Of a DNA stretch of 64,000 nucleotides, positions 1 through 64,000 are shown in pieces (positions within the stretch are counted from its first letter, which is position 1; each line of letters begins with the position of its first letter). The notes under the pieces are model-generated. The model made no database searches, had not been told where the DNA came from, and saw nothing but the letters and a program-made list of their open reading frames with translations. The stretch spans positions 3,907-67,906 of the forward strand of contig CAJXWJ010000008.1 of assembly GCA_913062925.1 (NCBI GenBank). The letters are read 5' to 3'. Origin of the DNA: an uncultured Pseudorhodobacter sp. Its GTDB lineage: Bacteria > Pseudomonadota > Alphaproteobacteria > Rhodobacterales > Rhodobacteraceae. The translations under genes were made by a program, and so were the position numbers.

Positions 1-129
1 GCCGGCAAAGGCCACGAAAGCCACGCCCCAAGCCATAATATTAAAAACTATCAGAAAACTTATCATCAACACGACATTCCGCTTTAACTGCGGCGTCGCG
101 GAATCGAAGATCCGGTTCAGCATCGTCAT
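1..129 (-). CDS. N-terminal 43 codons of a probable HoxN/HupN/NixA (NiCoT) Ni/Co permease, running off the window edge
   Basis: Not in ORF track. Reverse strand from 129 reads MTMLNRIFDSATPQLKRNVVLMISFLIVFNIMAWGVAFVAFAG, resembling NiCoT TM1 (FN-x-x-AW-x-x-AF-x-AF). Lies directly downstream of a cobalamin riboswitch. Confidence 0.6.
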   Translation of the reverse strand, partial: MTMLNRIFDSATPQLKRNVVLMISFLIVFNIMAWGVAFVAFAG

Positions 130-187
130 CACTTTCTTCGCGGCACCGCCCGTGCGCGAAACAAGGCCCCAAAGGGCCGACCACAGG

Positions 188-385
188 GTGACGGGCAGGT
201 CTCCTGGCTCGCGGGTCATCCCACCTGCCCCACCTTCCCGGTTTCCCAGTGGCTTTGTGGACAGACAGTCGCCGCTTACAGTTGCGGGGGCAGCTGCGGA
301 TTGGGCCCCGATTGGGTCGTCCCTACCGCATTCCCTATTAATCCAGCAGGCTGCGCCTCGCATGGAACCAGTCAGGAACCTGTGT
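188..385 (-). promoter_or_regulatory. Cobalamin (AdoCbl) riboswitch
   Basis: Reverse strand has AATAGGGAATGCGG...AATCCGCAGCTGCCCCCGCAACTGTAAGCG...GCCACTGGGAAACCGGGAAGG...GAGCCAGGAGACCTGCC, the canonical B12-element motifs including the B12 box. Ends are approximate. Confidence 0.95.
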
Positions 386-474
386 AGCTTGCGGGGTTCG
401 GACTTGTCTAGCGGGGAAAGCGACCTGTTTGCGCGCGCCGCCGCCAAAACCGCGAGAGCGGCATTTGTGTCAAG

Positions 475-515
475 ATTGGTAACCAATTCGAAACAGAGCC
501 GCGTCAAGACTTGAC
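475..515. promoter_or_regulatory. Two perfect palindromes in a divergent promoter region (candidate operators)
   Basis: ATTGGT-A-ACCAAT at 475-487 and GTCAAG-A-CTTGAC at 503-515. Confidence 0.4.
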
Positions 516-583
516 CAAAGCAAGGCTTCACGCAAAAACCAAAGCGTAAACGGCCGCAATGCCGAATAGGATAGTTGAGACCC

Positions 584-2035
584 ATGCCAGTGACCGACCC
601 CAAGACCGCGCCACAGGGCGACGCGCCCGCGCAGGGCGTGTTGATCAGGGCCGAGAATGGCGATGTGGTTGGCTTTGACGAAACCGGCCTGACGCTGCGG
701 CTGTCAGATCGGGTGATTGCCGATTTGCGGCGACGTTTGGGCTTGCCTGTGACCGTCGAGCCGCAGGCAGCCCAGCTTTTGGGTGATATCGATGCTTGGG
801 GTCTGCGCCAGATTGGCGATTGGCTGCATTTCACCGCAAGGTTGGAACCCGACCGACCGCCGCGCGATTTTCGCAAACCGCTGGATGGCGGCGACATCAT
901 CGCCGATGCAATTGGCCCTTTGCAAGCGATCCTCAGCATCGGCGGCGCGCGACGTGCGGGCTTTAACAACGGCCCTCCCAGCTTTGCCTATCACATTCTG
1001 GCCCCTGCTGATGACATCTTTTCGGTCGGGCTTGAGGGCACGGATGAGGCGCATCCGGTCGCGGGTCTGCAACGCCTGCCCCATTGCAGCCGTGATGCGC
1101 TGACAGCCCAAGCCTTGTTGCAGATGCGCTATGAGGCGATGCAGGCGCTGCCCCTAATGCTGGTGCGGGCCGAGACGGATAATTCCGCCAGCCTCGAGGC
1201 TTTGATTGGCGGGCAGGCCTATGTGAACTTTCTCGCAGCGCTCGATTCGCTGAATTTGGCCGCCGCAAGCTTGGGCAAGCCCGCGCGGGTGCTGGCGGTG
1301 GCGATTGATCTGTCGCTGGAAGACCAGCTTGGCACGCCTGACAGCAAGCTTGTGGCGCTGCGGCGGCTGATGGCGCGGATCGAGGCCGATATGGCGGCGC
1401 GCGGCCTGCATCGGCCAACGTTTCTGCTGACAGCCGAGGCAGGCACCCAGCATCTAAGCCGACATCCAATGATCTTGGCGCATGCGGCTTTGGCTTGGGC
1501 GCATGGGCCGCACCGTGTGGCGCTGCCAGCACCGGGCTATATGTTTGAACAGACCCGCTTTGCCCGCCCCACCCCTGCTGCGCGCATCCGTATGGCCGAG
1601 ATGGACGCCTATGCGATTTCGGCCTTGGCGCGGCGGCAAGACTGGCGCTGCCCGCAGATCTTGCTGGCCGAGGTGATGGGGCGCGCGCTGCGCGTCACCT
1701 GCCGCGCGATGGGCAATCTGGTGCTGGACGATCGCTTGGGCGCGGGGCCGGCGGGCGGCTTTCGTATTGAAACCAGCGGCAAGCCCGTGGCGATTACCGC
1801 GCTGCGCATCGCCGAGGATGACCCGCAGGCGTTGATCCTGACGCTGGACCGCGCGCTGACGGGCAAGGCCGATCTGGCCTATGCTTACGGCGCGCCAACG
1901 CCTTCTAGCGATGCTTTTCCCGCCAATCGTGGCGGATTGCGCGACGGCTGGTTCGCCCCCAGTCGGGCCGAGGGCGGTACGTTGCATCGCTGGGCCCTGC
2001 CTGCGCTGATTCCTATTCATCAAGGGGTCTGGTGA
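584..2035 (+). CDS. Hypothetical protein; degenerate SGNH/sialate-O-acetylesterase-like domain plus C-terminal beta-sandwich (tail-spike-like architecture)
   Basis: ORF 575..2035, ATG at 584 after AGGATAG. C-terminal pattern (LVLDD...GF...I.L.L...LAYAYG...NRGGLRD...LHRWAL) recalls SASA-domain proteins, but GQSN, QGE and DxxH motifs are absent. Stop overlaps next ATG (TGATG). Confidence 0.55.
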   Translation: MPVTDPKTAPQGDAPAQGVLIRAENGDVVGFDETGLTLRLSDRVIADLRRRLGLPVTVEPQAAQLLGDIDAWGLRQIGDWLHFTARLEPDRPPRDFRKPLDGGDIIADAIGPLQAILSIGGARRAGFNNGPPSFAYHILAPADDIFSVGLEGTDEAHPVAGLQRLPHCSRDALTAQALLQMRYEAMQALPLMLVRAETDNSASLEALIGGQAYVNFLAALDSLNLAAASLGKPARVLAVAIDLSLEDQLGTPDSKLVALRRLMARIEADMAARGLHRPTFLLTAEAGTQHLSRHPMILAHAALAWAHGPHRVALPAPGYMFEQTRFARPTPAARIRMAEMDAYAISALARRQDWRCPQILLAEVMGRALRVTCRAMGNLVLDDRLGAGPAGGFRIETSGKPVAITALRIAEDDPQALILTLDRALTGKADLAYAYGAPTPSSDAFPANRGGLRDGWFAPSRAEGGTLHRWALPALIPIHQGVW

Positions 2036-2811
2036 TGGTGATCTTTTATCCGGGCGTGCTGCCCGCAGGCGTCTTGATTGACGCCGATTTCACCCCGCCC
2101 CCGGCGCCGGTGGTGATCGCGCCAAAACCACTTGGTCCGCCTGCCCCGATCTGGTTTTCTACCCGCGACGCCGACAGTCTAGAGTTTACCAGCGCCAGCC
2201 GGGTCACCGGCTGGGCCGCCTGCGCCCCCAGCACCGCGCGCGCGCGGCCCGTGGGCTTTAACAAGGACGGCACTGGCTGGGATGCAGCCAGCCAATCGCT
2301 TGATTTCGTAGAAAAAACCCATGGCGGGCTTTGTGTTGCGGATGCGATTTCTGATGGAAGCTGCTTTAGCCTTGGGCTGATCTACACCCCCCCGCCCAAG
2401 CGGGATGCGCAAACCCTGCTTAGTCTGCAAGCGCGCGAGGACGAGGGCTATGCGTTTCTCTCGGCGGAAAGCGGCTTTATCCGCTTTGGACTGAAGGGCG
2501 GCGAAGCCAGCCTGCATCTGCCAGACCCGCAGCGGCTGACGCTTTTGCTGTTGTCTTCGGATGGACAGCGGGTGCGGATGAGCGCGAACCGCGATCTTGC
2601 GATTTCGGTGGCTTGCGCCCTGCCCGCCGCGCCGCTGGATCTGTTCTTGGGCTGTCGGGGGGGCAGTCGCAGCCTGCTGGGCAAATTGGGCAGCTTTCAG
2701 GCCAGCGATCTGCTGATCTGGCCTGATCAAGACGTATTGGCGGGCGAGGTTGCCCGCGCGCCCGAAGCCGCCCTTTCGCTGTGGCAAGAAAGGCTTCGCA
2801 ATGGCAACTAA
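2035..2811 (+). CDS. Hypothetical protein, probable LamG/concanavalin-A-like jelly-roll domain after a Pro-rich N-terminus
   Basis: WFSTRDADSL...V.GW...L.F pattern and alternating beta-strand stretches. Translationally coupled on both sides. Confidence 0.5.
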   Translation: MVIFYPGVLPAGVLIDADFTPPPAPVVIAPKPLGPPAPIWFSTRDADSLEFTSASRVTGWAACAPSTARARPVGFNKDGTGWDAASQSLDFVEKTHGGLCVADAISDGSCFSLGLIYTPPPKRDAQTLLSLQAREDEGYAFLSAESGFIRFGLKGGEASLHLPDPQRLTLLLLSSDGQRVRMSANRDLAISVACALPAAPLDLFLGCRGGSRSLLGKLGSFQASDLLIWPDQDVLAGEVARAPEAALSLWQERLRNGN

Positions 2812-5119
2812 GACCAAATCTCGCGTCGCAGCCTTTGACCGCGCTGCGGCCGAGGCCAGCAATATCTGTGTGATCTGGATCGACGATATGATCGACATTT
2901 TCACATGGCGCGATGCTTTTGGCGTGACCATCCAAACCCCGAATATTGATCGGCTGATGGCCGAGGGCACGCGTTTTGCCAATGCCTATGCCACCATCCC
3001 GCTCTGCGCGCCCTGTCGGGCCGAGCTGACCACGGGCTTGTCGCCATTTCGCACCGGACTGGTAGATCTGAACCGGTTTTGGCGCGATGTGCTGCCCCCC
3101 ACGGCGGCTTGGCAGTTTGATCTGCGCCGCGCGGGCTTTCGCACCTTTACCACCGGCAAGACCGACGCAAATTATCGCCCGATGCCAGAAGAGTATCGCC
3201 GCGTGCTGTTTCATGAAGATGTCTTGGCCGAAGATGCGGGCCGTCGCGGGCCGCTGACCGAATATCTTGACCGCGGCCCCGGCATTGCGGGGGTGAATGG
3301 GCCAAATGACGATGGCTCGGCCGATGCGACCTTTTACGATTATAGCGTGGCGCAAAACGCCATCGACTATCTGGGTCGCGCCGATCCTGCGCGGCGGCAT
3401 CTGATCCAGCTTGGCTTTAAGCATCCACATTACAATCTGGTTTGCCCGGATCGGTTTTATCAGATGTATGATGCAGCCGCGATCACCTGGCCTGCCAGCG
3501 CGCATCCCGATGATTTTACCGGGCCGCAACCCGGCATGGCGGTTTACGAGCTGGCCTATATCGTCAACGGCGCCTGGACGCCTGAAAAGGCCGGCGATGA
3601 AGGCTGGCGGCAGGTGGTGCGCGGCTATTTTGCGGCCTGTAGCCATGTTGACCACGAAATCGGCCGCTTTATGCAGGCCTTGCGGGCGTCAAAACTGGGC
3701 GATTGCACGACGGTGGTGCTGCTCTCGGACAATGGCTTTAACCTTGGCACCCACGACAGCTTTCACAAAATGAGCCAATGGGACAGCGCGGCCCATGTGC
3801 CCTTGGGGATCTGGCACGCCGGCATGACCCCGCAAGTGATTGATCTACCAGTGTCTTTGCACAATCTGCCCAAGACTATTCTGGATCTGGCAGGCCTGCC
3901 AGCGCGGCCCGAGTGGACTTCGGGGCAATCGCTTTTGCCGCTGATCAACGCGGATTTCGGCAGCTTTGACCGCAGCAAATCGCCGCTGACGGCGGTGTTT
4001 GGCACGCTGTCGGTGCGCCCTTCCACCGAAGGGCTGACGCAATATCGCTATTTCCGCTATCCGAACGGCGAAGAGCATATTTATGATGTCGTCGCCGATA
4101 AGGGCGAGACGACCAATCTGATCGGCTGCGCTGACACCCAAGCCCTGCGCGACGAGCTGGTCGCGGCGGGTGCCCATATCGGCCTTGATCTGCGCGGGCT
4201 TGAACGGCCTGACAGCGGTATCTCGGCGATGATGGCGATGGACGGGATGGTGGTGTTGCAGGGCGGTTTTGCCGACACCCAAGTCTGGGCTTACGGTCAT
4301 GCCGCCGAAGCCGTGCGCGTGACCGAAGCCACCTATGACACGCTGTTTTATCTGGCAGGCCCTGATGGCTATAGCCTGAAAGTGCCGGCAGGCATCAATG
4401 TGGTAAAAATGGCCACCGTGGTTGCGCGCAATGAAACCGAAAGCGAGATCGGCAAGGCGGTGCGGATTGTGGCGCATCCTGACAGCGCGATTGAATTTGA
4501 AGCCTCGGAACGGGTTTCGGTGCATGTCACCGGCAGCCGTGGCGATGATGTTATGGTTGGCCCTGTCTATGCAGGAGCAGTGTTTGAAGGCGGTGCGGGC
4601 AATGATCTTTTGGTCGCGGCCTCGATGCGGCGCAATGACGATCATGCGTTTTATGGCGGGGCGGGCAATGACACCCTGCGCGGCGGAAATGGCCGCGACA
4701 CGCTGGACGGCGGGCCGGGGGATGATCAGATCTACGGCGGCGACGGCTTTAACACCATCTATGGCGGGCCGGGGAATGATAAGATTTTCGACGGCGACCA
4801 CAGCTCGACCATCCACACCGGACCGGGGCGCAACGAGGTCACTTCGGGCGCTGGGGCGGATCAGTTCTTTGTCGGGCCAGGCGAAAATCGCATCACCGGC
4901 GGCGAAGGCGGGGTAACCTATCATGTTGCTTGGGGCGGCGTCTTGACGATCACCGACCTGCGCGACGGCGATACGATTTCGCTGGCAAGCTGGCCGATCG
5001 CACCCAGCTACCATCAAGAGAGCGACCGCATCATCATCTCGGGCGGGCTCAGTTTCATCGAGGTGCTGAACATCTGCGATATCGCGGCGGTGCAGGCCAT
5101 GGTGATCGGACGCAGTTAG
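2801..5119 (+). CDS. Cys-type (formylglycine) sulfatase fused to C-terminal RTX/hemolysin-type Ca-binding repeats
   Basis: IWIDDM, TPNIDRL, CAPCRAELTTG (CxPxR), FKHPH, SDNG and HKMS motifs. Tandem nonapeptides GGAGNDLLV, GGAGNDTLR, GGNGRDTLD, GGPGDDQIY, GGDGFNTIY, GGPGNDKIF from about 4589. ATG at 2801 overlaps the upstream gene end. Confidence 0.9.
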   Translation: MATKTKSRVAAFDRAAAEASNICVIWIDDMIDIFTWRDAFGVTIQTPNIDRLMAEGTRFANAYATIPLCAPCRAELTTGLSPFRTGLVDLNRFWRDVLPPTAAWQFDLRRAGFRTFTTGKTDANYRPMPEEYRRVLFHEDVLAEDAGRRGPLTEYLDRGPGIAGVNGPNDDGSADATFYDYSVAQNAIDYLGRADPARRHLIQLGFKHPHYNLVCPDRFYQMYDAAAITWPASAHPDDFTGPQPGMAVYELAYIVNGAWTPEKAGDEGWRQVVRGYFAACSHVDHEIGRFMQALRASKLGDCTTVVLLSDNGFNLGTHDSFHKMSQWDSAAHVPLGIWHAGMTPQVIDLPVSLHNLPKTILDLAGLPARPEWTSGQSLLPLINADFGSFDRSKSPLTAVFGTLSVRPSTEGLTQYRYFRYPNGEEHIYDVVADKGETTNLIGCADTQALRDELVAAGAHIGLDLRGLERPDSGISAMMAMDGMVVLQGGFADTQVWAYGHAAEAVRVTEATYDTLFYLAGPDGYSLKVPAGINVVKMATVVARNETESEIGKAVRIVAHPDSAIEFEASERVSVHVTGSRGDDVMVGPVYAGAVFEGGAGNDLLVAASMRRNDDHAFYGGAGNDTLRGGNGRDTLDGGPGDDQIYGGDGFNTIYGGPGNDKIFDGDHSSTIHTGPGRNEVTSGAGADQFFVGPGENRITGGEGGVTYHVAWGGVLTITDLRDGDTISLASWPIAPSYHQESDRIIISGGLSFIEVLNICDIAAVQAMVIGRS

Positions 5120-5273
5120 CCTTGCCGCAAAATTGCCCCATTGTTGCCATTCAGGCGACAATGACCAAGGGCACTTTGGCGCGCAGCCCAAAGCCTTTTG
5201 TGATCGTGTTGTAAGTGGAAATGCAGTGCCCCTGACCCAAAGCCCGTTGCAGACAAAATGGACCAACCTGCCG

Positions 5274-6398
5274 ATGTCGCAAGATCTTGCGGGCTTGCAA
5301 GAGGTGTTGCTGGTGCCTTGGGGGCAAAATGAGGTCAAGGGTGCCAAACGCGCTGCGGGGCTTTTTGATGCACAGGGGCAGTTTTTGCCCAGCGGCGACT
5401 GCCTGCGCTGGGCCAATGCGCCGGTGACGGTCGAACCCGAGATTGACCCAAGCGCCCCGCTTACCCGGCTGGAGGGGCGCTATCTTTATGGCGGCATGCT
5501 TTACGGCCATTTCGGACATTTTTTGTGTGAAAGCACGGCACGGCTTTGGGCATTGGCGCGCGATCAGTGCTTTGACGGCGTGGTCTGGTTGCCCAAGGTG
5601 CGACTGGGCCATGCAGCAAAGCTGGTCAAACCCTATCACAGCTTTTTTGCCGCCCTGGGCTTTGAGCGCATTGGCCTGTTTGCGCCACAAACCAATACGG
5701 TGATTGAAAGCCTGGTTATCCCCGAACAGGGGTTTGGCATCGGCGATCTGTCCTCGGGGCGGCCCGAATATCGCGATTTCATGCGCAAGCATCTGGGGGC
5801 CAACCTTGCGGCAGAAGGGGCGGAAAAGCTCTATATCTCGCGCGCGCGCCTGCCGGGAAAGCGCGGCTCGGTGCTGCTGGAACACCTGATAGAGGCGCGG
5901 CTGGAGGCCGAGGGCTATACGGTTTTTCATCCGCAAGATCATAGCCTTGCCGAGCAAATTGCCCAGTATAAGGCCGCGCGCCAGATTGTGGCGCTGGATG
6001 GCTCGGCGCTGCATCTGGCGGCGATGGTGATGCATCCCGCCTGCAAAGTTGCCATCATCAACCGCGGCCCTTCGCAGAATATCGACGACTATCTGCGCCA
6101 GTTCGAAGCCTTTACCGGGGCGGTGCCGACGCGGATTGATGCGGTGAAATCCTATTGGTTTTACGAAGGCCGCCGGGTGGTGAAACGCGAAACCCACGCG
6201 CTGCTGGATTTTCCGGCGCTGGGGCGCGCGCTTGCCGCTGCAGGCTTTCGCTCCGCCACCGCCTGGCGCGCGCCAACCGCAGCCCAGATCGCCGCCGAAG
6301 TGGCCCTGCGCGAGGCCCGCGCCGAAATGCGCCTGACCCGATACGAGGTGTCAGACCAAGCCGAAGAGGCCGAAGCAGACCTGGGGGCAGACCGATGA
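5274..6398 (+). CDS. Glycosyltransferase family 61 (DUF563)-like capsular polysaccharide protein
   Basis: GHFGHFLCES.ARLW, LYISR, HPQ..SL.EQI..Y..A..IVALDGSALH motifs. Start set at ATG 5274. Confidence 0.8.
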   Translation: MSQDLAGLQEVLLVPWGQNEVKGAKRAAGLFDAQGQFLPSGDCLRWANAPVTVEPEIDPSAPLTRLEGRYLYGGMLYGHFGHFLCESTARLWALARDQCFDGVVWLPKVRLGHAAKLVKPYHSFFAALGFERIGLFAPQTNTVIESLVIPEQGFGIGDLSSGRPEYRDFMRKHLGANLAAEGAEKLYISRARLPGKRGSVLLEHLIEARLEAEGYTVFHPQDHSLAEQIAQYKAARQIVALDGSALHLAAMVMHPACKVAIINRGPSQNIDDYLRQFEAFTGAVPTRIDAVKSYWFYEGRRVVKRETHALLDFPALGRALAAAGFRSATAWRAPTAAQIAAEVALREARAEMRLTRYEVSDQAEEAEADLGADR

Positions 6399-7315
6399 AA
6401 AAAGGCGACCTCAGCTTTGTCTTCGTGATCGAAGGGCCAAGGCTGCAAACCCAAAGCCTGCTGCTGGCCGACAGCCTGCGCCGCCATCATCCTTTGGCCG
6501 AGATTATCGCCTATTGTCCGGCAGGCTGTGATTTCCCGCCGGAAATTGCCGCGGTATTACAAGCCTGCGCCGTGTCCTGCCGCCCGCTTGCGGTGCCGCA
6601 GGGGCTTTGGGCGGCGCCCTATCCGCACGGCAATAAGATCCTTGCGCTGGCCCAGCCGCGCGAGACGCGGTTTTCGATGTTTCTAGACACCGATATGGCA
6701 GCGATTGCGCCGATCGACCCCGATGATTTGCCCGGCGCGATGCAGGTCTCGGTGGTGCCCGAAGGCATTGCAAGCTGGGGCAAGGATCTGGCCCGCTGGG
6801 AAGTGGCGCATAGGTTTTTCGATCTGCCGATGCCAAGCGAGCGGATTCACTTACTGCGCGGCCGCAAGCGCGCGTTTTTGCCCTATTTCAACGCCGGCAT
6901 GGTGGCGATCCGCGAGGAAGACCGCGTGCAAGGTTTAGGCTTTGGCGCTTTGTGGCGCAACACCGCCAGCGCCTTTGATTTTGGCGCAAAGGTCGGCGGC
7001 AAGCGGCCGTGGCTGGATCAGATCACCCTGCCGCTCACCATGCGCCGCTTTGGTTTTGCCCATAAAATCGTGGACGAGCGTAACAATTGTTCGATCTCGA
7101 ATGACCGCAGGCTTGATGGGTTGAACCCTGCAATTTTGCACTATCACCGCTCGGGATTTTTGCGCAATTGGCCCGACTATGGCGATCTGATCAGCGCCAT
7201 GCTTGACCGGCTGCCGCAACATCGCGCCGCCCTGACCAATTGGCTGACCCAAGGCGGCTATTTGGGCGATCCGCAGCCAGAACCTGATGCGGCAGAGGGC
7301 GAAGACCATGGCTGA
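6395..7315 (+). CDS. GT-A fold glycosyltransferase (GT8-like)
   Basis: FLDTD (DxD), YFNAGMV, LDQ and ILHYH motifs. ATGA overlap with the upstream stop at 6395-6398. Confidence 0.75.
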   Translation: MKKGDLSFVFVIEGPRLQTQSLLLADSLRRHHPLAEIIAYCPAGCDFPPEIAAVLQACAVSCRPLAVPQGLWAAPYPHGNKILALAQPRETRFSMFLDTDMAAIAPIDPDDLPGAMQVSVVPEGIASWGKDLARWEVAHRFFDLPMPSERIHLLRGRKRAFLPYFNAGMVAIREEDRVQGLGFGALWRNTASAFDFGAKVGGKRPWLDQITLPLTMRRFGFAHKIVDERNNCSISNDRRLDGLNPAILHYHRSGFLRNWPDYGDLISAMLDRLPQHRAALTNWLTQGGYLGDPQPEPDAAEGEDHG

Positions 7316-7351
7316 CACAAGCGTGCACATGCGTGCCAAGGCTGGGCTCTG

Positions 7352-8230
7352 ATGGGCTTTATTGTCGCGGCGATTGTCAACGAACCAAGCGCGGTGCTAG
7401 AGCGATTTGTCAGCTGGTATTTGCGCCAAGGCGCGGATCGGGTGGCGCTGTATTTCGACGACCCTGCGCATCCCGATATAGCCCGCTTTGCCGCTCTGCC
7501 CTGCGTCACCGTTACACCCTGCACGGCAGAGTTTTGGGCCAGCCTTGGGCTATCGGCCGAGGTCCGCTTTACGCTGCGGCAAAATGCTGCGCTGACCCAT
7601 GCCTATCGCGCCCAGACCGAGGGCTGGCTGTTGAATGTCGATGCCGACGAGCTGATGTATGCAGCGGGCAAAACTTTGGCGGCGTGGTTGGCCACGCAGA
7701 CCGAGCCGCAGAGCCTCCGCATCGCCAGCGCCGAACAGATCCACACCGCAGGCCCCCAGCAGCTGTTTCGCCTGCAAATCGCCAAGGCCGAGGTCAATGA
7801 GATTTATGGCGCCGAGTCCGATCTTTTTCGTCGCCGCTATGGCTTGATCGGTCATGCCGATGGCAAGTCTTTTCACCGCGCGGGGCGCAGCGATCTGCGG
7901 CTGCGCCAGCATTGGGCCGAGGATGCCAGCGGCGCCGAAGTGATCGGCACAAGGCTCTTTGCCCGCGATGGGGTGCATCTGTTGCACTATATGGCGCCCA
8001 ATTACGCCGCATGGCGGAACAAGCTGGATTGGCGGTTAAACGCGCATGGCTTCCCCGCCCCGATCAAAGAACGTCTGCGCGCCTGTCAGGCCAGTGCCGA
8101 CCCAGAGGCAGGCTTTCGTGCCCTGTTTGATCTGTTACACGCCCCCGACCCCAAGCAGATTGCGGCGCTTGAAGCCATTGGCGGGATTTTGCGCCTGCCT
8201 GCGGATTTTGGAGCCCCGCAGACAGGCTAA
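7352..8230 (+). CDS. Glycosyltransferase family 2-like (Glyco_tranf_2_4)
   Basis: IVNEP, LYFDDP, RQNA, WLLNVDADE, GKSF and LLHY motifs. Confidence 0.8.
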   Translation: MGFIVAAIVNEPSAVLERFVSWYLRQGADRVALYFDDPAHPDIARFAALPCVTVTPCTAEFWASLGLSAEVRFTLRQNAALTHAYRAQTEGWLLNVDADELMYAAGKTLAAWLATQTEPQSLRIASAEQIHTAGPQQLFRLQIAKAEVNEIYGAESDLFRRRYGLIGHADGKSFHRAGRSDLRLRQHWAEDASGAEVIGTRLFARDGVHLLHYMAPNYAAWRNKLDWRLNAHGFPAPIKERLRACQASADPEAGFRALFDLLHAPDPKQIAALEAIGGILRLPADFGAPQTG

Positions 8231-8239
8231 ATCGGCCAT

Positions 8240-8308
8240 GTTACACCGTTACAGTCGCAGCCTGTTACGGCGTTACACCCCGAAACGCTATCGCGTTACA
8301 GCGTTACA
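8240..8308. repeat. Three tandem GTTAC(A/G)-N2-GTTACA units
   Basis: GTTACR hexamers start at 8240, 8248, 8264, 8272, 8295 and 8303, at a convergent gene junction. Confidence 0.7.
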
Positions 8309-9213
8309 GCTGTCAGCAGTGGCTGGCCGGAAAAATGTGCGGCAAGGTTGTCGCGCTGCAATTGCCCCATCGCGCGACGGGTGGCCTCGGTGGCTGAACC
8401 TTGGTGCGGTTGCAGCAAGACATTGGCCAGCGGCTTGAACCGCGGGTTGATGGCGGGTTCGCCCTCAAACACATCCAGCGCAGCCCCTGCGATCTGATTG
8501 GTCTCGAGCGCAGTCAGCAAGGCGTCTTCGTCGATATTGGCCGCACGCGAGATATTGATCAGCATGCCATTCGGCCCGAGGGCGCGCAGCACCTCGGCGT
8601 TGACGATATGGCGGGTTTCGGCATTGGCCAGCGTGACCACAAACAGAAAATCCACATGCGCGGCCAAAGCCACGGGATCGGGGATATAGGTATAGGCAAC
8701 CGGCTTTTCGCTGCGCGCAGAATAGGCGATCTGCATGTCAAAGCCTTCCAGACGGCGCGCGATTTCGCTGCCAATCCGGCCCAGCCCCAAAATCCCCGCC
8801 TTGGCGCCGAAAAAGCGGCGTTGCAGCGGGAAATTCGCCGCCTCCCAAGCCCCCGAGCGGGCATGGGCATCGGCAGCAGGCACCGCACGGCTGAGGCCAA
8901 GCGCCATTGCCAGCGCCAGATCGGCGCAATCGCCGTCCAGCACCCCGGGGGTATTGGTGACACTGACACCACGCGCCTTGCACAGGCCAAGATTGATTGC
9001 ATCATAGCCCACGCCATTCACCGCAATCAGCTCGAGCTTGGGGCAGGCCTGAATAATCGCATCGGAAACGCCTGCGCCGCCGGTGGTGGCAATGGCGCGG
9101 ATCTCGCTGAGGTCTGGCGCAGCGCTCAGGTGATGCACATGGTAGGCCGCGTCGAGCGGGGTTTGATCCCATTCGGCATAGGGGCTGATTTGCAAGATAT
9201 CCGGTTTGGTCAT
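8296..9213 (-). CDS. D-isomer-specific 2-hydroxyacid dehydrogenase (GhrB/2-ketoaldonate reductase-like)
   Basis: GVGYDAI, GILGLGRIG, LINISRA, LDVFEGEP and PHQGSAT motifs. Confidence 0.9.
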   Translation of the reverse strand: MTKPDILQISPYAEWDQTPLDAAYHVHHLSAAPDLSEIRAIATTGGAGVSDAIIQACPKLELIAVNGVGYDAINLGLCKARGVSVTNTPGVLDGDCADLALAMALGLSRAVPAADAHARSGAWEAANFPLQRRFFGAKAGILGLGRIGSEIARRLEGFDMQIAYSARSEKPVAYTYIPDPVALAAHVDFLFVVTLANAETRHIVNAEVLRALGPNGMLINISRAANIDEDALLTALETNQIAGAALDVFEGEPAINPRFKPLANVLLQPHQGSATEATRRAMGQLQRDNLAAHFSGQPLLTAVTL

Positions 9214-10160
9214 AGCGTTCCCTTGGGTTGGGCGTGAATTTCCGCGGCAAAGCGCGCCGCAACAGGCGGCAAAATCGCCCCTGTGCGGGTGATAAGTCCG
9301 AAGGCCGCAACCTCGATGCCAAGGTCGATGGCCAGCGCACGGTAGGGCGCATCAGCGGCAGAGGCAAAGCACTCGGCGACAGTGCGCGCCAAGGGCGCGA
9401 TGCTGTCAGAATGCTGCAACAGCGCAAAGATCATCAAAAAGCTGTCCGTCGCCAGCACCTGTTTCGGGCTGGGCAGGCCGTGGGCGCGCAGGCGTTCCAG
9501 CACGGTACGGGTCAGGATCGCAGCGGGCGGCGGCATCACCCAATCATAGGCAGACAGATCGGCGGGCAAAAGCTTGGGTTTGCTTATCAAAGGATGGCTG
9601 CTGCGCACCACAAGGCTGACCGGCTCTGTCGCAATCGGTGTGATGTCAAACAGCGCACGGCTGGGGCCTTCGGGCAGGCGACCAATCGCAAAATCCAGAT
9701 TTCCCGCCAAAAGCTGCTCGCACAGCTGCTCCGAGCCTGCGATCTTGACCTCGGCAGAAATGCGTGGCGCATGCAGGCAGACTTCGCGCAGCGCCGGCAG
9801 CACACGGCCAATCGCCGGCCCCGTGACAGAGCCGATGCGCACATGGCCGGTCTCGCCCGCCGCCACCTCGGCGATATCGCGGGCGGCATCGCGCAATTCG
9901 GTCTGAATGCGTTGCGCGCGCAGGGCCAAAGCCTCGCCCACCGGCGTCAGCACCATACCACGCCCCGTGCGCAGATGCACCGGCGCACCGACGATCCGCT
10001 CGACCTCGGCCAAAAGCCGCGAGGCCGCAGGCTGGGCGATGCTCATCCGGTCCGCAGCCTGCCCGATCTGCCCCGTCTCGGCCAAAGCCGCAAGCAGGCG
10101 CAGGTGGCTGAGTTTCAGCCCCCGATGGGCAAGCGTATCGCTGTGCTGCGCAAGATGCAT
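9210..10160 (-). CDS. LysR-family regulator (GbpR-like)
   Basis: LKLSHLRLL...AAD.M.IAQPAASRLLAEVE HTH. Stop overlaps the dehydrogenase start. Confidence 0.9.
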   Translation of the reverse strand: MHLAQHSDTLAHRGLKLSHLRLLAALAETGQIGQAADRMSIAQPAASRLLAEVERIVGAPVHLRTGRGMVLTPVGEALALRAQRIQTELRDAARDIAEVAAGETGHVRIGSVTGPAIGRVLPALREVCLHAPRISAEVKIAGSEQLCEQLLAGNLDFAIGRLPEGPSRALFDITPIATEPVSLVVRSSHPLISKPKLLPADLSAYDWVMPPPAAILTRTVLERLRAHGLPSPKQVLATDSFLMIFALLQHSDSIAPLARTVAECFASAADAPYRALAIDLGIEVAAFGLITRTGAILPPVAARFAAEIHAQPKGTL

Positions 10161-10357
10161 ATCATTTCAGCCATAAATTACCTGCTTTGCATGTTCTAAC
10201 CACAGGCGTGTAGATTGCAACTGGGACTGAAGCAGGTAGCGATTTTTGAACCCAAAGCTCCGAGGCAGACGCGGGCTGTTGCCGCTGGTGCCCGCACGCG
10301 CGGCGTGGCATTCTGCCCCCTGCCCACAGTCTTATGGGCGCAATGCAAGGACAGACC

Positions 10358-11164
10358 ATGCCCGCAGCCCCAGCCGATTCCGCGCTTTACCGCGATCTCT
10401 TTGCCGATCTGGACAGCGCGCGGCTGTTTTCGGATGCCGCCGAGCTGCGCGCGATGCTGCTGGTTGCGGGGGCTTTGGCGCGTGTGCAGGGCGATTTGGG
10501 GCTGATCCCCTTGCAGGCCGCGGGCTTTATTGAACGCAGCGCACGCGAAGTGCAGCTTGACCCATCGGCCATGGCAGCCGAGACAGCCAAGCTTGGCGAT
10601 CCGGTTCCGGCCTTTCTGGCCGCCTTTCGCAAGGCAGCAGAGGCGCCCGATCTGATGCACTACCTGCATTGGAACGCGCAAAATCACGATCTGCACGCCA
10701 CCGCTCAGGCGCTGCGGCTGCGGCGGGTGATGGATCTGTGGCAGGCGCGGCTAGAGGTGCTGATCGCGCAGGGCATCAAAGGGCTGCGCGCGCATCAGAC
10801 CGCGCTGAGTGCCCTGCGCCCTGCGGTCGAGGTGGTCAGGCTTTCGGGCGATAACGCCGATCTGGCGGCGGCTTTGGCGGCGGCCTTGGGCCTGCAAGCC
10901 CCCAGCGCAGAGGCGCGCGGTTTGGCAGCGCTTGCCGCTTGGATGGCGGGGGTTTGTGGCTGTTTGGCCGATGATCTGGCCAGCCACGCCCCGCTGTTGC
11001 GCGCGCTTTCGCGGCAGGTGACGGCGCTTTCGGCGCTGATCAGCGAGCCTGCGCAAACCGCCAGCGAAGCGCGCTTTGCTGAATGGCTGGCGCTGGCGCA
11101 ACTTGCCATCTCGACCGGGCGCGCCTTGGCGCTTGCGGTCGAAATCGCAGCGCCGCAGCCTTAG
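10358..11164 (+). CDS. Shortened, catalytically degenerate member of the fumarase/aspartase (PcaB/adenylosuccinate lyase-like) superfamily
   Basis: N-terminus MPAAPADSALYRDLF...LFSDAAELRAMLLV.GALARVQG.LGLIP matches PcaB-like proteins. HWNAQNHD replaces H-x-GATSQD and there is no SSxMPxKxN signature. AAGGA RBS before ATG 10358. Confidence 0.7.
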   Translation: MPAAPADSALYRDLFADLDSARLFSDAAELRAMLLVAGALARVQGDLGLIPLQAAGFIERSAREVQLDPSAMAAETAKLGDPVPAFLAAFRKAAEAPDLMHYLHWNAQNHDLHATAQALRLRRVMDLWQARLEVLIAQGIKGLRAHQTALSALRPAVEVVRLSGDNADLAAALAAALGLQAPSAEARGLAALAAWMAGVCGCLADDLASHAPLLRALSRQVTALSALISEPAQTASEARFAEWLALAQLAISTGRALALAVEIAAPQP

Positions 11165-11847
11165 CCAAGCCAAGCCGCGTAATCGCTGACCAAAAGATGG
11201 GTTGGGGCGACATCTTCCTCGATCTCGGCAAAGCGCCCGATCGGTTCACGAAAGATATTGTCGGTCTCGTCATCATTGACCGTCGAGACCTCGCCGATCA
11301 GCACATCGCCGCCCTCGCCCCAAAACGCATGCCAATCGCCCGGCATCAGGGTGACGGATTCGCCCGGCGCAAGTTTCAGCTTGTCGCCCGCAGCATAGGG
11401 CCGCGCGATGCCGTCGCAAAGCACCACGCCGCCGCGATCAGGCGCGCAGTGGCCGATGTCGTCCGAGCCAAACAGCTCGACCACCAAGGTCGCCCCACCT
11501 CGGTTGATGATGTCTTCGGCCTTGATCGCATGGGTGTGCATCGGCGAGAGTTGATCTTGCCGCGAAATCAACAGCTTTTCGGCATAGCACATGCCCCCGC
11601 CGCGTTGCAGATCCGACAACAGCCCATTGCGCAGGGTGAACAAAAACAGGCCCATCTGATCAAAGCGGCCTTGGCCGTAATCGGTGATATCCCAACCACA
11701 GCGCCCCGAAATCACCCGCGCCGCAGCGGGCGCATTGGCTTTGAACTGATCGGGCGACCAATTGGCAAAGGGCGGCAGCACAAAGCCGTAGTGATGGATC
11801 AAATCCTCGGCTGCGGCCATGATCTCGTTGATTTTGGACCGTTTCAT
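11161..11847 (-). CDS. D-lyxose/D-mannose family ketol-isomerase (cupin)
   Basis: MKRSKIN, GWDITD, YAEKLL, SPMHTH..K.EDIINRGG, L.PGESVTL.PG.WH.F and GEVSTVNDD motifs. Confidence 0.9.
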   Translation of the reverse strand: MKRSKINEIMAAAEDLIHHYGFVLPPFANWSPDQFKANAPAAARVISGRCGWDITDYGQGRFDQMGLFLFTLRNGLLSDLQRGGGMCYAEKLLISRQDQLSPMHTHAIKAEDIINRGGATLVVELFGSDDIGHCAPDRGGVVLCDGIARPYAAGDKLKLAPGESVTLMPGDWHAFWGEGGDVLIGEVSTVNDDETDNIFREPIGRFAEIEEDVAPTHLLVSDYAAWLG

Positions 11848-11924
11848 TGCTGTGCCCCCCTTGGCTGATTTTACCGCAGCAAAGCGGTTTTTGGCCGCGA
11901 TAGCAAGGGAGGCAAAGCGAGCGC

Positions 11925-11950
11925 GCGGGCGCTTTTGATCAAGCGCCCGC
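11925..11950 (-). terminator. Stem-loop after the ABC substrate-binding protein gene (terminator or mRNA stabiliser)
   Basis: GCGGGCGCTT-TTGATC-AAGCGCCCGC, perfect 10-bp stem. Confidence 0.55.
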
Positions 11951-11957
11951 AGCCAGA

Positions 11958-13010
11958 TTACATCTTGCCCCAGATCTTGGCATAGGCCTCACGGTAGCCG
12001 TTTTGCGGATCAAAGGCATTGCTGTCGCCCATCGCCTTGAGCCCCTCTTCGGTGACAAGTGCGGGCGCTGTGACATAGCCCGAGCAAGCTGCCCCCGAGA
12101 CCGCGCGGTTCATCTCGTCAACCAACTGCCAGCCTTGCAGGTTCAGCGGTTCGGCCACGGTCACGGCCTGATATTGGCCGGTGCGAATGCGCTGGAAGGC
12201 GGCTTCCGAGCCATCGCCCGCAGAGCCTGCCTTTGGATTGGCCTTACCGTCGATGCCAGCCGCCGCCAAAGCAGGGCCCATAAAGTCGAAATACAGGTCA
12301 TTGATCGCCAGCGAATGCGTCCATTTCGCGCCGTATTTCTGCAAAAGGCTGGTGGTCAGCGGACCCATCCGCGTCGAGGTTTCCGCAATCGGGGTGTCGA
12401 CATATTCCAGCACGGTGCCGCCGGCCGCTTCGATGTCTTTCTTCATGCGGTCGGCTTTGTCGATGGCGATCTGATAGGTGGAATCGGTAAAGATCACCAC
12501 GCCTGCGTCTTTGCCACCATCCTCCATCGCCCAATTGGCCGCCACATCCGAGACTTGCATCGCATCGGTCGAGACATTGGCAAAAATGCCGCCGGGGGCG
12601 TCACAGCCGATTTTTGGGCCCGAGTGCCAAGACACCATCGGAATTTTTGCGGCAACCACGCCTTCAAGGGCGGCTTGCTGTTCGGTGGCGTCAAAGCCGT
12701 TGATGATGATGCCATCGGGCATAAGCGCCATCGCCTGACCAAAGGCCGCCGTGCGACCTTGCACCGAGCCTGCGCCATCGAGCACCCGCACCGTCCAGCC
12801 GATTTTCGCCGCAGCCTCTTCAACGCCCGTGGTCACGCCCAAAATGCCGCCGTTTTTCATATCAGCCGCCAGCACGACGACGGTTTTGCCCTCGGCAGCC
12901 GTGGGGCCAGAGCTGGGGCCGTCAAAGGCGCTGTCGGCAAAGGCAGGCAGGCCAAGCCCTGCGATCATGGTGCTTGCCATAAGGGCTTTTAGAAAGATCC
13001 GTTTTTGCAT
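11958..13010 (-). CDS. Sugar ABC transporter substrate-binding protein (CUT2)
   Basis: Signal peptide (…LPAFA), periplasmic binding protein type 1 features, last gene of the ABC operon. Confidence 0.88.
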   Translation of the reverse strand: MQKRIFLKALMASTMIAGLGLPAFADSAFDGPSSGPTAAEGKTVVVLAADMKNGGILGVTTGVEEAAAKIGWTVRVLDGAGSVQGRTAAFGQAMALMPDGIIINGFDATEQQAALEGVVAAKIPMVSWHSGPKIGCDAPGGIFANVSTDAMQVSDVAANWAMEDGGKDAGVVIFTDSTYQIAIDKADRMKKDIEAAGGTVLEYVDTPIAETSTRMGPLTTSLLQKYGAKWTHSLAINDLYFDFMGPALAAAGIDGKANPKAGSAGDGSEAAFQRIRTGQYQAVTVAEPLNLQGWQLVDEMNRAVSGAACSGYVTAPALVTEEGLKAMGDSNAFDPQNGYREAYAKIWGKM

Positions 13011-13035
13011 GTGTCGTCCTCCCGTTTGATGATGA

Positions 13036-14058
13036 TTACTTGCGCGCAGCGCCTTTTTTGCGTTGCGCGTATCCTGCGATGCCGATTGCGATCAGCAGCG
13101 TAGAGCCGTTGAACAGCGGCTCGACCCAGAACGAACCGCCGAATTGTTGAATGCCCGAGATGCCAACCGCCAGAATGGTCACCCCGATGATGGTGCCCCA
13201 GACGTTGACCCGCCCCGGCTTGATGGTGGTCGAGCCCAGAAACGCTCCAACCAAGGCGGGCAGCAGAAACTCCAGCCCCACCGAGGCCTGACCGATGCGC
13301 AGCTTTGACGCCAGCAACACCCCCGCGAGGCCCGAAAGCGTGCCCGAGGCGACAAAGGCCGCGACAACGAATTTGCGGGTGGGAATGCCGTTCAGCTCGG
13401 CCGCCTTTTGGTTGGCGCCGATGGCGTAAAGATACCGCCCCACGGGGGTGAATTCCAACACCAGCCACATCACAAGGCTGATCACCATGACGTAATAGGC
13501 GGTGATTGGCAGGCCAAAAACGAACTTGCCGCTGAGTTGATAGAACGAAGGATCCAGCGCGCCCACCACCTGCCGCCCACCCGAATGCCACAGCGCAATC
13601 GCATAAAGCACCGTGCCCGTGCCCAGCGTCGCGATAAAGGCGTCGATCTTGGCGACCTCGACCAAGATGCCATTGGCCACGCCCACAAGCGCGCCAAGGG
13701 CGATCACAATCACCACCGCCAAGGGCCAAGGCAGGCCGTAGTTGACCTGAAAGGAAATCGCCAAAATATGCCATAAAACAATGCCGTAACCGACCGTCAG
13801 ATCAATCCGCCCCGCCACCATCGGGATCATTGCGGCAAGCGACAGCAGGGCGATGATCGCTTTATCCGACAAGATCGCGCGCAGGTTCAACAGGGTTGGA
13901 AAGGTATTCGGCAGCAAGACCGAAAACAGCACGATCAAAAAAGCCGTCAGGATCACAAGCCCGTAAACCGGTGCCAAGCGCAGCAAACGCTGGGCCAAAG
14001 ATTGCCCCGCCAATTCGTCCTTGGTGGGTTCCAGCGCATCTGATTGGATCGAGTTCAT
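13036..14058 (-). CDS. Sugar ABC transporter permease (RbsC-like)
   Basis: IDLTVG, FIATLG, GRYLYAIGAN.KAAEL.GI and GGRVNVWGT motifs. Confidence 0.92.
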   Translation of the reverse strand: MNSIQSDALEPTKDELAGQSLAQRLLRLAPVYGLVILTAFLIVLFSVLLPNTFPTLLNLRAILSDKAIIALLSLAAMIPMVAGRIDLTVGYGIVLWHILAISFQVNYGLPWPLAVVIVIALGALVGVANGILVEVAKIDAFIATLGTGTVLYAIALWHSGGRQVVGALDPSFYQLSGKFVFGLPITAYYVMVISLVMWLVLEFTPVGRYLYAIGANQKAAELNGIPTRKFVVAAFVASGTLSGLAGVLLASKLRIGQASVGLEFLLPALVGAFLGSTTIKPGRVNVWGTIIGVTILAVGISGIQQFGGSFWVEPLFNGSTLLIAIGIAGYAQRKKGAARK

Positions 14059-14069
14059 GGCCTATCCCG

Positions 14070-15566
14070 TTATGCAGCCTGATCGCCCGCCGAAGCGGCT
14101 TGGATCAGGGTTTCTGTCGAAAGTGCCGCACCCGACAGCTCGGCCACCACTTGGCCCCGGCTGAACACCACGGCGCGGTGGCAAATATTGGCGATTTCCT
14201 CGAAATCGGTCGAAACCACCAGCACCCCCATGCCCGAGGCAAGCGCTTGGAACAGCAGATGATAAATCTGCGCCTTGGCCCCCACATCGACGCCTGCGGT
14301 CGGGTCTTCGGCGATCAGCAAGCGCCGTCCGGTGTCCAGCCAGCGGCCCACCACCACCTTTTGTTGGTTGCCCCCCGAAAGCGCCTCGATGGCAAGGCTG
14401 GGGTCATTGGGCTGAACGCCCAGACGCGCGCCAAGGCGCTGCGCATGGCCAGCTTCGGTTTTGGCGGTCATGAACGACCACAGCCGCCGCCCGGTGGCCG
14501 AAGGGTTCAAAAAGGCATTCTCGCGGATACTCAGCGCAGGGGCCACCGATTCCACCACGCGGTCACGCGCGACAAAGCCGATGCCGGCGGCCATAGCCCT
14601 GCGCGCCGAGGTCAGATCAGGCGCCTGACCATCCAGCAAGATCGTGCCCGAATGTGGTTCCAAACCAAAGAGCGCGCGGCCAATCTCTTCGTGGCCTGCC
14701 CCACGCAGCCCGACCAGCCCCACCATCTCGCCGCGACGGATGGTCAGATCAATCGGGCCAGCCTTACGGGTCGCCAGCGCGGTTGCGGACAAAAGCTTGG
14801 GGCCTTGCTGGACGTCGGGGCGGTCAATCTCGCGGGTTTTGCGCCCGACGATCAGATCGACAAGGTCTTCGGCCGTGGTTTGCGCAGTGTCGCGCGCGCC
14901 CACCATTTGGCCATCGCGCAACACCGCCACGCGGTCGGAAATCTGAAACACCTCGTCCAAGCGGTGCGAGACATAGATCATCCCAACACCCTTGGCCTTC
15001 AGCGGCCGCAGCGCTGCAAACAGCCGTTCCACCTCATCGGCAGGCAGGCTGGCGGTGGGTTCATCCAGCACCAGAAAATCACATTCCACCGCCAAAGCGC
15101 GGGCGATCGCCACCAGCGATTTTTCTGTGCGCGTCAGGCTTGAGACCCGGGCCGTTGGTTCAAAATCTGCCTCGACAAGCGCAAGCGCTGCGCGCGCCCG
15201 CGCCTCGGTTGCAGGCCAGTCGATCCTTCCGCCGCGCTTGGGGTAGCCCACCGCAAGCGCGATGTTTTCGGCCACACTCATCCATTCGATCAGCCCAAGG
15301 TCTTGGTGAATAAAGGCCACCGCCTGTTTGGCCGCCAGCTTGCCGCTGATGTGTTTATAGGGCGCGCCATCGACCAGAACCTGACCACTGTCTGGCGCAT
15401 AAATACCGCCCAAGGTCTTGATTAGGGTTGATTTTCCAGCACCATTCTCGCCCAAAAGCGCGACAATCTCGCCCCGACGCACCTGCAAGGACACCCCGCG
15501 CAGCGCCCGCGTGCCGCCAAAGGATTTGACGATTGCGTCAAACACCAATCCTTCTTGCTGCGCCAT
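14070..15566 (-). CDS. Sugar ABC transporter ATP-binding protein (RbsA-like, two NBDs)
   Basis: GENGAGKST, LDEPT and LSGGNQQK motifs. Start set at ATG 15566 (MAQQEG). Confidence 0.93.
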   Translation of the reverse strand: MAQQEGLVFDAIVKSFGGTRALRGVSLQVRRGEIVALLGENGAGKSTLIKTLGGIYAPDSGQVLVDGAPYKHISGKLAAKQAVAFIHQDLGLIEWMSVAENIALAVGYPKRGGRIDWPATEARARAALALVEADFEPTARVSSLTRTEKSLVAIARALAVECDFLVLDEPTASLPADEVERLFAALRPLKAKGVGMIYVSHRLDEVFQISDRVAVLRDGQMVGARDTAQTTAEDLVDLIVGRKTREIDRPDVQQGPKLLSATALATRKAGPIDLTIRRGEMVGLVGLRGAGHEEIGRALFGLEPHSGTILLDGQAPDLTSARRAMAAGIGFVARDRVVESVAPALSIRENAFLNPSATGRRLWSFMTAKTEAGHAQRLGARLGVQPNDPSLAIEALSGGNQQKVVVGRWLDTGRRLLIAEDPTAGVDVGAKAQIYHLLFQALASGMGVLVVSTDFEEIANICHRAVVFSRGQVVAELSGAALSTETLIQAASAGDQAA

Positions 15567-15654
15567 TATCCCCCCCGCCTTGACGATTGCACCCCTCCTC
15601 GGGCGCATCATCCTTTGATCACATTTGCGGCAATGAGACTCTGAGTCAAGAAAA

Positions 15655-15670
15655 AAGTTATCGATAACAT
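15655..15670. promoter_or_regulatory. LacI-family GntR/IdnR-type operator
   Basis: AAGTTATCGATAACAT between the divergent ABC operon and glcG-like gene; near-identical to 18203-18218. Confidence 0.75.
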
Positions 15671-15751
15671 TTATCGTGATGCGCCGCGAAACTCTGGCGT
15701 TGTGGCAGGGCCTTGCATCGCCTAGGGTGACGCCAAATCAAAGGAGAGACC

Positions 15752-16174
15752 ATGACGTTTTTTGCCAACACCCTGCGCCTAACCCATAGCGCCACCTTGC
15801 AGATGCTGACCGCTGCCGTGGCGAAAGCCGAAGCCATGGGCCAGCCGCAATGTATCGTGATTGTCGATGCAAGCGGTGAGGTTTTGGGCAAAATTCGCAT
15901 GACGGGCGCAAAGTTTCTGAGCCTGCGCTCGGCCTTTGCCAAGGCGCAAACCGCAGCCTCGATCGGCGCACCGACAGAAAACGTGCCCGAAATCATGCGC
16001 CCCGCGCTTAGTCTTGCCACTCAGGGCGGCATCACTTGGTTGAAGGGCGGCTTGCCCATTCGCATCAAGGGCGAATTGGTCGGCGGCATCGGCATCGGCT
16101 CTGGCACCGGCGATCAGGATTACGAGGTGGCGCTTGCTGCTTTGGCGGCGATTGGCGCGGATCTGCCCGCCTAG
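15752..16174 (+). CDS. GlcG/HbpS-family protein
   Basis: IVIVDASG...RM.GA...S...A..KA.TAA and GG.PI...GE.VGGIG motifs. Confidence 0.85.
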   Translation: MTFFANTLRLTHSATLQMLTAAVAKAEAMGQPQCIVIVDASGEVLGKIRMTGAKFLSLRSAFAKAQTAASIGAPTENVPEIMRPALSLATQGGITWLKGGLPIRIKGELVGGIGIGSGTGDQDYEVALAALAAIGADLPA

Positions 16175-17202
16175 TCAAACACGATCTGCGCTTTCATCGC
16201 GCGGCTGCGGTCGCCTGCGGTTTGAAAGGCCAGCAGCGCCTGCGACAGCGGGAAGGTCTGGGTGATAAAGGGCTTGACGTCGATCAAGCCCTTTTGCATC
16301 AGACTGACCCCAGTAGCGAATTCTTCGTGAAAGCGGAAGGATCCGCGCAAGCTCAATTCCTTGGCCGTCATCGCCTGCACCGGCAGCGTCATATCGCCGC
16401 CAAGCCCCAGCTGAATGATCACGCCGCCCGGCCGCATCGCCGCAATCGCTGCGATCAGCGCAGGGGCCGCCCCCGAGCATTCATAAAGCACATCAAAGCG
16501 GCCCTTGTCTTGGGTATAGGCGGCCAAAGCCTCGGGCACTTGCGCGGTGTTGAGGGTAACATCGGCCCCCGCTTGCCGCGCAAGGCCCAAGGTGAAATCC
16601 GAAAGATCGGTGGCGGCGATAAAATCCGCACCTGCGCGGCGCGCCGCAAGGATGCACAAAATCCCAATCGGGCCGCAACCGGTGACCAGCACCGATTTGC
16701 CAAGCAGCGGCCCCGCGCGGCGGGTGGCACGCAGGCAGACCGCCAGCGGCTCGGCCATTGCCGCCTCGCCGGCCGTTAGCCCATCGGCTGGCACGCATTG
16801 GCTGGCATCGGCCACCAAGACCTGCCGAAATGCGCCCTGAATATGCGGAAAAGGCATGGCCGAGCCGTAAAAGCGCATATTCAGGCAGTGGTTGAACATC
16901 GCCTTTTGGCAATAGCTGCACTGATGGCATGGCCGCGAGGGCGAAACCGCCACCAATTGCCCCAGCGCCAACCCCGTCACCCCCTGCCCCAGCGCGGTGA
17001 TATGGCCCGAAACCTCGTGGCCCAGCACCATCGGCTCGCGCAAGCGGATCGCGCCAAAGCCGCCGTGGTTGAAGTAATGCAGATCCGAGCCGCAAATCCC
17101 CCCCGTGGCCAGCCGAATTTCGACTTGGCCCGCACCAAGGGGTTCGGGCGCGGTTTCTTCGATCCGCAGGTCTTTTGCGGCATGGATGACGATAGATTTC
17201 AT
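16171..17202 (-). CDS. idnD: L-idonate 5-dehydrogenase (Zn-dependent MDR)
   Basis: GGICGSDLHYFNHGGFG, LGHEVSG, CLNMRFYGSAM.FPHIQGAF and GSFRF motifs; next to idnO/idnK-like genes. Confidence 0.85.
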   Translation of the reverse strand: MKSIVIHAAKDLRIEETAPEPLGAGQVEIRLATGGICGSDLHYFNHGGFGAIRLREPMVLGHEVSGHITALGQGVTGLALGQLVAVSPSRPCHQCSYCQKAMFNHCLNMRFYGSAMPFPHIQGAFRQVLVADASQCVPADGLTAGEAAMAEPLAVCLRATRRAGPLLGKSVLVTGCGPIGILCILAARRAGADFIAATDLSDFTLGLARQAGADVTLNTAQVPEALAAYTQDKGRFDVLYECSGAAPALIAAIAAMRPGGVIIQLGLGGDMTLPVQAMTAKELSLRGSFRFHEEFATGVSLMQKGLIDVKPFITQTFPLSQALLAFQTAGDRSRAMKAQIVFD

Positions 17203-18150
17203 TCAGATCACCAAACTTGGCAGGGGCTGGCCTGCAAAATGCGCGCTTAGGTTTTGGCGCAGCAACGCGCCCATGCCCTGACGGGTCTCATAGGTGCCAG
17301 AGCCGTGATGCGGCTGCAAGAAGGCTTGCGGCAGCGCCTTAAAGCGCGGGTTCAGCGCGGGTTCGCCCTCGAACACATCAAGGGCAGCGGCGCGCAGGGC
17401 GCCAGTTTCCAGCGCATCCAGAAGTGCGGTCTCATCAACATTGGCGGCGCGGCTGACGTTGATCAACATGCCCTGCGGGCCAAGCGCCTTGATCACCGCA
17501 GCATTGACGATATGGCGGGTTTCGGCACTGGCGGCGAGGGTGACAAACAGAAAGTCGACCTCTTGCGCCAGCGCCACAGGGTCTTGGATAAAGGCCCAAT
17601 CGGCGGGCACCTCTTTGCGGCTTTGGCTGGAATAGGCGATCTGCATATCAAAGCCCGCCAGCCGTTTGGCCACCGCATGGCCAATCCGGCCCAGCCCCAA
17701 GACCCCCGCGCGCCGCCCCCAGACCCGGCTTTGCAGCGGATAGCCGCCCTTGGCCACCCAATCGCCCGAGCGCGCCCAAGCCTCGGCCGCAAGCATGCCG
17801 CGCGTCTGCGCCAGCATCATCGCCACCGCCAGATCGGCGACGTCATTGGTCAGCACATCGGGGGTGTTGGTCACCCGAATGCCGCGCGCGCGGCAAGCCG
17901 CCAGATCTACGGCATCATAGCCCACCCCGTAGACCGAGATCAGTTCAAGCTGTGGACAGGCCGCGATGATCTGCGCCGAGGCCCCCAATTCGCCGCGCGT
18001 GGCAATGGCGCGAATGCGCGGGCCAACCTGAGCCAGAAAGGCAGGCTTATCAGCGGCCTCGAAATAGCGATGCACCTGAAAGGCCGCCTCGAGCGGAATT
18101 TGGTCCCAATCAGGATAGGCGCCCATTTGCAGGAGATCTGGTTTTGACAT
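17203..18150 (-). CDS. D-isomer-specific 2-hydroxyacid dehydrogenase (2-ketoaldonate reductase-like)
   Basis: GVGYDAVD, GVLGLGRIG and LDVFEGEP motifs; stop abuts the idnD start. Confidence 0.9.
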   Translation of the reverse strand: MSKPDLLQMGAYPDWDQIPLEAAFQVHRYFEAADKPAFLAQVGPRIRAIATRGELGASAQIIAACPQLELISVYGVGYDAVDLAACRARGIRVTNTPDVLTNDVADLAVAMMLAQTRGMLAAEAWARSGDWVAKGGYPLQSRVWGRRAGVLGLGRIGHAVAKRLAGFDMQIAYSSQSRKEVPADWAFIQDPVALAQEVDFLFVTLAASAETRHIVNAAVIKALGPQGMLINVSRAANVDETALLDALETGALRAAALDVFEGEPALNPRFKALPQAFLQPHHGSGTYETRQGMGALLRQNLSAHFAGQPLPSLVI

Positions 18151-18202
18151 ATTTGACTTTCCAAGGCGGGCTTTATGGTTGACCTAGAGTCGCAGCTGCT
18201 AC

Positions 18203-18218
18203 ATGTTATCGATAACAT
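18203..18218. promoter_or_regulatory. LacI-family GntR/IdnR-type operator
   Basis: Perfect 16-bp palindrome ATGTTATCGATAACAT matching the ATGTTA-N4-TAACAT GntR consensus, between divergent operons. Confidence 0.85.
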
Positions 18219-18259
18219 AGCCGATTCATTTTCCCCCTGTCGAGCCTAAAAGGATGACC

Positions 18260-19027
18260 ATGAGCCTAAGCTTATTTGACCTGACCGCAAAACGCGCCCT
18301 GATCACCGGATCGTCGCAGGGCATAGGCATGGCCTTGGCGCGCGGCATGGCCGCAGCAGGGGCCGAGATTGTGATGAATGGGCGGGATGCGGCCAAGCTG
18401 ACAGCGGCGGCAAATGTCTTGCGCGGCGAAGGCTTTACCATTCACGAGCTGGTGTTTGACGTCACCGACCACAACGCTGTGCGCGCCGCGGTTGATGGCT
18501 TTGAGGCCGAGGTTGGCGCGATTGACATCTTGGTCAACAATGCCGGCATGCAGCATCGCGGCCCGCTGGAGGAATTTCCCGCCGATGCCTTCGAGCGGCT
18601 GTTACAGACCAATGTTGCTTCGGTGTTTCATGTCGGCCAAGCCTGCGCACGCCATATGATCGCGCGCGGCGCGGGCAAGATCGTCAATGTGGCCAGCGTG
18701 CAATCGGCCCTCGCCCGCCCCGGCATCGCGCCCTATACCGCCACCAAAGGTGCTGTGTCGAACCTGACCAAAGGCATGGCCACCGATTGGGCCAAACACG
18801 GGTTACAATGCAATGCGCTGGCACCGGGCTATTTCCTGACGCCGCTGAACAAGGCGCTGAGCGACGATCCCGCCTTTACCGATTGGCTGTGCAAGCGCAC
18901 CCCCGCAGGGCGCTGGGGCAATGTCGAAGAGCTGGTCGGAGCCTGCATCTTCCTGTCGTCGCAGGCCTCGTCTTTCGTCAATGGCACCACGCTTTACATT
19001 GACGGCGGCATCACGGTTTCGCTGTGA
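18260..19027 (+). CDS. idnO: Gluconate 5-dehydrogenase (SDR)
   Basis: LITGSSQGIG, NNAGMQHR, ASVQS.LARPGIAPYTATKG and PAGRWG motifs. Confidence 0.88.
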   Translation: MSLSLFDLTAKRALITGSSQGIGMALARGMAAAGAEIVMNGRDAAKLTAAANVLRGEGFTIHELVFDVTDHNAVRAAVDGFEAEVGAIDILVNNAGMQHRGPLEEFPADAFERLLQTNVASVFHVGQACARHMIARGAGKIVNVASVQSALARPGIAPYTATKGAVSNLTKGMATDWAKHGLQCNALAPGYFLTPLNKALSDDPAFTDWLCKRTPAGRWGNVEELVGACIFLSSQASSFVNGTTLYIDGGITVSL

Positions 19028-19506
19028 CGCGCTATGTGGTGATGGGGGTTTCGGGCTGTGGCAAAAGCCGGATTGGTGCGGCCTTTGCGCAGGCAAAGGG
19101 CTTGCGCTTTGTCGATGGCGACGATCTGCACCCTGCTGCCAATATCGCCAAGATGCGCCGCGGCGCGCCGCTGACCGACGCCGATCGCGCGCCTTGGCTG
19201 GCGCAGGTTGGCGCGGTTTTGGCGCGTGACGGCACGGTCGTGGCTTGTTCGGCGCTGAAACGCGCCTACCGCGACCAGATCCGGCAGGCGGCGGCGGCCT
19301 CGGTGACGTTTCTATACCTGCGCGGCAGTCGCGCGGTTTTGCTGGCACGGATGCAGGCAAGGCCGGGGCATTTCATGCCGCCTTCGCTTTTGGACAGCCA
19401 GCTTGCAACGCTGGAAGCGCCCAGCTTGGATGAAACCTTTGTGATGGCTGATATTGACCAGCCCCCCGAAGCGATTATTGCCCAGTTTCAGGAGGCCTTG
19501 CGATGA
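19024..19506 (+). CDS. idnK: Gluconokinase
   Basis: VMGVSGCGKS, DGDDLHP.ANI.KM..G.PLTD.DR.PWL, CSALKR.YRD and HFMP.SLLDSQ motifs. Confidence 0.92.
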   Translation: MTRYVVMGVSGCGKSRIGAAFAQAKGLRFVDGDDLHPAANIAKMRRGAPLTDADRAPWLAQVGAVLARDGTVVACSALKRAYRDQIRQAAAASVTFLYLRGSRAVLLARMQARPGHFMPPSLLDSQLATLEAPSLDETFVMADIDQPPEAIIAQFQEALR

Positions 19507-20390
19507 GCCAGAAAATCGCCTTGATCGGTGCGGGTGCCATGGGCGGCGCGATTGGCGCGCGGCTGGTGCAGATGGGGCAAGATCTGACGGTCTATGATCT
19601 GGACGCCGAGAAGGTGGCAGCGCTTGTAAGCTTGGGCGCGACGGCCGCAAGCTCGGCGGCCATGGCGGCAGCGCAGGCCGATTTTGTGGTGATCAGCCTG
19701 AACGCGGCGCAGATTGTCGAGCGGGCCGTGTTTGGCCCGCAGGGCGTGGCCGAAGGCGCGAAGGCTGGCAGCTTGCTGATTGATATGTCCTCGATTGACC
19801 CCGATGCCACCAAGGCGCTGGCGGCCAAAGCCGCAGCACTTGGTCTGCGCTGGGTGGACAGCCCGCTGTCAGGCGGCGCACCCAAGGTGGCACTGGGGCA
19901 ATTGACCCTGATGGTGGGGGGGGCCGCGCAGGATGTGGCCGAGGCGCAGCAGATCTTGCAGCATCTGGCCAGCAATTACACCCATATGGGCCACGTTGGC
20001 GCAGGCCAGACCACCAAGCTGATCAATCAGGTGCTTTGTGGATTGAACTTCATGGCAGTGGCCGAAGCGACGCAGCTGGCGCTTGCCGCAGGCGTGGATG
20101 CGGCAAAAATCCCGCAAGCGCTGCGCGGCGGGCGGGCCGACAGCGCGATCTTGCAAGAATATATGCCGCGCTTTGCGACGAAGGATTATCGCCGCACAGG
20201 CCGGATAGATAATATGGTCAAAGACCTGAATGCCGCGCAAGATTTGGCACGGCGCAGCAACACATCAATGCCGCTGACCGCCGTTTGCGCCGAGATCCAC
20301 CGCATGCTGACCGCCGCCGGTTTGGGCGGCGAAGATCAAGCCGCACTGATGGAATATTTCACCGGACCAAATAAGGATTTCTTCGCATGA
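19503..20390 (+). CDS. NAD(P)-dependent beta-hydroxyacid dehydrogenase (3-hydroxyisobutyrate/tartronate-semialdehyde reductase family)
   Basis: LIGAGAMG, DMSSI, DSPLSGG and GAGQTTKLINQ motifs. Confidence 0.88.
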   Translation: MSQKIALIGAGAMGGAIGARLVQMGQDLTVYDLDAEKVAALVSLGATAASSAAMAAAQADFVVISLNAAQIVERAVFGPQGVAEGAKAGSLLIDMSSIDPDATKALAAKAAALGLRWVDSPLSGGAPKVALGQLTLMVGGAAQDVAEAQQILQHLASNYTHMGHVGAGQTTKLINQVLCGLNFMAVAEATQLALAAGVDAAKIPQALRGGRADSAILQEYMPRFATKDYRRTGRIDNMVKDLNAAQDLARRSNTSMPLTAVCAEIHRMLTAAGLGGEDQAALMEYFTGPNKDFFA

Positions 20391-20719
20391 TCACCCGATT
20401 TGCTGTGTTTGAGGGCCAATTAAAGCCGGGCACCACCGAGGCCTTTCGCGCCGCCGTCACCGCGCAGCTTGTGCCTTTGTGGCGGCAATTTCCCGGCAAT
20501 ACCGATGTGCGTGTCAGCTTTGGCTGCGAACGTGACGAAGGCGCGCCGGAATTTCCGCTGATGCTGGCGATCAGCTACCCCGACCGCGCAGCGCTGGACC
20601 AAGCGCTGACCAGCCCGTTTCGCGCCCAATCGCGCGATGTCACGGCCCAAATCGTGGCGCAGTATTTCGAGGGCCGCATCCATCATCATGTCACCGAGGC
20701 CCAAGAATACAAAGGCTAG
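20387..20719 (+). CDS. Small EthD-like dimeric alpha/beta-barrel protein
   Basis: 110 aa, coupled ATGA start; H..LV..FPG…Y.D..AL..AL.SP.R-type EthD pattern (LVPLWRQFPG, YPDRAALDQALTSPFR). Confidence 0.6.
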   Translation: MITRFAVFEGQLKPGTTEAFRAAVTAQLVPLWRQFPGNTDVRVSFGCERDEGAPEFPLMLAISYPDRAALDQALTSPFRAQSRDVTAQIVAQYFEGRIHHHVTEAQEYKG

Positions 20720-20775
20720 TCAGCATAGACAGCGCCGCGCAAAGCTGACAAGCAGCGCGGCGAAAGCGGGGAAAG

Positions 20776-21789
20776 ATGCAGCAAAGCGCGAAAACCATGA
20801 AGGATGTGGCCCAAGCGGCGGGGGTGTCGGTGATGACCGTCAGCCGCGCCTTTAAGGCTGATCGCTCGGTTTCCGACAGCACGCGCGAGCGCATTCGCCA
20901 GATTGCCGATGATCTGGGCTATGTCTTTGACAGCACTGCCGCCAATCTGCGCACCCAAAAAACCAGCTTTGTTGCGGTGACGATTCCGTCGATCAACAAT
21001 GCCAACTTTGCCGATACGGTGGGGGCGCTGTCTGATCGGCTGGCCGAGGCGGGAATGCAGGTGCTGCTGGGCTATAGCGGCTATAGTGTGGCCAAAGAAG
21101 AAGAGCTGATCGAGCAACTGCTGCGCAGGCGGCCCGAGGCGATTGTGGTTACAGGCGGGCGGCACAGCCCGCGCAGCCGCAAGATGCTGGCCAATGCGGG
21201 CATTCCAGTGATTGAAACCTGGGACCTGCCCGAAGCTCCGCTGGGTCATGTGGTGGGCTTTTCCAATGCCGATACCATGGCCGCAATGGTCGATCACCTT
21301 GCCGCGCGCGGCATGCAGCGGATCGGCTTTATCGGCGGCGATACCGATGGCGACACCCGCGGCGCGGACCGCCGGCGCGGCTTTATCGCGGCGATGCAGC
21401 GCCACGGCTTGGCCACTGACCGGCTGATTGGCGCAGGCCGCCCGCCGATCTCGATGCGCGAGGGGGCGGCGGCAATGGGGCAACTTCTGGACAGTCTGCC
21501 CGATACCCAAGCGGTGGTTTGCGTCTCGGACCTATCGGCCTTTGGGGCGCTGACCGAATGCCAGCGCCGCGGCATCAAAGTGCCCGAGCAGATCGCGATT
21601 GCAGGCTTTGGGGCCTATGAAATCGCAGGGATTTCGCATCCGACCATCACCACCATCGACCCGCGCCCGCGCCTGATTGGGCTAGAGGCCGCAAACCTGA
21701 TCCTGACCTTGCTGGACCCAAAGCGCGCAGCACTTGCGCCCAAGACCGTCAAGATCGACTGGCAGCTTTGCGCCGCCCAAACCACCTAA
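20776..21789 (+). CDS. LacI-family transcriptional regulator (GntR/IdnR-like)
   Basis: TMKDVAQAAGVSVMTVSRA HTH; PVIETWDL and VGFSN motifs typical of gluconate repressor-like proteins. Confidence 0.9.
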   Translation: MQQSAKTMKDVAQAAGVSVMTVSRAFKADRSVSDSTRERIRQIADDLGYVFDSTAANLRTQKTSFVAVTIPSINNANFADTVGALSDRLAEAGMQVLLGYSGYSVAKEEELIEQLLRRRPEAIVVTGGRHSPRSRKMLANAGIPVIETWDLPEAPLGHVVGFSNADTMAAMVDHLAARGMQRIGFIGGDTDGDTRGADRRRGFIAAMQRHGLATDRLIGAGRPPISMREGAAAMGQLLDSLPDTQAVVCVSDLSAFGALTECQRRGIKVPEQIAIAGFGAYEIAGISHPTITTIDPRPRLIGLEAANLILTLLDPKRAALAPKTVKIDWQLCAAQTT

Positions 21790-21793
21790 AGCG

Positions 21794-22666
21794 TCAGAAC
21801 CACTGCCCCGGCTCCATCAGCCCCAGATCCATCAGCTGTTGGCTGTGCCATTCAAACGGAATGGAATTGTGCCAGCGGAAATTATGAATATCAAAGCGCG
21901 AACCTGCATTGGTGCGCAGGGCTTTGGCGGTGCGAAACGACACGATAGCGGTGGTTATGTTATGGTGCCAGGCGCAAGCATAGGTGTTGTATTCCTCGTC
22001 TGAAAAAGTGAAATCGGCGCGCAATTTCAGCCCGGGCTTGGCGCGAAACAGTGCGATGCGGTCGATCTTGCGTTTGGCGGGTGGGATATGCTCTTCAAAA
22101 CGCCAACGCAGACCACCAAAAAAATCCAGCTGCCGCTCTTTGGGGTGATTGTGGTTGGCAGGGTCTGGACGCGCCAAAGCGTAATAGCCCGATTTGTCCA
22201 GATAGGCGCGCTCGAGCGAGACGGCATTCGGGGCTTCGGACAGATCATCGGCATAAAGATCAACCACATAAGACAGAAAAGCTTCGCGGCGCTCTTCAAT
22301 CTGAAAGCTGATCATCTCGCGGATATTGCGGGTCTCGCAAAACGGAAAGAACAGATATTCGGCATTATAACAGTAATACATCCAGATGCCGGGCGCTGCC
22401 TCGATCAGGCGATTGACCGCCGAAAGCAGCGCCTGTTCGGCATGGACATCATAGCGAATACGGTGGATTTTTTCTTCGACCTCGGCGGGCAAATCAAAGA
22501 TATCGGGCGACAGCAGCACCACCTCGGCAAAGCCTGCATTCAGATGGTGGCGCAGGGTGGTATCCAGCTCGATCTCGTCTTCGGCAAAGACAATGGCCAG
22601 CGGTCCCTTGGCAAGGGCCGGTTTCGACTGGCTTAAAAACGCCTCAAGCGAGGTATATTTCATCAT
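21794..22666 (-). CDS. Conserved Rhodobacteraceae GT2-like protein
   Basis: [10 protein letters not shown] start; RHH..AGF and [14 protein letters not shown] motifs; divergent from miaB. Confidence 0.65.
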
Positions 22667-22796
22667 GCGCCCTATTGGCCTTAACTCGTATCGCGCCAAA
22701 GTCCGCGAACTGCGGCCGCATTGCAAGCCCCAGACCGCGGCGGCGTTGCGAAAGCCGCACTTATGGCGTAAGCGGGCGGCGACAATGAGGTGTGTT

Positions 22797-24110
22797 ATGG
22801 CCGATCCGAAAAAGCTGTTCATCAAGACCTATGGTTGCCAGATGAACGTATATGACAGCGAGCGCATGGCCGAGGCGATGGGCGCGGATGGCTATGTCAG
22901 CGTCGATAGCGCCGAGGGTGCCGATATGGTGCTGATCAACACCTGCCATATTCGCGAAAAGGCTTCGGAAAAGCTTTACTCCGACCTTGGCCGCCTGCGC
23001 AAACTCAAGGCCGAAAACCCCGCGATGAAGATCGGCGTGGCCGGCTGCGTGGCCCAGGCCGAAGGCGCAGAGATCTTGCGCCGGATGCCTTTGGTGGATC
23101 TGGTGGTTGGGCCGCAGGCCTATCACCGTCTGCCCGAAATGGCGCGCGCGCCTGGGCAAAGCATCGACACCGATTTCCCGCTTGAAGATAAATTCGACGC
23201 CCTGCCCGAACGCAAGGCCCTGCGCGGCCCTGCGGCGTTTCTGACAGTGCAAGAAGGCTGCGACAAGTTTTGCGCCTTTTGCGTGGTGCCCTATACCCGC
23301 GGTGCCGAAGTCTCGCGCCCTGTCGAGCGGATCTTGACCGAGGCGCGCGGGCTGGTGGCGCGCGGGGTGCGCGACATCACTTTGCTGGGGCAGAATGTGA
23401 ATGCCTATCACGGCATGATGCAGGATCAAGACTGGACGCTGGCGCGGTTGTTGCGCGAAATGGCGCAGATCGACGGGCTGGAGCGGCTGCGCTATACCAC
23501 CTCGCATCCCAATGACATGGACGACGATCTAATTGCCGCCCATGGCGATTTGCCCAAGCTGATGCCCTATCTCCACCTGCCCGTGCAATCAGGATCAGAC
23601 CGCATCCTCAAGGCGATGAACCGCAAACACAGCGCTGAAGATTACCTGCGGCTGATTGAACGCATTCGCGCCGCGCGGCCGGATATCTTGTTGTCGTCAG
23701 ACTTCATCGTTGGCTTTCCCGGCGAGACCGAGGCTGAATTCGAGCAGACCCTGGATCTGATCCGCGCTGTTGGGTTTGGCATGGCCTATTCGTTCAAATA
23801 CTCGGCCCGCCCCGGCACGCCTGCGGCCGAAAAGCCCGAATTGCCCGCAGACGTCTCGGACGCGCGCTTGCAGCGCTTGCAGGCCTTGCTGGGCGAGCAG
23901 CAGCGCGCCGCACAATCGGCCATGGTGGGGCGTGAGGTCGGGGTGCTTTACGAAAAGCCCGGACGGCAAGAGGGCCAGATGATTGGCAAATCCGATCATT
24001 TGCACGCGGTGCATGTCAACGACTCGACAGGGCAAATCGGCGATTTGGTGCGGGTGCGGATCACCGCCGCTGCATCGAATTCCTTGGCAGGAGAGCGGCT
24101 GCCAGCCTAG
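22797..24110 (+). CDS. miaB: tRNA-2-methylthio-N6-dimethylallyladenosine synthase
   Basis: [37 protein letters not shown] (radical SAM) and C-terminal TRAM domain. Confidence 0.97.
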
Positions 24111-24296
24111 CCCTGCGCCGCGTTGTTTCCAAGATTGTGGGTAATGTAGCATATTTTGTCCCATTGGGGCGGATATTTACTACAATTGGTTATCAATTAA
24201 CCTCAAACGTATATATTTTACTTTACTTCAAGGTAGGCCAGCGGCAAACCTTCTGCTGAGTGTAGTTGTTTTCCTATGAGTAAGGGGCCTGCCGCC

Positions 24297-24890
24297 ATGG
24301 AACGCATTTCCAGAGCAGTAAAACGAGGGATCGGAGGCGCGGCCTTGGCCGTGGGCCTGCTGACCGCCACAATATCCGCTGCTGACACATATGCTGCGAA
24401 AAACAGCGTGGCGGGTCCGGTGGTTGCTGGCAAGATCATCTGGGGCGCTTGGATCGACCCCGATGGCTGCATGCATTGGTGGGCCGATGGCGGCCTTGAA
24501 GGCTATATGCTGGATCGGGTTCATCCGACAACCGGCAAGCCCGTTTGCCTGAAGCGTAACACCTGCCTTGTGGAAAACACCGACCAAATGTTTGCCACCG
24601 ACAGCGCCCAATTGACCGGCGAAGGGCGGCGTCGCTTGCAGAATTTCTTCACCAACTCGGGCGCCTTTGGCTATGCCGTCTACGGCCATACCGACAGTCG
24701 TGCCTCGGATGAATACAACATGAGGCTGTCGCAACGTCGCGCCGAAGCCGTGGCCCGCGTCGCCCGCTCGGTCGGGGCTGTGGTGGATCGTCAGATCGGC
24801 TTTGGCGAGCGCGAACCACGCGCCAGCAATGCTTCGGCCGAAGGCATGCGCCAGAATCGCCGCGTCGAAATCGTTTGCTATAGGTGGTAA
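24297..24890 (+). CDS. OmpA-family outer membrane protein with N-terminal DPDGC module
   Basis: FATDSA, GHTDSRAS.EYN.RLSQRRA.AV and GE..P.ASN...EG..QNRRVEI (OmpA-like domain). Confidence 0.88.
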   Translation: MERISRAVKRGIGGAALAVGLLTATISAADTYAAKNSVAGPVVAGKIIWGAWIDPDGCMHWWADGGLEGYMLDRVHPTTGKPVCLKRNTCLVENTDQMFATDSAQLTGEGRRRLQNFFTNSGAFGYAVYGHTDSRASDEYNMRLSQRRAEAVARVARSVGAVVDRQIGFGEREPRASNASAEGMRQNRRVEIVCYRW

Positions 24891-24895
24891 CGGAT

Positions 24896-25243
24896 ATGGT
24901 AAAGTTTCTAAGTCTTGCGGCAAGCCTATCGGTCGCCACGCTGATCTCGGGCTGTGTCGGTCTGACGCCTTATAAAGCGGGTCAAAATACCGTGATTGCG
25001 ACAAATCAGGACACCGGATTTGACAAGTCAGGCTTGGCAAATGCCAAGGCCGCGATTGCCTATGATCCTGATGGCTGTCAGGGCTGGATCATCGACGATG
25101 GCGCCGAGGGCTATTCCGGTCGCCGGTTTGACCCTGCCTCCGGCCTGCCAGTGTGCAACAGCCTCTATCCGCCGGGAACCGTGCTGGGCAATTACACCTT
25201 TAGCGGTGGCGAAGCGCGCTCGGATTGGGTGCCAAAGCGCTAG
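24896..25243 (+). CDS. Lipoprotein with DPDGC module
   Basis: Lipobox ISG|C; DPDGCQGWIIDDGAEGY...DPASGLPVC. Confidence 0.75.
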   Translation: MVKFLSLAASLSVATLISGCVGLTPYKAGQNTVIATNQDTGFDKSGLANAKAAIAYDPDGCQGWIIDDGAEGYSGRRFDPASGLPVCNSLYPPGTVLGNYTFSGGEARSDWVPKR

Positions 25244-25266
25244 ATGCGCGCAAAAGGATAAGATCG

Positions 25267-25293
25267 GGCCGCAGTGCAAGCTGCGGCCTTTTT
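25267..25293 (+). terminator. Rho-independent terminator
   Basis: GGCCGCAG-TGCAAG-CTGCGGCC followed by TTTTT. Confidence 0.8.
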
Positions 25294-25425
25294 CTTTGCG
25301 CAATTCTTAGGCATGCAGGCAATTGTCACGGCTTTGACATGGCGCGGGGCCATCTTGGCCTTGCCAGAGCAAACTTATAGGCTCACACTAGATCTAGACG
25401 TCACCTTCATTAAAAGGAGCAGCCT

Positions 25426-26445
25426 TTGGGCATCAGCGCGTTGACACCCCCGAGCAGACCCGAGGATATTGTGGAAACCACCTTGGAATTTCCCGACAAT
25501 CGGCTTTTGATCAGCCTCTGTGGCGAATACGACCGCAACCTTGCGCAGATCGAGCATCAGATGGGGGTGAATGTGCTGCGCCGGGGCAATCGCTTGGCGG
25601 TGATTGGCGATTTGGGCGCGCGCGAGCAAGCCGCAGCGGTGCTGCGTGCGCTTTATGCGCGGCTGGAGGCCGGGCGCGATTTGGTGGCGGGCGATATCGA
25701 CGGCGCCATCCGCATGGGCCAACCGATGCCAAATGTGATGCGCACTGACCCAGCCGAGCAGATCGAGATGTTCAATGGCGGCGATTTCGAGCTGCGCACC
25801 CGCAAGAAACCCATCGCTCCGCGCACCGAGGCGCAAAAGGCCTATGTCGCCAATCTGTTCGCCAATGAAATGGGCTTTGGCATTGGGCCTGCGGGCACCG
25901 GCAAGACCTATCTTGCCGTGGCGGTGGGGGTGACGATGATGATTTCCGGCGCGGTGGAAAAGATCATCCTGAGCCGTCCGGCTGTCGAAGCGGGCGAGCG
26001 TTTGGGGTTTTTGCCTGGCGATATGAAGGAAAAGATCGACCCCTATATGCAGCCGCTTTACGACGCGCTGAATGATTTTCTGCCGGCCAAGCAGTTGCAA
26101 AAACTGATGGAAGACAAGCGGATCGAGATTGCGCCCCTGGCCTTTATGCGCGGGCGGACCTTGTCAAACGCCTTTGTGGTGCTGGATGAGGCGCAAAACG
26201 CCACCACCATGCAGATGAAAATGTTCCTGACCCGCCTGGGCGAAGGCTCGCGTATGGTGATCACAGGCGACCGTACGCAGGTCGATTTGCCGCGCGGCAC
26301 GGCTTCGGGCTTGGCGGATGCCGAGCGTATTCTGGCGGGGGTTAAGGGGGTATCGTTTAACTACTTCACCTCGAAGGATGTCGTGCGCCACCCGCTTGTG
26401 GCGCGGGTAATCGAGGCTTATGAGCGCGACGAGGCTAAAGGCTAG
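25426..26445 (+). CDS. phoH: PhoH-family ATPase (YbeZ)
   Basis: GPAGTGKTYLAV, RPAVEAGE.LGFLPGD, RGRTL, DEAQN and GD.TQVDLP motifs. Confidence 0.95.
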   Translation: MGISALTPPSRPEDIVETTLEFPDNRLLISLCGEYDRNLAQIEHQMGVNVLRRGNRLAVIGDLGAREQAAAVLRALYARLEAGRDLVAGDIDGAIRMGQPMPNVMRTDPAEQIEMFNGGDFELRTRKKPIAPRTEAQKAYVANLFANEMGFGIGPAGTGKTYLAVAVGVTMMISGAVEKIILSRPAVEAGERLGFLPGDMKEKIDPYMQPLYDALNDFLPAKQLQKLMEDKRIEIAPLAFMRGRTLSNAFVVLDEAQNATTMQMKMFLTRLGEGSRMVITGDRTQVDLPRGTASGLADAERILAGVKGVSFNYFTSKDVVRHPLVARVIEAYERDEAKG

Positions 26446-26471
26446 CGACGGGATTTGTGGCGGGCGACGCA

Positions 26472-26534
26472 GGGGGGCTTTGCCCCCCTCACGGCCTGCG
26501 GCCTCTCCCCCCAGGATATTTAGAGACAGATGAA
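26472..26534 (+). repeat. REP-like intergenic repeat, longer variant
   Basis: GGGGGGCTTTGCCCCCC hairpin followed by ...CCCCCCAGGATATTTAGAGACAGATGAA, sharing GGATATTT-N6/7-AGATGAA with 31586 and 39888. Confidence 0.65.
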
Positions 26535-26574
26535 CGGGCTTGAGATGTGCGCTGCGGCACCATATGAGGCGGTT

Positions 26575-27075
26575 ATGGAGCCATTTTTGGACATAGTGAT
26601 TGAGGATGCGCGCTGGGAGGCACTTGGGCTTGCGGCCTTGGCGCAGCCTGCGGTGCTGGCGGCCTGTACCGAGGTTGGGCTGGAGGTTGAAGGCTTTAGT
26701 CTTTGTCTGATGGGCTGCGATGACGCGCGGATCGCAGTTTTGAACGGCGACTTTCGCGGCAAGGCGGCGGCGACCAATGTGTTGAGCTGGCCATCAGAAG
26801 AGCGCGGGGCAGAGCTTGGCTGCGTGCCGGATTTGCCAGCGGCGGGCGAGATCGACGACCCTGAGCCTTTGGGCGATATTGCCATTGCCTATGACACCTG
26901 TGCGGCAGAAGCGGCGGCGGCGGGCAAGCCGATGCGTGATCATGTGCAGCATTTGGTTGTTCATGGATTTTTACATTTGCTGGGCTACGATCACATTGAT
27001 GACGCAGATGCCACGGTGATGGAAGCAACTGAGGTGCGGATACTTGCGCGCTTGGGGCTTTCTGACCCATACTAG
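26575..27075 (+). CDS. ybeY: rRNA maturation endoribonuclease YbeY
   Basis: LN.DFRGK..ATNVLSWP, LGDIAI and HGFLHLLGYDH motifs. Confidence 0.95.
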   Translation: MEPFLDIVIEDARWEALGLAALAQPAVLAACTEVGLEVEGFSLCLMGCDDARIAVLNGDFRGKAAATNVLSWPSEERGAELGCVPDLPAAGEIDDPEPLGDIAIAYDTCAAEAAAAGKPMRDHVQHLVVHGFLHLLGYDHIDDADATVMEATEVRILARLGLSDPY

Positions 27076-27115
27076 TGGGGCCCTCTGTGCGGGGGCGGTT
27101 TTGGAAAAAGGGCCG

Positions 27116-28021
27116 ATGGGCAGTAGTAGTGACGGGTCTGGGGCTGCGCCGCGCGCGCAGCTTGGGACGGAGGAGGCCGAGGCCTCTCCACGCGGATTTT
27201 TCGGGCGGCTTTTAAGCGCCTTTCATGCAAGCGACAGCGCGCAAGCCGGGGCAGAGACCGGCAGTGCAGAACCCAAGGGTGTGATGTTGCCCGGCTTTGG
27301 CAATTTGCGCCGTTTGCGGGTGGATGATGTCGCCATTCCCAAGGTTGAGATTGCCGCCGTGCCTTTGGACATTGGCCGCGACGATTTGGTAGCGGCTTTC
27401 CGCGAGCATGGGTTTTCGCGCCTGCCGGTTTACAAGGGCACGCTGGATCATCCGCAGGGCTTGGTGCTGCTGAAGGATTTGGCTTTGCAGCATGGCTTTG
27501 GCACAGGTGCGCGGTTTTCGTTGAAAAAGCTGCTGCGGCCGGTGCTGTTTGCGCCGCCCTCGATGCCTGCCGCGATCTTGCTGCAAAAGATGCAGCGCGA
27601 GCGGGTGCATATGGCTTTGGTGATTGACGAATATGGTGGCGTTGATGGTTTGGTGACGATTGAGGATTTGATCGAGACCATCATCGGCCAGATTGAAGAC
27701 GAGCATGACGAGGCCGAAGGCGCGCTGTGGAAAGAGGAAAAGCCAGGGATTTACCTTGCGGCCTCGACGGTGCCTCTGGCGGAGTTTGAGGCGGCCATTG
27801 GCTTGACGCTGCGCAATGGCGAGGATGACGAGGATATCGACACGCTGGGCGGCTTGGTGTTCTTGCGCACAGGGAGGGTGCCGGTGCGCGGCGAGATCGT
27901 GCCCCACGAATCGGGGGCCGAGTTCGAGGTGCTTGACGCTGATGCGCGCCGGATCAAGCGCTTGCGGGTGCGGTTGCCGGGGTCGGTGGTGCGGCCTGAT
28001 CCTGCTGAAGTTGACGGCTAA
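27116..28021 (+). CDS. corC: HlyC/CorC-family CBS-domain protein (YbeX)
   Basis: FSRLPVY, two CBS domains, VIDEYGGVDGLVTIEDL.E.I.G.IEDEHD, CorC_HlyC C-terminus. Confidence 0.9.
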   Translation: MGSSSDGSGAAPRAQLGTEEAEASPRGFFGRLLSAFHASDSAQAGAETGSAEPKGVMLPGFGNLRRLRVDDVAIPKVEIAAVPLDIGRDDLVAAFREHGFSRLPVYKGTLDHPQGLVLLKDLALQHGFGTGARFSLKKLLRPVLFAPPSMPAAILLQKMQRERVHMALVIDEYGGVDGLVTIEDLIETIIGQIEDEHDEAEGALWKEEKPGIYLAASTVPLAEFEAAIGLTLRNGEDDEDIDTLGGLVFLRTGRVPVRGEIVPHESGAEFEVLDADARRIKRLRVRLPGSVVRPDPAEVDG

Positions 28022-28022
28022 G

Positions 28023-29465
28023 ATGCCGATGTGGCGCTGGCGCGCGGCGGCGGCGGCTTTGGGCGCTTTGGTGGCTTTGGGTCAGGCGCCTTGGGGGCTT
28101 TGGGCGGTTAGCCTGCCTGCGTTGGCAGGGCTGATCGTGCTGGTGTCAGGGCCAGGCCGGCGCGAGGGTGCTTGGCGGGCGTGGTTTGGCGGGGCAGGCT
28201 ATTTTGGGCTGGCGCTGAACTGGCTGGTGCAGCCTTTCATGGTGGATGCGGCGCGCGACGGATGGATGGCGCCCTTTGCGCTGCTGTTTATGGCCTTTGG
28301 TTTGGCGCTATTCTGGGCGCTGGCGGCTTTGGTGCCGGCGCGCAATCGGGCATTGGGGTTTGCGCTGACGCTGACGCTGGCGGAATTGGCGCGCGGCTAT
28401 GTGCTAACCGGTTTTCCTTGGGCGCAGATTGGCCACATCTGGATTGACACACCCGTGGCGCAGGTGGCGGCTTGGGTCGGACCCTCGGGCTTGACGCTGC
28501 TGACGCTACTGCTGGCTTACGGGCTGACGCGCGGGCGCGCGGCTTGGCGGGTGGCTTTGGGCTTGGCCACGGTTTGGGGCTTTGGGCTTTGGCTGCTGGC
28601 AGCACCAATGCCCGAGCCGCGGGCGATCACGCTGCGGCTGGTCCAGCCTGATGCCGCCCAGCAGACAAAATGGGATCCAGATCTGGCACAGCAGTTCTTT
28701 GACAGATTGCTAGCCTATACGGCGGTGAAACCTGCGCCGGATCTGGTGATCTGGCCCGAAACTGCCCTGCCCTATCTGATCGAGCGACACCCCGAGATTG
28801 CCCAGATCATCGCCGAGGCCGCCAATGGCGCAACGGTGGCGCTGGGATTGCAGCGCAGTGAGGGTGCGCAGGGCTGGAATTCGCTGCGGGTGATTGGCGC
28901 AGATGGCAGCACTCTGGCCAATTACGACAAATTCCATTTGGTCCCCTTTGGCGAATATATTCCCTTTGGCGATGCGCTTTTTGCTTGGGCCAATATCTCG
29001 GCCTTTGCCTCGGCCAGCGGCAATGGCTATATGGCAGGCCCCGGGCCACAGGTGATCGACCTTGGCGCTTTGGGCAAAATGCAGCCACTGATCTGCTATG
29101 AGGCGGTGTTCCCACAAGATCTGCGCGGCGCGGGGCGGGCGGATTGGCTGTTGCAGATCACCAATGATGCGTGGTTCGGGGTCTGGAGCGGGCCATTTCA
29201 GCACGCAGCCCAAGCGCGTTTGCGCGCCATCGAGCAGGGTTTGCCGATGGTGCGGGTGGCCAATACCGGAGTGACGGCGGTTTATGATGCGCGCGGGCGG
29301 GTGACGGCAAGCCTGACCTTTGGCATCGCCAGCTATCTGGATGTGGCACTGCCAAGCCCCTTGCCTGCCACAATTTACGCACAATTTGGTGAAATTCCTG
29401 TCTTACTGTTGCTTGGTGGCCTGTTTGGGCTGCTGTATCTAAGACGCACCCTCGCTCGGGCTTGA
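28023..29465 (+). CDS. lnt: Apolipoprotein N-acyltransferase
   Basis: TGFPW, IWPET, KFHLVPFGEY, ICYEAVF and TNDAWFG motifs. Confidence 0.95.
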   Translation: MPMWRWRAAAAALGALVALGQAPWGLWAVSLPALAGLIVLVSGPGRREGAWRAWFGGAGYFGLALNWLVQPFMVDAARDGWMAPFALLFMAFGLALFWALAALVPARNRALGFALTLTLAELARGYVLTGFPWAQIGHIWIDTPVAQVAAWVGPSGLTLLTLLLAYGLTRGRAAWRVALGLATVWGFGLWLLAAPMPEPRAITLRLVQPDAAQQTKWDPDLAQQFFDRLLAYTAVKPAPDLVIWPETALPYLIERHPEIAQIIAEAANGATVALGLQRSEGAQGWNSLRVIGADGSTLANYDKFHLVPFGEYIPFGDALFAWANISAFASASGNGYMAGPGPQVIDLGALGKMQPLICYEAVFPQDLRGAGRADWLLQITNDAWFGVWSGPFQHAAQARLRAIEQGLPMVRVANTGVTAVYDARGRVTASLTFGIASYLDVALPSPLPATIYAQFGEIPVLLLLGGLFGLLYLRRTLARA

Positions 29466-29500
29466 CCTTTGCCAAGCTTTGGCACAACCAGATCTTTCAT

Positions 29501-29546
29501 CCCCGCACAACGGCTTCCTGGCGTGACGGGTTAACCAATCGGAGCA
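29501..29546 (+). promoter_or_regulatory. SAM/SAH riboswitch upstream of metK
   Basis: CACAACGGCTTCCTGGCGTGAC...GGAGCA, the SAM/SAH consensus. The final GGAG is the metK Shine-Dalgarno; this class is characteristically found before metK in Rhodobacterales. Confidence 0.92.
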
Positions 29547-29553
29547 CGTCCCC

Positions 29554-30720
29554 ATGACTCGTAAATCTTATATTTTCACCTCGGAATCTGTTTCCGAGGG
29601 CCATCCAGATAAACTTTGTGATCGCGTCTCGGACGCGGTGCTGGATGCGTTTTTGACCCAAGAACCCAATGCCCGCGTCGCCTGTGAAACCTTTGCCACC
29701 ACGGGCCGCGTTGTCGTCGGCGGCGAGGTCGGACTGGCCGATAAGGCCGCGACCGCCCAGATGATGGAGCAAGTCGAAGGCATCGTGCGCGATTGTGTGC
29801 GCGACATCGGCTATGAGCAGGACGAGTTTCATTGGAACACCCTGCAAGTGCAGAATTATCTGCACCCGCAATCGGCCCATATCGCCCAGGGCGTCGACCG
29901 GGATGGTGCAGGCGATCAGGGTATTATGTTCGGCTATGCCTGCCGCGAGACGCCCGAGCTGATGCCGGCGCCGATCCAATATTCGCACGCTATCCTGCGC
30001 CGTCTGGCCGAAGTGCGCAAATCTGGCCAAGAGCCGACGCTGCGGCCAGACGCAAAATCTCAGCTGTCCTTGCGCTATGAAGACGGTGTGCCGGTCGAGG
30101 TGACCTCGATCGTGCTCTCGACCCAGCATGCGCTGGAAAGCCAGACCTCGGATGACATTCGCGCCATTGTCGAACCCTATATCCGCGAAGTGCTGCCCTC
30201 GGGCTGGATTTCGGAAAAGACCGAATGGTGGGTCAACCCGACCGGCACCTTTGTGATTGGCGGGCCGGATGGCGATGCGGGTCTGACTGGGCGCAAGATT
30301 ATTGTCGACACCTATGGCGGGGCGGCGCCGCATGGCGGCGGCGCGTTCTCGGGCAAGGATCCGACCAAGGTTGACCGCTCGGCCGCCTATGCGGCGCGCT
30401 ATCTGGCCAAGAACGTGGTCGCGGCAGGTCTGGCAGATCGCTGCACCTTGCAGGTGTCTTATGCGATTGGGGTGGCAAAGCCCTTGTCGATCTATGTCGA
30501 TACCCATGGCACCGGCCGCGTTGAGGCCGAAGCGATTGAACGCGCGGTGGCGCAGTGCATGGATCTGACCCCGCGCGGCATCCGCGAGCATCTGGCGCTG
30601 ACGCGTCCGATCTATGCCCGCACCGCCGCCTATGGCCACTTTGGCCGCGCGCCTGACGCCGATGGCGGGTTTTCCTGGGAGAAAACCGATCTGATCGAGG
30701 CGCTGAAAGCCGCGGTTTGA
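29554..30720 (+). CDS. metK: S-adenosylmethionine synthetase
   Basis: [33 protein letters not shown] and [15 protein letters not shown] motifs. Confidence 0.98.
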
Positions 30721-30733
30721 TCTGAAGACAAGG

Positions 30734-30768
30734 GCGGCTGTGCCGGGCATCGAGCCCGGCGCAGCCGC
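30734..30768 (+). terminator. 15-bp GC-rich stem-loop after metK
   Basis: GCGGCTGTGCCGGGC-ATCGA-GCCCGGCGCAGCCGC (one G-U pair); no U-tract. Confidence 0.5.
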
Positions 30769-30855
30769 TGCTGCCGCGCGCCCTTAGTGGGGCGGGGGTT
30801 GACGCTTTGGCCGCTGCAGGGCAAGAGACCGCAGACCAAACCAGAGGCTTTCGCG

Positions 30856-31557
30856 ATGTATGATCCAGTCGAGCGGCGCAATTTCTATGGCCGCATTCAC
30901 GGCAAAACCCTGCGCGACAGCCAGAAAACCTATTTGGCCGAAGACCTTGAGGCTTTGAGCCTTAAGGGCGTGACGCGAGAGGACAATCCTGAGCGCACAC
31001 CGATTGATCTGTCGCGCTTTGAAGGCAAGCCGCTGTGGCTGGAAATCGGCTTTGGCGGCGGCGAGCATCTGGTGCATATGGCCGCGAGCTATCCGCAAGT
31101 GGGGCTGATTGGCTGCGAGCCTTTTGTGAACGGCATTGCCATGCTTTTGGGCAAAATTCGTGCAGCCGAGGTGAGCAATCTAGCGCTGCATCCAGGCGAT
31201 GTGCGCGATTTGTTTGACGTTTTGCCCAGCGCTTGTTTGGACAAGGCGTTTTTGAACTATCCCGACCCTTGGCCAAAAGCGCGGCACCATCGCCGCCGTT
31301 TTGTCACCCAAGGCTATCTGACAGCCCTTGCTCGGGTGATGAAGCCGCAGGCCGAGTTGCGCATTGCCACCGATATTGCCGATTATGTGCGCCAGAGCTT
31401 GGAAGAGGTGCCACTGGCGGGCTTTGCCCTGCAAGATCAGGGCGATACGCCTTGGGCGGATTGGTATTCGACCCGTTATGAGCAGAAGGCTTTGCGCGAG
31501 GGGCGGCCACCCTATTATTTAACGTACCGGCGCGAAGGCGGGGTGGGCGAGGTCTGA
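30856..31557 (+). CDS. trmB: tRNA (guanine-N7)-methyltransferase
   Basis: LEIGFGGGEH, GCEPF, YPDPWPKARH.RRR, ATD and TRYEQKA motifs. Confidence 0.95.
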   Translation: MYDPVERRNFYGRIHGKTLRDSQKTYLAEDLEALSLKGVTREDNPERTPIDLSRFEGKPLWLEIGFGGGEHLVHMAASYPQVGLIGCEPFVNGIAMLLGKIRAAEVSNLALHPGDVRDLFDVLPSACLDKAFLNYPDPWPKARHHRRRFVTQGYLTALARVMKPQAELRIATDIADYVRQSLEEVPLAGFALQDQGDTPWADWYSTRYEQKALREGRPPYYLTYRREGGVGEV

Positions 31558-31585
31558 GGCGGGGCGATTGGCTTTGGGCCTTGGA

Positions 31586-31620
31586 GCCTCCGGCGGGGAT
31601 ATTTGCGCCAAGATGAAAGC
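31586..31620 (+). repeat. REP-like 35-bp intergenic repeat
   Basis: GCCTCCGGCGGGGATATTTGCGCCAAGATGAAAGC; 33/35 identical to 39888-39922. Confidence 0.8.
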
Positions 31621-31698
31621 CCAAGCCGCGCGATAGGGGCATAGACCGCGCAGATTGGTTGCGGTATCAGGGCAGCGAATTCTTGCAGGAGACCGATC

Positions 31699-33045
31699 AT
31701 GTCTGCCCATGGCACCGCCCAACCGATGACCGCGCATAAATCTGGCCCTTTGACGGGGACGGCCTTGGTGCCCGGAGATAAGTCGATCAGCCACCGGTCG
31801 TTGATTTTTGGCGCGATGGCTTTGGGCGAGACCCGGGTAACCGGGCTTTTGGAAGGCCAGGACGTTTTGGACACCGCCAAGGCGATGCAGGCCTTTGGGG
31901 CGACGGTGACGCGGCATGGCTTGGGCGATTGGTCGGTGCAGGGGGTGGGCGTTGGCGGCTTTCAAGAGCCTGCCGATGTGATTGACTGCGGCAATTCGGG
32001 CACGGGTGTGCGGTTGATCATGGGCACGATGGCGACCTCGGCGATGACGGTGACCTTTACCGGCGATGCGTCTTTGCGCAAGCGGCCGATGGGGCGGGTG
32101 ACCGAGCCTTTGGCGCTGTTTGGCACCGAGGCTTACGGGCGCAAGGGTGGGCGTTTGCCGATGACGGTGGTGGGCGCGGCGCGGCCGAAGCCGGTGCGCT
32201 ATGCTTTGCCGGTGGCCTCGGCTCAGGTGAAATCGGCGATTTTGCTGGCCGGGTTGAATTGCCCCGGCGAGACGGTGGTGATCGAGCGCGAGCCGACGCG
32301 GGATCATTCGGAGCGGATGTTGATCGGCTTTGGCGCCAAGCTGGAGGTCGAGCGCCGCGCGGAGGGGTCGGTGATTACGCTGCAAGGCCAGCCGGACTTG
32401 CGCGCGCAAAGCGTGGCGGTGCCGCGCGATCCATCTTCGGCGGCCTTTCCGGTCTGTGCGGCGCTCTTGGTGGAAGGTTCGGACATCTTTGTGCCGGGGG
32501 TCAGCCAGAACCTGACGCGCAATGGGCTTTACATCACCTTGATGGAGATGGGCGCCGAGATTGAGTTTCAGAACCCACGCGAAGAGGGCGGCGAGCCTGT
32601 GGCCGATTTGCGGGTGCGGTTTTCGGGGAATATGAAGGGCATTGAGGTGCCGCCAGAGCGTGCACCTTCGATGATTGACGAATATCCGATCCTGTCGGTG
32701 GTGGCGGCCTGTGCCACCGGCAAGACCGTGATGCGCGGGGTGAAAGAGCTGCGCGTCAAGGAATCCGACCGCATTGACGCGATGGCGCGCGGGCTGGAGG
32801 CTTGTGGCGTGCGGATCGAGGAAGACGAGGACACGCTGATTGTGCACGGCATGGGCGCGGGCGGGGTTCCAGGTGGGGCGGTTTGCGCCACCCATATCGA
32901 CCACCGCATTGCGATGTCTTTCCTTGTGCTGGGGCTTGCGTCAAAGCAGCCGGTTTCAGTTGATGATGCCTCGCCGATTGCGACGTCTTTCCCGATTTTC
33001 ACTGGGTTGATGGCGCAGCTTGGTGCGACCCTGACGCAAGCCTAA
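31699..33045 (+). CDS. aroA: 3-phosphoshikimate 1-carboxyvinyltransferase
   Basis: [37 protein letters not shown] and DHRIAMSF motifs. Confidence 0.98.
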
Positions 33046-33118
33046 TCCGCTTTGACCTTGGCGGCGGCGGCGCGGGCCGTTAAGGCTGGGGCAAGACGCA
33101 ACCGAAAAGGATGACCCG

Positions 33119-33778
33119 ATGGGAACCTATTATATCGCCGTAGAGGCGCATGACCCCGAAGGTCAGAACGCCATGCCCGAGGGCGCCCTTTATGGCGGCG
33201 AGGCGCGGTTCTTTGTGCTGATGGCCGATGATCTGGGCGATGCTTTGATGGTTTTGTCCAATTCCATCGTGGTCAACGGGCTGCGCTTGGACCGGATTTT
33301 ACACGCGGGCGATGTTGAGGCCTTTGACGATGAAATTCTGCCCTTTGAGGTGGATATCGACGAGATGGTCGAGGCGGCGCAATCTTCGGGTGAGATCTGT
33401 GTCTCGGAGCCGCATCCGTTTGAACCCGATGCCACCGATGGCACCGGCTCGGGCGTTTTTGCCTGCTGCATTGATGCCTGCGACCCCGAATGGGCCGATG
33501 AGGATGAGGGCGCCTATCTGGGCCATTACCAGCTTGCGGTGATGAAGGCGCAGACCGCCACCGAGGCCTTGCAGATGTTGGTGGCAGAGTTCGAGGCCGA
33601 GGGTATTATCCTGATCGCCATTGAAGGGCTTGTTGATGCCGAAGCCTTCCCCTTTGACGGCTATGAGTTTGAATTTGAAGAAGAAGATGCTGTCGGCGAT
33701 GTGCTGGACGATGGCGGTATGATCCTGTCGAACGCCTATGCCTATGGCCCGCAAGAGCCGCAAAAGCTTGACAGCTAA
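33119..33778 (+). CDS. Very acidic hypothetical protein with two-fold internal repeat
   Basis: About 50 Asp/Glu versus 5 Lys/Arg in 219 aa (hand count); two ~100-aa halves align. Confidence 0.75.
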
Positions 33779-33788
33779 AGGATCTGCG

Positions 33789-34370
33789 ATGCGCTTTACC
33801 GTTGCCATTGACGGGCCAGCCGCTGCCGGAAAAGGCACGATCAGCCGTGCGGTGGCTGCCGAATTTGGCTTTGCGCATCTGGACACCGGGCTTTTGTATC
33901 GCGCGGTTGGCGCGATGGGCGGCGATCCGATTGCGGCGGCACGGGGCTTGCAACCGCAGGATTTGGCGCGCGACGATCTGCGCAGCATGGCGGCGGGTCA
34001 GGCGGCAAGCCGCATCGCGGTGATCCCCGAGGTGCGCGCGGCCTTGCTGGCGTTTCAGCGCCACTTTGCGCGCAGCGCCGGTGGTGCGGTGTTGGATGGC
34101 CGCGACATTGGCACGGTGATCTGCCCCGAGGCCGAGGTGAAGCTGTTTGTCACCGCCAGCCCAGAGGTGCGCGCGCATCGACGTTGGCTTGAGGTCGGCG
34201 GCGATGCAGCACGGGTGCTGGCCGAGGTGATCGAGCGCGATGCGCGTGACATGGGCCGCGCCGATGCGCCGCTGCGCGCGGCCGAGACGGCGGTGATCAT
34301 CGACACCTCTGCCCTAACCATTCCCGAGGCTATCGCCCGCGCCGTGGCGGTGGTCAAAGCCGCAAGATGA
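33789..34370 (+). CDS. cmk: Cytidylate kinase
   Basis: [32 protein letters not shown] and RD.RD.R motifs. Confidence 0.96.
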
Positions 34371-35317
34371 CGGCGCGGGTGATCCTGCATATGCCCGAGC
34401 GGTTTATCGCGGGCTTTGCCAAGGGAAAGCCGCCGCTGCTTTATGGCCGGATCGTTCAGACGCTTACGGCGCGCGGGCTGACCGCCGATTTTGCCGCCGA
34501 TATGCCAAGGGTGGCGGCGCGGGCGCTGCAAGACGGCAATCTGCATATCATGGAAAATGGCCAAGTGCAGGCGCAGGGCTGGCTGAATGCGGCGACGGCC
34601 TATCTGGAGGGGTTCTTTCATGTCGACCCCCAGGGCGTGCAGGCGGCCTCGAGCATTGGCGCGCGGGCCTATGAGCCTGCGCTGATTGATGCGGAGCAGG
34701 CCGCGCGCTATGCCCAAATGCTGCACGCGCGTTTTACCGCGCGCAGGCATTCGCGCTATCGCCAGATGGGGGCCGTCTCGGCGCTGCCCAAGGGGGCGAT
34801 TGCGGTGTTTTTGCAAGGCCCCGCGCCGATCCGGCAGGGCCAAGCCTTTGCCAGCTTTGAAGAGATGCTGCGCGCGGTTGTGGCGGGGGCAGAAGGGCGT
34901 GCGGTATTGGTCAAACCGCATCCGCTGAAACCCGAACTGGGGGCCGAGATCATTGCCACGCTGCAAGCCGAGGGCCATGCGCTGATCGCAACCGAGGCCA
35001 ATGTGCATGACATTCTGGCCGCCTGTGCGGTCAGCGTCTCGATCAATTCCGCCACCGCGATTGAGGGGTTCTTGCACCAAAAGCCGGCGGTGATCTTTGG
35101 CCGGTCCGATTTTCACGCGCTGGTGCAGACCGCGCACAGCCCTTCCGATTTTCCCCGCGCGCTGCACGCTGCCCTGCACAGCCCGCCAGACTATACCAAG
35201 GCGCTTTACTGGTATTTCGGGCAAAACTGTTTGGATATTCAAGCTGATAGCTTTGACGACCGCCTGATGGCGATCTTTGCGGCGGCGGGGTTTGACGCTG
35301 CACGCCTAGGGGTTTAG
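34367..35317 (+). CDS. Capsule polysaccharide synthesis/modification protein (KpsS/KpsC-like)
   Basis: VKPHP and [14 protein letters not shown]...FG motifs (Capsule_synth-type). Confidence 0.75.
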
Positions 35318-35680
35318 CCGCGCATCAAAGGCCGCGCGGGCGCTGTCGATCTGCGATAGATTTTCATAGGCCCAAAGCCCCATCACCCTAATCGGCGCAG
35401 CAAAAGACGCCCCAAGCGGCGTCAGCGCATATTCCACCCGAGCAGGCAGCGCGTCAAAAACCCGGCGCTGCACCATGCCGTCGCGTTCCAGCTCGCGCAA
35501 TGTCAGGCTTAACATCCGCTGGCTGATGCCCAAATGCCGCTTTAACTCGTTAAAGCGCATCACCCCGACACCATCCAGCGCCAGAATGACCAGAACGCTC
35601 CAACTGTCGCCCACCCGCGCCAAAACTGACCGCACTTTGGTGCAGGCAATCGGGCAATCGCCAACGCTGTGATCTTTCAT
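35306..35680 (-). CDS. HxlR-family winged-helix regulator
   Basis: C..VRSVL.RVGD.WSVLVI, RFNELKR...ISQRMLS.TLR.LERDG and P.RVEY.LT.LG motifs. Confidence 0.9.
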   Translation of the reverse strand: MKDHSVGDCPIACTKVRSVLARVGDSWSVLVILALDGVGVMRFNELKRHLGISQRMLSLTLRELERDGMVQRRVFDALPARVEYALTPLGASFAAPIRVMGLWAYENLSQIDSARAAFDARLNP

Positions 35681-35697
35681 AACGCCTCGCTGAAACC

Positions 35698-35765
35698 GGT
35701 TACAGAGATGTGCCTTCTTGCGGTGGCCAGACTTCAGGCTATATCGCAGGTTACTAATGCATACC
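35698..35765. promoter_or_regulatory. Two imperfect GGTTAC-N5-NNNNCC boxes, candidate HxlR-type operators
   Basis: GGTTAC-AGAGA-TGTGCC at 35698-35714 and GGTTAC-TAATG-CATACC at 35749-35765, between divergent regulator and nitroreductase. Confidence 0.3.
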
Positions 35766-35787
35766 ACCCTCCTCAATCTGAAAGACC

Positions 35788-36426
35788 ATGAAGATGTTGA
35801 ACGAAAAGCTGAACTGGCGTTACGCGACCAAAGCGATGGATCCTGCCAAGATCGTGCCGCGCGCCAAGCTGGATGCGATCTTGCAGGCGATCAACCTTGC
35901 GCCCACCTCCAGCGGCTTGCAGCCCTTTGAAGTGTTTGTCGTGACCAATGCCGAAATTCGCGCCAAAATCCGCGATGCGGCTTGGAACCAAGCCCAGATC
36001 ACCGACAGCACCTATCTGTTGGTCTTTGCAGCATGGGACAATTACACCGCCGAGCGTATCGACGCCGTGGTCAACCAAACCCACGCTGAGCGCGGCACGC
36101 CGATGGAAATGCTGAACGCCTATTACGACAACCTGAAGGCCAGCTATCTGCCACGCGCAGCTGAAGTGAACTATGATCACGCCGCCCGCCAAGCCTATAT
36201 CGCGCTGGGTGTCGGTCTGGTTGCGGCCGCCTTTGAAGAGGTGGACGCCACCCCGATGGAAGGCTTTAACCCTGACGCCGTTGACGAAATCCTTGGCCTG
36301 CGTGCCAAGGGCCTGCGCTCGGTCAGCCTGATGCCTTTGGGCTACCGCGCGGCCGAAGGCGATTGGTTGAACGGTGCGAAAAAAGTCCGCAAGCCGATGT
36401 CCGAGCTTGTGACCGAAATCGCCTGA
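35788..36426 (+). CDS. NAD(P)H-dependent nitroreductase-family flavoprotein
   Basis: WRYATK, LAPTSSGLQP, DATPMEGF and LGYR...D....KKVRK motifs. Confidence 0.92.
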   Translation: MKMLNEKLNWRYATKAMDPAKIVPRAKLDAILQAINLAPTSSGLQPFEVFVVTNAEIRAKIRDAAWNQAQITDSTYLLVFAAWDNYTAERIDAVVNQTHAERGTPMEMLNAYYDNLKASYLPRAAEVNYDHAARQAYIALGVGLVAAAFEEVDATPMEGFNPDAVDEILGLRAKGLRSVSLMPLGYRAAEGDWLNGAKKVRKPMSELVTEIA

Positions 36427-36445
36427 TCTTAGGCAAAACGCCCCA

Positions 36446-36478
36446 GACAGCGGCCCTCTGCACAGGGGGCCGTTTGTC
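36446..36478 (+). terminator. Stem-loop after the nitroreductase gene
   Basis: GACAGCGGCCCTCTG-CA-CAGGGGGCCGTTTGTC. Confidence 0.5.
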
Positions 36479-36635
36479 ATTCGCGCGGACCAACCATTGC
36501 TTGCAAATCGCCAGCTTTCGCGTTAGGGACGCGCAAGATTGGGTCTGGCCTTGCCACGGCCCAGTTTTTAATTTCGAGCAAGACCGGCGGAGCCAACCGC
36601 ATGGCCAGTGACAAAGATGAAAAGGACCAAACTGC

Positions 36636-38312
36636 ATGTCTATGAACGCTATGGAAGAATTTGAAGCCCTCTTGAAAGAGAGCTTCGAGATTGACACCCC
36701 CGAAGAGGGTACTGTTGTCAAAGGTAAGGTTATCGCGATTGAAGCGGGCCAAGCCATTATCGACGTCGGCTACAAGATGGAAGGCCGCATCGATCTTAAA
36801 GAATTTGCCAACCCAGGCGAGCTGCCAAACATCAACGTCGGCGACACTGTTGAAGTGTATCTGGACCGCGTTGAGAACGCTCGTGGCGAAGCTCAAATCT
36901 CGCGCGAGAAAGCTCGCCGCGAAGAAGCTTGGGACCGTCTGGAAAAGGCCTATGCCTCCGAGACCCGCGTCGATGGCGCGATCTTTGGTCGTGTCAAAGG
37001 CGGCTTTACCGTCGATCTGGGCGGCGCTGTTGCCTTCCTTCCTGGCAGCCAAGTCGACGTGCGCCCTGTGCGCGACGCAGGCCCGCTGATGGGCATGAAG
37101 CAGCCGTTCCAAATCCTGAAAATGGACCGTCGTCGTGGCAACATCGTTGTTTCGCGTCGTGCGATCCTTGAAGAAAGCCGTGCCGAGCAGCGCGCCGAAG
37201 TTATCGGCAACCTGACCGAAGGCCAAACCGTTGACGGCGTCGTCAAGAACATCACCGAATACGGTGCGTTTGTTGACTTGGGCGGCGTAGACGGCTTGCT
37301 GCACGTCACCGACATGGCATGGCGCCGTGTGAACCACCCGTCGGAAATTCTTGCCATCGGCGAGACCGTCAAGGTTCAGGTCATCAAGATCAACAAAGAC
37401 ACCCACCGCATCAGCCTTGGCATGAAGCAGTTGCAGTCCGACCCATGGGATGCCGTTGAAAAACTGTATGCTCTGGGCACCGTGCACAAGGGCCGTGTCA
37501 CCAACATCACCGATTACGGCGCCTTTGTAGAGCTGGAAGCCGGTGTTGAAGGTCTGGTTCACGTTTCGGAAATGTCCTGGACCAAAAAGAACGTCCACCC
37601 CGGCAAAATCGTTTCGACCAGCCAAGAAGTGGAAGTTATGGTTCTGGAAATCGACAGCACCAAGCGTCGCGTTTCCTTGGGCCTTAAGCAGACCCAGCGT
37701 AACCCATGGGAAGTCTTTGCCGAGACCCATCCAGTGGGCACCAATATCGAAGGCGAAGTTAAGAACATCACCGAATTCGGTCTGTTCGTTGGCCTTGATA
37801 ACGACATCGACGGCATGGTTCACCTGTCCGACCTGTCGTGGGACCAGCGCGGCGAAGAAGCCATTGCAAACTATCGCAAGGGCGACACCGTCACGGCGTC
37901 TGTTACCGAAGTTGACGTCGAGAAAGAGCGTATTTCGCTCTCGATCAAAGCTTTGGGCGAAGACACCTTCACCGATGCTGTTGATGGCGTGAAGCGTGGC
38001 GGTATCATCACCGTCGTCGTCACCGCGATCGAAGAAGGCGGCGTAGAAGTGGAATACAACGGCGCCAAGTCGTTCATCCGCCGTTCGGACCTGTCGCGCG
38101 ACCGCGCTGACCAGCGTCCCGAGCGTTTCAACGTCGGCGACAAGATCGACGTGCGCGTCACCAATATTGATCCAAAGACCCGCCGCATGGGTCTGTCGAT
38201 CAAGGCACGCGAGATCGCTGAAGAGAAAGAAGCTGTCGAGCAGTATGGCTCGTCCGATTCGGGCGCAAGCCTGGGCGACATCCTTGGCGCTGCTCTGAAG
38301 GGCGACAAGTAA
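36636..38312 (+). CDS. rpsA: 30S ribosomal protein S1
   Basis: Six S1 repeats (KNITEYGAFVDLGG, TNITDYGAFVEL, KNITEFGLFV); C-terminal GASLGDILGAAL. Confidence 0.98.
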   Translation: MSMNAMEEFEALLKESFEIDTPEEGTVVKGKVIAIEAGQAIIDVGYKMEGRIDLKEFANPGELPNINVGDTVEVYLDRVENARGEAQISREKARREEAWDRLEKAYASETRVDGAIFGRVKGGFTVDLGGAVAFLPGSQVDVRPVRDAGPLMGMKQPFQILKMDRRRGNIVVSRRAILEESRAEQRAEVIGNLTEGQTVDGVVKNITEYGAFVDLGGVDGLLHVTDMAWRRVNHPSEILAIGETVKVQVIKINKDTHRISLGMKQLQSDPWDAVEKLYALGTVHKGRVTNITDYGAFVELEAGVEGLVHVSEMSWTKKNVHPGKIVSTSQEVEVMVLEIDSTKRRVSLGLKQTQRNPWEVFAETHPVGTNIEGEVKNITEFGLFVGLDNDIDGMVHLSDLSWDQRGEEAIANYRKGDTVTASVTEVDVEKERISLSIKALGEDTFTDAVDGVKRGGIITVVVTAIEEGGVEVEYNGAKSFIRRSDLSRDRADQRPERFNVGDKIDVRVTNIDPKTRRMGLSIKAREIAEEKEAVEQYGSSDSGASLGDILGAALKGDK

Positions 38313-38337
38313 GCCTTCCGCTGTTCGCGGTAACAAA

Positions 38338-38372
38338 AAGGGGCCCCGTTTCACGACGGGGCCCTTTGCTTT
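38338..38372 (+). terminator. Rho-independent terminator after rpsA
   Basis: GGGCCCCGT-TTCACG-ACGGGGCCC followed by TTTGCTTT. Confidence 0.75.
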
Positions 38373-38495
38373 GGCGGGCTTAGGTCTTAATTTTGTTTGT
38401 GCGATGGGAAATTATCCCTATAGTCCAAAGGCAACAGCGTGGAACGGCCCAGAATCCCGCGAATTGGGACGGGGACCACTAGGGGGAATTTGCGG

Positions 38496-38777
38496 ATGAT
38501 CCGATCTGAATTGATCCAAAAAATTGCGGATGAAAATCCGCATCTGACACAGCGCCATGTCGAACGCATCGTCAACACCGTGTTTGAAGAAATCATTGAT
38601 GCTTTGGCCAAGGGTGACCGCGTAGAATTGCGCGGCTTTGGGGCGTTTTCGGTCAAGGCGCGCGATGCGCGGATCGGGCGCAACCCGCGCACGGGCGAAG
38701 CGGTTCAGGTGGAAGATAAAAAGGTGCCGTTCTTTAAAACCGGCAAACTGCTGCGCGATCGGCTGAACGGCAAGTAA
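38496..38777 (+). CDS. ihfB: Integration host factor beta subunit
   Basis: [22 protein letters not shown] and GRNPRTG motifs. Confidence 0.97.
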
Positions 38778-38840
38778 CGGGGCTTGCCACGGCGCGCCCC
38801 TGCCCCGATATTGGTGGGGCAGCATAAAAAGGGCGGGCCC

Positions 38841-39197
38841 ATGCTTCGATATTTGCGCTATCTTGTCTTGGCTGTGATTGCCGTGGTTTTGGTGACGATG
38901 GCCTTGGCCAATCGTAATCTGGTTCTGATAAAACTGATGCCGGATGATCTGGCCGCGATGCTGGGGCGCAATTTTCAGATCGAGTTGCCGCTATTTCTGG
39001 TGATGTTTGGTGGCATCGTTAGCGGCGTCCTGATCGGTTTTATCTGGGAATGGGCGCGCGAACACAAACACCGCCGCACCGCCAAGGGCGCAAGTAAGCA
39101 GGTCAGCCGACTTGAACGCGAATTGGCCGCGATGCGCGACGCAACATCACTGCCACAAGACGATGTCTTGGCGCTGCTTGATAAGCCGAAAGCCTGA
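38841..39197 (+). CDS. lapA: LapA (DUF1049) family membrane protein
   Basis: Two TM segments, LPLFLV.F.G...G.LIG..WE; syntenic after ihfB. Confidence 0.8.
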   Translation: MLRYLRYLVLAVIAVVLVTMALANRNLVLIKLMPDDLAAMLGRNFQIELPLFLVMFGGIVSGVLIGFIWEWAREHKHRRTAKGASKQVSRLERELAAMRDATSLPQDDVLALLDKPKA

Positions 39198-39200
39198 ACC

Positions 39201-39863
39201 TTGGTCGATATTCGCGTAAAAATCTGCGGGCTGCGCACAGTGGCCGATGTCGAGGCCGTGGCCAAGGCGGGGGCGGCCTATATGGGGTTGGTATTTTACC
39301 CCAAAAGCCCGCGCAACCTAAGCCTGCCCGAGGCGCGGGCGCTGGCGCTTGCGGCCCCGCTTGGGCTGGCAAAGGTGGCGCTGGTGGTCAATGCCGATAA
39401 CGCGGCTTTGGATGCGATTACCGAGGCGATGCCGCTGGATATGCTGCAACTGCATGGCCATGAGAGCCCCGAGCGGGTGGCAGAGGTGCGCGCACGTTAT
39501 GGCCTGCCGGTGATGAAGGCGATCGGTGTCGCTGATGAGGGCGATCTGGCGGATTTGATGGAGTATTCTTTGGTTGCCGATCAACTGCTGATTGACGCCA
39601 AACCGCCGAAAGACCACGCCCTGCCCGGCGGCAATGGCCTGAGCTTTGACTGGCGGCTGGTGGCGCAGCGGCGCTGGTTGCGGCCTTGGATGCTGGCGGG
39701 GGGATTGACAGCGGCCAATGTCGCCGAGGCGATCCGACTGACCAATGCGCGGCAGGTGGATCTGTCCTCGGGGGTGGAAACCGCGCCGGGGGTGAAGGAT
39801 GCCGGCATGATCCGTGCGTTTATGGCGGCGGTGGCACAAGACGGCCCGCCTATACTGCGCTGA
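39201..39863 (+). CDS. trpF: Phosphoribosylanthranilate isomerase
   Basis: [15 protein letters not shown].......PGGNG.SFDW, LAGGL and DLSSGVE motifs. Confidence 0.95.
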
Positions 39864-39887
39864 GGCGCTGGGGTCAGGCGGGATTAT

Positions 39888-39922
39888 GCCTCCGGCGGGG
39901 ATATTTTTGCCAAGATGAAAGC
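39888..39922 (+). repeat. REP-like 35-bp intergenic repeat
   Basis: GCCTCCGGCGGGGATATTTTTGCCAAGATGAAAGC. Confidence 0.8.
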
Positions 39923-39925
39923 GGA

Positions 39926-40162
39926 TCAGAAGGCTTTGAAGGTCATCGTGGTCAGGGTGCGGACGATGCCGTCGATGTCGAAGAGTTTTTCTGACAGGTA
40001 ATGGCCGACGTCTGAGCCATCGGGGATGTAGATTTTCGCGATCAGGTCATATTCGCCGCTGGTCGAATAGAGTTCCGAGACCACTTCGCGGTCGTAGATT
40101 GCGGTGGCGACCTGATAGGTTTTGCCGGGGGTGCAGCGGAATTGGACGAATACGCAGATCAT
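39926..40162 (-). CDS. Stand-alone Lrp/AsnC ligand-binding (RAM) domain protein
   Basis: 78 aa; ELYSTSGEYDLIAK and I.GIVRTLT motifs; no HTH. Confidence 0.85.
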   Translation of the reverse strand: MICVFVQFRCTPGKTYQVATAIYDREVVSELYSTSGEYDLIAKIYIPDGSDVGHYLSEKLFDIDGIVRTLTTMTFKAF

Positions 40163-40225
40163 TTTGGCCTCACGTGGGGTTTTTGTTAGCCTAGCGCTTT
40201 GTGGGCGGCTGTCTAGGGATCAGGG

Positions 40226-41782
40226 TCAGCTTGGCTCTTGGCTTTGCAAGGTCAGCGGCACTGAGAGCGGTTTGAGATCGGCGACGCTGAGGCCTGCGAC
40301 GGGGCGGGCAAGCCGGTTGCGCACCACCCACATCAGCCGGTTCTCGGCCCGGGTGATGGCGACATAGGCCAAGCGTTTCCACAGCGGCACGCCAGCTTCG
40401 GAGCGGCCTGCCATGGCGGCGGCGTAAAGATCGGGTGCGAAGACCTGCACGGTTTCCCATTGGCTGCCTTGGGCTTTGTGGATGGTGACAGCGGCGCCAT
40501 GCAGAAAGGCGGCTCCCATGGTGGCGGCCGAAGGGATGAAGGGTTCGTCTTCATCCGGGCGTTCGATCTTGATGATCGAGGCGGCAGAGACCTGCGGATC
40601 TTCGGCACCGACGACATGGATTTTGGCAAAGCCTGGCCTGCTGCCGGGGCCAAGGTAGATGACTTGTGCGCCTTTGATCAGGCCGCGGGCTTCGAGATCA
40701 ATGCGTTTTTTGCGGTGCTTGAGCGGCAGCTCGATGCCGTCGCAGACCAGCGGCTCGCCTGCCAGCAATTCATCATCCGGCGCGCCATGGGCGGCACGAA
40801 AGGCGGTGATCAGGCGGATGCGGGTGGCATTGCGCCAGACCAGCACCGGCGAGCGCGCCATCAGATCGGCATCGACGCGTTCGGCCCAGACAACGCGGTC
40901 GTCTTTGCGCGCAGCCGTTTCCACCATGCGTTCGAAGTCTTCGAAGCCAAGCGCGGGATCGGCCAGCGCATGGGCAAGATCGAGGATCGGGTTGTCTTGT
41001 TCTTGGCGGTGAATGCGGCTGAGGGTGAGCTTGCGCCCCTCGCCCAGTCGGTCAAACACCATTTCGCCCGAGAGGCCAACGGGAGCGAGCTGTGCGGGGT
41101 CGCCAAAGAGCACAAGCGTCGGAAAAATCTCGCGCAGATCGGTCAGGGCGCGTTCATCCAGCATCGAGGATTCGTCGACAAAGCCGATATCAAGCGGTTC
41201 TTCGCGCCGCTTCCAGCCCTTGATGAAATCAGAGCCGCGCAGACCAGCGGCGGCCAGCGCACCCGGCACAGAGGCGACGGTTTGATAAAACGCATGCGCA
41301 CGGTCAAGGGCGAGTTCGGTCAGGCCTTCGATCACCGGGCGATTGCCCTGCCCTGTCAGCCATTCGGCGATCTTTTCATACTGCGGATCATAGACCGGCG
41401 TGTAAAGAATGCGGTGAATGGTGGTGGCGGGCACGCCGCGCATCCGCAGCACCGAGGCTGCCTTATTGGTGGGGGCCAAAATCGCCAAGGTGCGGCGATC
41501 TTTGCGCTTTTTCGGCTCGTAATCGCCCGAGACCAGATCAACACCCGTGGCCGCCAGCGCCTTATAGAGGCTGGCGAGCAGCATGGTTTTGCCCGACCCC
41601 GCTTTGCCGACCACCGCCAGAACCGAAGCCTTGGCTTCGGACATCGGCGAAAGGCTGGCATTGGCCAGATCAATGCCAGCGGCAAAAAGCTCGGCTGCGA
41701 CGCGATCATAGGCCTCGGCCTGATCCTCGGAGAAGACCAGCGCGGGGGCTTGAGTGGCGGCGGGGGCGAGGCTTTGGGTCAT
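40226..41782 (-). CDS. RecD-like SF1B DNA helicase (AAA_30/UvrD_C)
   Basis: GKAGSGKT, APTNKAA, TIHR, VDESSM, GDPAQL.PV, TIHKAQGSQW and YVAITRA motifs. Confidence 0.9.
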   Translation of the reverse strand: MTQSLAPAATQAPALVFSEDQAEAYDRVAAELFAAGIDLANASLSPMSEAKASVLAVVGKAGSGKTMLLASLYKALAATGVDLVSGDYEPKKRKDRRTLAILAPTNKAASVLRMRGVPATTIHRILYTPVYDPQYEKIAEWLTGQGNRPVIEGLTELALDRAHAFYQTVASVPGALAAAGLRGSDFIKGWKRREEPLDIGFVDESSMLDERALTDLREIFPTLVLFGDPAQLAPVGLSGEMVFDRLGEGRKLTLSRIHRQEQDNPILDLAHALADPALGFEDFERMVETAARKDDRVVWAERVDADLMARSPVLVWRNATRIRLITAFRAAHGAPDDELLAGEPLVCDGIELPLKHRKKRIDLEARGLIKGAQVIYLGPGSRPGFAKIHVVGAEDPQVSAASIIKIERPDEDEPFIPSAATMGAAFLHGAAVTIHKAQGSQWETVQVFAPDLYAAAMAGRSEAGVPLWKRLAYVAITRAENRLMWVVRNRLARPVAGLSVADLKPLSVPLTLQSQEPS

Positions 41783-41855
41783 GGCGCGACCATAGGCGAT
41801 GTGCGGCGCAAGGGCCAGAGCCCGCAAGCGGGGAGCAGATCGCCCCCCGCTGCGC

Positions 41856-43148
41856 TTAGCGGTTCAGGCTTGCGTCCAGCGTGTCTTCGAAGGTGCGCAG
41901 GCCTGTGCGCGGGGCCTGCACCAGCACTGCCATATTGCCGGGCTTGTGCTTGTTCTGGCGCATCAGCATATGGGCGGCGGGGATTTCGGCCCAAGGGAAG
42001 ACCTCGGACATATAGGGGTCGATCCGGCGCTCGATCATCAGTTTGTTGGCGGCAGAGGCCTGCTTTAGATGCGCGAAATGGCTGCCTTGAAGGCGCTTTT
42101 GGTGCATCCACATATAGCGGACGTCAAAGGTGCAGTTAAAGCCAGAGGTGCCGGCACAGATCACCACCATGCCGCCCTTTTTGCACACCAGCGACGAGAC
42201 CGGAAAGGTCGCCTCGCCGGGATGTTCAAACACCATATCAACGTTGACGCCCTTGCCGGTGATATCCCAGATCGCCTTGCCAAAGCGGCGAGCCTCTTTC
42301 AGCCAAGCGTTATATTCGGGGGTGTTGACGGTGGGCATTTGGCCCCAGCAGTTGAAATCTTTGCGGTTGATCACGCCTTTTGCGCCCAAGGCCATCACGA
42401 AATCGCGTTTGTCCTCTTCGGAAATCACCCCGATGGCATTGCCGCCTGCGGTGTTGATCAGCTGGATCGCATAAGAGCCAAGCCCGCCCGAGGCGCCCCA
42501 GACCAGCACGTTTTGCCCCGGTTTCAGATCATGCGGTTCATGGCCGAACAGCATGCGGTAGGCGGTGGCAAGCGTCAGGGTATAGCAGGCACTTTCCTCC
42601 CAGGTCAGATGGCGCGGGCGCGGCATCAGCTGTTGCGCCTGCACGCGGGTGAATTGCGAGAAAGACCCGTCTGGCGTCTCGTAGCCCCAGATCCGCTGGC
42701 TGGGCGAGAACATCGGATCGCCGCCGTTGCATTCCTCATCGTCGCCGTCGTCTTGGTTGCAATGCACCACGACCTCGTCGCCGACCTTCCAGCGTTTGAC
42801 CTTATCGCCCACAGCCCAAACAATGCCCGCGGCATCCGAGCCTGCGACGTGATAGGGCTGTTTGTGGCCGTCAAAGGGGCTGATCGGCACGCCAAGTGCC
42901 GCCCAGACGCCGTTGTAATTCACCCCGGCGGCCATCACCAAGACCAAGACCTCGTTGCTGTCGATCGCCCAAGTGTCCACCACTTCGACCTGCATCGCGG
43001 TATCGGGTTCGCCGTGACGGTCTTGACGGATCGCCCAAGCATACATTTTGGCCGGCACATGGCCCAGAGGCGGCATCTCGCCGACCTCGTAAAGGTCTTT
43101 CACCGCAGCCTCATAGGGGGTGATTGCCGAAGCGGTATCCAAAGCCAT
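41856..43148 (-). CDS. ccr: Crotonyl-CoA carboxylase/reductase
   Basis: KDLYEVGE.PPLGHVP, AAGVNYNGVWA, IWGYETPDGSF and WMHQKRLQGSHFA motifs. Confidence 0.96.
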   Translation of the reverse strand: MALDTASAITPYEAAVKDLYEVGEMPPLGHVPAKMYAWAIRQDRHGEPDTAMQVEVVDTWAIDSNEVLVLVMAAGVNYNGVWAALGVPISPFDGHKQPYHVAGSDAAGIVWAVGDKVKRWKVGDEVVVHCNQDDGDDEECNGGDPMFSPSQRIWGYETPDGSFSQFTRVQAQQLMPRPRHLTWEESACYTLTLATAYRMLFGHEPHDLKPGQNVLVWGASGGLGSYAIQLINTAGGNAIGVISEEDKRDFVMALGAKGVINRKDFNCWGQMPTVNTPEYNAWLKEARRFGKAIWDITGKGVNVDMVFEHPGEATFPVSSLVCKKGGMVVICAGTSGFNCTFDVRYMWMHQKRLQGSHFAHLKQASAANKLMIERRIDPYMSEVFPWAEIPAAHMLMRQNKHKPGNMAVLVQAPRTGLRTFEDTLDASLNR

Positions 43149-43350
43149 TGCTGCCTCCATCTTCATGCCGCGCCGCAGAATCGGCCGGGTTAGAGGATAG
43201 ATAGAAGGTGTTCGCGCAACAATGCAATAGTTTAATTGCCATATTTTGTAATTTTATGTCCGCCGCATCGCAGCGAATTGACACTTGCCAATTGTTGCGC
43301 TTAGTGATGCAGTAACGAAACAATGTTACCTTTCAGCGCCCGAGGCCCAA

Positions 43351-45309
43351 ATGACCGTCAGCAAAGACAAACCTTGGCTTTTCCGCACCTATGCGGGCCA
43401 TTCCACTGCGGCGGCCTCGAATGCGCTTTATCGCAGCAATCTGGCCAAGGGGCAGACCGGGCTTTCGGTGGCCTTTGATCTGCCCACGCAGACCGGCTAT
43501 GATTCTGATCACATCCTTGCGCAGGGCGAGGTTGGCAAAGTCGGCGTGCCGGTCAGTCACTTGGGCGATATGCGGGCGCTGTTTGACGGCATTCCGCTGG
43601 ACCAGATGAACACCTCGATGACGATCAATGCCACAGCGCCTTGGCTGCTGGCGCTTTATATCGCGGTGGCCGAGGAACAAGGCGCAGATGTGTCAGCCCT
43701 GCAAGGCACGGTGCAAAACGATATCATCAAGGAATATCTGTCGCGCGGCACCTATATTTGCCCGCCCGCGCCCAGCCTGCGGATGATCACCGATGTCGCC
43801 GCCTATACCCAAAGCCATTTGCCAAAATGGAACCCGATGAACGTCTGTTCCTATCATCTGCAAGAGGCAGGGGCGACGCCAGAACAGGAACTTGCCTTTG
43901 CGCTGGCCACGGCCTGCGCGGTGCTGGACGATCTGCGCGGCAAAGTCTCGGCGGCGGATTTTCCCAATATGGTTGGGCGGATTTCGTTTTTCGTCAACGC
44001 AGGCATCCGCTTTGTCACCGAGCTGTGCAAGATGCGCGCCTTTGTCGAGCTGTGGGACGAGATCTGCGAAAGCCGCTACGGCATCACCGAGGCGAAATAC
44101 CGCCGCTTTCGCTATGGGGTGCAGGTGAATTCGCTGGGGCTGACCGAACAGCAGCCTGAAAACAACGTCTACCGGATCTTGATCGAAATGCTGGCGGTGA
44201 CGCTGTCGAAAAACGCCCGCGCGCGCGCGGTGCAGCTGCCGGCCTGGAACGAAGCGCTTGGCCTGCCGCGGCCTTGGGATCAGCAATGGTCGCTGCGGAT
44301 GCAGCAGATCTTGGCCTATGAAACCGACCTGTTGGAATATGACGATCTGTTTGACGGCAACCCCGCGATCGAGCGCAAGGTCACGACGCTGAAAACAGGC
44401 GCTTTGGCGGAGCTGGCGCAGATTGACGCGATGGGCGGGGCGGTTGCGGCGATTGACTATATGAAGGGCCGGCTGGTCGAGGCCAATGCCGAGCGCATCG
44501 CCAAGATTGAAAGCAAAGAGACCACGGTTGTGGGGGTGAATGCTTGGGTGCAGACCACACCAAGCCCGCTGACCGCAGGCGATGGCGCGATCATGCAGGC
44601 CGACCCTGCGGCAGAGGCCGATCAGATCGCAAGATTGCAGGCCTGGCGACAGGGGCGCAGCGCCGCAGCCATCGAGGCTGCGCTCGCCGCGCTGCGCAGC
44701 GCCGCGCAGGGGGGCGCCAATATCATGCCGGCCTCGATTGCGGCGGCCAAGGCGGGGGTGACCACCGGCGAATGGGCCGCTGTGCTGCGCGAAGCCTTTG
44801 GCGAATACCGCGCGCCCACCGGCGTGTCGCGCAGCCCGTCCAACCGCACCGAAGGGTTAGAGCCGATCCGCGAGGCGGTGCAGGCGGTCTCGGCCAAACT
44901 GGGGCGGCCGCTGAAGTTTCTGGTCGGCAAGCCGGGGCTGGATGGCCATTCCAACGGTGCCGAACAAATCGCTGCGCGCGCGCGCGATTGCGGCATGGAG
45001 ATCCATTATGAGGGCATCCGCCTGACCCCCGCCGAGATCGTCAGCGCAGCCATCGCCCAAAAGGCGCATGTGGTGGGGTTGTCGATCCTGTCGGGCAGTC
45101 ACATCGCCCTGATCCGCGATGTGCTGACGCGGATGCGGGCCGAGGCGCTGGATCTGCCCTTGGTGGTGGGTGGCATCATCCCAGAGGAAGACGCCACCGC
45201 TCTGCGCGCAATGGGGGTGGCGGCGGTCTATACGCCCAAGGATTTCGAGCTGAACCGCATCATGATGGACATCGTGACGCTGGCCGACCCGAACCCCTCT
45301 GCCGCCTAA
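43351..45309 (+). CDS. ecm: Ethylmalonyl-CoA mutase (B12-dependent, MeaA)
   Basis: PWLFRTYAGHS, GLSVAFDLPTQTGYD and KPGLDGHSNG B12-binding motif; divergent from ccr. Confidence 0.95.
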   Translation: MTVSKDKPWLFRTYAGHSTAAASNALYRSNLAKGQTGLSVAFDLPTQTGYDSDHILAQGEVGKVGVPVSHLGDMRALFDGIPLDQMNTSMTINATAPWLLALYIAVAEEQGADVSALQGTVQNDIIKEYLSRGTYICPPAPSLRMITDVAAYTQSHLPKWNPMNVCSYHLQEAGATPEQELAFALATACAVLDDLRGKVSAADFPNMVGRISFFVNAGIRFVTELCKMRAFVELWDEICESRYGITEAKYRRFRYGVQVNSLGLTEQQPENNVYRILIEMLAVTLSKNARARAVQLPAWNEALGLPRPWDQQWSLRMQQILAYETDLLEYDDLFDGNPAIERKVTTLKTGALAELAQIDAMGGAVAAIDYMKGRLVEANAERIAKIESKETTVVGVNAWVQTTPSPLTAGDGAIMQADPAAEADQIARLQAWRQGRSAAAIEAALAALRSAAQGGANIMPASIAAAKAGVTTGEWAAVLREAFGEYRAPTGVSRSPSNRTEGLEPIREAVQAVSAKLGRPLKFLVGKPGLDGHSNGAEQIAARARDCGMEIHYEGIRLTPAEIVSAAIAQKAHVVGLSILSGSHIALIRDVLTRMRAEALDLPLVVGGIIPEEDATALRAMGVAAVYTPKDFELNRIMMDIVTLADPNPSAA

Positions 45310-45315
45310 GCCCGA

Positions 45316-46206
45316 TCAGCCCATCCGTTCAGAGGCATAAGACCCAGGCGAGGCCGGGAACACCACGGTTTTATTGCCGTTTTGGAACACGCGGTTGTGG
45401 ATATGGGCGTGGATCGCACGCGCCAGAACCTGACATTCAACGTCGCGGCCAAGGCTGACGTAATCTTCGGCACTTTGAGCATGGGTGACGCGGATGGTGT
45501 CTTGCTCGATGATCGGACCCTCATCGAGATCGGTGGTGACATAATGCGAGGTGGCGCCAATCAGTTTGACGCCGCGCTCGTAGGCCTGCTTATAGGGGTT
45601 CGCGCCTTTGAACGAGGGCAAGAAAGAGTGGTGAATATTGATGATCCGGCCCGACATCTTTTGGCACATCTCTTCGGACAGGATCTGCATATAGCGCGCC
45701 AGCACGATCAGCTCGGCACCTGCCTCTTCGACCACCCGCATGATCGCGGATTCGGCGGTGGGTTTGTTTTCCTTGGTGACTTTGATGCAGTGGAAGGGGA
45801 TGTCTTGGTTCACCACAACCTTTTGATAATCCATATGGTTTGAAATCACCGCCACGATGTCCACCGGCAAAGACCCAATCCGGCAGCGATAAAGCAGATC
45901 GTTCAGGCAATGGCCAAAGCGGCTGACCATGATCACCACTTTCATCTTGGCGGCCTCGTCATGGAACTTATAGGTCATGCCAAAGGGGGCCGCGATGGCG
46001 GCAAAGCCGTCTTGCAGCTGCGCCAGCGTTGCGCCGGTTTCGCTGGTAAAGCTGACGCGCATAAAGAAATTGCTGGTCTCGACATCATCATATTGCGAGC
46101 TGTCGGTGATATTGCCGCCATTTTCGGCAAGAAACGTCGCAATCGCGGCGACAATGCCACGCGAGGAAACACAGGTAACGGTAAGGCAATAGCGGCTCAT
46201 AGACAT
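45316..46206 (-). CDS. purU: Formyltetrahydrofolate deformylase
   Basis: N-terminal ACT domain; VSRFGHCL.DL, VLARYMQILS, INIHHSFLPSFKGA.PY.QA and DEGPIIEQ motifs. Confidence 0.96.
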   Translation of the reverse strand: MSMSRYCLTVTCVSSRGIVAAIATFLAENGGNITDSSQYDDVETSNFFMRVSFTSETGATLAQLQDGFAAIAAPFGMTYKFHDEAAKMKVVIMVSRFGHCLNDLLYRCRIGSLPVDIVAVISNHMDYQKVVVNQDIPFHCIKVTKENKPTAESAIMRVVEEAGAELIVLARYMQILSEEMCQKMSGRIINIHHSFLPSFKGANPYKQAYERGVKLIGATSHYVTTDLDEGPIIEQDTIRVTHAQSAEDYVSLGRDVECQVLARAIHAHIHNRVFQNGNKTVVFPASPGSYASERMG

Positions 46207-46418
46207 CCCTTTTCGGACAGATTTCGGCGCAAGATCGCATGCACGCGACAGCAGGTTAAGAGCACAACCGCAGCTTTTTCTGCGCCTGCATAGCAAAGAC
46301 TCTGCGGGACGGAACGCTTTGTCGCTTATCGGAAACCGGCATTGCCCTTGATTTTCCGACATTGCCGCGCAAAGGCTGGGGCAAGGCCGTGCGCGGCGCA
46401 GACAAAAGGGGCGAATCC

Positions 46419-47123
46419 ATGACATTTCACATCGGGGCCAAAGCGGGCGAGATTGCCGAAACCGTGCTGCTGCCCGGCGACCCCTATCGCGCACGCTGGG
46501 CGGCACAGACCTATCTGGAAAATCCGGTGCTGGTGAACGAGGTGCGCGGCATGCTGGGCTATACCGGCACATGGCGCGGCCACCGCGTCACCATCCACGG
46601 CTCGGGGATGGGGATGCCGTCGCTGTCGATCTATGCCACCGAGTTGATGAAGGATTACGGCGCGCAAACCTTGATCCGCATCGGCTCGGCGGGGGCCTTG
46701 CAGCATCATGTCAAAGTCCGCGATGTGGTTTTGGCGCAGACCGCCAGCACCAATGGCTCGCCCTCGCGCAGCATTTTCCGCGAGATGAACTTTGCGCCCT
46801 GCGCCGATTTCGGGCTGCTTTCGGCCGCCCATGCCTGCGCGCAAAAGATCGGGGTGCCGGTGCATGTTGGCGGGATTTATTCGTCAGATACCTTTTACGA
46901 CGAACGCCAAGACCTGTCAGATCAGCTGCAGCGCCACGGCACGCTTTGCGTCGAGATGGAGGCCGCCGAGCTTTACATGCTGGCCGCGCGCTATCAGCGC
47001 CGCGCCTTGGCTGTGCTGACGATTTCCGACCATATCCTGACCCACGAGGCCCTGCCCGCCGATCAGCGCGAAACCAGCTTTGGCGCGATGGTCGAGGTGG
47101 CGCTTCACGCCGCCTTTGCCTGA
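46419..47123 (+). CDS. deoD: Purine-nucleoside phosphorylase (DeoD type)
   Basis: [24 protein letters not shown] and VEMEAA motifs. Confidence 0.95.
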
Positions 47124-47177
47124 TCCTGCCTTGACCTAAGCCGGCCAGGGGTGTCTTTTGCGCCAAAGCAGGAGAGA

Positions 47178-48155
47178 ATGATGCAAAAACGGCAGCTTGG
47201 CCCGAACGGCCCCCATGTCTCGGCCATCGGGCTTGGGGCAATGTCTTTTGGCGGGCTGTTTGGCCCCACCGATGAGGGCGAAAGCTTTGCCTGTCTGGAT
47301 GCGATGCTAGAGGTCGGCATTGATTTCATCGACACCGCCAATATCTACGGCATGGGCGTGTCGGAAACCGTGCTGGGCAAATGGCTGGCCAGCCGCAAAC
47401 CGCAGGTGGTGATTGCCACCAAGGCCAGCTTTGTCGCCGACCCTGTGCGGCGCGTCGATAACTCGGAAGCGCATCTGCGGGCGGAACTTGAGGCCTCAAT
47501 GCGCCGAATGGGGCGCGATCATGTCGAGCTGTTCTACATCCACCGCCGCGAAGCCGCGCGCCCCTTGGAAGAGGTGATCGGCACGCTGTCGCGGCTGATC
47601 GAAGAGGGCAAGATCGGCGGCTATGGCCTGTCAGAGGTCGCCCCCTATACGCTGCGCGCGGCGCATGCGATCCATCCCTGCCGCGCAGTGCAGAACGAAT
47701 ATTCACTGTGGACGCGCCAGCCCGAACTGGGGCTGATCCAAGACTGCGCAAGGCTTGGCGTGGCCTTTGTGCCGTTCTCGCCGCTTGCGCGGGGCATGTT
47801 GGGCGACACCGCCCTGCCCCAGCCAACCGATGGCTTTCGCGCCGCAAACCCGCGCTTTACCGAGCCGAATTTTTCGGCCAACACGCAGAAAATCAACGGG
47901 TTTCGTGCGTTTTGCGTGGCGCGCGGCTGGTCTGTTCCGGCAACGGCGCTGGCTTGGGTGCTGTCACGCGGCCCGCATCTGATCCCGATTCCCGGCACCC
48001 GCCATGCCGCACATTTGCGCCAATGGGCGCAGGCGGTGCAGATCAGCCTATCGCCCGAAGATCTGGCCGAGATCGAGCGGATCTTGCCGGTCGGCTTTGC
48101 CGAAGGCGCGCGTTACGGCGACCCGCAGCTTTTGGCGATCGAGCGGTATTGCTAA
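47178..48155 (+). CDS. Aldo/keto reductase
   Basis: IGLGAM, DTANIYG, LFYIHR, VQNEYSLW.R, FSPLARG and IPGTR motifs. Confidence 0.92.
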   Translation: MMQKRQLGPNGPHVSAIGLGAMSFGGLFGPTDEGESFACLDAMLEVGIDFIDTANIYGMGVSETVLGKWLASRKPQVVIATKASFVADPVRRVDNSEAHLRAELEASMRRMGRDHVELFYIHRREAARPLEEVIGTLSRLIEEGKIGGYGLSEVAPYTLRAAHAIHPCRAVQNEYSLWTRQPELGLIQDCARLGVAFVPFSPLARGMLGDTALPQPTDGFRAANPRFTEPNFSANTQKINGFRAFCVARGWSVPATALAWVLSRGPHLIPIPGTRHAAHLRQWAQAVQISLSPEDLAEIERILPVGFAEGARYGDPQLLAIERYC

Positions 48156-49015
48156 CGCCCGTGGCTGCCATCATAGCCATTGGCCGCAGCGCCCTGCCAG
48201 CCTGCGGGCGGGGCTGCGGGGCGAAACACCTCGACCAACAAAGGATGGCAGGCGGCTTGATCCGAGGAATGTTCTGACGAGCAATCGCCCCCCGGACAGG
48301 CCGAAAGCCCGCCAATAAGGTCGGTATTGGCGAAAAACTCTAGATAATCGCCGACCCGCACTGGGCTGGCCTTCATGAAATATTGGCCAGTGTCGCGGGT
48401 AAAGCCCGTGCACATAAAGACGTTCAGCACATCATGCACATGCAGCTCTACCGCAGCCAAGCTAAGCCCGGTGCGATCCGCCAAGGCGCGCGTCAGGTTG
48501 GAATGGCAGCAATGGTGATACTGCCCGCCCGCCAACAGATTATGGGTATAGGGGTCGCAGCGGGTGCCGATGACGTCATGTACCGCGCCGCCAAAGCTGT
48601 CAAAACCATACCAATCAAGGCTGTCATCAGTGATCAGCGCCAGCGCGCGCAGATAGGGCAGGTTTGACCACATCCGATCCCCCGCGCTTAGGTGTGTGCC
48701 ATGCAGCGCGCGGGTTTTGCCCGAGAAAAACCGCTCGGCCAGATTGTCCGCGGCCCAAAGGTTCAAATCGCCGACCTGCGGCCCGCCGACCGAGGTGATG
48801 CGGAAAAAGCAGCCCGCTGGCACATCAAAACAGGCAGCCTCGCGCGCGGGCACCAAGGTTTCCGTGATCTTGTGCCAGCCCGCGCGTGCGGCGTGATAGG
48901 GGGCAAGATCGGGCTGCGGCAGATCATCCACCGGATAGCAAATCACCGGGGCAACCGATTTGCGCGCGGCGGCATCGGCGGGGGCGCTATGGGCGGGGGT
49001 GTCGGGTTTCATCAC
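48152..49015 (-). CDS. DUF1989 (urea carboxylase-associated) family protein
   Basis: GPQVGDLN, TRALHG, HDVIGTRCDPY, HDVLNVFM and SACPGGD motifs. Confidence 0.85.
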   Translation of the reverse strand: MMKPDTPAHSAPADAAARKSVAPVICYPVDDLPQPDLAPYHAARAGWHKITETLVPAREAACFDVPAGCFFRITSVGGPQVGDLNLWAADNLAERFFSGKTRALHGTHLSAGDRMWSNLPYLRALALITDDSLDWYGFDSFGGAVHDVIGTRCDPYTHNLLAGGQYHHCCHSNLTRALADRTGLSLAAVELHVHDVLNVFMCTGFTRDTGQYFMKASPVRVGDYLEFFANTDLIGGLSACPGGDCSSEHSSDQAACHPLLVEVFRPAAPPAGWQGAAANGYDGSHGR

Positions 49016-49221
49016 GCTTTCCTATCAGGGGGCCGCTGGCAATGCTGTGGCGGCTTGCCTGCCGTGTCACATTCTGCGCCACAGGCCACGCAGCGATAAT
49101 GCGCGGACCCAAGCCTGCGATCAAGCCGCCATTTGCAGGCGCGCGTCAGGGTCGAATTGCGTCGCGACAGCCAAAGATAGCCATAGACCGACAGCGCAAG
49201 GATAAGCAAAAGCAAAGGCAT
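49012..49221 (-). CDS. Small membrane-anchored Cys-rich (Zn-ribbon-like) protein
   Basis: MPLLLLILALSVYGYLWL TM helix, then RACKW...RCVACGAEC...HC; stop overlaps the DUF1989 start. Confidence 0.6.
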   Translation of the reverse strand: MPLLLLILALSVYGYLWLSRRNSTLTRACKWRLDRRLGSAHYRCVACGAECDTAGKPPQHCQRPPDRKA

Positions 49222-49261
49222 GGCCGAACCATCGCAGAGCCGCGCGCAAAGGCAAGCCCGA

Positions 49262-49867
49262 TTACAGGATGCGCCGCGCCGCCGCGATAGAGGCCGCCTG
49301 CGACTGGGTGCGCGCGCCCAGCTTGCGTTTGACATTGTTCAGCCGGGCTTTGACCGCGCTTTCGGTGATGCCCAGCTCGATACCGATCTGACGCAGCCGC
49401 ATGCCTTGCGATTGCAACTTCAGCGCTGCGATTTCGGCCAGGGTCAACTCTGGCTCGGACCCCTCGTGCAGCTGCTGCATCTGGCGCTCCAGCATCTGCA
49501 ATTCGTCAGGGGTAAACTCACGATCGTCGCGGAAAAACAGACCATAGCTGCGCCGGCCGCGCTCTTGCGCCCGCACAACAGAAACCACCGCGCCATAAAC
49601 AAGCCCAAAGATCGCCGCCTGCGCCAGCACCTGATGCGGATCGGGCCGCGTCAAATCGGCCAAAGCCAGCACGCCGCTGTTGCTATAGACCCAAGCAATC
49701 GCGGGATCGTGGATCAGCAATCCATGCGTCGCATAGAAATCAACCCAAAGTAGGGGCAGCTGGTTCAGCTCGACCTCGGCAAAGGAAAAGCCAACCCTCA
49801 GGGCCACATAAAAGCCCGCGGGCGCGATTGTATGAAACGCGCTTTGGATATCATTCAAGCTGGACAT
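49262..49867 (-). CDS. LuxR-family regulator with autoinducer-binding-like domain (LuxR solo)
   Basis: W-x3-Y-x8-DP in the N-domain; C-terminal LT.AE...L.L...G......G.ELGITESAVK.RL...KL HTH; no luxI in the window. Confidence 0.85.
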   Translation of the reverse strand: MSSLNDIQSAFHTIAPAGFYVALRVGFSFAEVELNQLPLLWVDFYATHGLLIHDPAIAWVYSNSGVLALADLTRPDPHQVLAQAAIFGLVYGAVVSVVRAQERGRRSYGLFFRDDREFTPDELQMLERQMQQLHEGSEPELTLAEIAALKLQSQGMRLRQIGIELGITESAVKARLNNVKRKLGARTQSQAASIAAARRIL

Positions 49868-50211
49868 AATCAGGGATCACTCACCTTTTTTTGGAACGCG
49901 TGAAAGCTTGACGCAGGCGCAGACTTGAAGCCGCGCCTTAAAACACTTCACCAAAAAACTAAAATTCCAGCAGGACCCAGCCAAAATTCACAACTTAAGC
50001 GCCCCTGTTCAACGGGCTAAGCGCTGTTTGAAGCAGTTATCGCAGGGTTGCAAAGTACCTTAAATATATCCGAAAGCGCATCTGGATAGATTTTTTCGGC
50101 ATCAACACCTACACCACTACACCATTGTGCAAGACCTTGTGTCACTAAAGAGAGTTTTGCTCGAAAAACACTGAAACGCCCTAAGCAGTGATAAGAATTT
50201 GATTATGCAGC

Positions 50212-50242
50212 AAAAAAAAGCCCGCCACAACGGACGGGCTTT
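50212..50242 (-). terminator. Rho-independent terminator of the sdh operon
   Basis: Minus strand AAGCCCG-TCCGTTGTGG-CGGGCTT followed by a T-run. Confidence 0.8.
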
Positions 50243-50264
50243 CTTGAGATGTTTCGGGTTGCGA

Positions 50265-51041
50265 TCAGACCACGCGATCGACCATCATTTTCTTAACTTC
50301 TGCAATCGCCTTGGCAGGGTTCAAGCCCTTGGGGCAGGTCTTGGCGCAGTTCATGATGGTGTGGCAGCGATAAAGCTTGAAGGGGTCTTCCAGATCATCC
50401 AAGCGCTCGCCCGTGGCCTCGTCGCGGCTGTCGATGATCCAGCGGTACGCGTGCAGCAAGGCGGCTGGCCCCAGATATTTGTCGCCATTCCACCAATAAG
50501 ACGGGCAAGAGGTGCTGCAACAAGCGCACATCACGCATTCATAAAGCCCGTCGAGTTTCGAGCGGTCTTCGATAGATTGCAGCCATTCTTTTGCTGGGCG
50601 ATTGGTCTTGGTTTCCAACCACGGCATGATGCTGGCGTGCTGGGCGTAGAAATGCGTCAGATCGGGGATCAGATCCTTGATCACCGGCATATGCGGCAGC
50701 GGATAGATTTTCACATCGCCCTTGACCTCATCCAAGCCGTAGATGCAGGCCAGCGTGTTGATGCCGTCGATGTTCATCGCACAAGAGCCGCAAATCCCCT
50801 CGCGGCACGAACGCCGAAAGGTCAGCGTCGGGTCGATGTCATTCTTGATCTTGATCAGCGCGTCCAGAACCATCGGCCCGCAAGCATCCATATCAAGGAA
50901 ATAGGTATCCACACGCGGGTTTTGCCCGTCGTCTGGGTTCCAGCGATAGATCTGGAACTTGCGCAGATTTTTGCCCGCAGGCTTCGGCCAGGTCTTGCCG
51001 GTAAGCACTTTGGAGTTTTTCGGCAGTGTGAACTGAACCAT
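50265..51041 (-). CDS. sdhB: Succinate dehydrogenase iron-sulfur subunit
   Basis: [25 protein letters not shown] and [12 protein letters not shown] motifs. Confidence 0.98.
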
Positions 51042-51064
51042 GATCAGACCTTTCTTCGGTGCCG

Positions 51065-51358
51065 CTACAGCGATGCGGCTGGAATGCTGGAATAAGAACG
51101 CGAGGGGAATTCGCCCGAGCGGCGGACCACGCAATTTTGGTAAACCTGCGACGGATCGCGGCCTTGCAGATAGTCAGAGGTAATCGTGACATTGCCGCGC
51201 AGCTTTGGCTTGCCATCCGACCCGATGCCGACGCCAACCGAGCCGCGCGGCTGTTCGGCCAAGCGGGCTTGCGACAGGCATTCGCGTTCGGCCTGCGCCA
51301 AGGACACAGGGCCGCAGGCCGAAACGCAAAGCAGAACAGCAGGGGCAAAGCGGTGCAT
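51065..51358 (-). CDS. Small lipoprotein inside the sdh operon
   Basis: Lipobox VSA|C; AERECL, G.V.VG.GSDG and YQNCV.RRSG. Confidence 0.7.
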
Positions 51359-51361
51359 CGG

Positions 51362-51676
51362 CTATCCTTTCAACGCAGGCACGCCATTGGCGGCAAAACA
51401 GGCAGAGGTGGCAGGGCGCAGCGCAATCGCGCGGATCCGTGCCACGGTCAAAGACCCCGCACTGACACCAACATCGCGCGACAGCGCCTCGATCTCGGCG
51501 GGGGTGGCAGATTGAACGATGCAGCGCGTGGCTGCATCGGCTTGGGCTGCGCTTAGTTCTTGTTCAAGCACAGGCCGCACGACGCTTTCGGCCGTACGGG
51601 CAAGCACCTTATCTGCCAGCCCCTGCGGTGTGCAGGCGCCAAGCAGAACAAAACCAAGCAGAGCCAGCGCGCGCAT
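51362..51676 (-). CDS. Small lipoprotein inside the sdh operon
   Basis: Lipobox LGA|C; start overlaps the sdhA stop. Confidence 0.75.
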   Translation of the reverse strand: MRALALLGFVLLGACTPQGLADKVLARTAESVVRPVLEQELSAAQADAATRCIVQSATPAEIEALSRDVGVSAGSLTVARIRAIALRPATSACFAANGVPALKG

Positions 51677-53478
51677 CAGAACTTACGCTCGGCTGGCGCG
51701 ATTTTCTTCAAGCTGATGCCGCCATCGGCCTCGGTCGTCAGCGGCGCGGTGTGCACGGGGCGATAATCCAGCGTCACCTTGCTGCCATCGACCCGCGCCA
51801 AAGTGTGCTTGCGCCAATTGGCATCATCGCGGGTGGCAAAGTCTTCATGCGCATGCGCACCACGGCTTTCGGTGCGGGCATGTGCGCCCACAATCGTCGC
51901 CAAAGCGTTCGGCATCAGGTTTTGCAGCTCGAAGGTTTCCATCAGATCCGAGTTCCAGACCAAGCTGCGGTCTGTCACTTTGATATCGGCCATTTTGCCC
52001 GCAATCGCCGTCATCTTTTCAACGCCTTCGCCCAGCGTTTTGTCGGTGCGGAACACGGCCGCATCGGCCTGCATGGTCTTTTGCATCTCAAGCCGCAGCT
52101 CGGCGGTGGGGATAGAACCATTGGCGTGGCGCGTCGCATCAAAGCGATCAAGCGCGCGATCAACTTCGGCGCGGTTCAGATCGGCGGGGCGTTCCTTGGG
52201 GTTCACAATCTCGCCGGCGCGGATGGCGGCGGCGCGACCAAAGACCACAAGGTCGATCAAGGAGTTAGACCCCAAACGGTTTGCGCCATGCACCGAAGCA
52301 CAGCCCGCCTCGCCCACAGCCATCAGGCCGGGCACGGTGGCGTCAGGGTTTTCGGCGGTGGGGTTCAACACCTCGCCAAAGTAATTGGTCGGGATACCGC
52401 CCATGTTGTAATGCACCGTCGGCAGCACCGGGATCGGTTCCTTGTGCAGATCGACGCCCGCAAACACCCGTGCGGATTCCGAAATGCCCGGCAAGCGCAG
52501 CGCCAGCGTTTCTGGCGGCAGGTGGTTCAGGTGCAGGTGGATGTGATCTTTGTTCGGGCCAACGCCGCGGCCTTCGCGAATTTCAATCGTCATGCAGCGC
52601 GAGACATAGTCGCGTGGCGCCAAGTCTTTGTAATGCGGGGCATAACGCTCCATAAACCGCTCGCCATTGGCGTTGGTCAGATAGCCGCCCTCGCCGCGCG
52701 CGCCTTCGGTGATCAGGCAGCCCGAGCCATAGATGCCGGTCGGGTGGAATTGCACGAATTCCATATCCTGCAACGGCAGGCCTGCGCGCGCCACCATGCC
52801 GCCACCGTCGCCGGTGCAGGTATGGGCCGAGGTTGCGCTGAAATAGGCACGGCCATAGCCGCCCGTCGCAAGCACAGTCATCTTGGCGTTAAAAACGTGG
52901 ATGGTGCCATCGTCCAGTTTCCAAGCCACCACGCCAGTGCATTTGCCATCGGTCATGATCAGATCAATGGCGAAATATTCGATGAAGAATTCCGCGTTGT
53001 TCTTCAGGCTTTGGCCATAAAGCGTGTGCAAAATCGCGTGGCCGGTGCGGTCGGCGGCAGCACAGGTGCGCTGCACCGGCGGGCCTTCGCCGTATTCGGT
53101 GGTATGGCCACCAAAGGGGCGCTGATAGATTTTGCCCTCTTCGGTGCGCGAAAACGGCACGCCGTAATGCTCGAGCTCGTAAACTGCCTTGGGGGCTTCG
53201 CGCGCCAGATATTCCATCGCATCGGTGTCGCCCAGCCAATCCGAGCCCTTGACGGTGTCATACATATGCCACTGCCAGCTGTCCGGCCCCATATTGCCAA
53301 GGCTGGCCGCGATGCCGCCTTGGGCTGCAACCGTATGGCTACGGGTCGGAAAAACCTTGGTTACGCAAGCGGTGCGCAGACCCTGTTCGGCCATGCCAAG
53401 CGTGGCGCGCAAGCCCGCGCCGCCTGCACCAACAACCACAACATCATAGTCGTGAACTTCATAAGGATAAGCAGTCAT
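51676..53478 (-). CDS. sdhA: Succinate dehydrogenase flavoprotein subunit
   Basis: [17 protein letters not shown] (FAD-His), QFHPTG and HGANRLG motifs. Confidence 0.98.
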
Positions 53479-53487
53479 ATCAGCCCC

Positions 53488-53859
53488 TTAAAGCGCGATG
53501 CGGACAAGAGCATAAAGCCCCGTCACAGCGATCACGGTGGAAAGCGAGGTCACAAAGATCACCAGCATTTTGCGGGTGGTGCCATGTGTGTAATCTTCAA
53601 TTGCCATGGTCGCCCCCATGGCAAAGTGGCGCATGCCGATCACCAGCACCAGCGCCGTCAAAATCGAAGCGAAAGGATGCGCAAAGGTGGCGCGCACCGT
53701 TGCGTAATCTTGGCCCAAGGCATGGCCAACGATATAGACCCAAACCGGAATTAAGAACGCCAAGGCGACCGAAGACATCATCATCGACCAGTGATGTTCG
53801 GTTCCCGAATGGGCCGAACCCTTGCCAACAGCGCGTTTGCGAGCGGTGATATAGCGCAT
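53488..53859 (-). CDS. sdhD: Succinate dehydrogenase membrane anchor subunit
   Basis: G.GSAHSGT.HW, H...G....IEDY; operon position. Confidence 0.92.
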   Translation of the reverse strand: MRYITARKRAVGKGSAHSGTEHHWSMMMSSVALAFLIPVWVYIVGHALGQDYATVRATFAHPFASILTALVLVIGMRHFAMGATMAIEDYTHGTTRKMLVIFVTSLSTVIAVTGLYALVRIAL

Positions 53860-53869
53860 GTCTGCCTCC

Positions 53870-54253
53870 TTAAACGATCAGAATGGTGATGAAGGTCAAA
53901 ACGAACGACCCGATGACAATGCCCCAACCCAGCCGCTCGGCTGTTGGAATGTCGAGCCCGTGGCCCGCGTCAAAGTAAAGGTGCCGCAGCCCAGCAAGAT
54001 AGTGATACCACACCGCCCAGGCCGAGCAGGTGAACACCAGATCGCCAAACCAGCTTGTCGCCACAGCATTTGCCACTGCAAAATAAGGCTCGCTGACTGC
54101 GGCCGCCAGCAGCCACCAGACCACAAGCACCACGCCCACGATCAGCGCATTGCCGGTGATCCGTGTCAGGATCGACACGACCGAGGTCAACTGCGGGCGG
54201 TAAATTTGCAAGTGCGGTGAAAGGGGGCGTTCCACCCGCTTAATCTCGGCCAT
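53870..54253 (-). CDS. sdhC: Succinate dehydrogenase cytochrome b556 subunit
   Basis: RPLSPHLQIYRPQ, S.L.RITG and H...G.RHL..D motifs. Confidence 0.96.
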   Translation of the reverse strand: MAEIKRVERPLSPHLQIYRPQLTSVVSILTRITGNALIVGVVLVVWWLLAAAVSEPYFAVANAVATSWFGDLVFTCSAWAVWYHYLAGLRHLYFDAGHGLDIPTAERLGWGIVIGSFVLTFITILIV

Positions 54254-54398
54254 ATCGGATCCCTTCGTCATAGAGCGCCCAAACTATCTGTGGGCACAGA
54301 CTTATCATGCAATAATCAATAGCGCGTAAATCAGCAATGTCACCATCGCCTGTGCTGCGATTGCGAAAAACTCTTACAATCCAGCGTGATTTTATGCA

Positions 54399-54433
54399 TT
54401 TGTGATCACGAAAAAAAATCGTGTGATCACAAA
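54399..54433. promoter_or_regulatory. Double-palindrome candidate operator upstream of sdhC
   Basis: TTTGTGATCAC-N13-GTGATCACAAA; two GTGATCAC palindromes 21 bp apart. Confidence 0.55.
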
Positions 54434-54468
54434 GTAAAACACATGGGACTCTCAAAGCCCCTGCGCCG

Positions 54469-55494
54469 CTAGATCGGCATCAAGGCCCAGTAATCAAGAT
54501 CCAGCAATACTTCGGGCAGATATTTGCCATCCGGCCCGCGCAGATCACCCGCGCTGCCCTTGGTCGCAACCAAGCGCAAGCGGATCGCCCCAACGCCCGG
54601 CGCAGAGGTTGGCGCGCGGTCCAGCACCTGCGACCATGCCCGCACGGTATCCCCAGCAAAGCAGGGATTGGCATGGGCGCCCGCGTTCAGCGCCACGATC
54701 ATTTGCGCATTGGCCAGCCCGTTGAACGACAGCGCGCGGGCAAGCGAGATCACATGCCCGCCATAGATCAGCCGCCGCCCATCAGGGCGCTGCGTGGCGT
54801 CGAAATGCACTTTGGCGGTGTTTTGCCACAGCCTTGTGGCCAGCATATGCTCGGCCTCTTCGATCGTCACGCCGTCAACATGGTCAATCACCTCGCCCAG
54901 CGCGTAATCGCCCCAGCGATGCGGCTCGCCACTTTGGGCGAAATCATAGCGGGTGAAATCAAGCCCCTGCGGGATCACCAGATCTTGGGCCGCAACTGTC
55001 GCCGCAAGGTCAGGCAGCACGGTCGCGGGTGCTGGCGCGTCAAGGTCGCGCTTTTTCACCATCACCCAGCGCACATAGTCCAGCACCGGTTGATTGTGCT
55101 GGTTGGTGCCAAGCGTGCGCACATAGACCACGCCCGATTGCCCGTTCGAATTCTGCTTAAGCCCGATCACCGTGCTTTGCGACCGCAGCGTGTCGCCGGG
55201 CCAAACCGGAGCCAACCAGCGCCCCTGCGCATAGCCCAGATTTGCCACCGCATTCAGCGAGACATCGGGCACGGTCTTGCCAAAGACCACATGAAAGCCA
55301 ATCAGATCATCCAGCGGGCTTGCAGGCAGACCGCAAGCCTGCGCGAAGACATCAGACGAATAAAGCGCGTGGCGGGCGGGATAAAGCGCATGGTAAAGCG
55401 CGCGCTCGCCCTGCGTTACCGTGCGCGGCACCGCATGCGCGATCACCTCGCCAAGGCGATACTCCTCAAAAAACCGCCCCGCGTTTGTCTTCAT
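54469..55494 (-). CDS. mch: Mesaconyl-CoA hydratase (tandem MaoC domains)
   Basis: GRFFEEY, FH.VFGKTVPDVS.NAVANLGY, H.DG.T.EEAEH and NTAKVHF motifs; position upstream of sdhC as in Rhodobacter. Confidence 0.88.
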   Translation of the reverse strand: MKTNAGRFFEEYRLGEVIAHAVPRTVTQGERALYHALYPARHALYSSDVFAQACGLPASPLDDLIGFHVVFGKTVPDVSLNAVANLGYAQGRWLAPVWPGDTLRSQSTVIGLKQNSNGQSGVVYVRTLGTNQHNQPVLDYVRWVMVKKRDLDAPAPATVLPDLAATVAAQDLVIPQGLDFTRYDFAQSGEPHRWGDYALGEVIDHVDGVTIEEAEHMLATRLWQNTAKVHFDATQRPDGRRLIYGGHVISLARALSFNGLANAQMIVALNAGAHANPCFAGDTVRAWSQVLDRAPTSAPGVGAIRLRLVATKGSAGDLRGPDGKYLPEVLLDLDYWALMPI

Positions 55495-55522
55495 CTTATC
55501 CTCTTGAACCCGTTATGCCGCG

Positions 55523-55726
55523 CTAGTGTTCGCCCAATTTGACCTCGGGCGTGTAGGTGCCCTCGACCTCTTTCACCACGGCTTGGCCGCAGCGCATCAC
55601 GCCGCGGCTGGCGTCAAAGCTATAGGTCGGGCCCCCATGCAGGGCCCAGCCTTTGTTCAGAGCAGCCGTCACCCGATGGCAAAAGGCAGATGTGTCGTCA
55701 TCGGTCAGAAATCGAAACAACTGCAT
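55523..55726 (-). CDS. DUF1737 family small protein
   Basis: RFLT.DD.SAFCHRVT.AL.KGW.L.G.P...CGQAVVK. Confidence 0.8.
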   Translation of the reverse strand: MQLFRFLTDDDTSAFCHRVTAALNKGWALHGGPTYSFDASRGVMRCGQAVVKEVEGTYTPEVKLGEH

Positions 55727-55730
55727 GGGT

Positions 55731-56279
55731 TTAGCCAAACACCGGATAGCCAAGGCGCGCGTGAATCATCCCGATCACCCCCATGATCAGCACTGCCACC
55801 ACCAGATGCAGCACATCAAAATAGACCGGCCCCGCTTTTGGCCGATCCCAAACCGGCTGCATTTTATTGATAAAGATCAGATCCAGCACCGCCCAAGCCA
55901 GCAGCCCGCCAAACAAGATCAGGCTGGCCAGATCGCCATTCACCAGCAAATGCGCCAGCGCCCAGGTTTTCACCCCCGACAGCATCGGATGGCGGATCTT
56001 GGCGCGCAAAGCTCCGCGCGAAAAGCCAAGGAAAAACAGAAAAATCGCCACCAACATCAACAGGTTGTTGATATGGCGCAAAAACAGCGGCGGGTTCCAA
56101 AGCTGGATCACATCGGCCGAGCGGTAGCCCACAACCATAAACACAATCGCCAAAATCGTCAGCCCCGAGGCCACCATTTTGCCGTTGTTATCGCCAAGGC
56201 TGGCGCGAAACCCAGGCGTGACGCGCTTCATCAAATGCGAATAGGCCCAAAGCAGGACCCCAACGATCAGTAGTGCCAT
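55731..56279 (-). CDS. NnrU-family membrane protein
   Basis: IRHPML.GVK.WALAHLLVNGDLAS..LFGG.LAWA motif. Confidence 0.88.
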   Translation of the reverse strand: MALLIVGVLLWAYSHLMKRVTPGFRASLGDNNGKMVASGLTILAIVFMVVGYRSADVIQLWNPPLFLRHINNLLMLVAIFLFFLGFSRGALRAKIRHPMLSGVKTWALAHLLVNGDLASLILFGGLLAWAVLDLIFINKMQPVWDRPKAGPVYFDVLHLVVAVLIMGVIGMIHARLGYPVFG

Positions 56280-56293
56280 TCAAACTCTCCCTG

Positions 56294-57139
56294 TCATGCC
56301 ATTGCGGCAATTGCGCTGGCTTTTGCCAAAAGCGCCTCTGCCATAATGATATGCAGGTTTTCGACGATCTTTCCATCCACAACCGCAACGCCCTGGCCTG
56401 CGGCCTGTGCCTCGGCAAAGGCGGCGATCTGGCGCGCGGCAAGCTCTAGCTCGGCTTCCGAGGGCGCAAAGGCTGCGTTGGCGATCTCGATCTGCGCGGG
56501 GTGGATCAGGGTTTTGCCGTCAAAGCCCATATCCCGGCCTTGGGTGCATTCGGCCAAAAGCCCGGCCTCGTCCTTAAAGGCATTATAGACGCCATCGACG
56601 ATGACGCGGCCATAGGCGCGCGCGGCCAACAAACACAGCCCCAAGCCCGCCTGCATCGGCAAGCGATCTGCGCGCATCCGGCTGCCCAATTCGCGCGCCA
56701 GATCATTGGTGCCCATCACCATGCCGGCAAGCTGCGGATGCGCCGCGATTTGCGCCGCATTCAGGCAGCCCAGCGCGGTTTCCATCATCGCCCACAGCGG
56801 CTTTTGCGGGGCAAGCCCTGCGACCGCGTCAAGTTCGGCGGGGGTGTTCACCTTGGGGATCAGCAGCGCCTCGACCTCGGCCATCGCGCCAAAACGCGCG
56901 ATATCATCGGCACCCCATGCGGTATCAAGCCCGTTGATGCGCACGATGCGCAACCGCGCGCCATAGCCCCCCGCCGCCAAAGCCTGCGCCAAAACCTCGC
57001 GCGCGGCGGCTTTCTCATCGGGGGCAACGGCATCTTCCAGATCAAAGATAATCGCATCGGCGGCCAGCCCGCGCGCCTTGTCCAAGGCCCGCGCATTCGA
57101 GCCGGGGATATAAAGCACAGAGCGGACGGGATGGGTCAT
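56294..57139 (-). CDS. mcl2: CitE-family CoA ester lyase-like protein, probably (3S)-malyl-CoA thioesterase
   Basis: RSVLYIPGS, IFDLEDAV, VRING, GTNDL, DGVYN and GFDGKTLIHP motifs; located in the mch-mdh cluster. Confidence 0.8.
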   Translation of the reverse strand: MTHPVRSVLYIPGSNARALDKARGLAADAIIFDLEDAVAPDEKAAAREVLAQALAAGGYGARLRIVRINGLDTAWGADDIARFGAMAEVEALLIPKVNTPAELDAVAGLAPQKPLWAMMETALGCLNAAQIAAHPQLAGMVMGTNDLARELGSRMRADRLPMQAGLGLCLLAARAYGRVIVDGVYNAFKDEAGLLAECTQGRDMGFDGKTLIHPAQIEIANAAFAPSEAELELAARQIAAFAEAQAAGQGVAVVDGKIVENLHIIMAEALLAKASAIAAMA

Positions 57140-57295
57140 GATTCTCTCCAAGCAATATTCTTGCGCAAAGAGGCCGCATTTTGTCACTTTCAGCAAGAGG
57201 TGAAATGCCGCAATGCAGAAATTTCCGCACGCGCGCTTAACGATTTGCTGGGGTTCTGCGCGCAGGCTGGTCTGACCCTTTGATCGGAGCCGCCC

Positions 57296-57382
57296 ATGGA
57301 CCGCCAGCTTTTCGCCCTCTCCTTTGGTTTTTTGGTGGTGATCCTTGCCACCCATCCGGGCTGGACCAGCCCCTTGCCCGCC
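57296..57382 (+). pseudogene. Probable 5' remnant of a small secreted Rhodobacteraceae protein, truncated at the tauE gene end
   Basis: GGAG RBS, then MDRQLFALSFGFLVVILATHPGW (signal-peptide-like); the frame then runs antisense into tauE to 57502. Confidence 0.4.
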
Positions 57383-59240
<1,858 letters not shown>

Positions 59241-59263
59241 GCCAACGCTTTGATCTAAAACAG

Positions 59264-59289
59264 AAACGCGCGCCCTAGGGCGCGCGTTT
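59264..59289. terminator. Bidirectional terminator between mdh and the FAD oxidoreductase gene
   Basis: Perfect 26-bp palindrome AAACGCGCGCCCTAGGGCGCGCGTTT with flanking A/T runs. Confidence 0.85.
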
Positions 59290-59290
59290 T

Positions 59291-60508
59291 TTAGGTTGCG
59301 GCGATCTGATCGGCCAGATAAGCGGCATCGCACCAGACACCCCAGATAAAGGGCGAGGCGCGGCTTGCCAGCCACGGCAGGCCAAGGAAATAAAGCCCGC
59401 GATGCTTGGTCACGCCGCGCAGATGATCCGGCCTGCCCTTTTCATCCAGCGCATCGACCTGCAACCAGCTGTAATCCAGCGCATAGCCCGTCGCCCAAAC
59501 GATCGAGGTGATCCCCGCCTGCGCCAGATCCAAGCTGCGCAGCGGGTGGGTGACGCAGTCTGGGTTTTCCGCGAAAATCCGCGCCTCGGGTTCGGGCGGG
59601 AAATCCAGACCATGGGCGGTGACATAGGCGTCGGCCTCGTCCAAAGTCGTCAGATAATGCCGATCACCACCGGCGATATTCTCGGCCAGATCCGCCGCAA
59701 TCTGCAAAACGCCGTTGTCATAGGCGCCGGTGCGGCCCAACAGCGTCATGCCGCGCGCGGCGAAAGCGCGGAAATCCACGGTATTGCCGCCATGCGCGCC
59801 GCTGACAGCGATGGTGACATGCTCCATTCCCTTGCGCCGCGCTTTGGCGTCCCAATGGCCCAAGACCCCCAGCCACCAGCAAAAATCCTTGCCGCGATAG
59901 CGGATCGGCGGGCGGTCGTGCGGACCCACCGAAAGATAAACCTTGCGGCCTGCACGCAGCAGCTCGTCGGCGATCTGCGAACCCGAGGCCCCCGCCCCCA
60001 CCACCAGCACAGCCCCCTGGGGCAGTTGCGCTGGGTTGCGATAGCCCGAGGAATGCAGCTGCATCATCCCCGCCGCCGCTGGCACATCTTGCGGGATCAG
60101 CGGGCGCTGAAACGGCCCAGTGGCCGAGACAACATTGCGCGCCTCGATCACGCCTTGGTTGGTCTGCACGCGGTACCCAGCCTCGATCGCCGCGACCGAG
60201 GTCACCTCGACGCCGCAGCGGATCGGCGTTTTGGTCATTGCCGCGACTTGTTCGAAATAGGCAACCATGCGATCTTTTGGGGCAAAACTCGCGGGGTCAA
60301 GATCGGGAAAATCCAAGATCGGGAAGCGGTCGTGCCAAGCCGGACCGTTTGCCACCAGTGAATCCCAACGCTCGCTTCGCCAGCGTTCGGCAATGCGGTG
60401 ACGCTCCAGCACCAGATGCGGCAAACCGCGCTCTGACAGCTGCGCGCTCATCGCAATACCGGCTTGCCCGCCGCCGATGATAAGCGTTTCGATCTGTTCC
60501 ACTGACAC
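59291..60508 (-). CDS. Flavin-dependent monooxygenase/oxidoreductase (FMO-like; HinH-like)
   Basis: IIGGGQAG, RWDSLVANGPAWHDRFP, LHSSGYRNP, VVGAGASGSQIA and VWATGY motifs; GTG start after GGAG. Confidence 0.85.
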   Translation of the reverse strand: MSVEQIETLIIGGGQAGIAMSAQLSERGLPHLVLERHRIAERWRSERWDSLVANGPAWHDRFPILDFPDLDPASFAPKDRMVAYFEQVAAMTKTPIRCGVEVTSVAAIEAGYRVQTNQGVIEARNVVSATGPFQRPLIPQDVPAAAGMMQLHSSGYRNPAQLPQGAVLVVGAGASGSQIADELLRAGRKVYLSVGPHDRPPIRYRGKDFCWWLGVLGHWDAKARRKGMEHVTIAVSGAHGGNTVDFRAFAARGMTLLGRTGAYDNGVLQIAADLAENIAGGDRHYLTTLDEADAYVTAHGLDFPPEPEARIFAENPDCVTHPLRSLDLAQAGITSIVWATGYALDYSWLQVDALDEKGRPDHLRGVTKHRGLYFLGLPWLASRASPFIWGVWCDAAYLADQIAAT

Positions 60509-60736
60509 CGCATGCTCCTTTGACGCCACGTTACGCTGTACTTAGGGCGGCAATGGGTTAGGGAAAACTATAATTTGATTCAGCCAAGCGTAGCCCAAGC
60601 TTACCCATGGCGGCCATATTTGATTAGCTAAAATGGATGCAATGCGACGAAAACCCTGTTATTGCTGAAGGTGGCCCAAGGCGGCTATCACTCATCCTGC
60701 GACATTTTGTCCACCCATCGAAAGGCTGCTGCCGTC

Positions 60737-61159
60737 ATGGCCAATCCGCACACGCGCTATCGCAAGTTCAACACCAAAGAGACCTACCCAGAGCAGAACT
60801 TGGACAATGATCTGTGCCAAGCTGTCGCCACGCGCGGCGGGCGCACCCTGTATTTGCGCGGTCAATGCCCGCAAAACCTTGATGACGCCAAGGATATCGG
60901 CAGCCATGATCCCGTCGAGCAGACGCATAAGGTGATGCAAAACATCCGCCAGCTGATCGAAGAGGCGGGCGGCAGTATGGAGCATCTGGTCAAGGTGGTG
61001 GTCTATATTACCGATGTGCGCCACCGCGAGGCGGTTTACCGCACCATGGGCGAATATATCAAAGGTGTGTATCCGGTCTCGACCGGGCTGGTGGTCACAG
61101 CACTTGCGCGGCCAAGCTGGTTGGTCGAAATCGACGGCACCGCCGTGATCCCGGATTAA
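60737..61159 (+). CDS. RidA/YjgF family enamine/imine deaminase (HinG-like)
   Basis: HTRYRKFNTKETYP..NLDNDLCQAV, LRGQ, PVSTG.VV..LA and EID.TAVI motifs. Confidence 0.88.
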   Translation: MANPHTRYRKFNTKETYPEQNLDNDLCQAVATRGGRTLYLRGQCPQNLDDAKDIGSHDPVEQTHKVMQNIRQLIEEAGGSMEHLVKVVVYITDVRHREAVYRTMGEYIKGVYPVSTGLVVTALARPSWLVEIDGTAVIPD

Positions 61160-61162
61160 GCC

Positions 61163-61831
61163 ATGACATTTTCTCTGATCGCACGCTGCACCACTTCGGG
61201 CCAATTTGGCATGGTGATCTCGTCTTCCTCGCCTGCGGTGGCGGCGCGCTGTGCGCATGTGCGCGCAAGCGTGGGCGTGGTGGCCAGCCAAAACATCACC
61301 GACCCCGCCTTGGGGCCTGCGGTGCTGGGTGCAATGGCCGAGGGGGCCACGGCAGAGCAAGCGGTGGCGGCACTGGCGGGGCGGGCGTTTATTGACTATC
61401 GCCAAGTGCTGGCGCTTGGCGCTGCGGGCGCGCCTGCGATCCATTCGGGCGCACAGGTCTTGGGGGTTTGGGCGGAAGCTTTGGGACCGCATTCGGCAGC
61501 GGGCGGCAATCTTTTGGCCAATGACGCTGTGCCCCAAGCCATGGTGGCAAGCTTTGAGGCCGCGCAGGGCCATCTGGGAGATCGGTTGATAGCAGCCTTG
61601 CAAGCGGGGCTTGCGGCCGGCGGCGAGGCGGGGCCGGTGCGTTCGGCGGGCCTCAAGATCGCGGATAAGCTTGATTGGCCCTTGGTCGATCTGCGCATCG
61701 ACTGGCATGATACCCCGATTGCAGCATTGGCCGAGGCTTGGACCGTCTACCGCCCGCAAATGTCCGCCTATGTGCAGCGTGCCCAAGACCCGACCGAAGC
61801 CCCCTCTTACGGCGTGCCGGGCGACGAATAA
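61163..61831 (+). CDS. DUF1028 family (Ntn-hydrolase-like) protein (HinL-like)
   Basis: MTFSLIARC, SSSSPAVAARC, SQN, GNLL, GGEAG..RSA.L and DLRIDWHD.P motifs. Confidence 0.88.
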   Translation: MTFSLIARCTTSGQFGMVISSSSPAVAARCAHVRASVGVVASQNITDPALGPAVLGAMAEGATAEQAVAALAGRAFIDYRQVLALGAAGAPAIHSGAQVLGVWAEALGPHSAAGGNLLANDAVPQAMVASFEAAQGHLGDRLIAALQAGLAAGGEAGPVRSAGLKIADKLDWPLVDLRIDWHDTPIAALAEAWTVYRPQMSAYVQRAQDPTEAPSYGVPGDE

Positions 61832-61856
61832 CGCCCTCATCCAGCGAAAGGCCAAT

Positions 61857-62795
61857 ATGCAAACACGTTTCACCTTGCGACAATTGGAATATCTGGTCGC
61901 CGTCGGGCGCTTTGGCTCGATCTCGCTGGCGGCACATCATCTGTCGGTCTCGCCGCCCTCGATTTCAAACGCCATTGCCCAGCTCGAGGCCGAATTTGGC
62001 CTGCCCGCCTTTGTGCGCAAACATGCTCAAGGCATGACGCTAACCCAAGCCGGACGCGCATTGATGGCGCAGGCGGTGCAGGTGCTGGAGGCAGCCCGCG
62101 CGCTGTCAAATCTTGCCGATCAGCACAATGGCACCGTGCGTGGCGATCTGAACGTTGGTTGCCTGCTGACCTTTGCCCAGATCATCGTGCCGCGCCTGCG
62201 CCGCGCCTTTACCACCGCGTTTCCCGAGGTGACCTTTCGCCAGTTTCAGTACCACCAAGCCGGTCTGATTGAGGCGCTGCGCGATGCAACCATCGACATT
62301 GCGATCACCTATGATCTGATGATCCCCGCCGATATGGAGTTTACCCCGCTGGCCACTCTGCCGCCTTTTGCCATGCTGCCAGCGGCACATCCTCTTGCCA
62401 CACGCTCTAGCCTTAGCCTTGCCGAGCTTGCGCCCTCGCCCATGATTTTGCTGGATCTGCCGATCAGTGGCGCCTATTTCATGTCGCTGTTTGATCAAGC
62501 AGGTGTCACCCCGCGTATTGTCGAGCGTAGCCATGACATGGCGGTTGTGCGGTCGCTGGTGGGCAATGATTTCGGCTATTCCGTCGCAAATGCCCGGCCT
62601 TTTGCGCCAACGGCCCCTGATGGCAAAGAGCTGGCCTTTGTACCGCTGACAGGCGGGCTTAAGCCCGTTCGGATGGGAATTTTGTCCACCGCGGGGGGGA
62701 AATCTTCGCTAACGGTCAAGACCTTTGTCAGCCTTTGCGAAAAGATGATCGATCCGACCATGCAGGCTCAAATCTCGATTAATGCCAAGGAGTAG
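61857..62795 (+). CDS. LysR-family regulator
   Basis: FTLRQLEYLVAV...GSI..AA..L.VS.PSIS.AI..LE and RKHAQG..LT.AG motifs. Confidence 0.92.
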   Translation: MQTRFTLRQLEYLVAVGRFGSISLAAHHLSVSPPSISNAIAQLEAEFGLPAFVRKHAQGMTLTQAGRALMAQAVQVLEAARALSNLADQHNGTVRGDLNVGCLLTFAQIIVPRLRRAFTTAFPEVTFRQFQYHQAGLIEALRDATIDIAITYDLMIPADMEFTPLATLPPFAMLPAAHPLATRSSLSLAELAPSPMILLDLPISGAYFMSLFDQAGVTPRIVERSHDMAVVRSLVGNDFGYSVANARPFAPTAPDGKELAFVPLTGGLKPVRMGILSTAGGKSSLTVKTFVSLCEKMIDPTMQAQISINAKE

Positions 62796-62798
62796 CGC

Positions 62799-64000
62799 AT
62801 GCGCGACCCGCGCTATGATATCCTGTTTCAGCCGCAACAGATTGGGCCGGTGACGGCAAAGAACCGGTTTTATCAGGTGCCCCATTGCAACGGTGGCGGC
62901 TACCGCGACCCATCGGCGGCGGCGGCGATGCGGGGGATCAAGGCGCAGGGCGGCTGGGGCGTGATCTTTACCGAACAGACCGAGATGCACCATTCCTCGG
63001 AAATCACCCCCTTTATCGAGCTGCGCCTGTGGGAGGATCAAGACATCCCCTCGATCGCCAAGATGGCGGCGGCGATGAAAACCCATGGCGCTTTGGCGGG
63101 GATTCAGCTGGCTTATTCCGGTATCAATGGCCCGAATATGTATACCAAGGAAGTGCCGCTTGCGCCCTCGGCCCTGCCCATTCGCACCTTCACCAATGAT
63201 CCGGTGCAGGCCCGCGCCATGGACAAAACCGACATTCGCAATCTGCGGCGCTGGTTTGTCACGGCCGCAAAGCGCAGCCAGACAGCGGGCTTTGATCTGA
63301 TCTGTCTTTACGGCGCGCATGGCTTTGGCATTTTCCAACATTTCCTGTCGCGCGCCACCAATCAGCGCAGCGACGAATATGGCGGCAGTCTTGAGAACCG
63401 CTCGCGCTTTGCCCGCGAGGTGATCGCCGATATGCGCGACGCGGTGGGCGACAGCATGGCGCTGACGCTGCGGGTGTCTTTGGATGAAAGCATTGGCGCT
63501 TTGGGCTTTTCCAATGCCGAGGTGCGCGACTTTATCGCGATGAACGCCGATCTGCCCGATCTGTGGGATTTGGCGATGGGCACATGGGAAGATTGCTCTG
63601 GCCCCTCGCGCTTTAAACCCGAAGCCGCGCAAGAGGTTTGGGTCAGCGGCATCCGTGCGCTGTCCAGCCGCCCCGTGGTCGGCGTTGGCCGCTTTACCTC
63701 GCCCGATGTCATGGTGCGGATGATCACCTCGGGCACCTTGGATTTCATCGGCTGCGCGCGCCCCTCGATTGCCGATCCGTTTTTGCCGGCCAAGATTGAC
63801 GCAGGCCGGATTGAAGACATTCGCGAATGTATCGGCTGCAATATCTGCATCACCGGCGACATGACCCAAGGCATGGGACGCTGCACGCAAAACCCGACTT
63901 GGATGGAGGAATGGCGGCGCGGCTGGCATCCTGAACAGATCGCCACCAAGGGCGAAAGCGACAGCGTGTTGATCATAGGGTCTGGCCCTGCCGGATTGGA
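62799..64000 (+). CDS. Trimethylamine/histamine dehydrogenase-family iron-sulfur flavoenzyme, 3' end beyond the window
   Basis: Not in ORF track. Reads MRDPRYDILF...KNRFYQVPHC30NGGG, LYGAHG, NQRSDEYGGSLENR, ECIGCNIC (C344/347/350), RCTQN, then the start of IIGSGPAGL. Confidence 0.92.
   Translation, partial: MRDPRYDILFQPQQIGPVTAKNRFYQVPHCNGGGYRDPSAAAAMRGIKAQGGWGVIFTEQTEMHHSSEITPFIELRLWEDQDIPSIAKMAAAMKTHGALAGIQLAYSGINGPNMYTKEVPLAPSALPIRTFTNDPVQARAMDKTDIRNLRRWFVTAAKRSQTAGFDLICLYGAHGFGIFQHFLSRATNQRSDEYGGSLENRSRFAREVIADMRDAVGDSMALTLRVSLDESIGALGFSNAEVRDFIAMNADLPDLWDLAMGTWEDCSGPSRFKPEAAQEVWVSGIRALSSRPVVGVGRFTSPDVMVRMITSGTLDFIGCARPSIADPFLPAKIDAGRIEDIRECIGCNICITGDMTQGMGRCTQNPTWMEEWRRGWHPEQIATKGESDSVLIIGSGPAGL

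Follow-up and report, generated by a model that had tools for sequence, protein, structure and literature searches.

A putative domesticated phage tail-fibre tip and sulfatase cassette within a glycosyltransferase island of Rhodobacterales

Three overlapping genes in the window, the 64-kb stretch of DNA analysed here, appear by sequence comparison and structure prediction to derive from a phage tail-fibre cassette now carried in the chromosome, an origin that the preliminary description of the locus missed. The three encode a fibre-tip protein (g1), a lectin-like protein by predicted fold (g2), and a sulfatase fused to RTX repeats (g3), and they are followed by three genes for confirmed or putative glycosyltransferases (g4-g6). 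The reading preferred here, to which we give about an even chance of being right, is that the trio is a domesticated tail-fibre tip cassette whose products form a receptor-binding, desulfating complex acting on a glycan that the neighbouring genes help to build.

Locus organization and conservation

The six genes all lie on the plus strand, as first described, and the reported stop/start overlaps are present as well: 4 nt between g1 (584..2035, 483 aa) and g2 (2032..2811, 259 aa), 11 nt between g2 and g3 (2801..5119, 772 aa), and 4 nt (ATGA) between g4 (5274..6398) and g5 (6395..7315), with g6 (7352..8230) beginning after a gap of 36 nt. The gap between g3 and g4 is 106-154 nt, depending on the start of g4, for which the gene caller chose an alternative GTG at 5226. 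Within this gap, a scan for terminator-like sites picked out a weak plus-strand hairpin followed by a T run (5174..5193; 6 pairs, 3 of them G-C), which may dampen read-through into the glycosyltransferase genes from the upstream trio; such sites showed no excess over shuffles in the region. The base composition of the trio resembles that of its flanks, and none of the six proteins matched a PADLOC model of anti-phage defence.

At least 202 Rhodobacterales species carry the trio with its frames intact, and the overlapping starts of its genes are conserved. Conservation falls from g3 through g1 to g2, as would be expected of an enzyme core accompanied by diversifying binding subunits: pairwise identity across trio orthologues is at least 59% for g3, and g2, the fastest-evolving subunit, has a median pairwise identity of 29%. 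No phage or gene transfer agent (GTA) structural genes were detected in 85 trio loci or in the window.

Phage counterparts of the trio

A profile search with g1 returned 500 relatives, and beyond the orthologues these were mostly proteins of 600-1350 aa that match g1 over their C-terminal 300-450 aa (E 1e-20 to 1e-31). The genomic contexts read for five of them (P0258, P0289, P0251, P0222, and P0266) showed that two belong to cellular trios and three are fibres of phages. The three fibres come from unrelated, uncultured Rhodobacterales phages or prophages (L088, L089, and L098) that share the same three-gene order at the tail-fibre position. In L088, genes for a tape measure and a 309-aa protein are followed by a 1347-aa fibre, a 257-aa protein, a sulfatase-RTX protein, an endolysin-like peptidase, and a DNA polymerase; in L089 (IMG/VR UViG_2806310740_000005), a P2/Mu-type baseplate set (V/W/J/I) precedes a 648-aa fibre, a 263-aa protein, a sulfatase-RTX protein, and the sheath and tube; and in L098, a tape measure, a distal tail protein, and a host-specificity protein precede a 716-aa fibre with a PHROG tail-fibre N-terminus, a 257-aa protein, and a sulfatase-RTX protein.

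Compared with these phage versions, g1 aligned with E values of 1e-11 to 1e-16 and g3 over its full length with 1e-64 to 1e-94, and the family of g2 aligned with that of the phage middle proteins at E 6e-5 (hhalign). The alignment of g1 covers only the C-terminal ~440 aa of the phage fibres, so the virion-attachment part is missing. Phage and chromosomal cassettes are alike in having a SASA domain devoid of the catalytic Ser and His, the same sulfatase active site, and the same RTX block and C-terminal domain; they differ in that the phage fibres, set among tail genes, are longer by 220-940 residues at the N-terminus, whereas the copy in the window is a truncated one of about 30% identity, located in a glycosyltransferase island in the core chromosome. 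Full-text literature searches found no paper reporting a sulfatase with phage tail fibres or tailspikes, and no prior description of these Rhodobacterales phage cassettes was found in the literature.

A further match lies outside this group. The cyanophage Pan3, a podophage of Pseudanabaena (PDB 9vyh; GenBank ON968454), encodes the tail spike gp14 and gp15 from adjacent genes in the same order as g1 and g2, and the lengths of these two genes correspond to chains o/m and p of the structure. Like g1, gp14 combines a SASA/SGNH-fold domain with a C-terminal beta-sandwich, and both contain the C-terminal motifs YA..G, RGxxRD, and WAxPA; gp15 is LamG-like and about 270 aa long. Unlike g1, gp14 retains the esterase motifs GQS and DFVH and bears a 300-aa N-terminal anchor and shaft, no sulfatase-RTX gene lies downstream, and the sequence likeness is marginal (hhalign E 0.015). 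The predicted structures of both g1 and g2 match the Pan3 tailspike, which lends independent support to a phage origin.

Predicted properties of the three subunits

Neither g1 nor g2 matched a sequence family, and neither carries a signal peptide. In the AF2 model of g1 (pLDDT 89.8), aa 18-100 form a small beta domain at the N-terminus, aa ~105-350 adopt a SASA/SGNH fold, and aa ~356-481 make up a beta-sandwich at the C-terminus. Its top PDB match in Foldseek was the Pan3 tailspike (9vyh chains o/m, E 1e-18), with SASA/CE20 esterases next; the SGNH fold was matched by XAC1771 (7kmm, E 6e-10), SIAE (8f9o), CE20 (9ega), and NanS (3pt5). The best BFVD matches were phage proteins (E 4e-21), and comparison with PHROG returned a tail fibre (E 1.5e-4). 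In block I, which was located by predicted strand-helix position and manual alignment, g1 reads G120-G121-(A/P/T)-R123 and misses the conserved Ser after beta-1; in block V it reads R325-F-A-R328 (RFxRPT in the family), aligned with DFVH of Pan3 gp14, and misses the catalytic His. R123 and R328 are invariant across 35 sequences, and remote relatives likewise have no catalytic Ser or His. The protein is thus predicted to be non-catalytic, with invariant arginines in place of Ser and His, which agrees with its initial description as a pseudo-esterase.

The lectin-like nature proposed for g2 likewise finds agreement, in both cases through structure prediction only. A conserved N-terminal peptide, a jelly roll, a Pro/Ala linker, and a C-terminal helix make up the protein, and its AF2 model (pLDDT 85.7) had 146 PDB matches at E<=1e-3, including the neurexin LNS domain, the agrin LG domain, and the BoNT binding domain; it also matched chain p of 9vyh (Pan3 gp15, 270 aa; TM 0.53/0.51). 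The model supports a laminin-G-type (LamG) jelly roll that is lectin-like by predicted fold.

An S1 sulfatase domain (aa ~20-450) opens g3 and is followed by a linker domain and a calcium-binding block of RTX nonapeptide repeats (aa ~575-730; 4523..4990, plus strand; four copies of PF00353, E 1.9e-16); the C-terminal tail beyond it shows poor conservation. The sulfatase domain matched Pfam Sulfatase PF00884 (E 2e-32) and the choline sulfatase BetC (6fny, E 5e-30). D28-D29, C69APCR73, GK, HPH, SDNG, and HK of g3 all align with BetC residues, the CxPxR formylglycine motif (codons 3005..3019, plus strand) being aligned to PLCAPAR of BetC, and the catalytic residues are invariant in 68 orthologues and kept in the phage copies. 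From these residues g3 looks like an active, intact sulfatase, as the preliminary description held, where "sulfatase" is a family assignment because S1 enzymes can also cleave phosphonate or phosphate esters. BetC and the carbohydrate S1 sulfatases share with g3 the fold, the CxPxR motif, and the metal and acid-base residues; g3 differs in scoring far below the equivalog cutoffs (145 bits vs 433), in its extra C-terminal part of ~320 aa with the RTX repeats, and in its genetic coupling to two putative binding proteins. A Pfam scan of the window's ten large ORFs revealed neither a formylglycine-generating enzyme (FGE) nor a radical-SAM maturase.

Secretion of this enzyme had also been proposed. 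RTX-fused glycanases of the rhizobial ExsH, PlyA/PlyB, and EglC type are secreted by dedicated type I export, act on surface polysaccharide, and are not known to be of phage origin, and a weak NCBIfam match to EglC did appear among the locus proteins. The likeness, an alphaproteobacterial surface-polysaccharide enzyme fused to RTX repeats, stops there: across the window and 85 related loci, the gene families that recur within 10 kb of the trio include no type I secretion component, and the RTX block is shared, and collinear, with the repeat block of the virion-borne form. The block would seem to be inherited from the phage form and is by itself no evidence of type I secretion.

The glycosyltransferase island

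Among the downstream genes, g4 matched GT61 (PF04577; 53.8 bits, cutoff 27) and g6 matched the GT-A family Glyco_tranf_2_4 (PF13704; 41.6 bits, cutoff 27.5), which upholds the GT61 and GT2 motifs reported at first. The third assignment, GT8 for g5, failed to find support, with no match to PF01501 or to a GT8 structure, and it is unconfirmed because only generic GT-A motifs are present. No match to g5 was obtained in Pfam, NCBIfam, or the PDB by single sequence or profile, nor was a Pfam domain found in the best 120 of its 1593 relatives, some of which are named "Nucleotide-diphospho-sugar transferase" in UniRef. D98/D100 (DxD), G168, L207-D208-Q209, and H249-Y250 are invariant in the family and NAG is conserved (its G invariant), motifs that fit a generic DxD GT-A nucleotide-sugar transferase of an unmodelled family.

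Glycosyltransferase genes lie within 10 kb of the trio in 53 of 58 loci with complete flanks, numbering one to seven and drawn from one small set of families, and in three of the five apparent exceptions (L048, L054, and L061) they were found by tblastn. They occur on both sides of the trio and on both strands. The neighbouring set, which consists of soluble glycosyltransferases and methyltransferases, changes between loci, and nothing in the island is constant but the trio: of 80 loci, 27 have a g4-type GT61 gene, 37 a g5-like gene, and 11 a g6 gene, these often being replaced by other families (U614, C3, C5, and GT90), of which U614 and C5 are paralogous to g6 and common in islands. The expected co-occurrence of genes 1-3 with genes 4-6 therefore holds for the trio and glycosyltransferases at large, but not for g4-g6 themselves. 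With g3 divergence controlled, the divergence of g1 and g2 showed no relation to glycosyltransferase repertoire (partial r -0.08 and 0.08; p 0.84 and 0.13).

No transmembrane segments were predicted in g4 or in any island family. Type-1 islands yielded no sulfotransferase (tblastn with one sulfotransferase; Pfam on recurrent families), and their recurrent families included no acetyltransferase (Pfam) and no initiating transferase, flippase, polymerase, or exporter; single tblastn matches to PGT and Wzz lay at the edges of L017 and L045. These islands thus lack the make-up of a Wzx/Wzy- or ABC-dependent polysaccharide cluster. Polysaccharide-assembly genes were found only beside a second cellular (type-2) trio, in Cognatiyoonia (L092), which adjoins a Wzy-type cluster with two sulfotransferases.

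Proposed function and significance

The chromosomal copy retains only the distal part of the fibre, shaft and virion anchor having been lost, in tight co-translation with g2 and g3, and in the proposed mechanism we infer that the three proteins assemble into one complex. Within it, g1, with its two invariant arginines, and the fast-evolving g2 would recognize a cell-surface glycan, from which the conserved formylglycine sulfatase g3 would remove a sulfate or related ester, and the RTX block would stay unfolded until it meets calcium outside the cell. As its target, the most likely candidate is the glycan, of the producer or of its kin, that the soluble glycosyltransferases and methyltransferases around the trio decorate, and possible purposes include remodelling of matrix or capsule, receptor editing, or help to gene transfer agents.

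Glycosidases, lyases, and esterases are familiar components of phage tailspikes and fibres. In three phage tail modules the fibre position includes a sulfatase that looks intact, which suggests that sulfatases form a class of phage receptor enzymes too and makes sulfated-glycan receptors in Rhodobacterales directly testable. The truncated copy, in so many species and mostly amid glycosyltransferases, would be a clean case of a host-recruited phage receptor-binding module, of interest for gene transfer agents, for the remodelling of capsules and biofilms, and for resistance to phages in a bacterial group that abounds in marine and fresh waters; two "hypothetical proteins" of wide occurrence gain an annotation, as do several glycosyltransferase families for which no model exists. 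A speculative and unlikely use of the receptor-binding and sulfatase tip, captured by cells from their own phages, is against those phages or for GTAs. Released or secreted by part of the population, the complex would remove the sulfate or related ester from the surface glycan needed as receptor by phages with the same cassette. If so, this population-level receptor editing would be a new form of phage exclusion that uses a part taken from phages, the rapidly reshuffled island would diversify the same glycan that the complex edits, sulfated glycans would be Rhodobacterales phage receptors, and sulfatases would join the receptor-destroying enzymes carried by virions as a new class.

Alternative explanations

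The least unlikely alternative makes the trio an accessory fibre or spike of the Rhodobacterales GTA, produced in the producing subpopulation and freed by GTA-programmed lysis, which would help particles reach or bind recipients by processing their capsule or EPS. The receptor-binding genes of RcGTA lie away from its main cluster, beside capsule/EPS synthesis genes (Hynes et al. 2016, PMC5026251), and are like the trio in phage-derived glycan recognition, in standing apart from phage genes and near polysaccharide genes, and in lacking export signals, which in g1 and g2 is consistent with release by lysis. A detachable, calcium-dependent GTA tailspike (TspA) has been described (bioRxiv 10.64898/2026.07.19.739414), and a g1-type fibre stands behind an RcGTA-like tail set (DUF2460, BR0599, Phage-tail_3) in locus L093. 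However, g1 has no recognisable particle-attachment domain, GTA genes are absent near all 85 loci, and no CtrA box was found upstream of g1. The RcGTA proteins are also beta-strand fibres and beta-helix tailspikes with no sulfatase among them; judged by published descriptions, they are unlike g1-g3 because no conserved domains are described for the head-spike fibres rcc01079/80, and rcc00171 is predicted to be a beta-helix tailspike (PMC5026251). The trio was found in at least 202 species, whereas reports place GTA clusters in no fewer than 50% of the alphaproteobacterial genomes sequenced (PMC9552610).

Rather improbable is the build-and-edit operon of the preliminary description, in which a sulfated or acetylated surface polysaccharide assembled by the products of genes 4-6 would be trimmed by those of genes 1-3, in the cytoplasm or periplasm, during its biosynthesis. 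Same-strand clustering and translational coupling favour it, as do the near-constant proximity of glycosyltransferase genes to the trio and the sulfotransferase-containing polysaccharide cluster beside the related Cognatiyoonia trio. Yet genes 4-6 are replaceable, glycosyltransferase genes occupy both sides and both strands, and the recurrent families of type-1 islands include no sulfotransferase, acetyltransferase, assembly, or export genes, which makes a sulfated product and its surface location conjectural. The homologues of the trio are, moreover, components of virion tail fibres, which act from outside the cell, and RTX repeats are known to require millimolar calcium for folding.

It is quite improbable that the trio, or one of its proteins, is instead an acceptor, glycosylated in the cytoplasm by the soluble GT-A enzymes and modified by methyltransferases before release. 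Cytoplasmic glycosylation is known for flagellins, autotransporters, and some S-layer proteins, and both GT61 and GT90 include eukaryotic protein O-glycosyltransferases. All families of the island are soluble, the recurrent ones include neither lipid-carrier nor export genes, and the sole constant element of the island is the trio itself. Against this, g1-g3 have no evident Ser/Thr-rich or repeat acceptor region, the phage copies in L088 and L089 have no glycosyltransferase genes beside them, and the island families are widespread in Rhodobacterales, the g5 family alone having 1593 relatives.

That the trio is a decaying prophage remnant with no present function, as phage ancestry and the mobility of the island (a plasmid carries it in Aliiroseovarius sp. 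M344, with IS3 and Tn3 at its flanks) could suggest, is hardly credible because the trio is conserved, in its intact frames across all those species, the identity and invariant active site of g3, and its overlapping starts, with no other phage genes nearby.

Gene layout and family assignments

The six genes share one strand (+) across 584-8230, with the overlaps reported in the preliminary description: g1 (584-2035), g2 (2032-2811), g3 (2801-5119), g4 (5274-6398), g5 (6395-7315), and g6 (7352-8230), with stop/start overlaps of 4 nt between g1 and g2, 11 nt between g2 and g3, and 4 nt between g4 and g5. Two in-frame candidate starts are present for g4, the ATG at 5274 and a GTG at 5226 that is used in the public gene call, and this choice sets the g3-g4 gap at 106 or 154 nt; its sole element is a weak hairpin with a T run. 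The base composition of 584-8230 resembles that of the flanks, which are ordinary chromosomal genes: NicO and LysR lie upstream of the island, genes for a 2-hydroxyacid dehydrogenase and for sugar ABC transport lie downstream, and MiaB, PhoH, Lnt, MetK, AroA, and SdhA are encoded farther along the window. No near-identical island DNA was found in plasmids, and PADLOC gave no hits for anti-phage defence.

Two perfect 6-1-6 palindromes, ATTGGTAACCAAT (475-487) and GTCAAGACTTGAC (503-515), lie 70-110 nt upstream of g1 and may be operator sites. They are absent upstream of g1 in every other fetched locus, and a copy of the first with one mismatch occurs at 24185-24197. Control of the trio by CtrA was considered and rejected, as neither a TTAA-N7-TTAA box nor any conserved k-mer precedes g1 in the 81 loci examined.

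Family models agree with the earlier assignment of g4 to GT61 and of g6 to the GT2-like enzymes (Glyco_tranf_2_4). The GT8 assignment of g5 was not confirmed, as neither the single sequence nor the family profile matched anything in Pfam, NCBIfam, or the PDB, and g5 is identified as a DxD GT-A enzyme just by its invariant motifs. Some of its 1593 relatives are named 'Nucleotide-diphospho-sugar transferase' by UniRef, and none of the best 120 carries a Pfam domain. Profile comparison of g5 with C3, a DxD island family without a Pfam model, gave an E value of 0.014, an uninformative level.

The g3 product combines a sulfatase model with four RTX repeats and aligns with the choline sulfatase BetC (6fny; E 5e-30). 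In this alignment every catalytic position is retained, namely the two Asp residues, the formylglycine motif C69-A-P-C-R73, and Lys, His, Asp-Asn, and Lys. The active-site residues are invariant in all 68 of 68 orthologues, and the last 37 residues are poorly conserved. By sequence criteria g3 belongs to the S1 sulfatase family, yet it is far from every equivalog. RefSeq labels it 'sulfatase-like hydrolase/transferase' and labels g1 and g2 hypothetical.

Predicted folds of g1 and g2

The g1 product has no sequence family, and sequence searches of the PDB, INPHARED phages, and IMG/VR returned no matches; a weak SWM_repeat match was seen. Its AlphaFold model (pLDDT 89.8) begins with a small beta domain, continues with a domain of SGNH/SASA type, and ends in a C-terminal beta-sandwich. 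The top structural match in the PDB is the tailspike of the Pseudanabaena cyanopodophage Pan3 (9vyh chains o/m; E 1e-18), which outranks cellular acetylesterases (XAC1771, SIAE, CE20, and NanS), and among predicted viral structures the top matches are phage proteins (E 4e-21). Following the first SGNH-domain strand, the g1 family carries G-G-(A/P/T)-R, with R123 invariant, and R325-F-A-R328, in which R328 is invariant, aligns with the block V motif DFVH of Pan3 gp14. By these alignments g1 has lost the esterase triad, so 'pseudo-esterase' describes it fairly. With two arginines where the active site used to be, it may have an anion-binding pocket.

The g2 model (pLDDT 85.7) is a LamG/laminin-G-type jelly roll, in keeping with the proposed lectin-like protein. 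Its structural matches include the LNS domain of neurexin, the LG domain of agrin, and the binding domain of botulinum toxin, along with Pan3 9vyh chain p. In the Pan3 genome, a 270-aa hypothetical protein (gp15) directly follows the 745-aa tail spike gene (gp14), so that g1 and g2 reproduce the folds as well as the gene order of a phage tailspike pair. The Pan3 gp14-gp15 tailspike is the closest solved relative; its esterase is still active, and it lacks a sulfatase.

Relationship to phage tail fibres

When the g1-family profile was searched against 1.84 billion representative proteins, matches beyond the orthologues included many proteins of 600-1350 aa whose C-terminal 300-450 residues matched the profile (E 1e-20 to 1e-31). 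The N-termini of several resemble those of phage tail fibres, and the esterase Ser and His are lacking in all; g1 also matches a PHROG tail-fibre family. Three phage or prophage loci carry the complete cassette. In L088, a tape measure gene is followed by genes for a 309-aa protein, a 1347-aa fibre, a 257-aa protein, and a 743-aa sulfatase-RTX, with an endolysin-like peptidase and then a DNA polymerase downstream. L089, a P2/Mu-type prophage of the Paracoccus aminovorans type that is also present in IMG/VR (UViG_2806310740_000005), has baseplate V/W/J/I, a 648-aa fibre, a 263-aa protein, a 759-aa sulfatase-RTX, sheath, and tube. L098 begins with genes for tape measure, distal tail protein, and host-specificity protein and continues with a 716-aa fibre, the N-terminus of which is of a PHROG tail-fibre family, a 257-aa protein, and sulfatase-RTX.

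Residues 38-474 of g1 are homologous to the phage fibres (E 1e-11 to 1e-16), and g3 is homologous from end to end, RTX block and C-terminal domain included, to the phage sulfatase-RTX proteins (E 1e-64 to 1e-94), in which the sulfatase active site is retained. The g2 family matches the phage middle protein in profile-profile comparison (E 6e-5 over 143 columns). Homology to all three members therefore identifies the trio as a phage tail-fibre cassette. The only matches of g3 among cultured phages were sulfatases from Campylobacter phages and faecal contigs, which are unrelated, and a limited open-access full-text search found no paper combining a sulfatase with a phage tail fibre or tailspike.

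A further phage fibre, P0251 (locus L093, 10001-12973), joins an intact GDSL lipase/esterase domain (aa 310-504) to a g1-type distal domain lacking Ser and His. It sits behind an RcGTA-like tail set (DUF2460, Phage_BR0599, Phage-tail_3), and the contig ends before positions where g2- or g3-like genes could show.

Distribution and genomic neighbourhood

Relatives of g1 occur in 202 species in a scan of one genome per species, and all named carriers among 80 fetched loci are Rhodobacterales; culturable ones include Sulfitobacter marinus DSM 23422 and Rhodobacter sp. SW2. Both g1 and g3 are found in 76 of these loci, the remainder being mostly contigs cut short, and transitive clustering recovers g2 in 47; one clade has it immediately upstream and not between g1 and g3. 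Median pairwise identity is 67% for g3, 44% for g1, and 29% for g2. The g3 proteins of window-like trios in glycosyltransferase (GT) islands (type-1) cluster tightly: they share at least 59% identity with one another but only ∼30-33% with the phage copies and with those of a second cellular form (type-2).

Genes near the trio vary by genus, yet they belong to a limited repertoire of soluble families: a GT2_4/GT92-like enzyme of 600 aa with a fused methyltransferase (51-57 loci), the very conserved C3 protein (271 aa; weak match to SetA-like proteins; 50 loci), g5-like proteins (37 loci), GT61 (27 loci), GT90 (17 loci), GT2_4 paralogues, FkbM and other methyltransferases, GSCFA proteins, and a putative rhamnosyltransferase. 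Between one and seven such genes were present in 53 of 58 loci with complete flanks, and tblastn detected GT genes in three of the five exceptions (L048, L054, L061). The trio is thus robustly associated with this GT toolkit, but the window's own g4-g6 are replaceable. Divergence of g1 and g2 showed no significant covariation with the GT repertoire once g3 was controlled for.

Two further island families lack a Pfam model, C9 (262 aa) and U298 (∼300 aa, with a weak esterase match). Like C3, they resemble glycan-modifying enzymes that are uncharacterised and Rhodobacterales-specific; examples of the three families lie at L019 6221-7036, L082 6576-7364, and L030 8952-9893. In Salinihabitans flavidus (L005/L049, 15765-21437), motB-flgE-flgK-flgL-flgI directly follow the island; a flagellar link, considered for this reason and for the weak SWM_repeat match of g1, was rejected, with such neighbours in one of 80 loci only.

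The type-2 form is more phage-like, with g1 homologues of 509-600 aa. In Cognatiyoonia koreensis (L092, 15152-21719) it stands directly before a Wzy-type polysaccharide cluster encoding Bac_transf, a Wzz/GNVR kinase, Wzy_C, GT2, and two PAPS-type sulfotransferases, with a PAAR-RHS toxin gene upstream. This cluster is the sole direct hint that a sulfated polysaccharide is involved. Elsewhere the type-2 form lies near an IS66 element and, on a Paracoccus plasmid, behind a GH16 gene.

Probable domestication and possible function

The window trio is not a prophage; no phage or gene transfer agent (GTA) structural genes are detectable in the 64-kb window or 85 related loci. Window g1 is missing the fibre shaft and anchor, and the trio genes are intact and conserved across genera. 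Together with the tight type-1 g3 group, these features fit an old domestication, and g1-g3 are best read as a domesticated phage cassette of tail fibre, lectin, and sulfatase. The analysis shows the homology and the architecture, an intact sulfatase site, loss of the esterase site, and linkage to GT genes. The trio belongs with enzymatic phage receptor-binding proteins and with host-captured phage parts, has enzymatic tailspikes and GTA receptor-binding proteins as its closest functional analogues, and is of clear interest for phage and Rhodobacterales biology.

By analogy with enzymatic tailspikes, g1, g2, and g3 may form a complex active in extracellular calcium, in which g1 and g2 would bind a surface glycan and g3 would take sulfate or a related ester off it. 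The target would be the glycan that products of the adjacent GT and methyltransferase genes decorate; complex, substrate, site of action, and purpose are all inferred. Weighing against the model, no export signal was found on g1 or g2, and no type I secretion component among the recurrent gene families near the trio; the RTX block does not argue for secretion, because it is inherited from a virion-borne form. The lack of a sulfotransferase in type-1 islands and of covariation between g1/g2 divergence and GT repertoire weakens it further.

An attractive alternative is that the trio is a GTA accessory set free by GTA-linked lysis. RcGTA receptor-binding genes likewise adjoin capsule or EPS genes (Hynes et al. 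2016, PMC5026251), and a detachable, calcium-dependent GTA tailspike is known (bioRxiv 10.64898/2026.07.19.739414). Another possible lead is Rcc00280, an extracellular repressor of RcGTA production that later papers, citing Ding et al. (2019), describe as an RTX calcium-binding protein. The published description of the RcGTA head-spike and tail genes sets the trio apart from these.

A rival reading makes the trio the glycoprotein acceptor of the soluble GT enzymes. The preliminary description is largely correct in what it observed and partly right in its interpretation. Its biosynthetic build-and-edit operon is weakened: the glycan-related setting, binding subunits, and sulfatase stand, but the GT genes are replaceable and the trio has virion ancestry. 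The recurrent families also include no sulfotransferase or exporter, nor an initiating phosphoglycosyl transferase, flippase, polymerase, or nucleotide-sugar pathway, and tblastn with one sulfotransferase query found none in type-1 islands. A dead remnant is unlikely given the conservation of the trio.

Plasmid-borne island

An entire type-1 island (4352-19746), comprising two GT2, GT90, a methyltransferase, two hypotheticals, the trio, GT61, and FkbM, is carried on a 179-kb mobilizable plasmid of Aliiroseovarius sp. M344 (L103; NZ_CP081154.1). IS3 and Tn3 transposases and a recombinase adjoin it, and this placement on a plasmid beside transposases indicates that the island can move as a unit.

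Follow-up and report, generated by a model that had tools for sequence, protein, structure and literature searches.

In the window, a stretch of 64,000 nucleotides from an uncultured Pseudorhodobacter sp., we identified a translationally coupled three-gene module, unk486-unk259-sulfatase, whose third gene encodes a sulfatase fused to RTX repeats (P0001). The protein belongs to a clade found in 248 species, all Rhodobacterales, at >62% identity, and the whole family at present carries no label beyond 'sulfatase-like hydrolase/transferase' or 'arylsulfatase A-like enzyme'. Because the sulfatase-RTX fusion adjoins the gene of a tail-fibre-like protein in 82 of 83 clade loci, it is probably an uncharacterised extracellular tool for a surface sugar polymer. 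The reading that we prefer, with a confidence just short of even, is that this conserved Rhodobacterales module desulfates or edits surface glycans outside the cell and independently of FGE, with P0001 as its enzymatic subunit.

In the mechanism that we propose, the module would combine an SGNH-fold protein that resembles tail fibres, a lectin-fold protein of the LamG type and an S1-fold sulfatase with an RTX tail. An unlinked type I secretion system of the PrtD type would export P0001 in the unfolded state, and calcium outside the cell would let the beta-roll fold. Both lectin-like partners would direct the enzyme to a polysaccharide on the cell surface or on a neighbouring cell, probably the product of the adjacent glycosyltransferases. 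There the enzyme would remove, or act on, an anionic ester, most likely sulfate as judged from the fold. Catalysis without FGE might rely on another Cys-maturing system, or Cys69 may stay unmodified and Asp122 take over the job of the lost histidine.

A translationally coupled three-gene module

The features of the module and of the genes that follow it are:

585..2035, + strand: partner gene unk486, ATG at 585 (the longest ORF starts from TTG 575)
2032..2811, + strand: partner gene unk259, with a LamG/ConA-like lectin fold according to its AlphaFold2 model and Foldseek
2801..5119, + strand: sulfatase-RTX gene, encoding P0001 of 772 aa (ORF and translation)
2858..4165, + strand: S1 sulfatase-fold catalytic domain, residues 20-455 (PF00884 match; alignment with BetC 6FNY over residues 20-441)
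3005..3019, + strand: signature C69-A-P-C72-R73, invariant in 83/83 clade loci
3155..3166, + strand: G119-K120-T-D122, Lys A kept and His A replaced by Asp
4166..4525, + strand: linker, residues 456-575 (~120 aa), degenerate Gly/Asp-rich turns between the two Pfam domains, conserved across genera
4526..4930, + strand: RTX nonapeptide repeats, residues 576-710 (PF00353), 5 strict and ~5 degenerate GGxGxDxUx units
4931..5119, + strand: C-terminal 62 residues and stop codon, the block ITDLRDGDTISLASWP followed by a variable tail (homologue alignment)
5274..6398, + strand: GT61-family glycosyltransferase (PF04577, E 4e-14), start uncertain, longest ORF from 5133
6395..7315, + strand: GT8-like protein with a DxD motif and no Pfam match, likely ATG 6395, overlapping the GT61 stop
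7352..8230, + strand: GT2_4 glycosyltransferase (PF13704, E 1.8e-10), last of the same-strand block
8296-9213, opposite strand: next gene, convergent on the GT2_4 gene

The stop of unk486 overlaps the start of unk259 by 4 nt, and the end of unk259 overlaps the start of the sulfatase gene by 11 nt. The latter start is preceded by AGAAAGG ahead of the ATG at 2801, and homologues begin at the same position. Both partner genes, their coupling and the glycosyltransferase setting had been overlooked in the original prediction.

Profile searches matched Pfam Sulfatase PF00884 to residues 38-365 of P0001 (E 2.2e-32) and HemolysinCabind PF00353 to four stretches (E 1.9e-16). All of the best-matching solved structures are S1 sulfatases, with the choline sulfatase BetC (PDB 6FNY, E 5e-30) as the closest. 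An identity as choline sulfatase BetC was rejected (145 bits on TIGR03417 against the curated equivalog cut-off of 433), as was one as arylsulfatase (148 bits against a curated cut-off of 481). Five repeats are strict GGxGxD units by motif count, about five degenerate ones were read from the sequence at residues 578-708, and the Gly and Asp columns of the repeats are conserved across genera. The linker is predicted to be beta-rich. The C-terminal block is kept also in distant sulfatase-RTX proteins and the extreme C-terminus varies; this variable tail could be an uncleaved secretion signal. In our reading of the sequence the N-terminus contains neither a hydrophobic stretch nor a twin-arginine motif, that is, no signal peptide, and the first beta-strand, which carries the metal-binding Asp residues, begins at residue 21, preceded by about 10 residues in the homologues. 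The predicted fusion of a formylglycine-type sulfatase to RTX repeats is thus borne out by PF00884, PF00353 and the CAPCR, DD, FKHPH and SDN motifs, and so is the predicted lack of a Sec/Tat signal. The predicted six or more GGxGxD nonapeptides and ~100-aa linker correspond to ~10 units and ~120 aa.

Partner proteins, genomic setting and predicted export

The two partners matched no Pfam family, and unk486 no NCBIfam family either; their structures were modelled with AlphaFold2 and compared by Foldseek. The unk486 model (pLDDT 93.7) begins with a small beta domain, continues with an SGNH/SASA-fold domain and ends in an Ig-like domain. Its matches were a chain of the Pan3 cyanopodophage tailspike (9vyh_m, 630 aa, E 1.8e-19, TM 0.62), the CE20 acetylesterase 7kmm and SIAE 8f9o. 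The SGNH/SASA-fold domain lacks a catalytic Ser and His; no conserved Ser or His column was found among 73 homologues, and the site reads GGARR. The unk259 model (pLDDT 91.6) matched LNS domains of neurexin and agrin (E ~1e-6) and a second chain of the same Pan3 complex (PDB 9VYH; 9vyh_p, 269 aa, E 2.7e-6, TM 0.53). By its model unk486 is similar to tail fibres or tailspikes of phages, but sequence identity to Pan3 is only 14% and the likeness is limited to the fold level. Among phage records, no match was found for unk486, Pan3 included, and the sulfatase domain had distant matches only, none of them from a cyanophage.

Across the clade, unk486 lies upstream of the sulfatase gene in the 82 loci mentioned above, and both genes occur in the identical 9 of 151 genera. 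We found unk259 in 66/83 loci, mostly between the other two genes. Sequence divergence is faster in the partners than in the enzyme, with 35-76% identity among homologues versus 62-89%.

The module is embedded among genes for soluble glycosyltransferases, methyltransferases and esterases. A GT2_4/GT92-methyltransferase fusion was detected in 59 and a DxD glycosyltransferase in 57 of the 83 loci; the GT8-like and GT61 genes of the window have homologues within 10 kb in 41 and 30 loci, respectively, and GT90 in 18. The recurrent neighbour clusters with an assignable family include no glycoside hydrolase, transporter or regulator. They include no sulfotransferase either, which counts against our preferred reading and makes the sulfate-ester substrate a deduction from the fold only. 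Sulfotransfer_3 genes are present in all nine carriers, indicating a capacity for sulfation.

RTX repeats had been taken as the mark of a type I secretion substrate, with no secretion gene in the window. The layout agrees with this, and the genome encodes three type I secretion systems, found by profile search; all HlyD-type matches lie on contigs other than that of the sulfatase-RTX gene:

Contig C30: PrtD-type ABC (TIGR01842, 625 bits) with HlyD beside it
Contig C27: TolC-like protein, LssB-type ABC and HlyD
Contig C6: adhesin type I secretion system

A PrtD-type ABC was also found above the curated cut-off in 8/8 other sampled carriers. With three systems in the genome, one of them of PrtD type, export of P0001 by type I secretion is plausible. 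Two findings weigh against our preferred reading here: judged by the recurrent neighbour clusters, none of the 83 loci has a type I secretion gene linked to the module, and unk486 and unk259 have neither RTX repeats nor a signal peptide, so that their exit alongside the enzyme is not accounted for.

The tail-fibre-like partners and their prophage relatives suggest a second way out, namely lysis on a particle, for which no type I secretion is needed. According to this explanation, which we regard as somewhat unlikely, the three proteins would be a receptor-binding and receptor-modifying set of phage-like particles (GTA or domesticated tail fibres) released by lysis, and the RTX beta-roll would be a calcium-stabilised structural domain rather than a secretion signal. 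The resemblance of both partners to chains of one tailspike complex, their lack of any export signal and their fast divergence, as is seen in receptor-binding proteins, speak for it. Furthermore, unk486 and its relatives match the tail-fibre family PHROG 4201 (E 1.5e-4 for unk486, which also weakly matches SWM_repeat). In a prophage of genome G296, the homologous pair is located between a J-like tail fibre and an endolysin, forming a tail-fibre cassette, and the C-terminus of that fibre is homologous to window positions 1229-2011, within unk486. Such prophage homologues are presumably released by lysis rather than by type I secretion, which also counts against our preferred reading. There is a precedent in RcGTA, whose spike and fibre genes are separate from the main cluster, adjoin capsule and exopolysaccharide genes and have prophage homologues (PMC5026251). 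However, phage genes (J-like fibre, distal tail protein, endolysin) were found neither within 10 kb in any of the 83 loci nor anywhere in this genome; the placement within a phage structural module holds for the distant G296 homologue and not for this clade. No clade member was found in INPHARED or IMG/VR, no CtrA box lies near the module, and unk486 has no counterpart of the long shaft at the N-terminus of the prophage fibre. Finally, the module is carried by only ~6-9% of genera, and GTA clusters are much more widespread in Rhodobacterales.

Active site and maturation

In the alignments with BetC 6FNY and with the homologues, the metal ligands D28, D29, D310 and N311 of P0001 are present and invariant in the clade, as are His B (H210 in F-K-H208-P-H210) and Lys B (K323). 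The signature C69-A-P-C-R-A-E-L-T-T-G, i.e. CxPxRxxxxTG including the TG, is invariant as well, and its position +3 is Cys instead of the usual Ser or Ala, which creates a CxxC. GKTD had been predicted to stand in place of GK-x-H and the active site to be altered. Since D122 falls on His104 of BetC in the alignment, this was read correctly, and the alteration is real across the clade: GK[TV]D was found in 83/83 loci, followed by Ala, Gly, Ser or Thr. Lys A is therefore present without its partner His A. In S1 sulfatases His A has been proposed to serve as the base in sulfate elimination (PMC5066984), and the H104A exchange in the choline sulfatase of S. meliloti reduces kcat/KM ~1800-fold (PMC5870055). 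The absence of a residue so important to BetC catalysis counts against our preferred reading. The clade-specific, invariant His138 might stand in for it.

Maturation by FGE or anSME, as originally predicted, does not fit the genome, which is 99.9% complete and in which PF03781 and TIGR03942 gave no match, neither in the window nor elsewhere. Of the maturases and type I secretion systems on which the prediction had been staked, the former are missing and the latter are present. Canonical FGE was detected in 7/59 carrier genomes (~88% lack it) versus 38/142 non-carriers (p = 0.025), counts that are phylogenetically non-independent, include many MAGs among the carriers and rely on PF03781, which also matches non-FGE proteins. 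Within 10 kb, FGE occurs in 2/83 clade loci versus 6/15 loci of a sister clade (p = 1.1e-4), and the sister clade retains CxPSR and GKxxH in 15/15 loci. FGE linkage has thus been kept by the sister clade and lost in this one. FGE absence by itself is no proof of formylglycine independence, since a canonical Cys-type BetC (853 bits on TIGR03417) is encoded elsewhere in the same FGE-less genome. A third, unidentified maturation system was described for E. coli (PMC6189696, its reference 28), and by analogy such a system could operate here too.

Formylglycine chemistry may also have been abandoned, which we consider unlikely. Cys69 would then be the nucleophile, possibly redox-gated by Cys72, and Asp122 the general base; the substrate might be a phosphate, phosphonate or other anionic ester, or the domain might only bind its ligand. 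Consistent with this, the invariant changes of His A to Asp and of Ser(+3) to Cys coincide with the loss of FGE linkage, this genome has neither FGE nor anSME, P0001 weakly matches the PehA and Phosphodiest profiles, and choline sulfatase and phosphonate monoester hydrolase with unmodified Cys retain turnover (PMC6189696). On the other hand, the full signature, which is made for maturase recognition, is strictly kept, and metal ligands, Lys A, His B and Lys B are all intact. The coexisting BetC argues for a maturase other than FGE and anSME, and His138 might replace His A. A more far-reaching combination appears to us quite unlikely: a former formylglycine sulfatase that became FGE-independent, with the Cys69/Cys72 CxxC and Asp122 replacing formylglycine and histidine, would be the catalytic subunit of a domesticated tail-fibre complex with an SGNH pseudo-esterase and a LamG lectin. 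Exported or released by the cell, it would strip or rewrite anionic groups on the surface glycan that serves as phage or GTA receptor. The original picture, in which a conventional sulfatase matured by FGE or anSME is secreted so that the cell can gain sulfate or sugars from sulfated polymers in its environment, agrees with the sulfatase fold, the RTX tail and the type I secretion systems of the genome, but is highly improbable given the missing maturases, the biosynthetic character of the assignable recurrent neighbours (glycosyltransferases and methyltransferases), the strict coupling to tail-fibre-like proteins and the derived active site.

Formylglycine and a conserved catalytic histidine are the hallmarks that define the S1 sulfatases, and here a clade of 248 species keeps the signature and has lost both the histidine and the FGE link. 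With this clade one can test by what means Cys-type sulfatases become mature, or act, in the absence of FGE, a question open since the 'third system' of E. coli, and how plastic the sulfatase active site is. That the gene is strictly paired with those of tail-fibre-like proteins, and that a copy lies in a prophage tail-fibre cassette, points to an anionic decoration, sulfate or other, on Rhodobacterales surface glycans as a determinant of phage or GTA recognition. Our reading of the literature turned up no sulfatase described as associated with a phage tail or as editing receptors on the host side.

Comparison with known systems

Among S1 sulfatases, P0001 shares with BetC of Sinorhizobium meliloti (6FNY, SulfAtlas S1_12) the alkaline-phosphatase-superfamily sulfatase fold, CxPxRxxxxTG, the Asp/Asp/Asp/Asn metal ligands, Lys A, His B and Lys B. 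It differs in its similarity of only E 5e-30, with scores far under the curated cut-offs, in Asp for His A, in Cys at signature position +3, in the C-terminal RTX domain, in having FGE neither in the genome nor linked to the gene, and in its obligatory partner genes.

RTX-tailed, type I-secreted polysaccharide modifiers include the AlgE mannuronan C5-epimerases of Azotobacter, ExsH of Sinorhizobium and the glycanases PlyA and PlyB of Rhizobium leguminosarum, the latter exported by PrsDE. They have in common with P0001 an N-terminal carbohydrate-active domain followed by a C-terminal beta-roll, no signal peptide, unlinked secretion genes and an association with exopolysaccharide genes. In contrast, P0001 has a sulfatase as catalytic domain, and its export by type I secretion is a prediction. 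To our knowledge, none of these enzymes has tail-fibre-like partners.

The RcGTA head-spike and tail-fibre loci of Rhodobacter capsulatus (rcc01079/rcc01080 and rcc00171), which adjoin capsule and EPS genes, are likewise phage-derived, fast-evolving receptor-binding genes next to surface-polysaccharide genes, without export signals, patchy in Rhodobacterales and with prophage homologues (PMC5026251). They contain no sulfatase, and our module has no CtrA box; this comparison is one of features, not of sequence.

The sister sulfatase-RTX clade of Rhodobacterales (e.g. loci L113-L128, including the G296 prophage copy) shows an identity of only 26-32%, retains the canonical motifs and FGE linkage described above, and has a longer partner protein (736-917 aa) and no separate LamG gene detected. 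Common to both clades are nonetheless the sulfatase domain, the repeats and the conserved block at the C-terminus; in the sister clade an unk486-like gene adjoins in 15/15 loci, and glycosyltransferases and methyltransferases are frequent neighbours.

The sulfatase-RTX protein and its partner genes

The sulfatase-RTX protein, P0001, is encoded by an intact open reading frame of 772 codons with a Shine-Dalgarno-like AGAAAGG ahead of its ATG. Its gene comes last in a translationally coupled trio with overlaps of 4 and 11 nt; the two partner genes upstream are termed unk486 and unk259.

585-2035: unk486, partner gene
2032-2811: unk259, partner gene
2801-5119, forward strand: sulfatase-RTX gene, encoding P0001

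Pfam assigned a Sulfatase domain to residues 38-365 of P0001 (E = 2.2e-32) and HemolysinCabind to four stretches (E = 1.9e-16), and a motif count gave five strict nonapeptides in residues 578-708, where about five degenerate ones can also be read. The best solved relative was the choline sulfatase BetC (6FNY; E = 5e-30). Alignment with this structure paired D28, D29, C69-A-P-C-R73, K120, H208-P-H210, D310-N311 and K323 of P0001 with BetC, and placed D122 at the position of BetC His104. The active-site readings of the original prediction (CAPCR, DD/SDN, FKHPH and GKTD) were thus all borne out. With the catalytic core starting as early as residue 21, a Sec or Tat signal would not fit, and the predicted combination of RTX repeats with a missing signal likewise held. 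Orthology to choline sulfatase or arylsulfatase was rejected, as the scores fell far under the curated cut-offs. Between the P0001 stop codon and the GT61 gene, 55 nt beyond the former, is a weak terminator-like hairpin (window 5174-5193) with 6 pairs, of which 3 are GC, and a T-rich tail. Terminator-like hairpins are fewer in this region than expected by chance, and a promoter and terminator scan of window positions 1-8500 gave nothing above chance.

P0001 belongs to a family of proteins of about 765 aa with the same architecture, publicly labelled no more specifically than 'sulfatase-like hydrolase/transferase' or 'arylsulfatase A-like enzyme'. A scan with one genome per species detected relatives in 248 species; the best 80 of these 248 were all Rhodobacterales, and the nearest came from a Pseudorhodobacter MAG (87% identity). 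The family was carried by 9 of 151 genera in the family sample (one genome per genus) and by about 35 of 401 genomes in the order-level sample. Across genera the protein is 62-89% identical, with all catalytic-site columns, Asp122 and Cys72 invariant. A 2010 RTX review gives one line to a predicted RTX protein that 'might act as a sulfatase' (PMC3034196), and our search of the literature for RTX sulfatases found no characterisation beyond this line.

The partner genes were followed through 83 loci of P0001-type genes with flanks, referred to as the present clade. unk486 was located upstream of the sulfatase gene in 82 of the 83, the lone exception being a contig end, and unk259 was present in 66. 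By profile search, unk486 orthologues occur in exactly the nine genera that carry the sulfatase. Neither partner matched Pfam or NCBIfam, and a PDB sequence search with both proteins gave nothing significant. Fold comparison and PHROGs were the sole informative approaches. Foldseek matched the AlphaFold2 model of unk486 (pLDDT 93.7) best to the cyanopodophage Pan3 tailspike (9VYH, 630-aa chain; E = 1.8e-19, TM 0.62) and next to the CE20 carbohydrate acetylesterase XAC1771 and a sialate O-acetylesterase. As an alignment of 73 unk486 sequences contains no conserved Ser or His, and the nucleophile site reads GGARR, the modelled protein has an esterase fold but has probably lost its esterase chemistry. 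unk486 also matched PHROG 4201, 'tail fiber protein', weakly (E = 1.5e-4; 7e-12 for a distant homologue). The unk259 model (pLDDT 91.6) adopts a LamG/neurexin-LNS lectin fold and matches a further chain (269 aa) of the Pan3 tailspike structure. The C-terminus of unk486 (...LHRWALPAxLP..., window ~1985-2032) is the best-conserved stretch of this fast-evolving protein, with R472, A474 and P476 invariant, and may serve in docking a partner protein.

Glycan genes around the module and relatives in prophage tails

The genes that recur around the core encode soluble glycosyltransferases, methyltransferases and esterase-like proteins.

Table. Recurrent neighbours of the sulfatase-RTX gene in the 83 present-clade loci
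GT2_4/GT92-methyltransferase fusion: 59/83
DxD glycosyltransferase: 57/83
GT8-like: 41/83
GT61: 30/83
Alpha/beta-hydrolase-like: 30/83
GT90: 18/83
GSCFA: 12/83

In the window the block at 585-8230 consists of the trio, GT61, GT8-like and GT2_4, and all six of the encoded proteins lack a clear membrane segment. The family-assignable recurrent neighbour clusters of the 83 loci include no polysaccharide exporter, priming transferase or sulfotransferase. Sulfotransfer_3 genes occur elsewhere in the genome in all nine sampled carriers, that is, genomes with a P0001-type gene. The sole Sulfotransfer_3 domain of the assembly under study is at C14:15391-15933 (E = 7.5e-43), within a 606-aa ORF, and similar proteins of 680-760 aa are present in most other carriers; this protein might make a sulfated substrate. 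Upstream of the module, an AT-richer stretch (window 440-575) contains the perfect palindrome ATTGGT-A-ACCAAT (~477-489), a possible operator of the glycan block. In Salinihabitans flavidus (FODS01000001.1, 4735-19418) the module, ordered GT90, two unknown genes, unk486, unk259, sulfatase-RTX and GT61, lies directly upstream of motB-flgE-flgK-flgL-flgI. A flagellar link, considered from these neighbours and a weak SWM_repeat match, was rejected: flagellar genes adjoin only 2 of the 83 loci, and the Salinihabitans arrangement is therefore probably a coincidence.

Other sulfatase-RTX proteins of Rhodobacterales, 26-32% identical to P0001, form a sister clade (15 loci). An unk486-like gene (736-917 aa) adjoins the sulfatase-RTX gene in all 15. 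One sister-clade genome, G296, carries the pair in a prophage with the order tape-measure protein, distal tail protein, J-like tail fibre (PHROG 5616, E = 2e-68), 917-aa fibre, sulfatase-RTX and endolysin. The 917-aa fibre is unk486-like at its C-terminus: window 1229-2011 is matched by its last ~260 residues (E = 2e-15, 32% identity), and the matches listed also included more than 40 present-clade loci. The other phage genes of this prophage have no relative in the genome under study or in the 83 loci. On the G296 chromosome the pair of tail fibre and sulfatase-RTX occurs twice, with fibres that are 90% identical.

C1:1281498-1283579: pair copy L127
C1:1630619-1632706: pair copy L128

At least one of the copies is in the prophage, between the J-like tail fibre and the endolysin. 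The G296 sulfatase domain has a match in PHROG 19870 (E = 3.5e-35), a phage family without assigned function. INPHARED contained no unk486 relative and no present-clade sulfatase, its matches to the sulfatase domain being distant ones that span most of the domain at ~28% identity or less, and no present-clade member was found in IMG/VR.

We tentatively favour an extracellular glycan-editing module with FGE-independent catalysis and a surface-polysaccharide substrate, a reading to which we give a little under even weight. The RTX sulfatase would be its catalytic part, the two tail-fibre-like proteins would target it, and the polysaccharide acted upon would be related to the glycosyltransferases encoded alongside. 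The main alternative, in which cell lysis frees the trio within a gene transfer agent or phage-like particle, seems to us rather unlikely. The spike and fibre genes of the gene transfer agent RcGTA likewise neighbour genes for capsule and EPS and have homologues in prophages (PMC5026251), but no other phage genes lie near the module, nor does a CtrA box (TTAA-N7-TTAA), a sign of GTA-type regulation.

Active-site motifs and formylglycine maturation

Neither an FGE-domain protein nor an anSME (the formylglycine maturases) was found in the genome under study, which is 99.9% complete. Its only other sulfatase is a Cys-type BetC (TIGR03417, 853 bits; CAPAR, GKMH) at C31:30213-31721 (L099:5213-6721), whose gene adjoins a betA-like choline dehydrogenase gene. 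A canonical BetC in a genome with neither maturase implies a noncanonical maturation route or unmodified use.

In a first sample, no FGE match better than E = 1e-5 was obtained in any of 9 carriers, and 79 of all 151 genomes had matches at E < 1e-10. The claim that carriers never have FGE was ruled out by 50 further carriers, 19 of which showed some FGE-domain match, canonical in 7 (one a pseudogene). It was therefore weakened: most carriers are without FGE, and the gene is unlinked to it. Pooled, canonical FGE occurs in 7 of 59 carriers versus 38 of 142 non-carriers (Fisher p = 0.025), counts that lack phylogenetic independence and in which many of the carriers are MAGs.

The two clades differ in their motifs, CxPSR and GKxxH in 15/15 sister-clade loci versus CAPCR and GK[TV]D in 83/83 present-clade loci. 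They also differ in how often a canonical FGE gene is found within 10 kb, namely at 6 of 15 sister-clade and 2 of 83 present-clade loci (p = 1.1e-4), and FGE also adjoins stand-alone sister-clade relatives (e.g. in genomes G131 and G090). These contrasts indicate that loss of His A, gain of CxxC and loss of FGE linkage go together. His A, with Lys A the S1 catalytic pair (GK-x-H / GK-x-x-H), is the proposed base in sulfate elimination from the formylglycine diol (PMC5066984), and the BetC exchange H104A lowers kcat/KM about 1800-fold (PMC5870055). In P0001 the clade-specific invariant His138 might replace it. Cys69 could be converted by a non-FGE system of the E. coli type, which the BetC of the same genome would also require. 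Alternatively, Cys69 may be used unmodified; in unmodified BetC, turnover persists (PMC6189696). A related view, cutting across both the glycan-editing and the particle reading, holds that there is no formylglycine at all and that the substrate is perhaps not a sulfate ester; we rate it as improbable, slightly below release by lysis. The original prediction, read as a scavenging sulfatase matured by FGE or anSME, is very unlikely, as the genome has neither and only 2 of the 83 clade loci are FGE-linked.

Type I secretion and comparison with known systems

No secretion genes were found within the window, in agreement with the original prediction. The genome is nevertheless not without type I secretion, since three bona fide systems lie outside the window.

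C30: PrtD-type ABC (TIGR01842, 625 bits) and HlyD
C27: TolC-like protein, LssB-type ABC and HlyD
C6: adhesin system, OEP, ABC and HlyD beside a BapA-like adhesin

About nine RTX ORFs share this genome, and a PrtD-type ABC scored above cut-off in all eight other sampled carriers. The PrsDE system of Rhizobium exports unlinked RTX glycanases; by analogy, export of P0001 via the unlinked PrtD-type system is plausible. The C6 locus (17768-31650; L096) is a complete adhesin-type system with a BapA-like 1040-aa Big_6/Big_13 protein, OEP, a 781-aa LssB-like ABC and HlyD, and directly adjoins motB and flgE-flgK-flgL-flgI. On C28, a frame that stays open over positions 1-28683 (at least 9561 codons) runs off the end of the contig; it contains 23 strict GGxGxD motifs and is followed by a HlyD-like gene (~29918-30433), which suggests a giant RTX adhesin accompanied by dedicated secretion genes.

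Each component is of a kind already known: S1 sulfatase fold, RTX tail and tail-fibre-like partners. Apparently undescribed are the CxxC signature, the disappearance of both His A and the FGE linkage throughout the clade, and the obligatory pairing of sulfatase-RTX proteins with tailspike-like proteins, common to prophage tails. In its position next to surface-polysaccharide genes, the module resembles the spike and fibre loci of RcGTA, which adjoin those for capsule and EPS (PMC5026251).

Follow-up and report, generated by a model that had tools for sequence, protein, structure and literature searches.

The five genes at the end of the 64 kb window (the whole stretch of DNA analyzed) quite probably form a cluster for the catabolism of histamine and imidazole-4-acetate (ImAA) in Cypionkella sp. 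The preliminary description had proposed a hybrid of a histamine dehydrogenase with the lower part of the Hin pathway, and this idea is supported by the match of the flavoenzyme to Protein Data Bank entry 6DE6, by a HinK-like LysR regulator, and by a hinF-L-H gene module. For the window, this result, which derives from sequence comparison, is a confident functional annotation rather than a surprise. The cluster is not unique and represents a known pathway in an undescribed form.

Organization of the locus

The host is a freshwater Cypionkella. Its first identification as a Rhodobacteraceae bacterium was right as to Rhodobacterales, and the family is now Paracoccaceae, the genus having been placed earlier in Rhodobacteraceae. 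All five genes, located at 59291-64000, were found intact and in the arrangement first described, with a gene encoding a flavin-containing monooxygenase (FMO)-like protein divergent from those encoding RidA, DUF1028, LysR, and a flavoenzyme of the trimethylamine dehydrogenase (TMADH) family:

59291..60508, minus strand: hinF-like FAD/NAD(P)H flavin monooxygenase, 405 aa, GTG start at 60508
60509..60736, no strand: predicted divergent promoter/operator region between the FMO gene and ridA
60737..61159, plus strand: hinL-like RidA/YjgF-family protein, 140 aa (Pfam Ribonuc_L-PSP, E = 1.6e-20)
61163..61831, plus strand: hinH-like DUF1028 protein of the Ntn-hydrolase superfamily, 222 aa (Pfam DUF1028, E = 3.5e-60)
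61857..62795, plus strand: hinK-like LysR-type regulator inside the operon, 312 aa
62799..64000, plus strand: predicted histamine dehydrogenase gene, N-terminal 400 codons, ATG start, running past the window edge

The GTG at 60508 replaces the FMO start initially placed at 60529, because the 405-aa product matches its homologues end to end. On the plus strand, ridA, the DUF1028 gene, lysR, and the flavoenzyme gene are separated by 3, 25, and 3 nt, spacing that fits a single operon. The sequence beyond position 64000, which the preliminary description had suggested inspecting, was read on metagenome contigs ~99.3% identical to the window (72 to 85 mismatches in 12,144 nt). There the flavoenzyme gene has 689 codons (L001:10943-13012), which predicts an end at ~64868, and is followed 3' by DUF2948, murA, and tRNA-Thr; the cluster stops at the flavoenzyme. 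The window carries a chromosomal minimal form with five genes.

The FMO, RidA, and DUF1028 genes resemble the hinF-L-H module

Table 3 of PMC6467879 gives HinF as an FAD monooxygenase, HinL as an enamine deaminase of the RidA type, and both HinH and HinG as amidases; the letters used earlier (HinH for the FAD oxidoreductase, HinG for RidA, and HinL for DUF1028) were wrong and become HinF, HinL, and HinH. The FMO, RidA, and DUF1028 genes of the window are adjacent, matching the HinF-HinL-HinH order. The FMO-like protein contains the Pfam domains Pyr_redox_3 and FMO-like and is 59 to 66% identical to the first-gene FMO of FMO-RidA-DUF1028-M20 operons from Caballeronia, Streptomyces, and Leisingera. 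Its protein-cluster mates carry a single name, "flavin-containing monooxygenase [Cypionkella sp.]." In the DUF1028 protein, M1-T2, SSSS, and GGE.GPV.S are invariant among seven orthologues, and PDB 2IMH is its sole solved relative.

The link to the genetically proven Hin enzymes of Pseudomonas is indirect and comes from Burkholderia multivorans, where a HinK of 82% identity adjoins an FMO-RidA-DUF1028-M20 operon, i.e., the hinFLHG order. The window proteins are 65% (64.7%; FMO), 56% (RidA), and 53% (DUF1028) identical to those of this operon, and by this comparison the trio is a hinF-L-H module. The same four-gene order is found in Caballeronia and Streptomyces, and FMO-RidA-DUF1028(-M20) recurs across phyla in the hinFLHG order. 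The window FMO is probably an ImAA monooxygenase and the DUF1028 protein probably an amidase of the ImAA pathway. In PAO1, the hinFLHG operon is induced about 240- to 2,200-fold by histamine.

A HinK-like regulator and a candidate operator

The LysR protein, encoded by the sole HinK-like gene of the window, has 6M5F and 3FZV as its best PDB matches (both E = 2e-50), the next family being CysB (7.5e-25). Entry 6M5F is listed as HinK of Pseudomonas aeruginosa (PMC11495319), an imidazole-acetate-responsive regulator, and shares only 35% identity with the window protein over 300 aa. The regulator is thus HinK-like by sequence, and HinK is by far its best solved relative. Among plasmids, HinK homologues (245 records, including 106 from Klebsiella, 15 from Acetobacter, 14 from Pantoea, and 13 from Leisingera) and DUF1028 proteins (239 records, including 105, 15, 14, and 12, respectively) have nearly identical taxon spreads.

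The intergenic region between the FMO gene and ridA contains a T-N11-A box on the plus strand (TAGCCCAAGCTTA, 60591-60603) and the element AAATTATAGTTTTC on the minus strand (60563-60576). When the sequences upstream of hinF were aligned for 18 loci, a conserved block emerged, TTAGGGACAGGCTAA...GAAATCGTAATTTTCG. The pattern AAATNNTANTTTTC has one match in the window, in this intergenic region, against 0.01 expected, and a single match ~60 to 100 bp upstream of hinF in each of four loci not used in its derivation. This conserved operator-like element is suggestive of a site at which the LysR protein may bind.

Proposed route and completeness of the cluster

In the proposed route, the 689-aa histamine dehydrogenase (with 6-S-cysteinyl-FMN, 4Fe-4S, and ADP) would convert histamine to imidazole-4-acetaldehyde and NH3 by oxidative deamination, its electrons probably passing to ETF. 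An aldehyde dehydrogenase (ALDH) encoded elsewhere would yield ImAA, which the HinF-like monooxygenase would hydroxylate to imidazolone-acetate (EC 1.14.13.5). Ring opening and deimination, yielding N-formyl-aspartate, would then fall to the DUF1028 protein (a HinH-like amidase) and RidA (HinL-like), the allocation of reactions between the two being presumptive, and a HinG-type M20 enzyme, absent from the locus, would release aspartate. The HinK-like LysR, co-transcribed in the predicted ridA-DUF1028-lysR-dehydrogenase operon, most likely senses ImAA and would act at the conserved operator, with its T-N11-A box, to turn on the two divergent promoters. The dehydrogenase, FMO, and DUF1028/RidA steps were assigned by homology and gene context; we infer the ALDH, deformylation, and promoter activation steps.

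The Hin system of Pseudomonas putida U and PAO1 (hinC, hinD, hinFLHG, hinK) has the same HinF-HinL-HinH order and a LysR of the same type, and would share ImAA as a presumed intermediate and aspartate as the end product. It is entered by the aminotransferase HinC, whereas the Cypionkella route would use a flavin/Fe-S dehydrogenase. HinD (ALDH), HinG (M20), HinA (transporter), and HinI (aspartase) have no linked counterparts in Cypionkella, where the regulator lies inside the catabolic operon and hinF is divergent instead of first in the operon. A second comparison is offered by the putative histamine pathway of Brevibacterium (PMC6467879), which likewise joins a Hin lower module to an entry other than an aminotransferase; there the entry enzyme is a copper/TPQ amine oxidase (copper histamine oxidase) rather than a TMADH-family dehydrogenase.

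Related clusters on plasmids of Leisingera methylohalidivorans (NC_023146.1) and Pseudohalocynthiibacter aestuariivivens (NZ_CP049040.1) contain the same families in the same order under generic annotation. Identities to the window proteins are 83 to 84% for the dehydrogenase, 87 to 89% for RidA, 61 to 66% for DUF1028, 59 to 62% for HinF, and 49 to 52% for LysR. Their layout is FMO-RidA-DUF1028-ALDH-(LysR)-dehydrogenase-M20 plus an ABC transporter, with additions to the window set that comprise the ALDH between DUF1028 and the dehydrogenase, the M20 gene ("argE"), the transporter, and dodecin or ETF with aspartase; the Pseudohalocynthiibacter cluster is the one with aspartase and ETF alpha/beta. 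Both ALDH and M20 are encoded in related plasmid clusters, where ETF, aspartase, and an ABC transporter frequently accompany them.

Neither the window nor the ~2.6 kb that follow the dehydrogenase gene contain a homologue of ALDH, M20 deformylase, ETF, aspartase, or transporter, and no HinG-type M20 is an operon member in the window cluster or downstream. The pathway is incomplete at the Cypionkella locus itself. The absence of an ALDH and of an amidohydrolase had been noticed before, the latter under the name HinF; with the letters corrected as above, the missing amidohydrolase is HinG (an M20 "peptidic bond hydrolase," EC 3.5.1.8).

These absences could mean, with rather low probability, that the cluster is truncated or decaying: its functions would be as proposed, yet histamine would not serve as a carbon source, and the cluster might act only in detoxification or nitrogen scavenging. 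Both the dehydrogenase and the deiminase step would liberate NH3, and N-formyl-aspartate would be excreted or taken by unrelated enzymes. Consistent with this, ALDH and the M20 deformylase sit within related clusters and are missing from the window, the downstream sequence, and the closest relative (L013), no transporter is linked, and no match named Cypionkella occurs among the best 120 homologues of a related M20. However, none of the five reading frames is interrupted, all are highly conserved, and there are no pseudogene remnants. Composition varies among the 20 hinF loci with a histamine dehydrogenase: a linked ALDH is missing from 6 and a linked M20 from 9. Moreover, the hin genes of P. 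putida are scattered over four loci, so unlinked pathway genes are normal, and genomes of this kind are rich in generic ALDHs. A doubtful extension of the same idea is that the five-gene cluster without ALDH and HinG is a deliberately truncated, self-regulated nitrogen route. Its main task, in place of carbon catabolism, would be to turn two of the three nitrogen atoms of histamine into ammonia in nitrogen-poor fresh water, through the dehydrogenase and through deimination by RidA/DUF1028. DUF1028 and RidA would then represent two activities as yet without an assigned protein, imidazolone-acetate hydrolase and N-formimino-aspartate deiminase (EC 3.5.3.5).

The entry enzyme is predicted to prefer histamine

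The 689-aa flavoenzyme aligns end to end with the histamine dehydrogenase of Rhizobium sp. 4-9 (PDB 6DE6, UniProt Q60I59), including the three-domain length of ~690 aa with an ADP-binding domain, a statement on domains and length that rests on the ~99.3%-identical contigs, as the window itself holds 400 aa. Identity to 6DE6 is 81.8% over the first 400 residues and 75.7% over the full length, compared with 55% to the Nocardioides simplex enzyme (3K30). In the comparison with characterized enzymes, bit scores were 1,231 for 6DE6 and 811 for 3K30, versus 520 for TMADH. The PDB matches of the window part have E values of 1e-236, 6e-155, and 6e-111, respectively. Both histamine dehydrogenases have the same TMADH-type architecture of ~690 aa and were studied isolated, as enzymes and biosensor reagents, whereas the window enzyme is known from its sequence. 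In the literature that could be searched, we found their genomic or pathway setting described nowhere.

The cofactor motifs noted at the outset proved real. P28-H29-C30 aligns with the HC of 6DE6, 3K30, and TMADH, which holds the 6-S-cysteinyl-FMN cysteine (Cys30 in the Rhizobium and Cys35 in the N. simplex enzyme), Y171-G-A-H174 is present, and the 4Fe-4S ligands C344-x2-C347-x2-C350 and C362 are kept. PMC10180351 names 17 residues of the pocket, the tunnel, and the catalytic site, and the flavoenzyme has every one of them, including the triad Tyr171-His174-Asp265 and a histamine-type pocket of Gln60, Glu74, Trp263, and Asp354 with Ile69, Phe72, Asn110, and Phe176. These data support the grouping of the flavoenzyme with characterized histamine dehydrogenases and a predicted preference for histamine.

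It is unlikely that the flavoenzyme serves another amine (agmatine, putrescine, other biogenic amines, or an amine of nicotine pathways such as 6-hydroxypseudooxynicotine) while FMO, RidA, and DUF1028 degrade a different N-heterocycle. Characterized histamine dehydrogenases do accept agmatine, putrescine, and 1,3-diaminopropane as minor substrates (the Rhizobium enzyme oxidizes agmatine and 1,3-diaminopropane at ~10 to 13% of the histamine rate; PMC10180351), the TMADH family includes paralogues from nicotine pathways, and some related loci also encode Rieske oxygenases, class III aminotransferases, or HpaB-like hydroxylases. Against this stand the 76 to 82% identity to the most histamine-specific characterized enzyme with all named pocket residues identical, the linked HinK-like regulator, and linked enzymes that match the ImAA module. 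In addition, plasmid homologues of the flavoenzyme form a group at 63 to 78% identity, separated by a clear gap from the next paralogues (≤52%). A trimethylamine or dimethylamine dehydrogenase is highly improbable: JGI names cluster members "dimethylamine/trimethylamine dehydrogenase," and the fold and cofactor motifs are common to both, but TMADH scores less than half the bits of 6DE6, two of the three positions of its aromatic bowl (Tyr60/Trp264/Trp355) are changed as in histamine dehydrogenases (Tyr60 to Gln60 and Trp355 to Asp354), and no methylamine- or formaldehyde-handling genes are linked.

Distribution and annotation of related clusters

Histamine dehydrogenase is sold for measuring histamine in fish. 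The clusters would give it a role as the first enzyme of a complete route from histamine to aspartate, one that is probably linked to ETF. We found no description of the combination of this dehydrogenase with a Hin lower pathway in the searchable literature. Judged from homology, the combination is common in sequenced genomes and not special to the Cypionkella genome: among the best 80 species loci of hinF from a genome scan, 20 have a histamine dehydrogenase homologue at ≤10 kb. According to a 2021 review, which cites the original study of P. putida, the hin genes are common in Pseudomonas. The genus was not among the best 80 hinF loci of our scan. The proposed dehydrogenase-entry route is distributed more widely than reported, being present in Alpha- and Betaproteobacteria and in some Actinomycetota.

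Four products bear generic or misleading names that should be revised on this basis: "FAD-dependent oxidoreductase" or "TMA/DMA dehydrogenase" to histamine dehydrogenase, "Flavoprotein involved in K+ transport" to ImAA monooxygenase, DUF1028 to HinH-type amidase, and "Acetylornithine deacetylase ArgE" to probable N-formyl-aspartate deformylase.

Cluster organization and surroundings

Five genes, all intact, occupy 59291-64000, in the layout proposed by the preliminary description (an FMO-like gene divergent from RidA, DUF1028, LysR, and flavoenzyme genes). The four plus-strand genes are separated by 3, 25, and 3 nt.

Genes of the cluster
59291-60508, minus strand, FMO-like flavoprotein (a GTG start at 60508 gives 405 aa, matching homologs end to end)
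60737-61159, plus strand, RidA
61163-61831, plus strand, DUF1028 protein
61857-62795, plus strand, LysR regulator
From 62799, plus strand, Oxidored_FMN flavoenzyme, cut by the window end

Six metagenome contigs, found by exact look-up with the LysR sequence, differ from the window at 72 to 85 of 12,144 positions, and in them we could read past position 64000: the flavoenzyme has 689 aa and no further cluster gene follows it. Its 3′ side carries a 42-codon open reading frame, then DUF2948 and murA genes on the opposite strand, then a tRNA-Thr gene, while the other flank of the cluster holds mdh, a TauE-family gene, genes of the ethylmalonyl-CoA pathway, and sdhCDA. Since both flanks are housekeeping genes, the cluster consists of exactly five genes. 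Just upstream of the cluster, in the stretch from sdhCDA to mdh, a mesaconyl-CoA hydratase gene (54469-55494, PF19315) and an HpcH/HpaI-family lyase-like gene (56294-57139) look like part of the ethylmalonyl-CoA pathway and of an ordinary housekeeping context. All six near-identical contigs stop within about 60 nt of the tRNA-Thr(GGT) gene downstream of murA (L001:15454-15528 in a metagenome contig, equivalent to about 67310-67384, outside the window), and these shared ends point to a repeat or an rRNA operon at this tRNA gene, or to a variable island there.

The exact-sequence cluster mates of the cluster proteins carry the name Cypionkella sp., a genus of the Rhodobacterales, family Paracoccaceae. 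The public names of these proteins (“flavin-containing monooxygenase,” “putative flavoprotein involved in K+ transport,” “NAD(P)-binding protein,” and “dimethylamine/trimethylamine dehydrogenase”) are generic or misleading.

The flavoenzyme as a predicted histamine dehydrogenase

The motifs named in the preliminary description are all present in the flavoenzyme (P28-H29-C30, Y171-G-A-H174, and C344xxC347xxC350), together with C362. It had also proposed a histamine dehydrogenase, and the comparison with characterized enzymes bore this out, the two histamine dehydrogenases scoring 1231 and 811 bits versus 520 for trimethylamine dehydrogenase (TMADH).

PDB matches of the flavoenzyme (bit scores with the full-length 689-aa protein as the query)
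6DE6, Rhizobium sp. 4-9 histamine dehydrogenase, 1231 bits, 75.7% identity over the full length and 81.8% over the 400 aa in the window
3K30, Nocardioides simplex histamine dehydrogenase, 811 bits, 55% identity
6L6J, relative without the FMN-linking Cys, 657 bits
1DJN, TMADH, 520 bits

Residue numbering is the same as in the Rhizobium enzyme, to which the flavoenzyme is identical at every residue of the pocket, tunnel, and catalysis listed in PMC10180351: Q60, I69, F72, E74, N110, F131, Y171, A173, H174, G175, F176, R225, T262, W263, D265, D354, and M355. The aromatic-bowl residues Tyr60 and Trp355 of TMADH are replaced by Gln60 and Asp354 in the flavoenzyme, as in histamine dehydrogenases. 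Its plasmid orthologs form a separate group of 63 to 78% identity, the next paralogs reaching at most 52%. From these comparisons, we predict with high confidence that it is an ortholog of histamine dehydrogenase. Scores, pocket residues, and context spoke against an identity as a nicotine-pathway Pno-like enzyme or as a TMADH or dimethylamine dehydrogenase, and both were rejected.

Correspondence with the Hin enzymes

According to Table 3 of PMC6467879, HinF is an FAD monooxygenase (EC 1.14.13.5), HinL an enamine deaminase, HinH an amidase, and HinG an amidase (EC 3.5.1.8). The PAO1 operon hinFLHG runs from PA5393 to PA5390, the latter annotated as “probable peptidic bond hydrolase” (PMC8231116). 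By this table and gene order, the Hin letters of the preliminary description (HinH for the flavoprotein, HinG for RidA, HinL for DUF1028) were therefore wrong. It had also placed the aldehyde dehydrogenase (ALDH) and a “HinF-like” amidohydrolase outside the window: tblastn searches agreed that ALDH and an M20 deformylase are absent from it, and the letter of the latter should be HinG, HinF being the monooxygenase.

There are no PDB entries for Pseudomonas HinF, HinL, or HinH, and we bridged the comparison with the HinK sequence taken from the PDB and with the operon next to HinK in Burkholderia. Burkholderia replicons carry orthologs 80 to 83% identical to PAO1 HinK (tblastn), and in B. multivorans this gene adjoins an operon of FMO, RidA, DUF1028, and an M20 gene called argE. 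The window proteins are 64.7% (FMO), 56.0% (RidA), and 52.9% (DUF1028) identical to its first three members. The same four-gene order is found in Caballeronia and Streptomyces, and across PLSDB plasmids HinK homologs and DUF1028 proteins have nearly equal taxon counts. M1-T2 is invariant in the DUF1028 orthologs, as expected for an N-terminal-nucleophile hydrolase.

The fourth place of M20 in these operons suggests that the M20 of hin-type clusters is HinG, the N-formyl-aspartate deformylase. PGAP and JGI consistently label it “acetylornithine deacetylase (argE)” (L007:14281-15432 and L008:14067-15233 in the two plasmids described below, L093:10969-12132; P0180-P0299), which, if M20 is HinG, would be a systematic misannotation.

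A review of 2021 describes hin genes as common in Pseudomonas, with reference to the original P. putida study; literature searches on PA5390-PA5393, HinF, and DUF1028 yielded nothing beyond this review. Open-literature searches on histamine dehydrogenase gene clusters, HinF, DUF1028, and PA5390-PA5393 turned up no Hin pathway entered by a dehydrogenase. On homology, an undescribed version of a known pathway can be confidently annotated in the window.

Regulator and putative operator

The best PDB matches of the LysR protein were 6M5F and 3FZV (E = 2e−50; 300 aa aligned at 35% identity); CysB, the next family, followed at 7.5e−25. 6M5F is listed as P. aeruginosa HinK (PMC11495319), an activator of hinDAC and hinFLHG that belongs to the LysR regulators and binds imidazole-4-acetate (ImAA; PMC8231116). 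The alignment of hinF upstream regions from 18 loci revealed a conserved block, TTAGGGACAGGCTAA...GAAATCGTAATTTTCG; in the window, a T-N11-A box lies at 60591-60603 and AAATTATAGTTTTC at 60563-60576. The pattern AAATNNTANTTTTC matched the 64-kb window once (0.01 expected), precisely at the operator-like site in the intergenic region 60509-60736, and had a single match about 60 to 100 bp upstream of hinF in each of four loci outside its derivation set. This site is a putative operator, which the HinK-like regulator may bind. Scans of the intergenic region for sigma-70 promoters and for inverted repeats (seed 6) found none, and a terminator scan just 3′ of the dehydrogenase gene gave two minus-strand sites versus 0.7 expected by chance.

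Fuller clusters and their distribution

Relatives carry more of the pathway at one locus. The Leisingera methylohalidivorans plasmid has the order FMO-RidA-DUF1028-ALDH-LysR-dehydrogenase-dodecin-M20, followed by a four-gene ABC transporter. In the Pseudohalocynthiibacter plasmid, genes for aspartase and ETF alpha/beta diverge from FMO-RidA-DUF1028-ALDH-dehydrogenase-M20, with LysR and an ABC transporter behind, and a Roseateles replicon groups the same parts more loosely. When the ALDH, M20, dodecin, ETF alpha/beta, aspartase, HpaB, and ABC components of the two plasmids were searched against the 64-kb window (tblastn), the sole match, an ABC ATPase at about 15 kb, was unrelated, and no argE, dodecin, or ALDH remnants lie downstream of the dehydrogenase gene. 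With a Pseudotabrizicola M20 as the query for a Cypionkella HinG, none of the best 120 matches listed was named Cypionkella. The window cluster is a minimal, locus-incomplete form of the pathway.

A scan with a HinF alignment (one genome per species) gave at least 591 loci. Among the best 80, none belonged to Pseudomonas; within 10 kb of hinF, 49 had RidA, 46 DUF1028, and 20 a histamine dehydrogenase homolog. Sixteen of these 20 homologs were at least 66% identical to the window enzyme and four were 54 to 56% identical, three of the latter from Actinomycetota. ALDH was linked in 14 of the 20 loci and M20 in 11; three, like the window, lacked both, including the closest relative, a Cypionkella MAG (L013). 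The Actinomycetota pairings are in MAGs (L070, L081, and L082) with Nocardioides-type homologs (54 to 56% identity) at most 10 kb from hinF-RidA-DUF1028, and the dehydrogenase-plus-Hin combination therefore spans phyla. This combination is logical and widespread in existing genomes.

Proposed pathway

The dehydrogenase would oxidize histamine to imidazole-acetaldehyde and NH3, as strong homology indicates, with ETF as the presumed electron acceptor, judging from TMADH and from linked etfAB in relatives. An unlinked ALDH would give ImAA, which the HinF-like enzyme, by homology and context, would hydroxylate to imidazolone-acetate. DUF1028 and RidA would open the ring and deiminate the product to N-formyl-aspartate, in a presumed division of labor, and an unlinked HinG-type M20, of which none was found in the searches above, would release aspartate. 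ImAA would induce the cluster through the LysR regulator.

Several clusters have a dodecin (flavin-storage) gene directly 3′ of the histamine dehydrogenase gene (L007:14082-14288, L042, and L056), and linked ETF alpha/beta genes occur in L008, L042, and L056 (single subunits in L039 and L050), which hints at flavin handling and the electron acceptor. In some loci, hinF is accompanied by extra oxygenases, a Rieske oxygenase in the Cypionkella MAG and Caballeronia and an HpaB-like hydroxylase in about seven loci, and a class III aminotransferase is encoded in the Cypionkella MAG as well (L013:3831-5018 and 6821-8203; L011:4786-5934; L008:16318-17832); these enzymes may act on substituted histamines or provide other ways into the pathway. 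DUF1028 occurs together with a HinK-like LysR (about 59% identity with PAO1 HinK) in more than 100 plasmid records of Klebsiella pneumoniae and on some Escherichia coli plasmids. The K. pneumoniae plasmid examined, pKP02022 (NC_023334.1, IncFIB/IncFII), has RidA-DUF1028-M20 with LysR nearby (L010, 8562-10848 and 15192-16154), which suggests that clinical plasmids carry part of an imidazole-acetate module.
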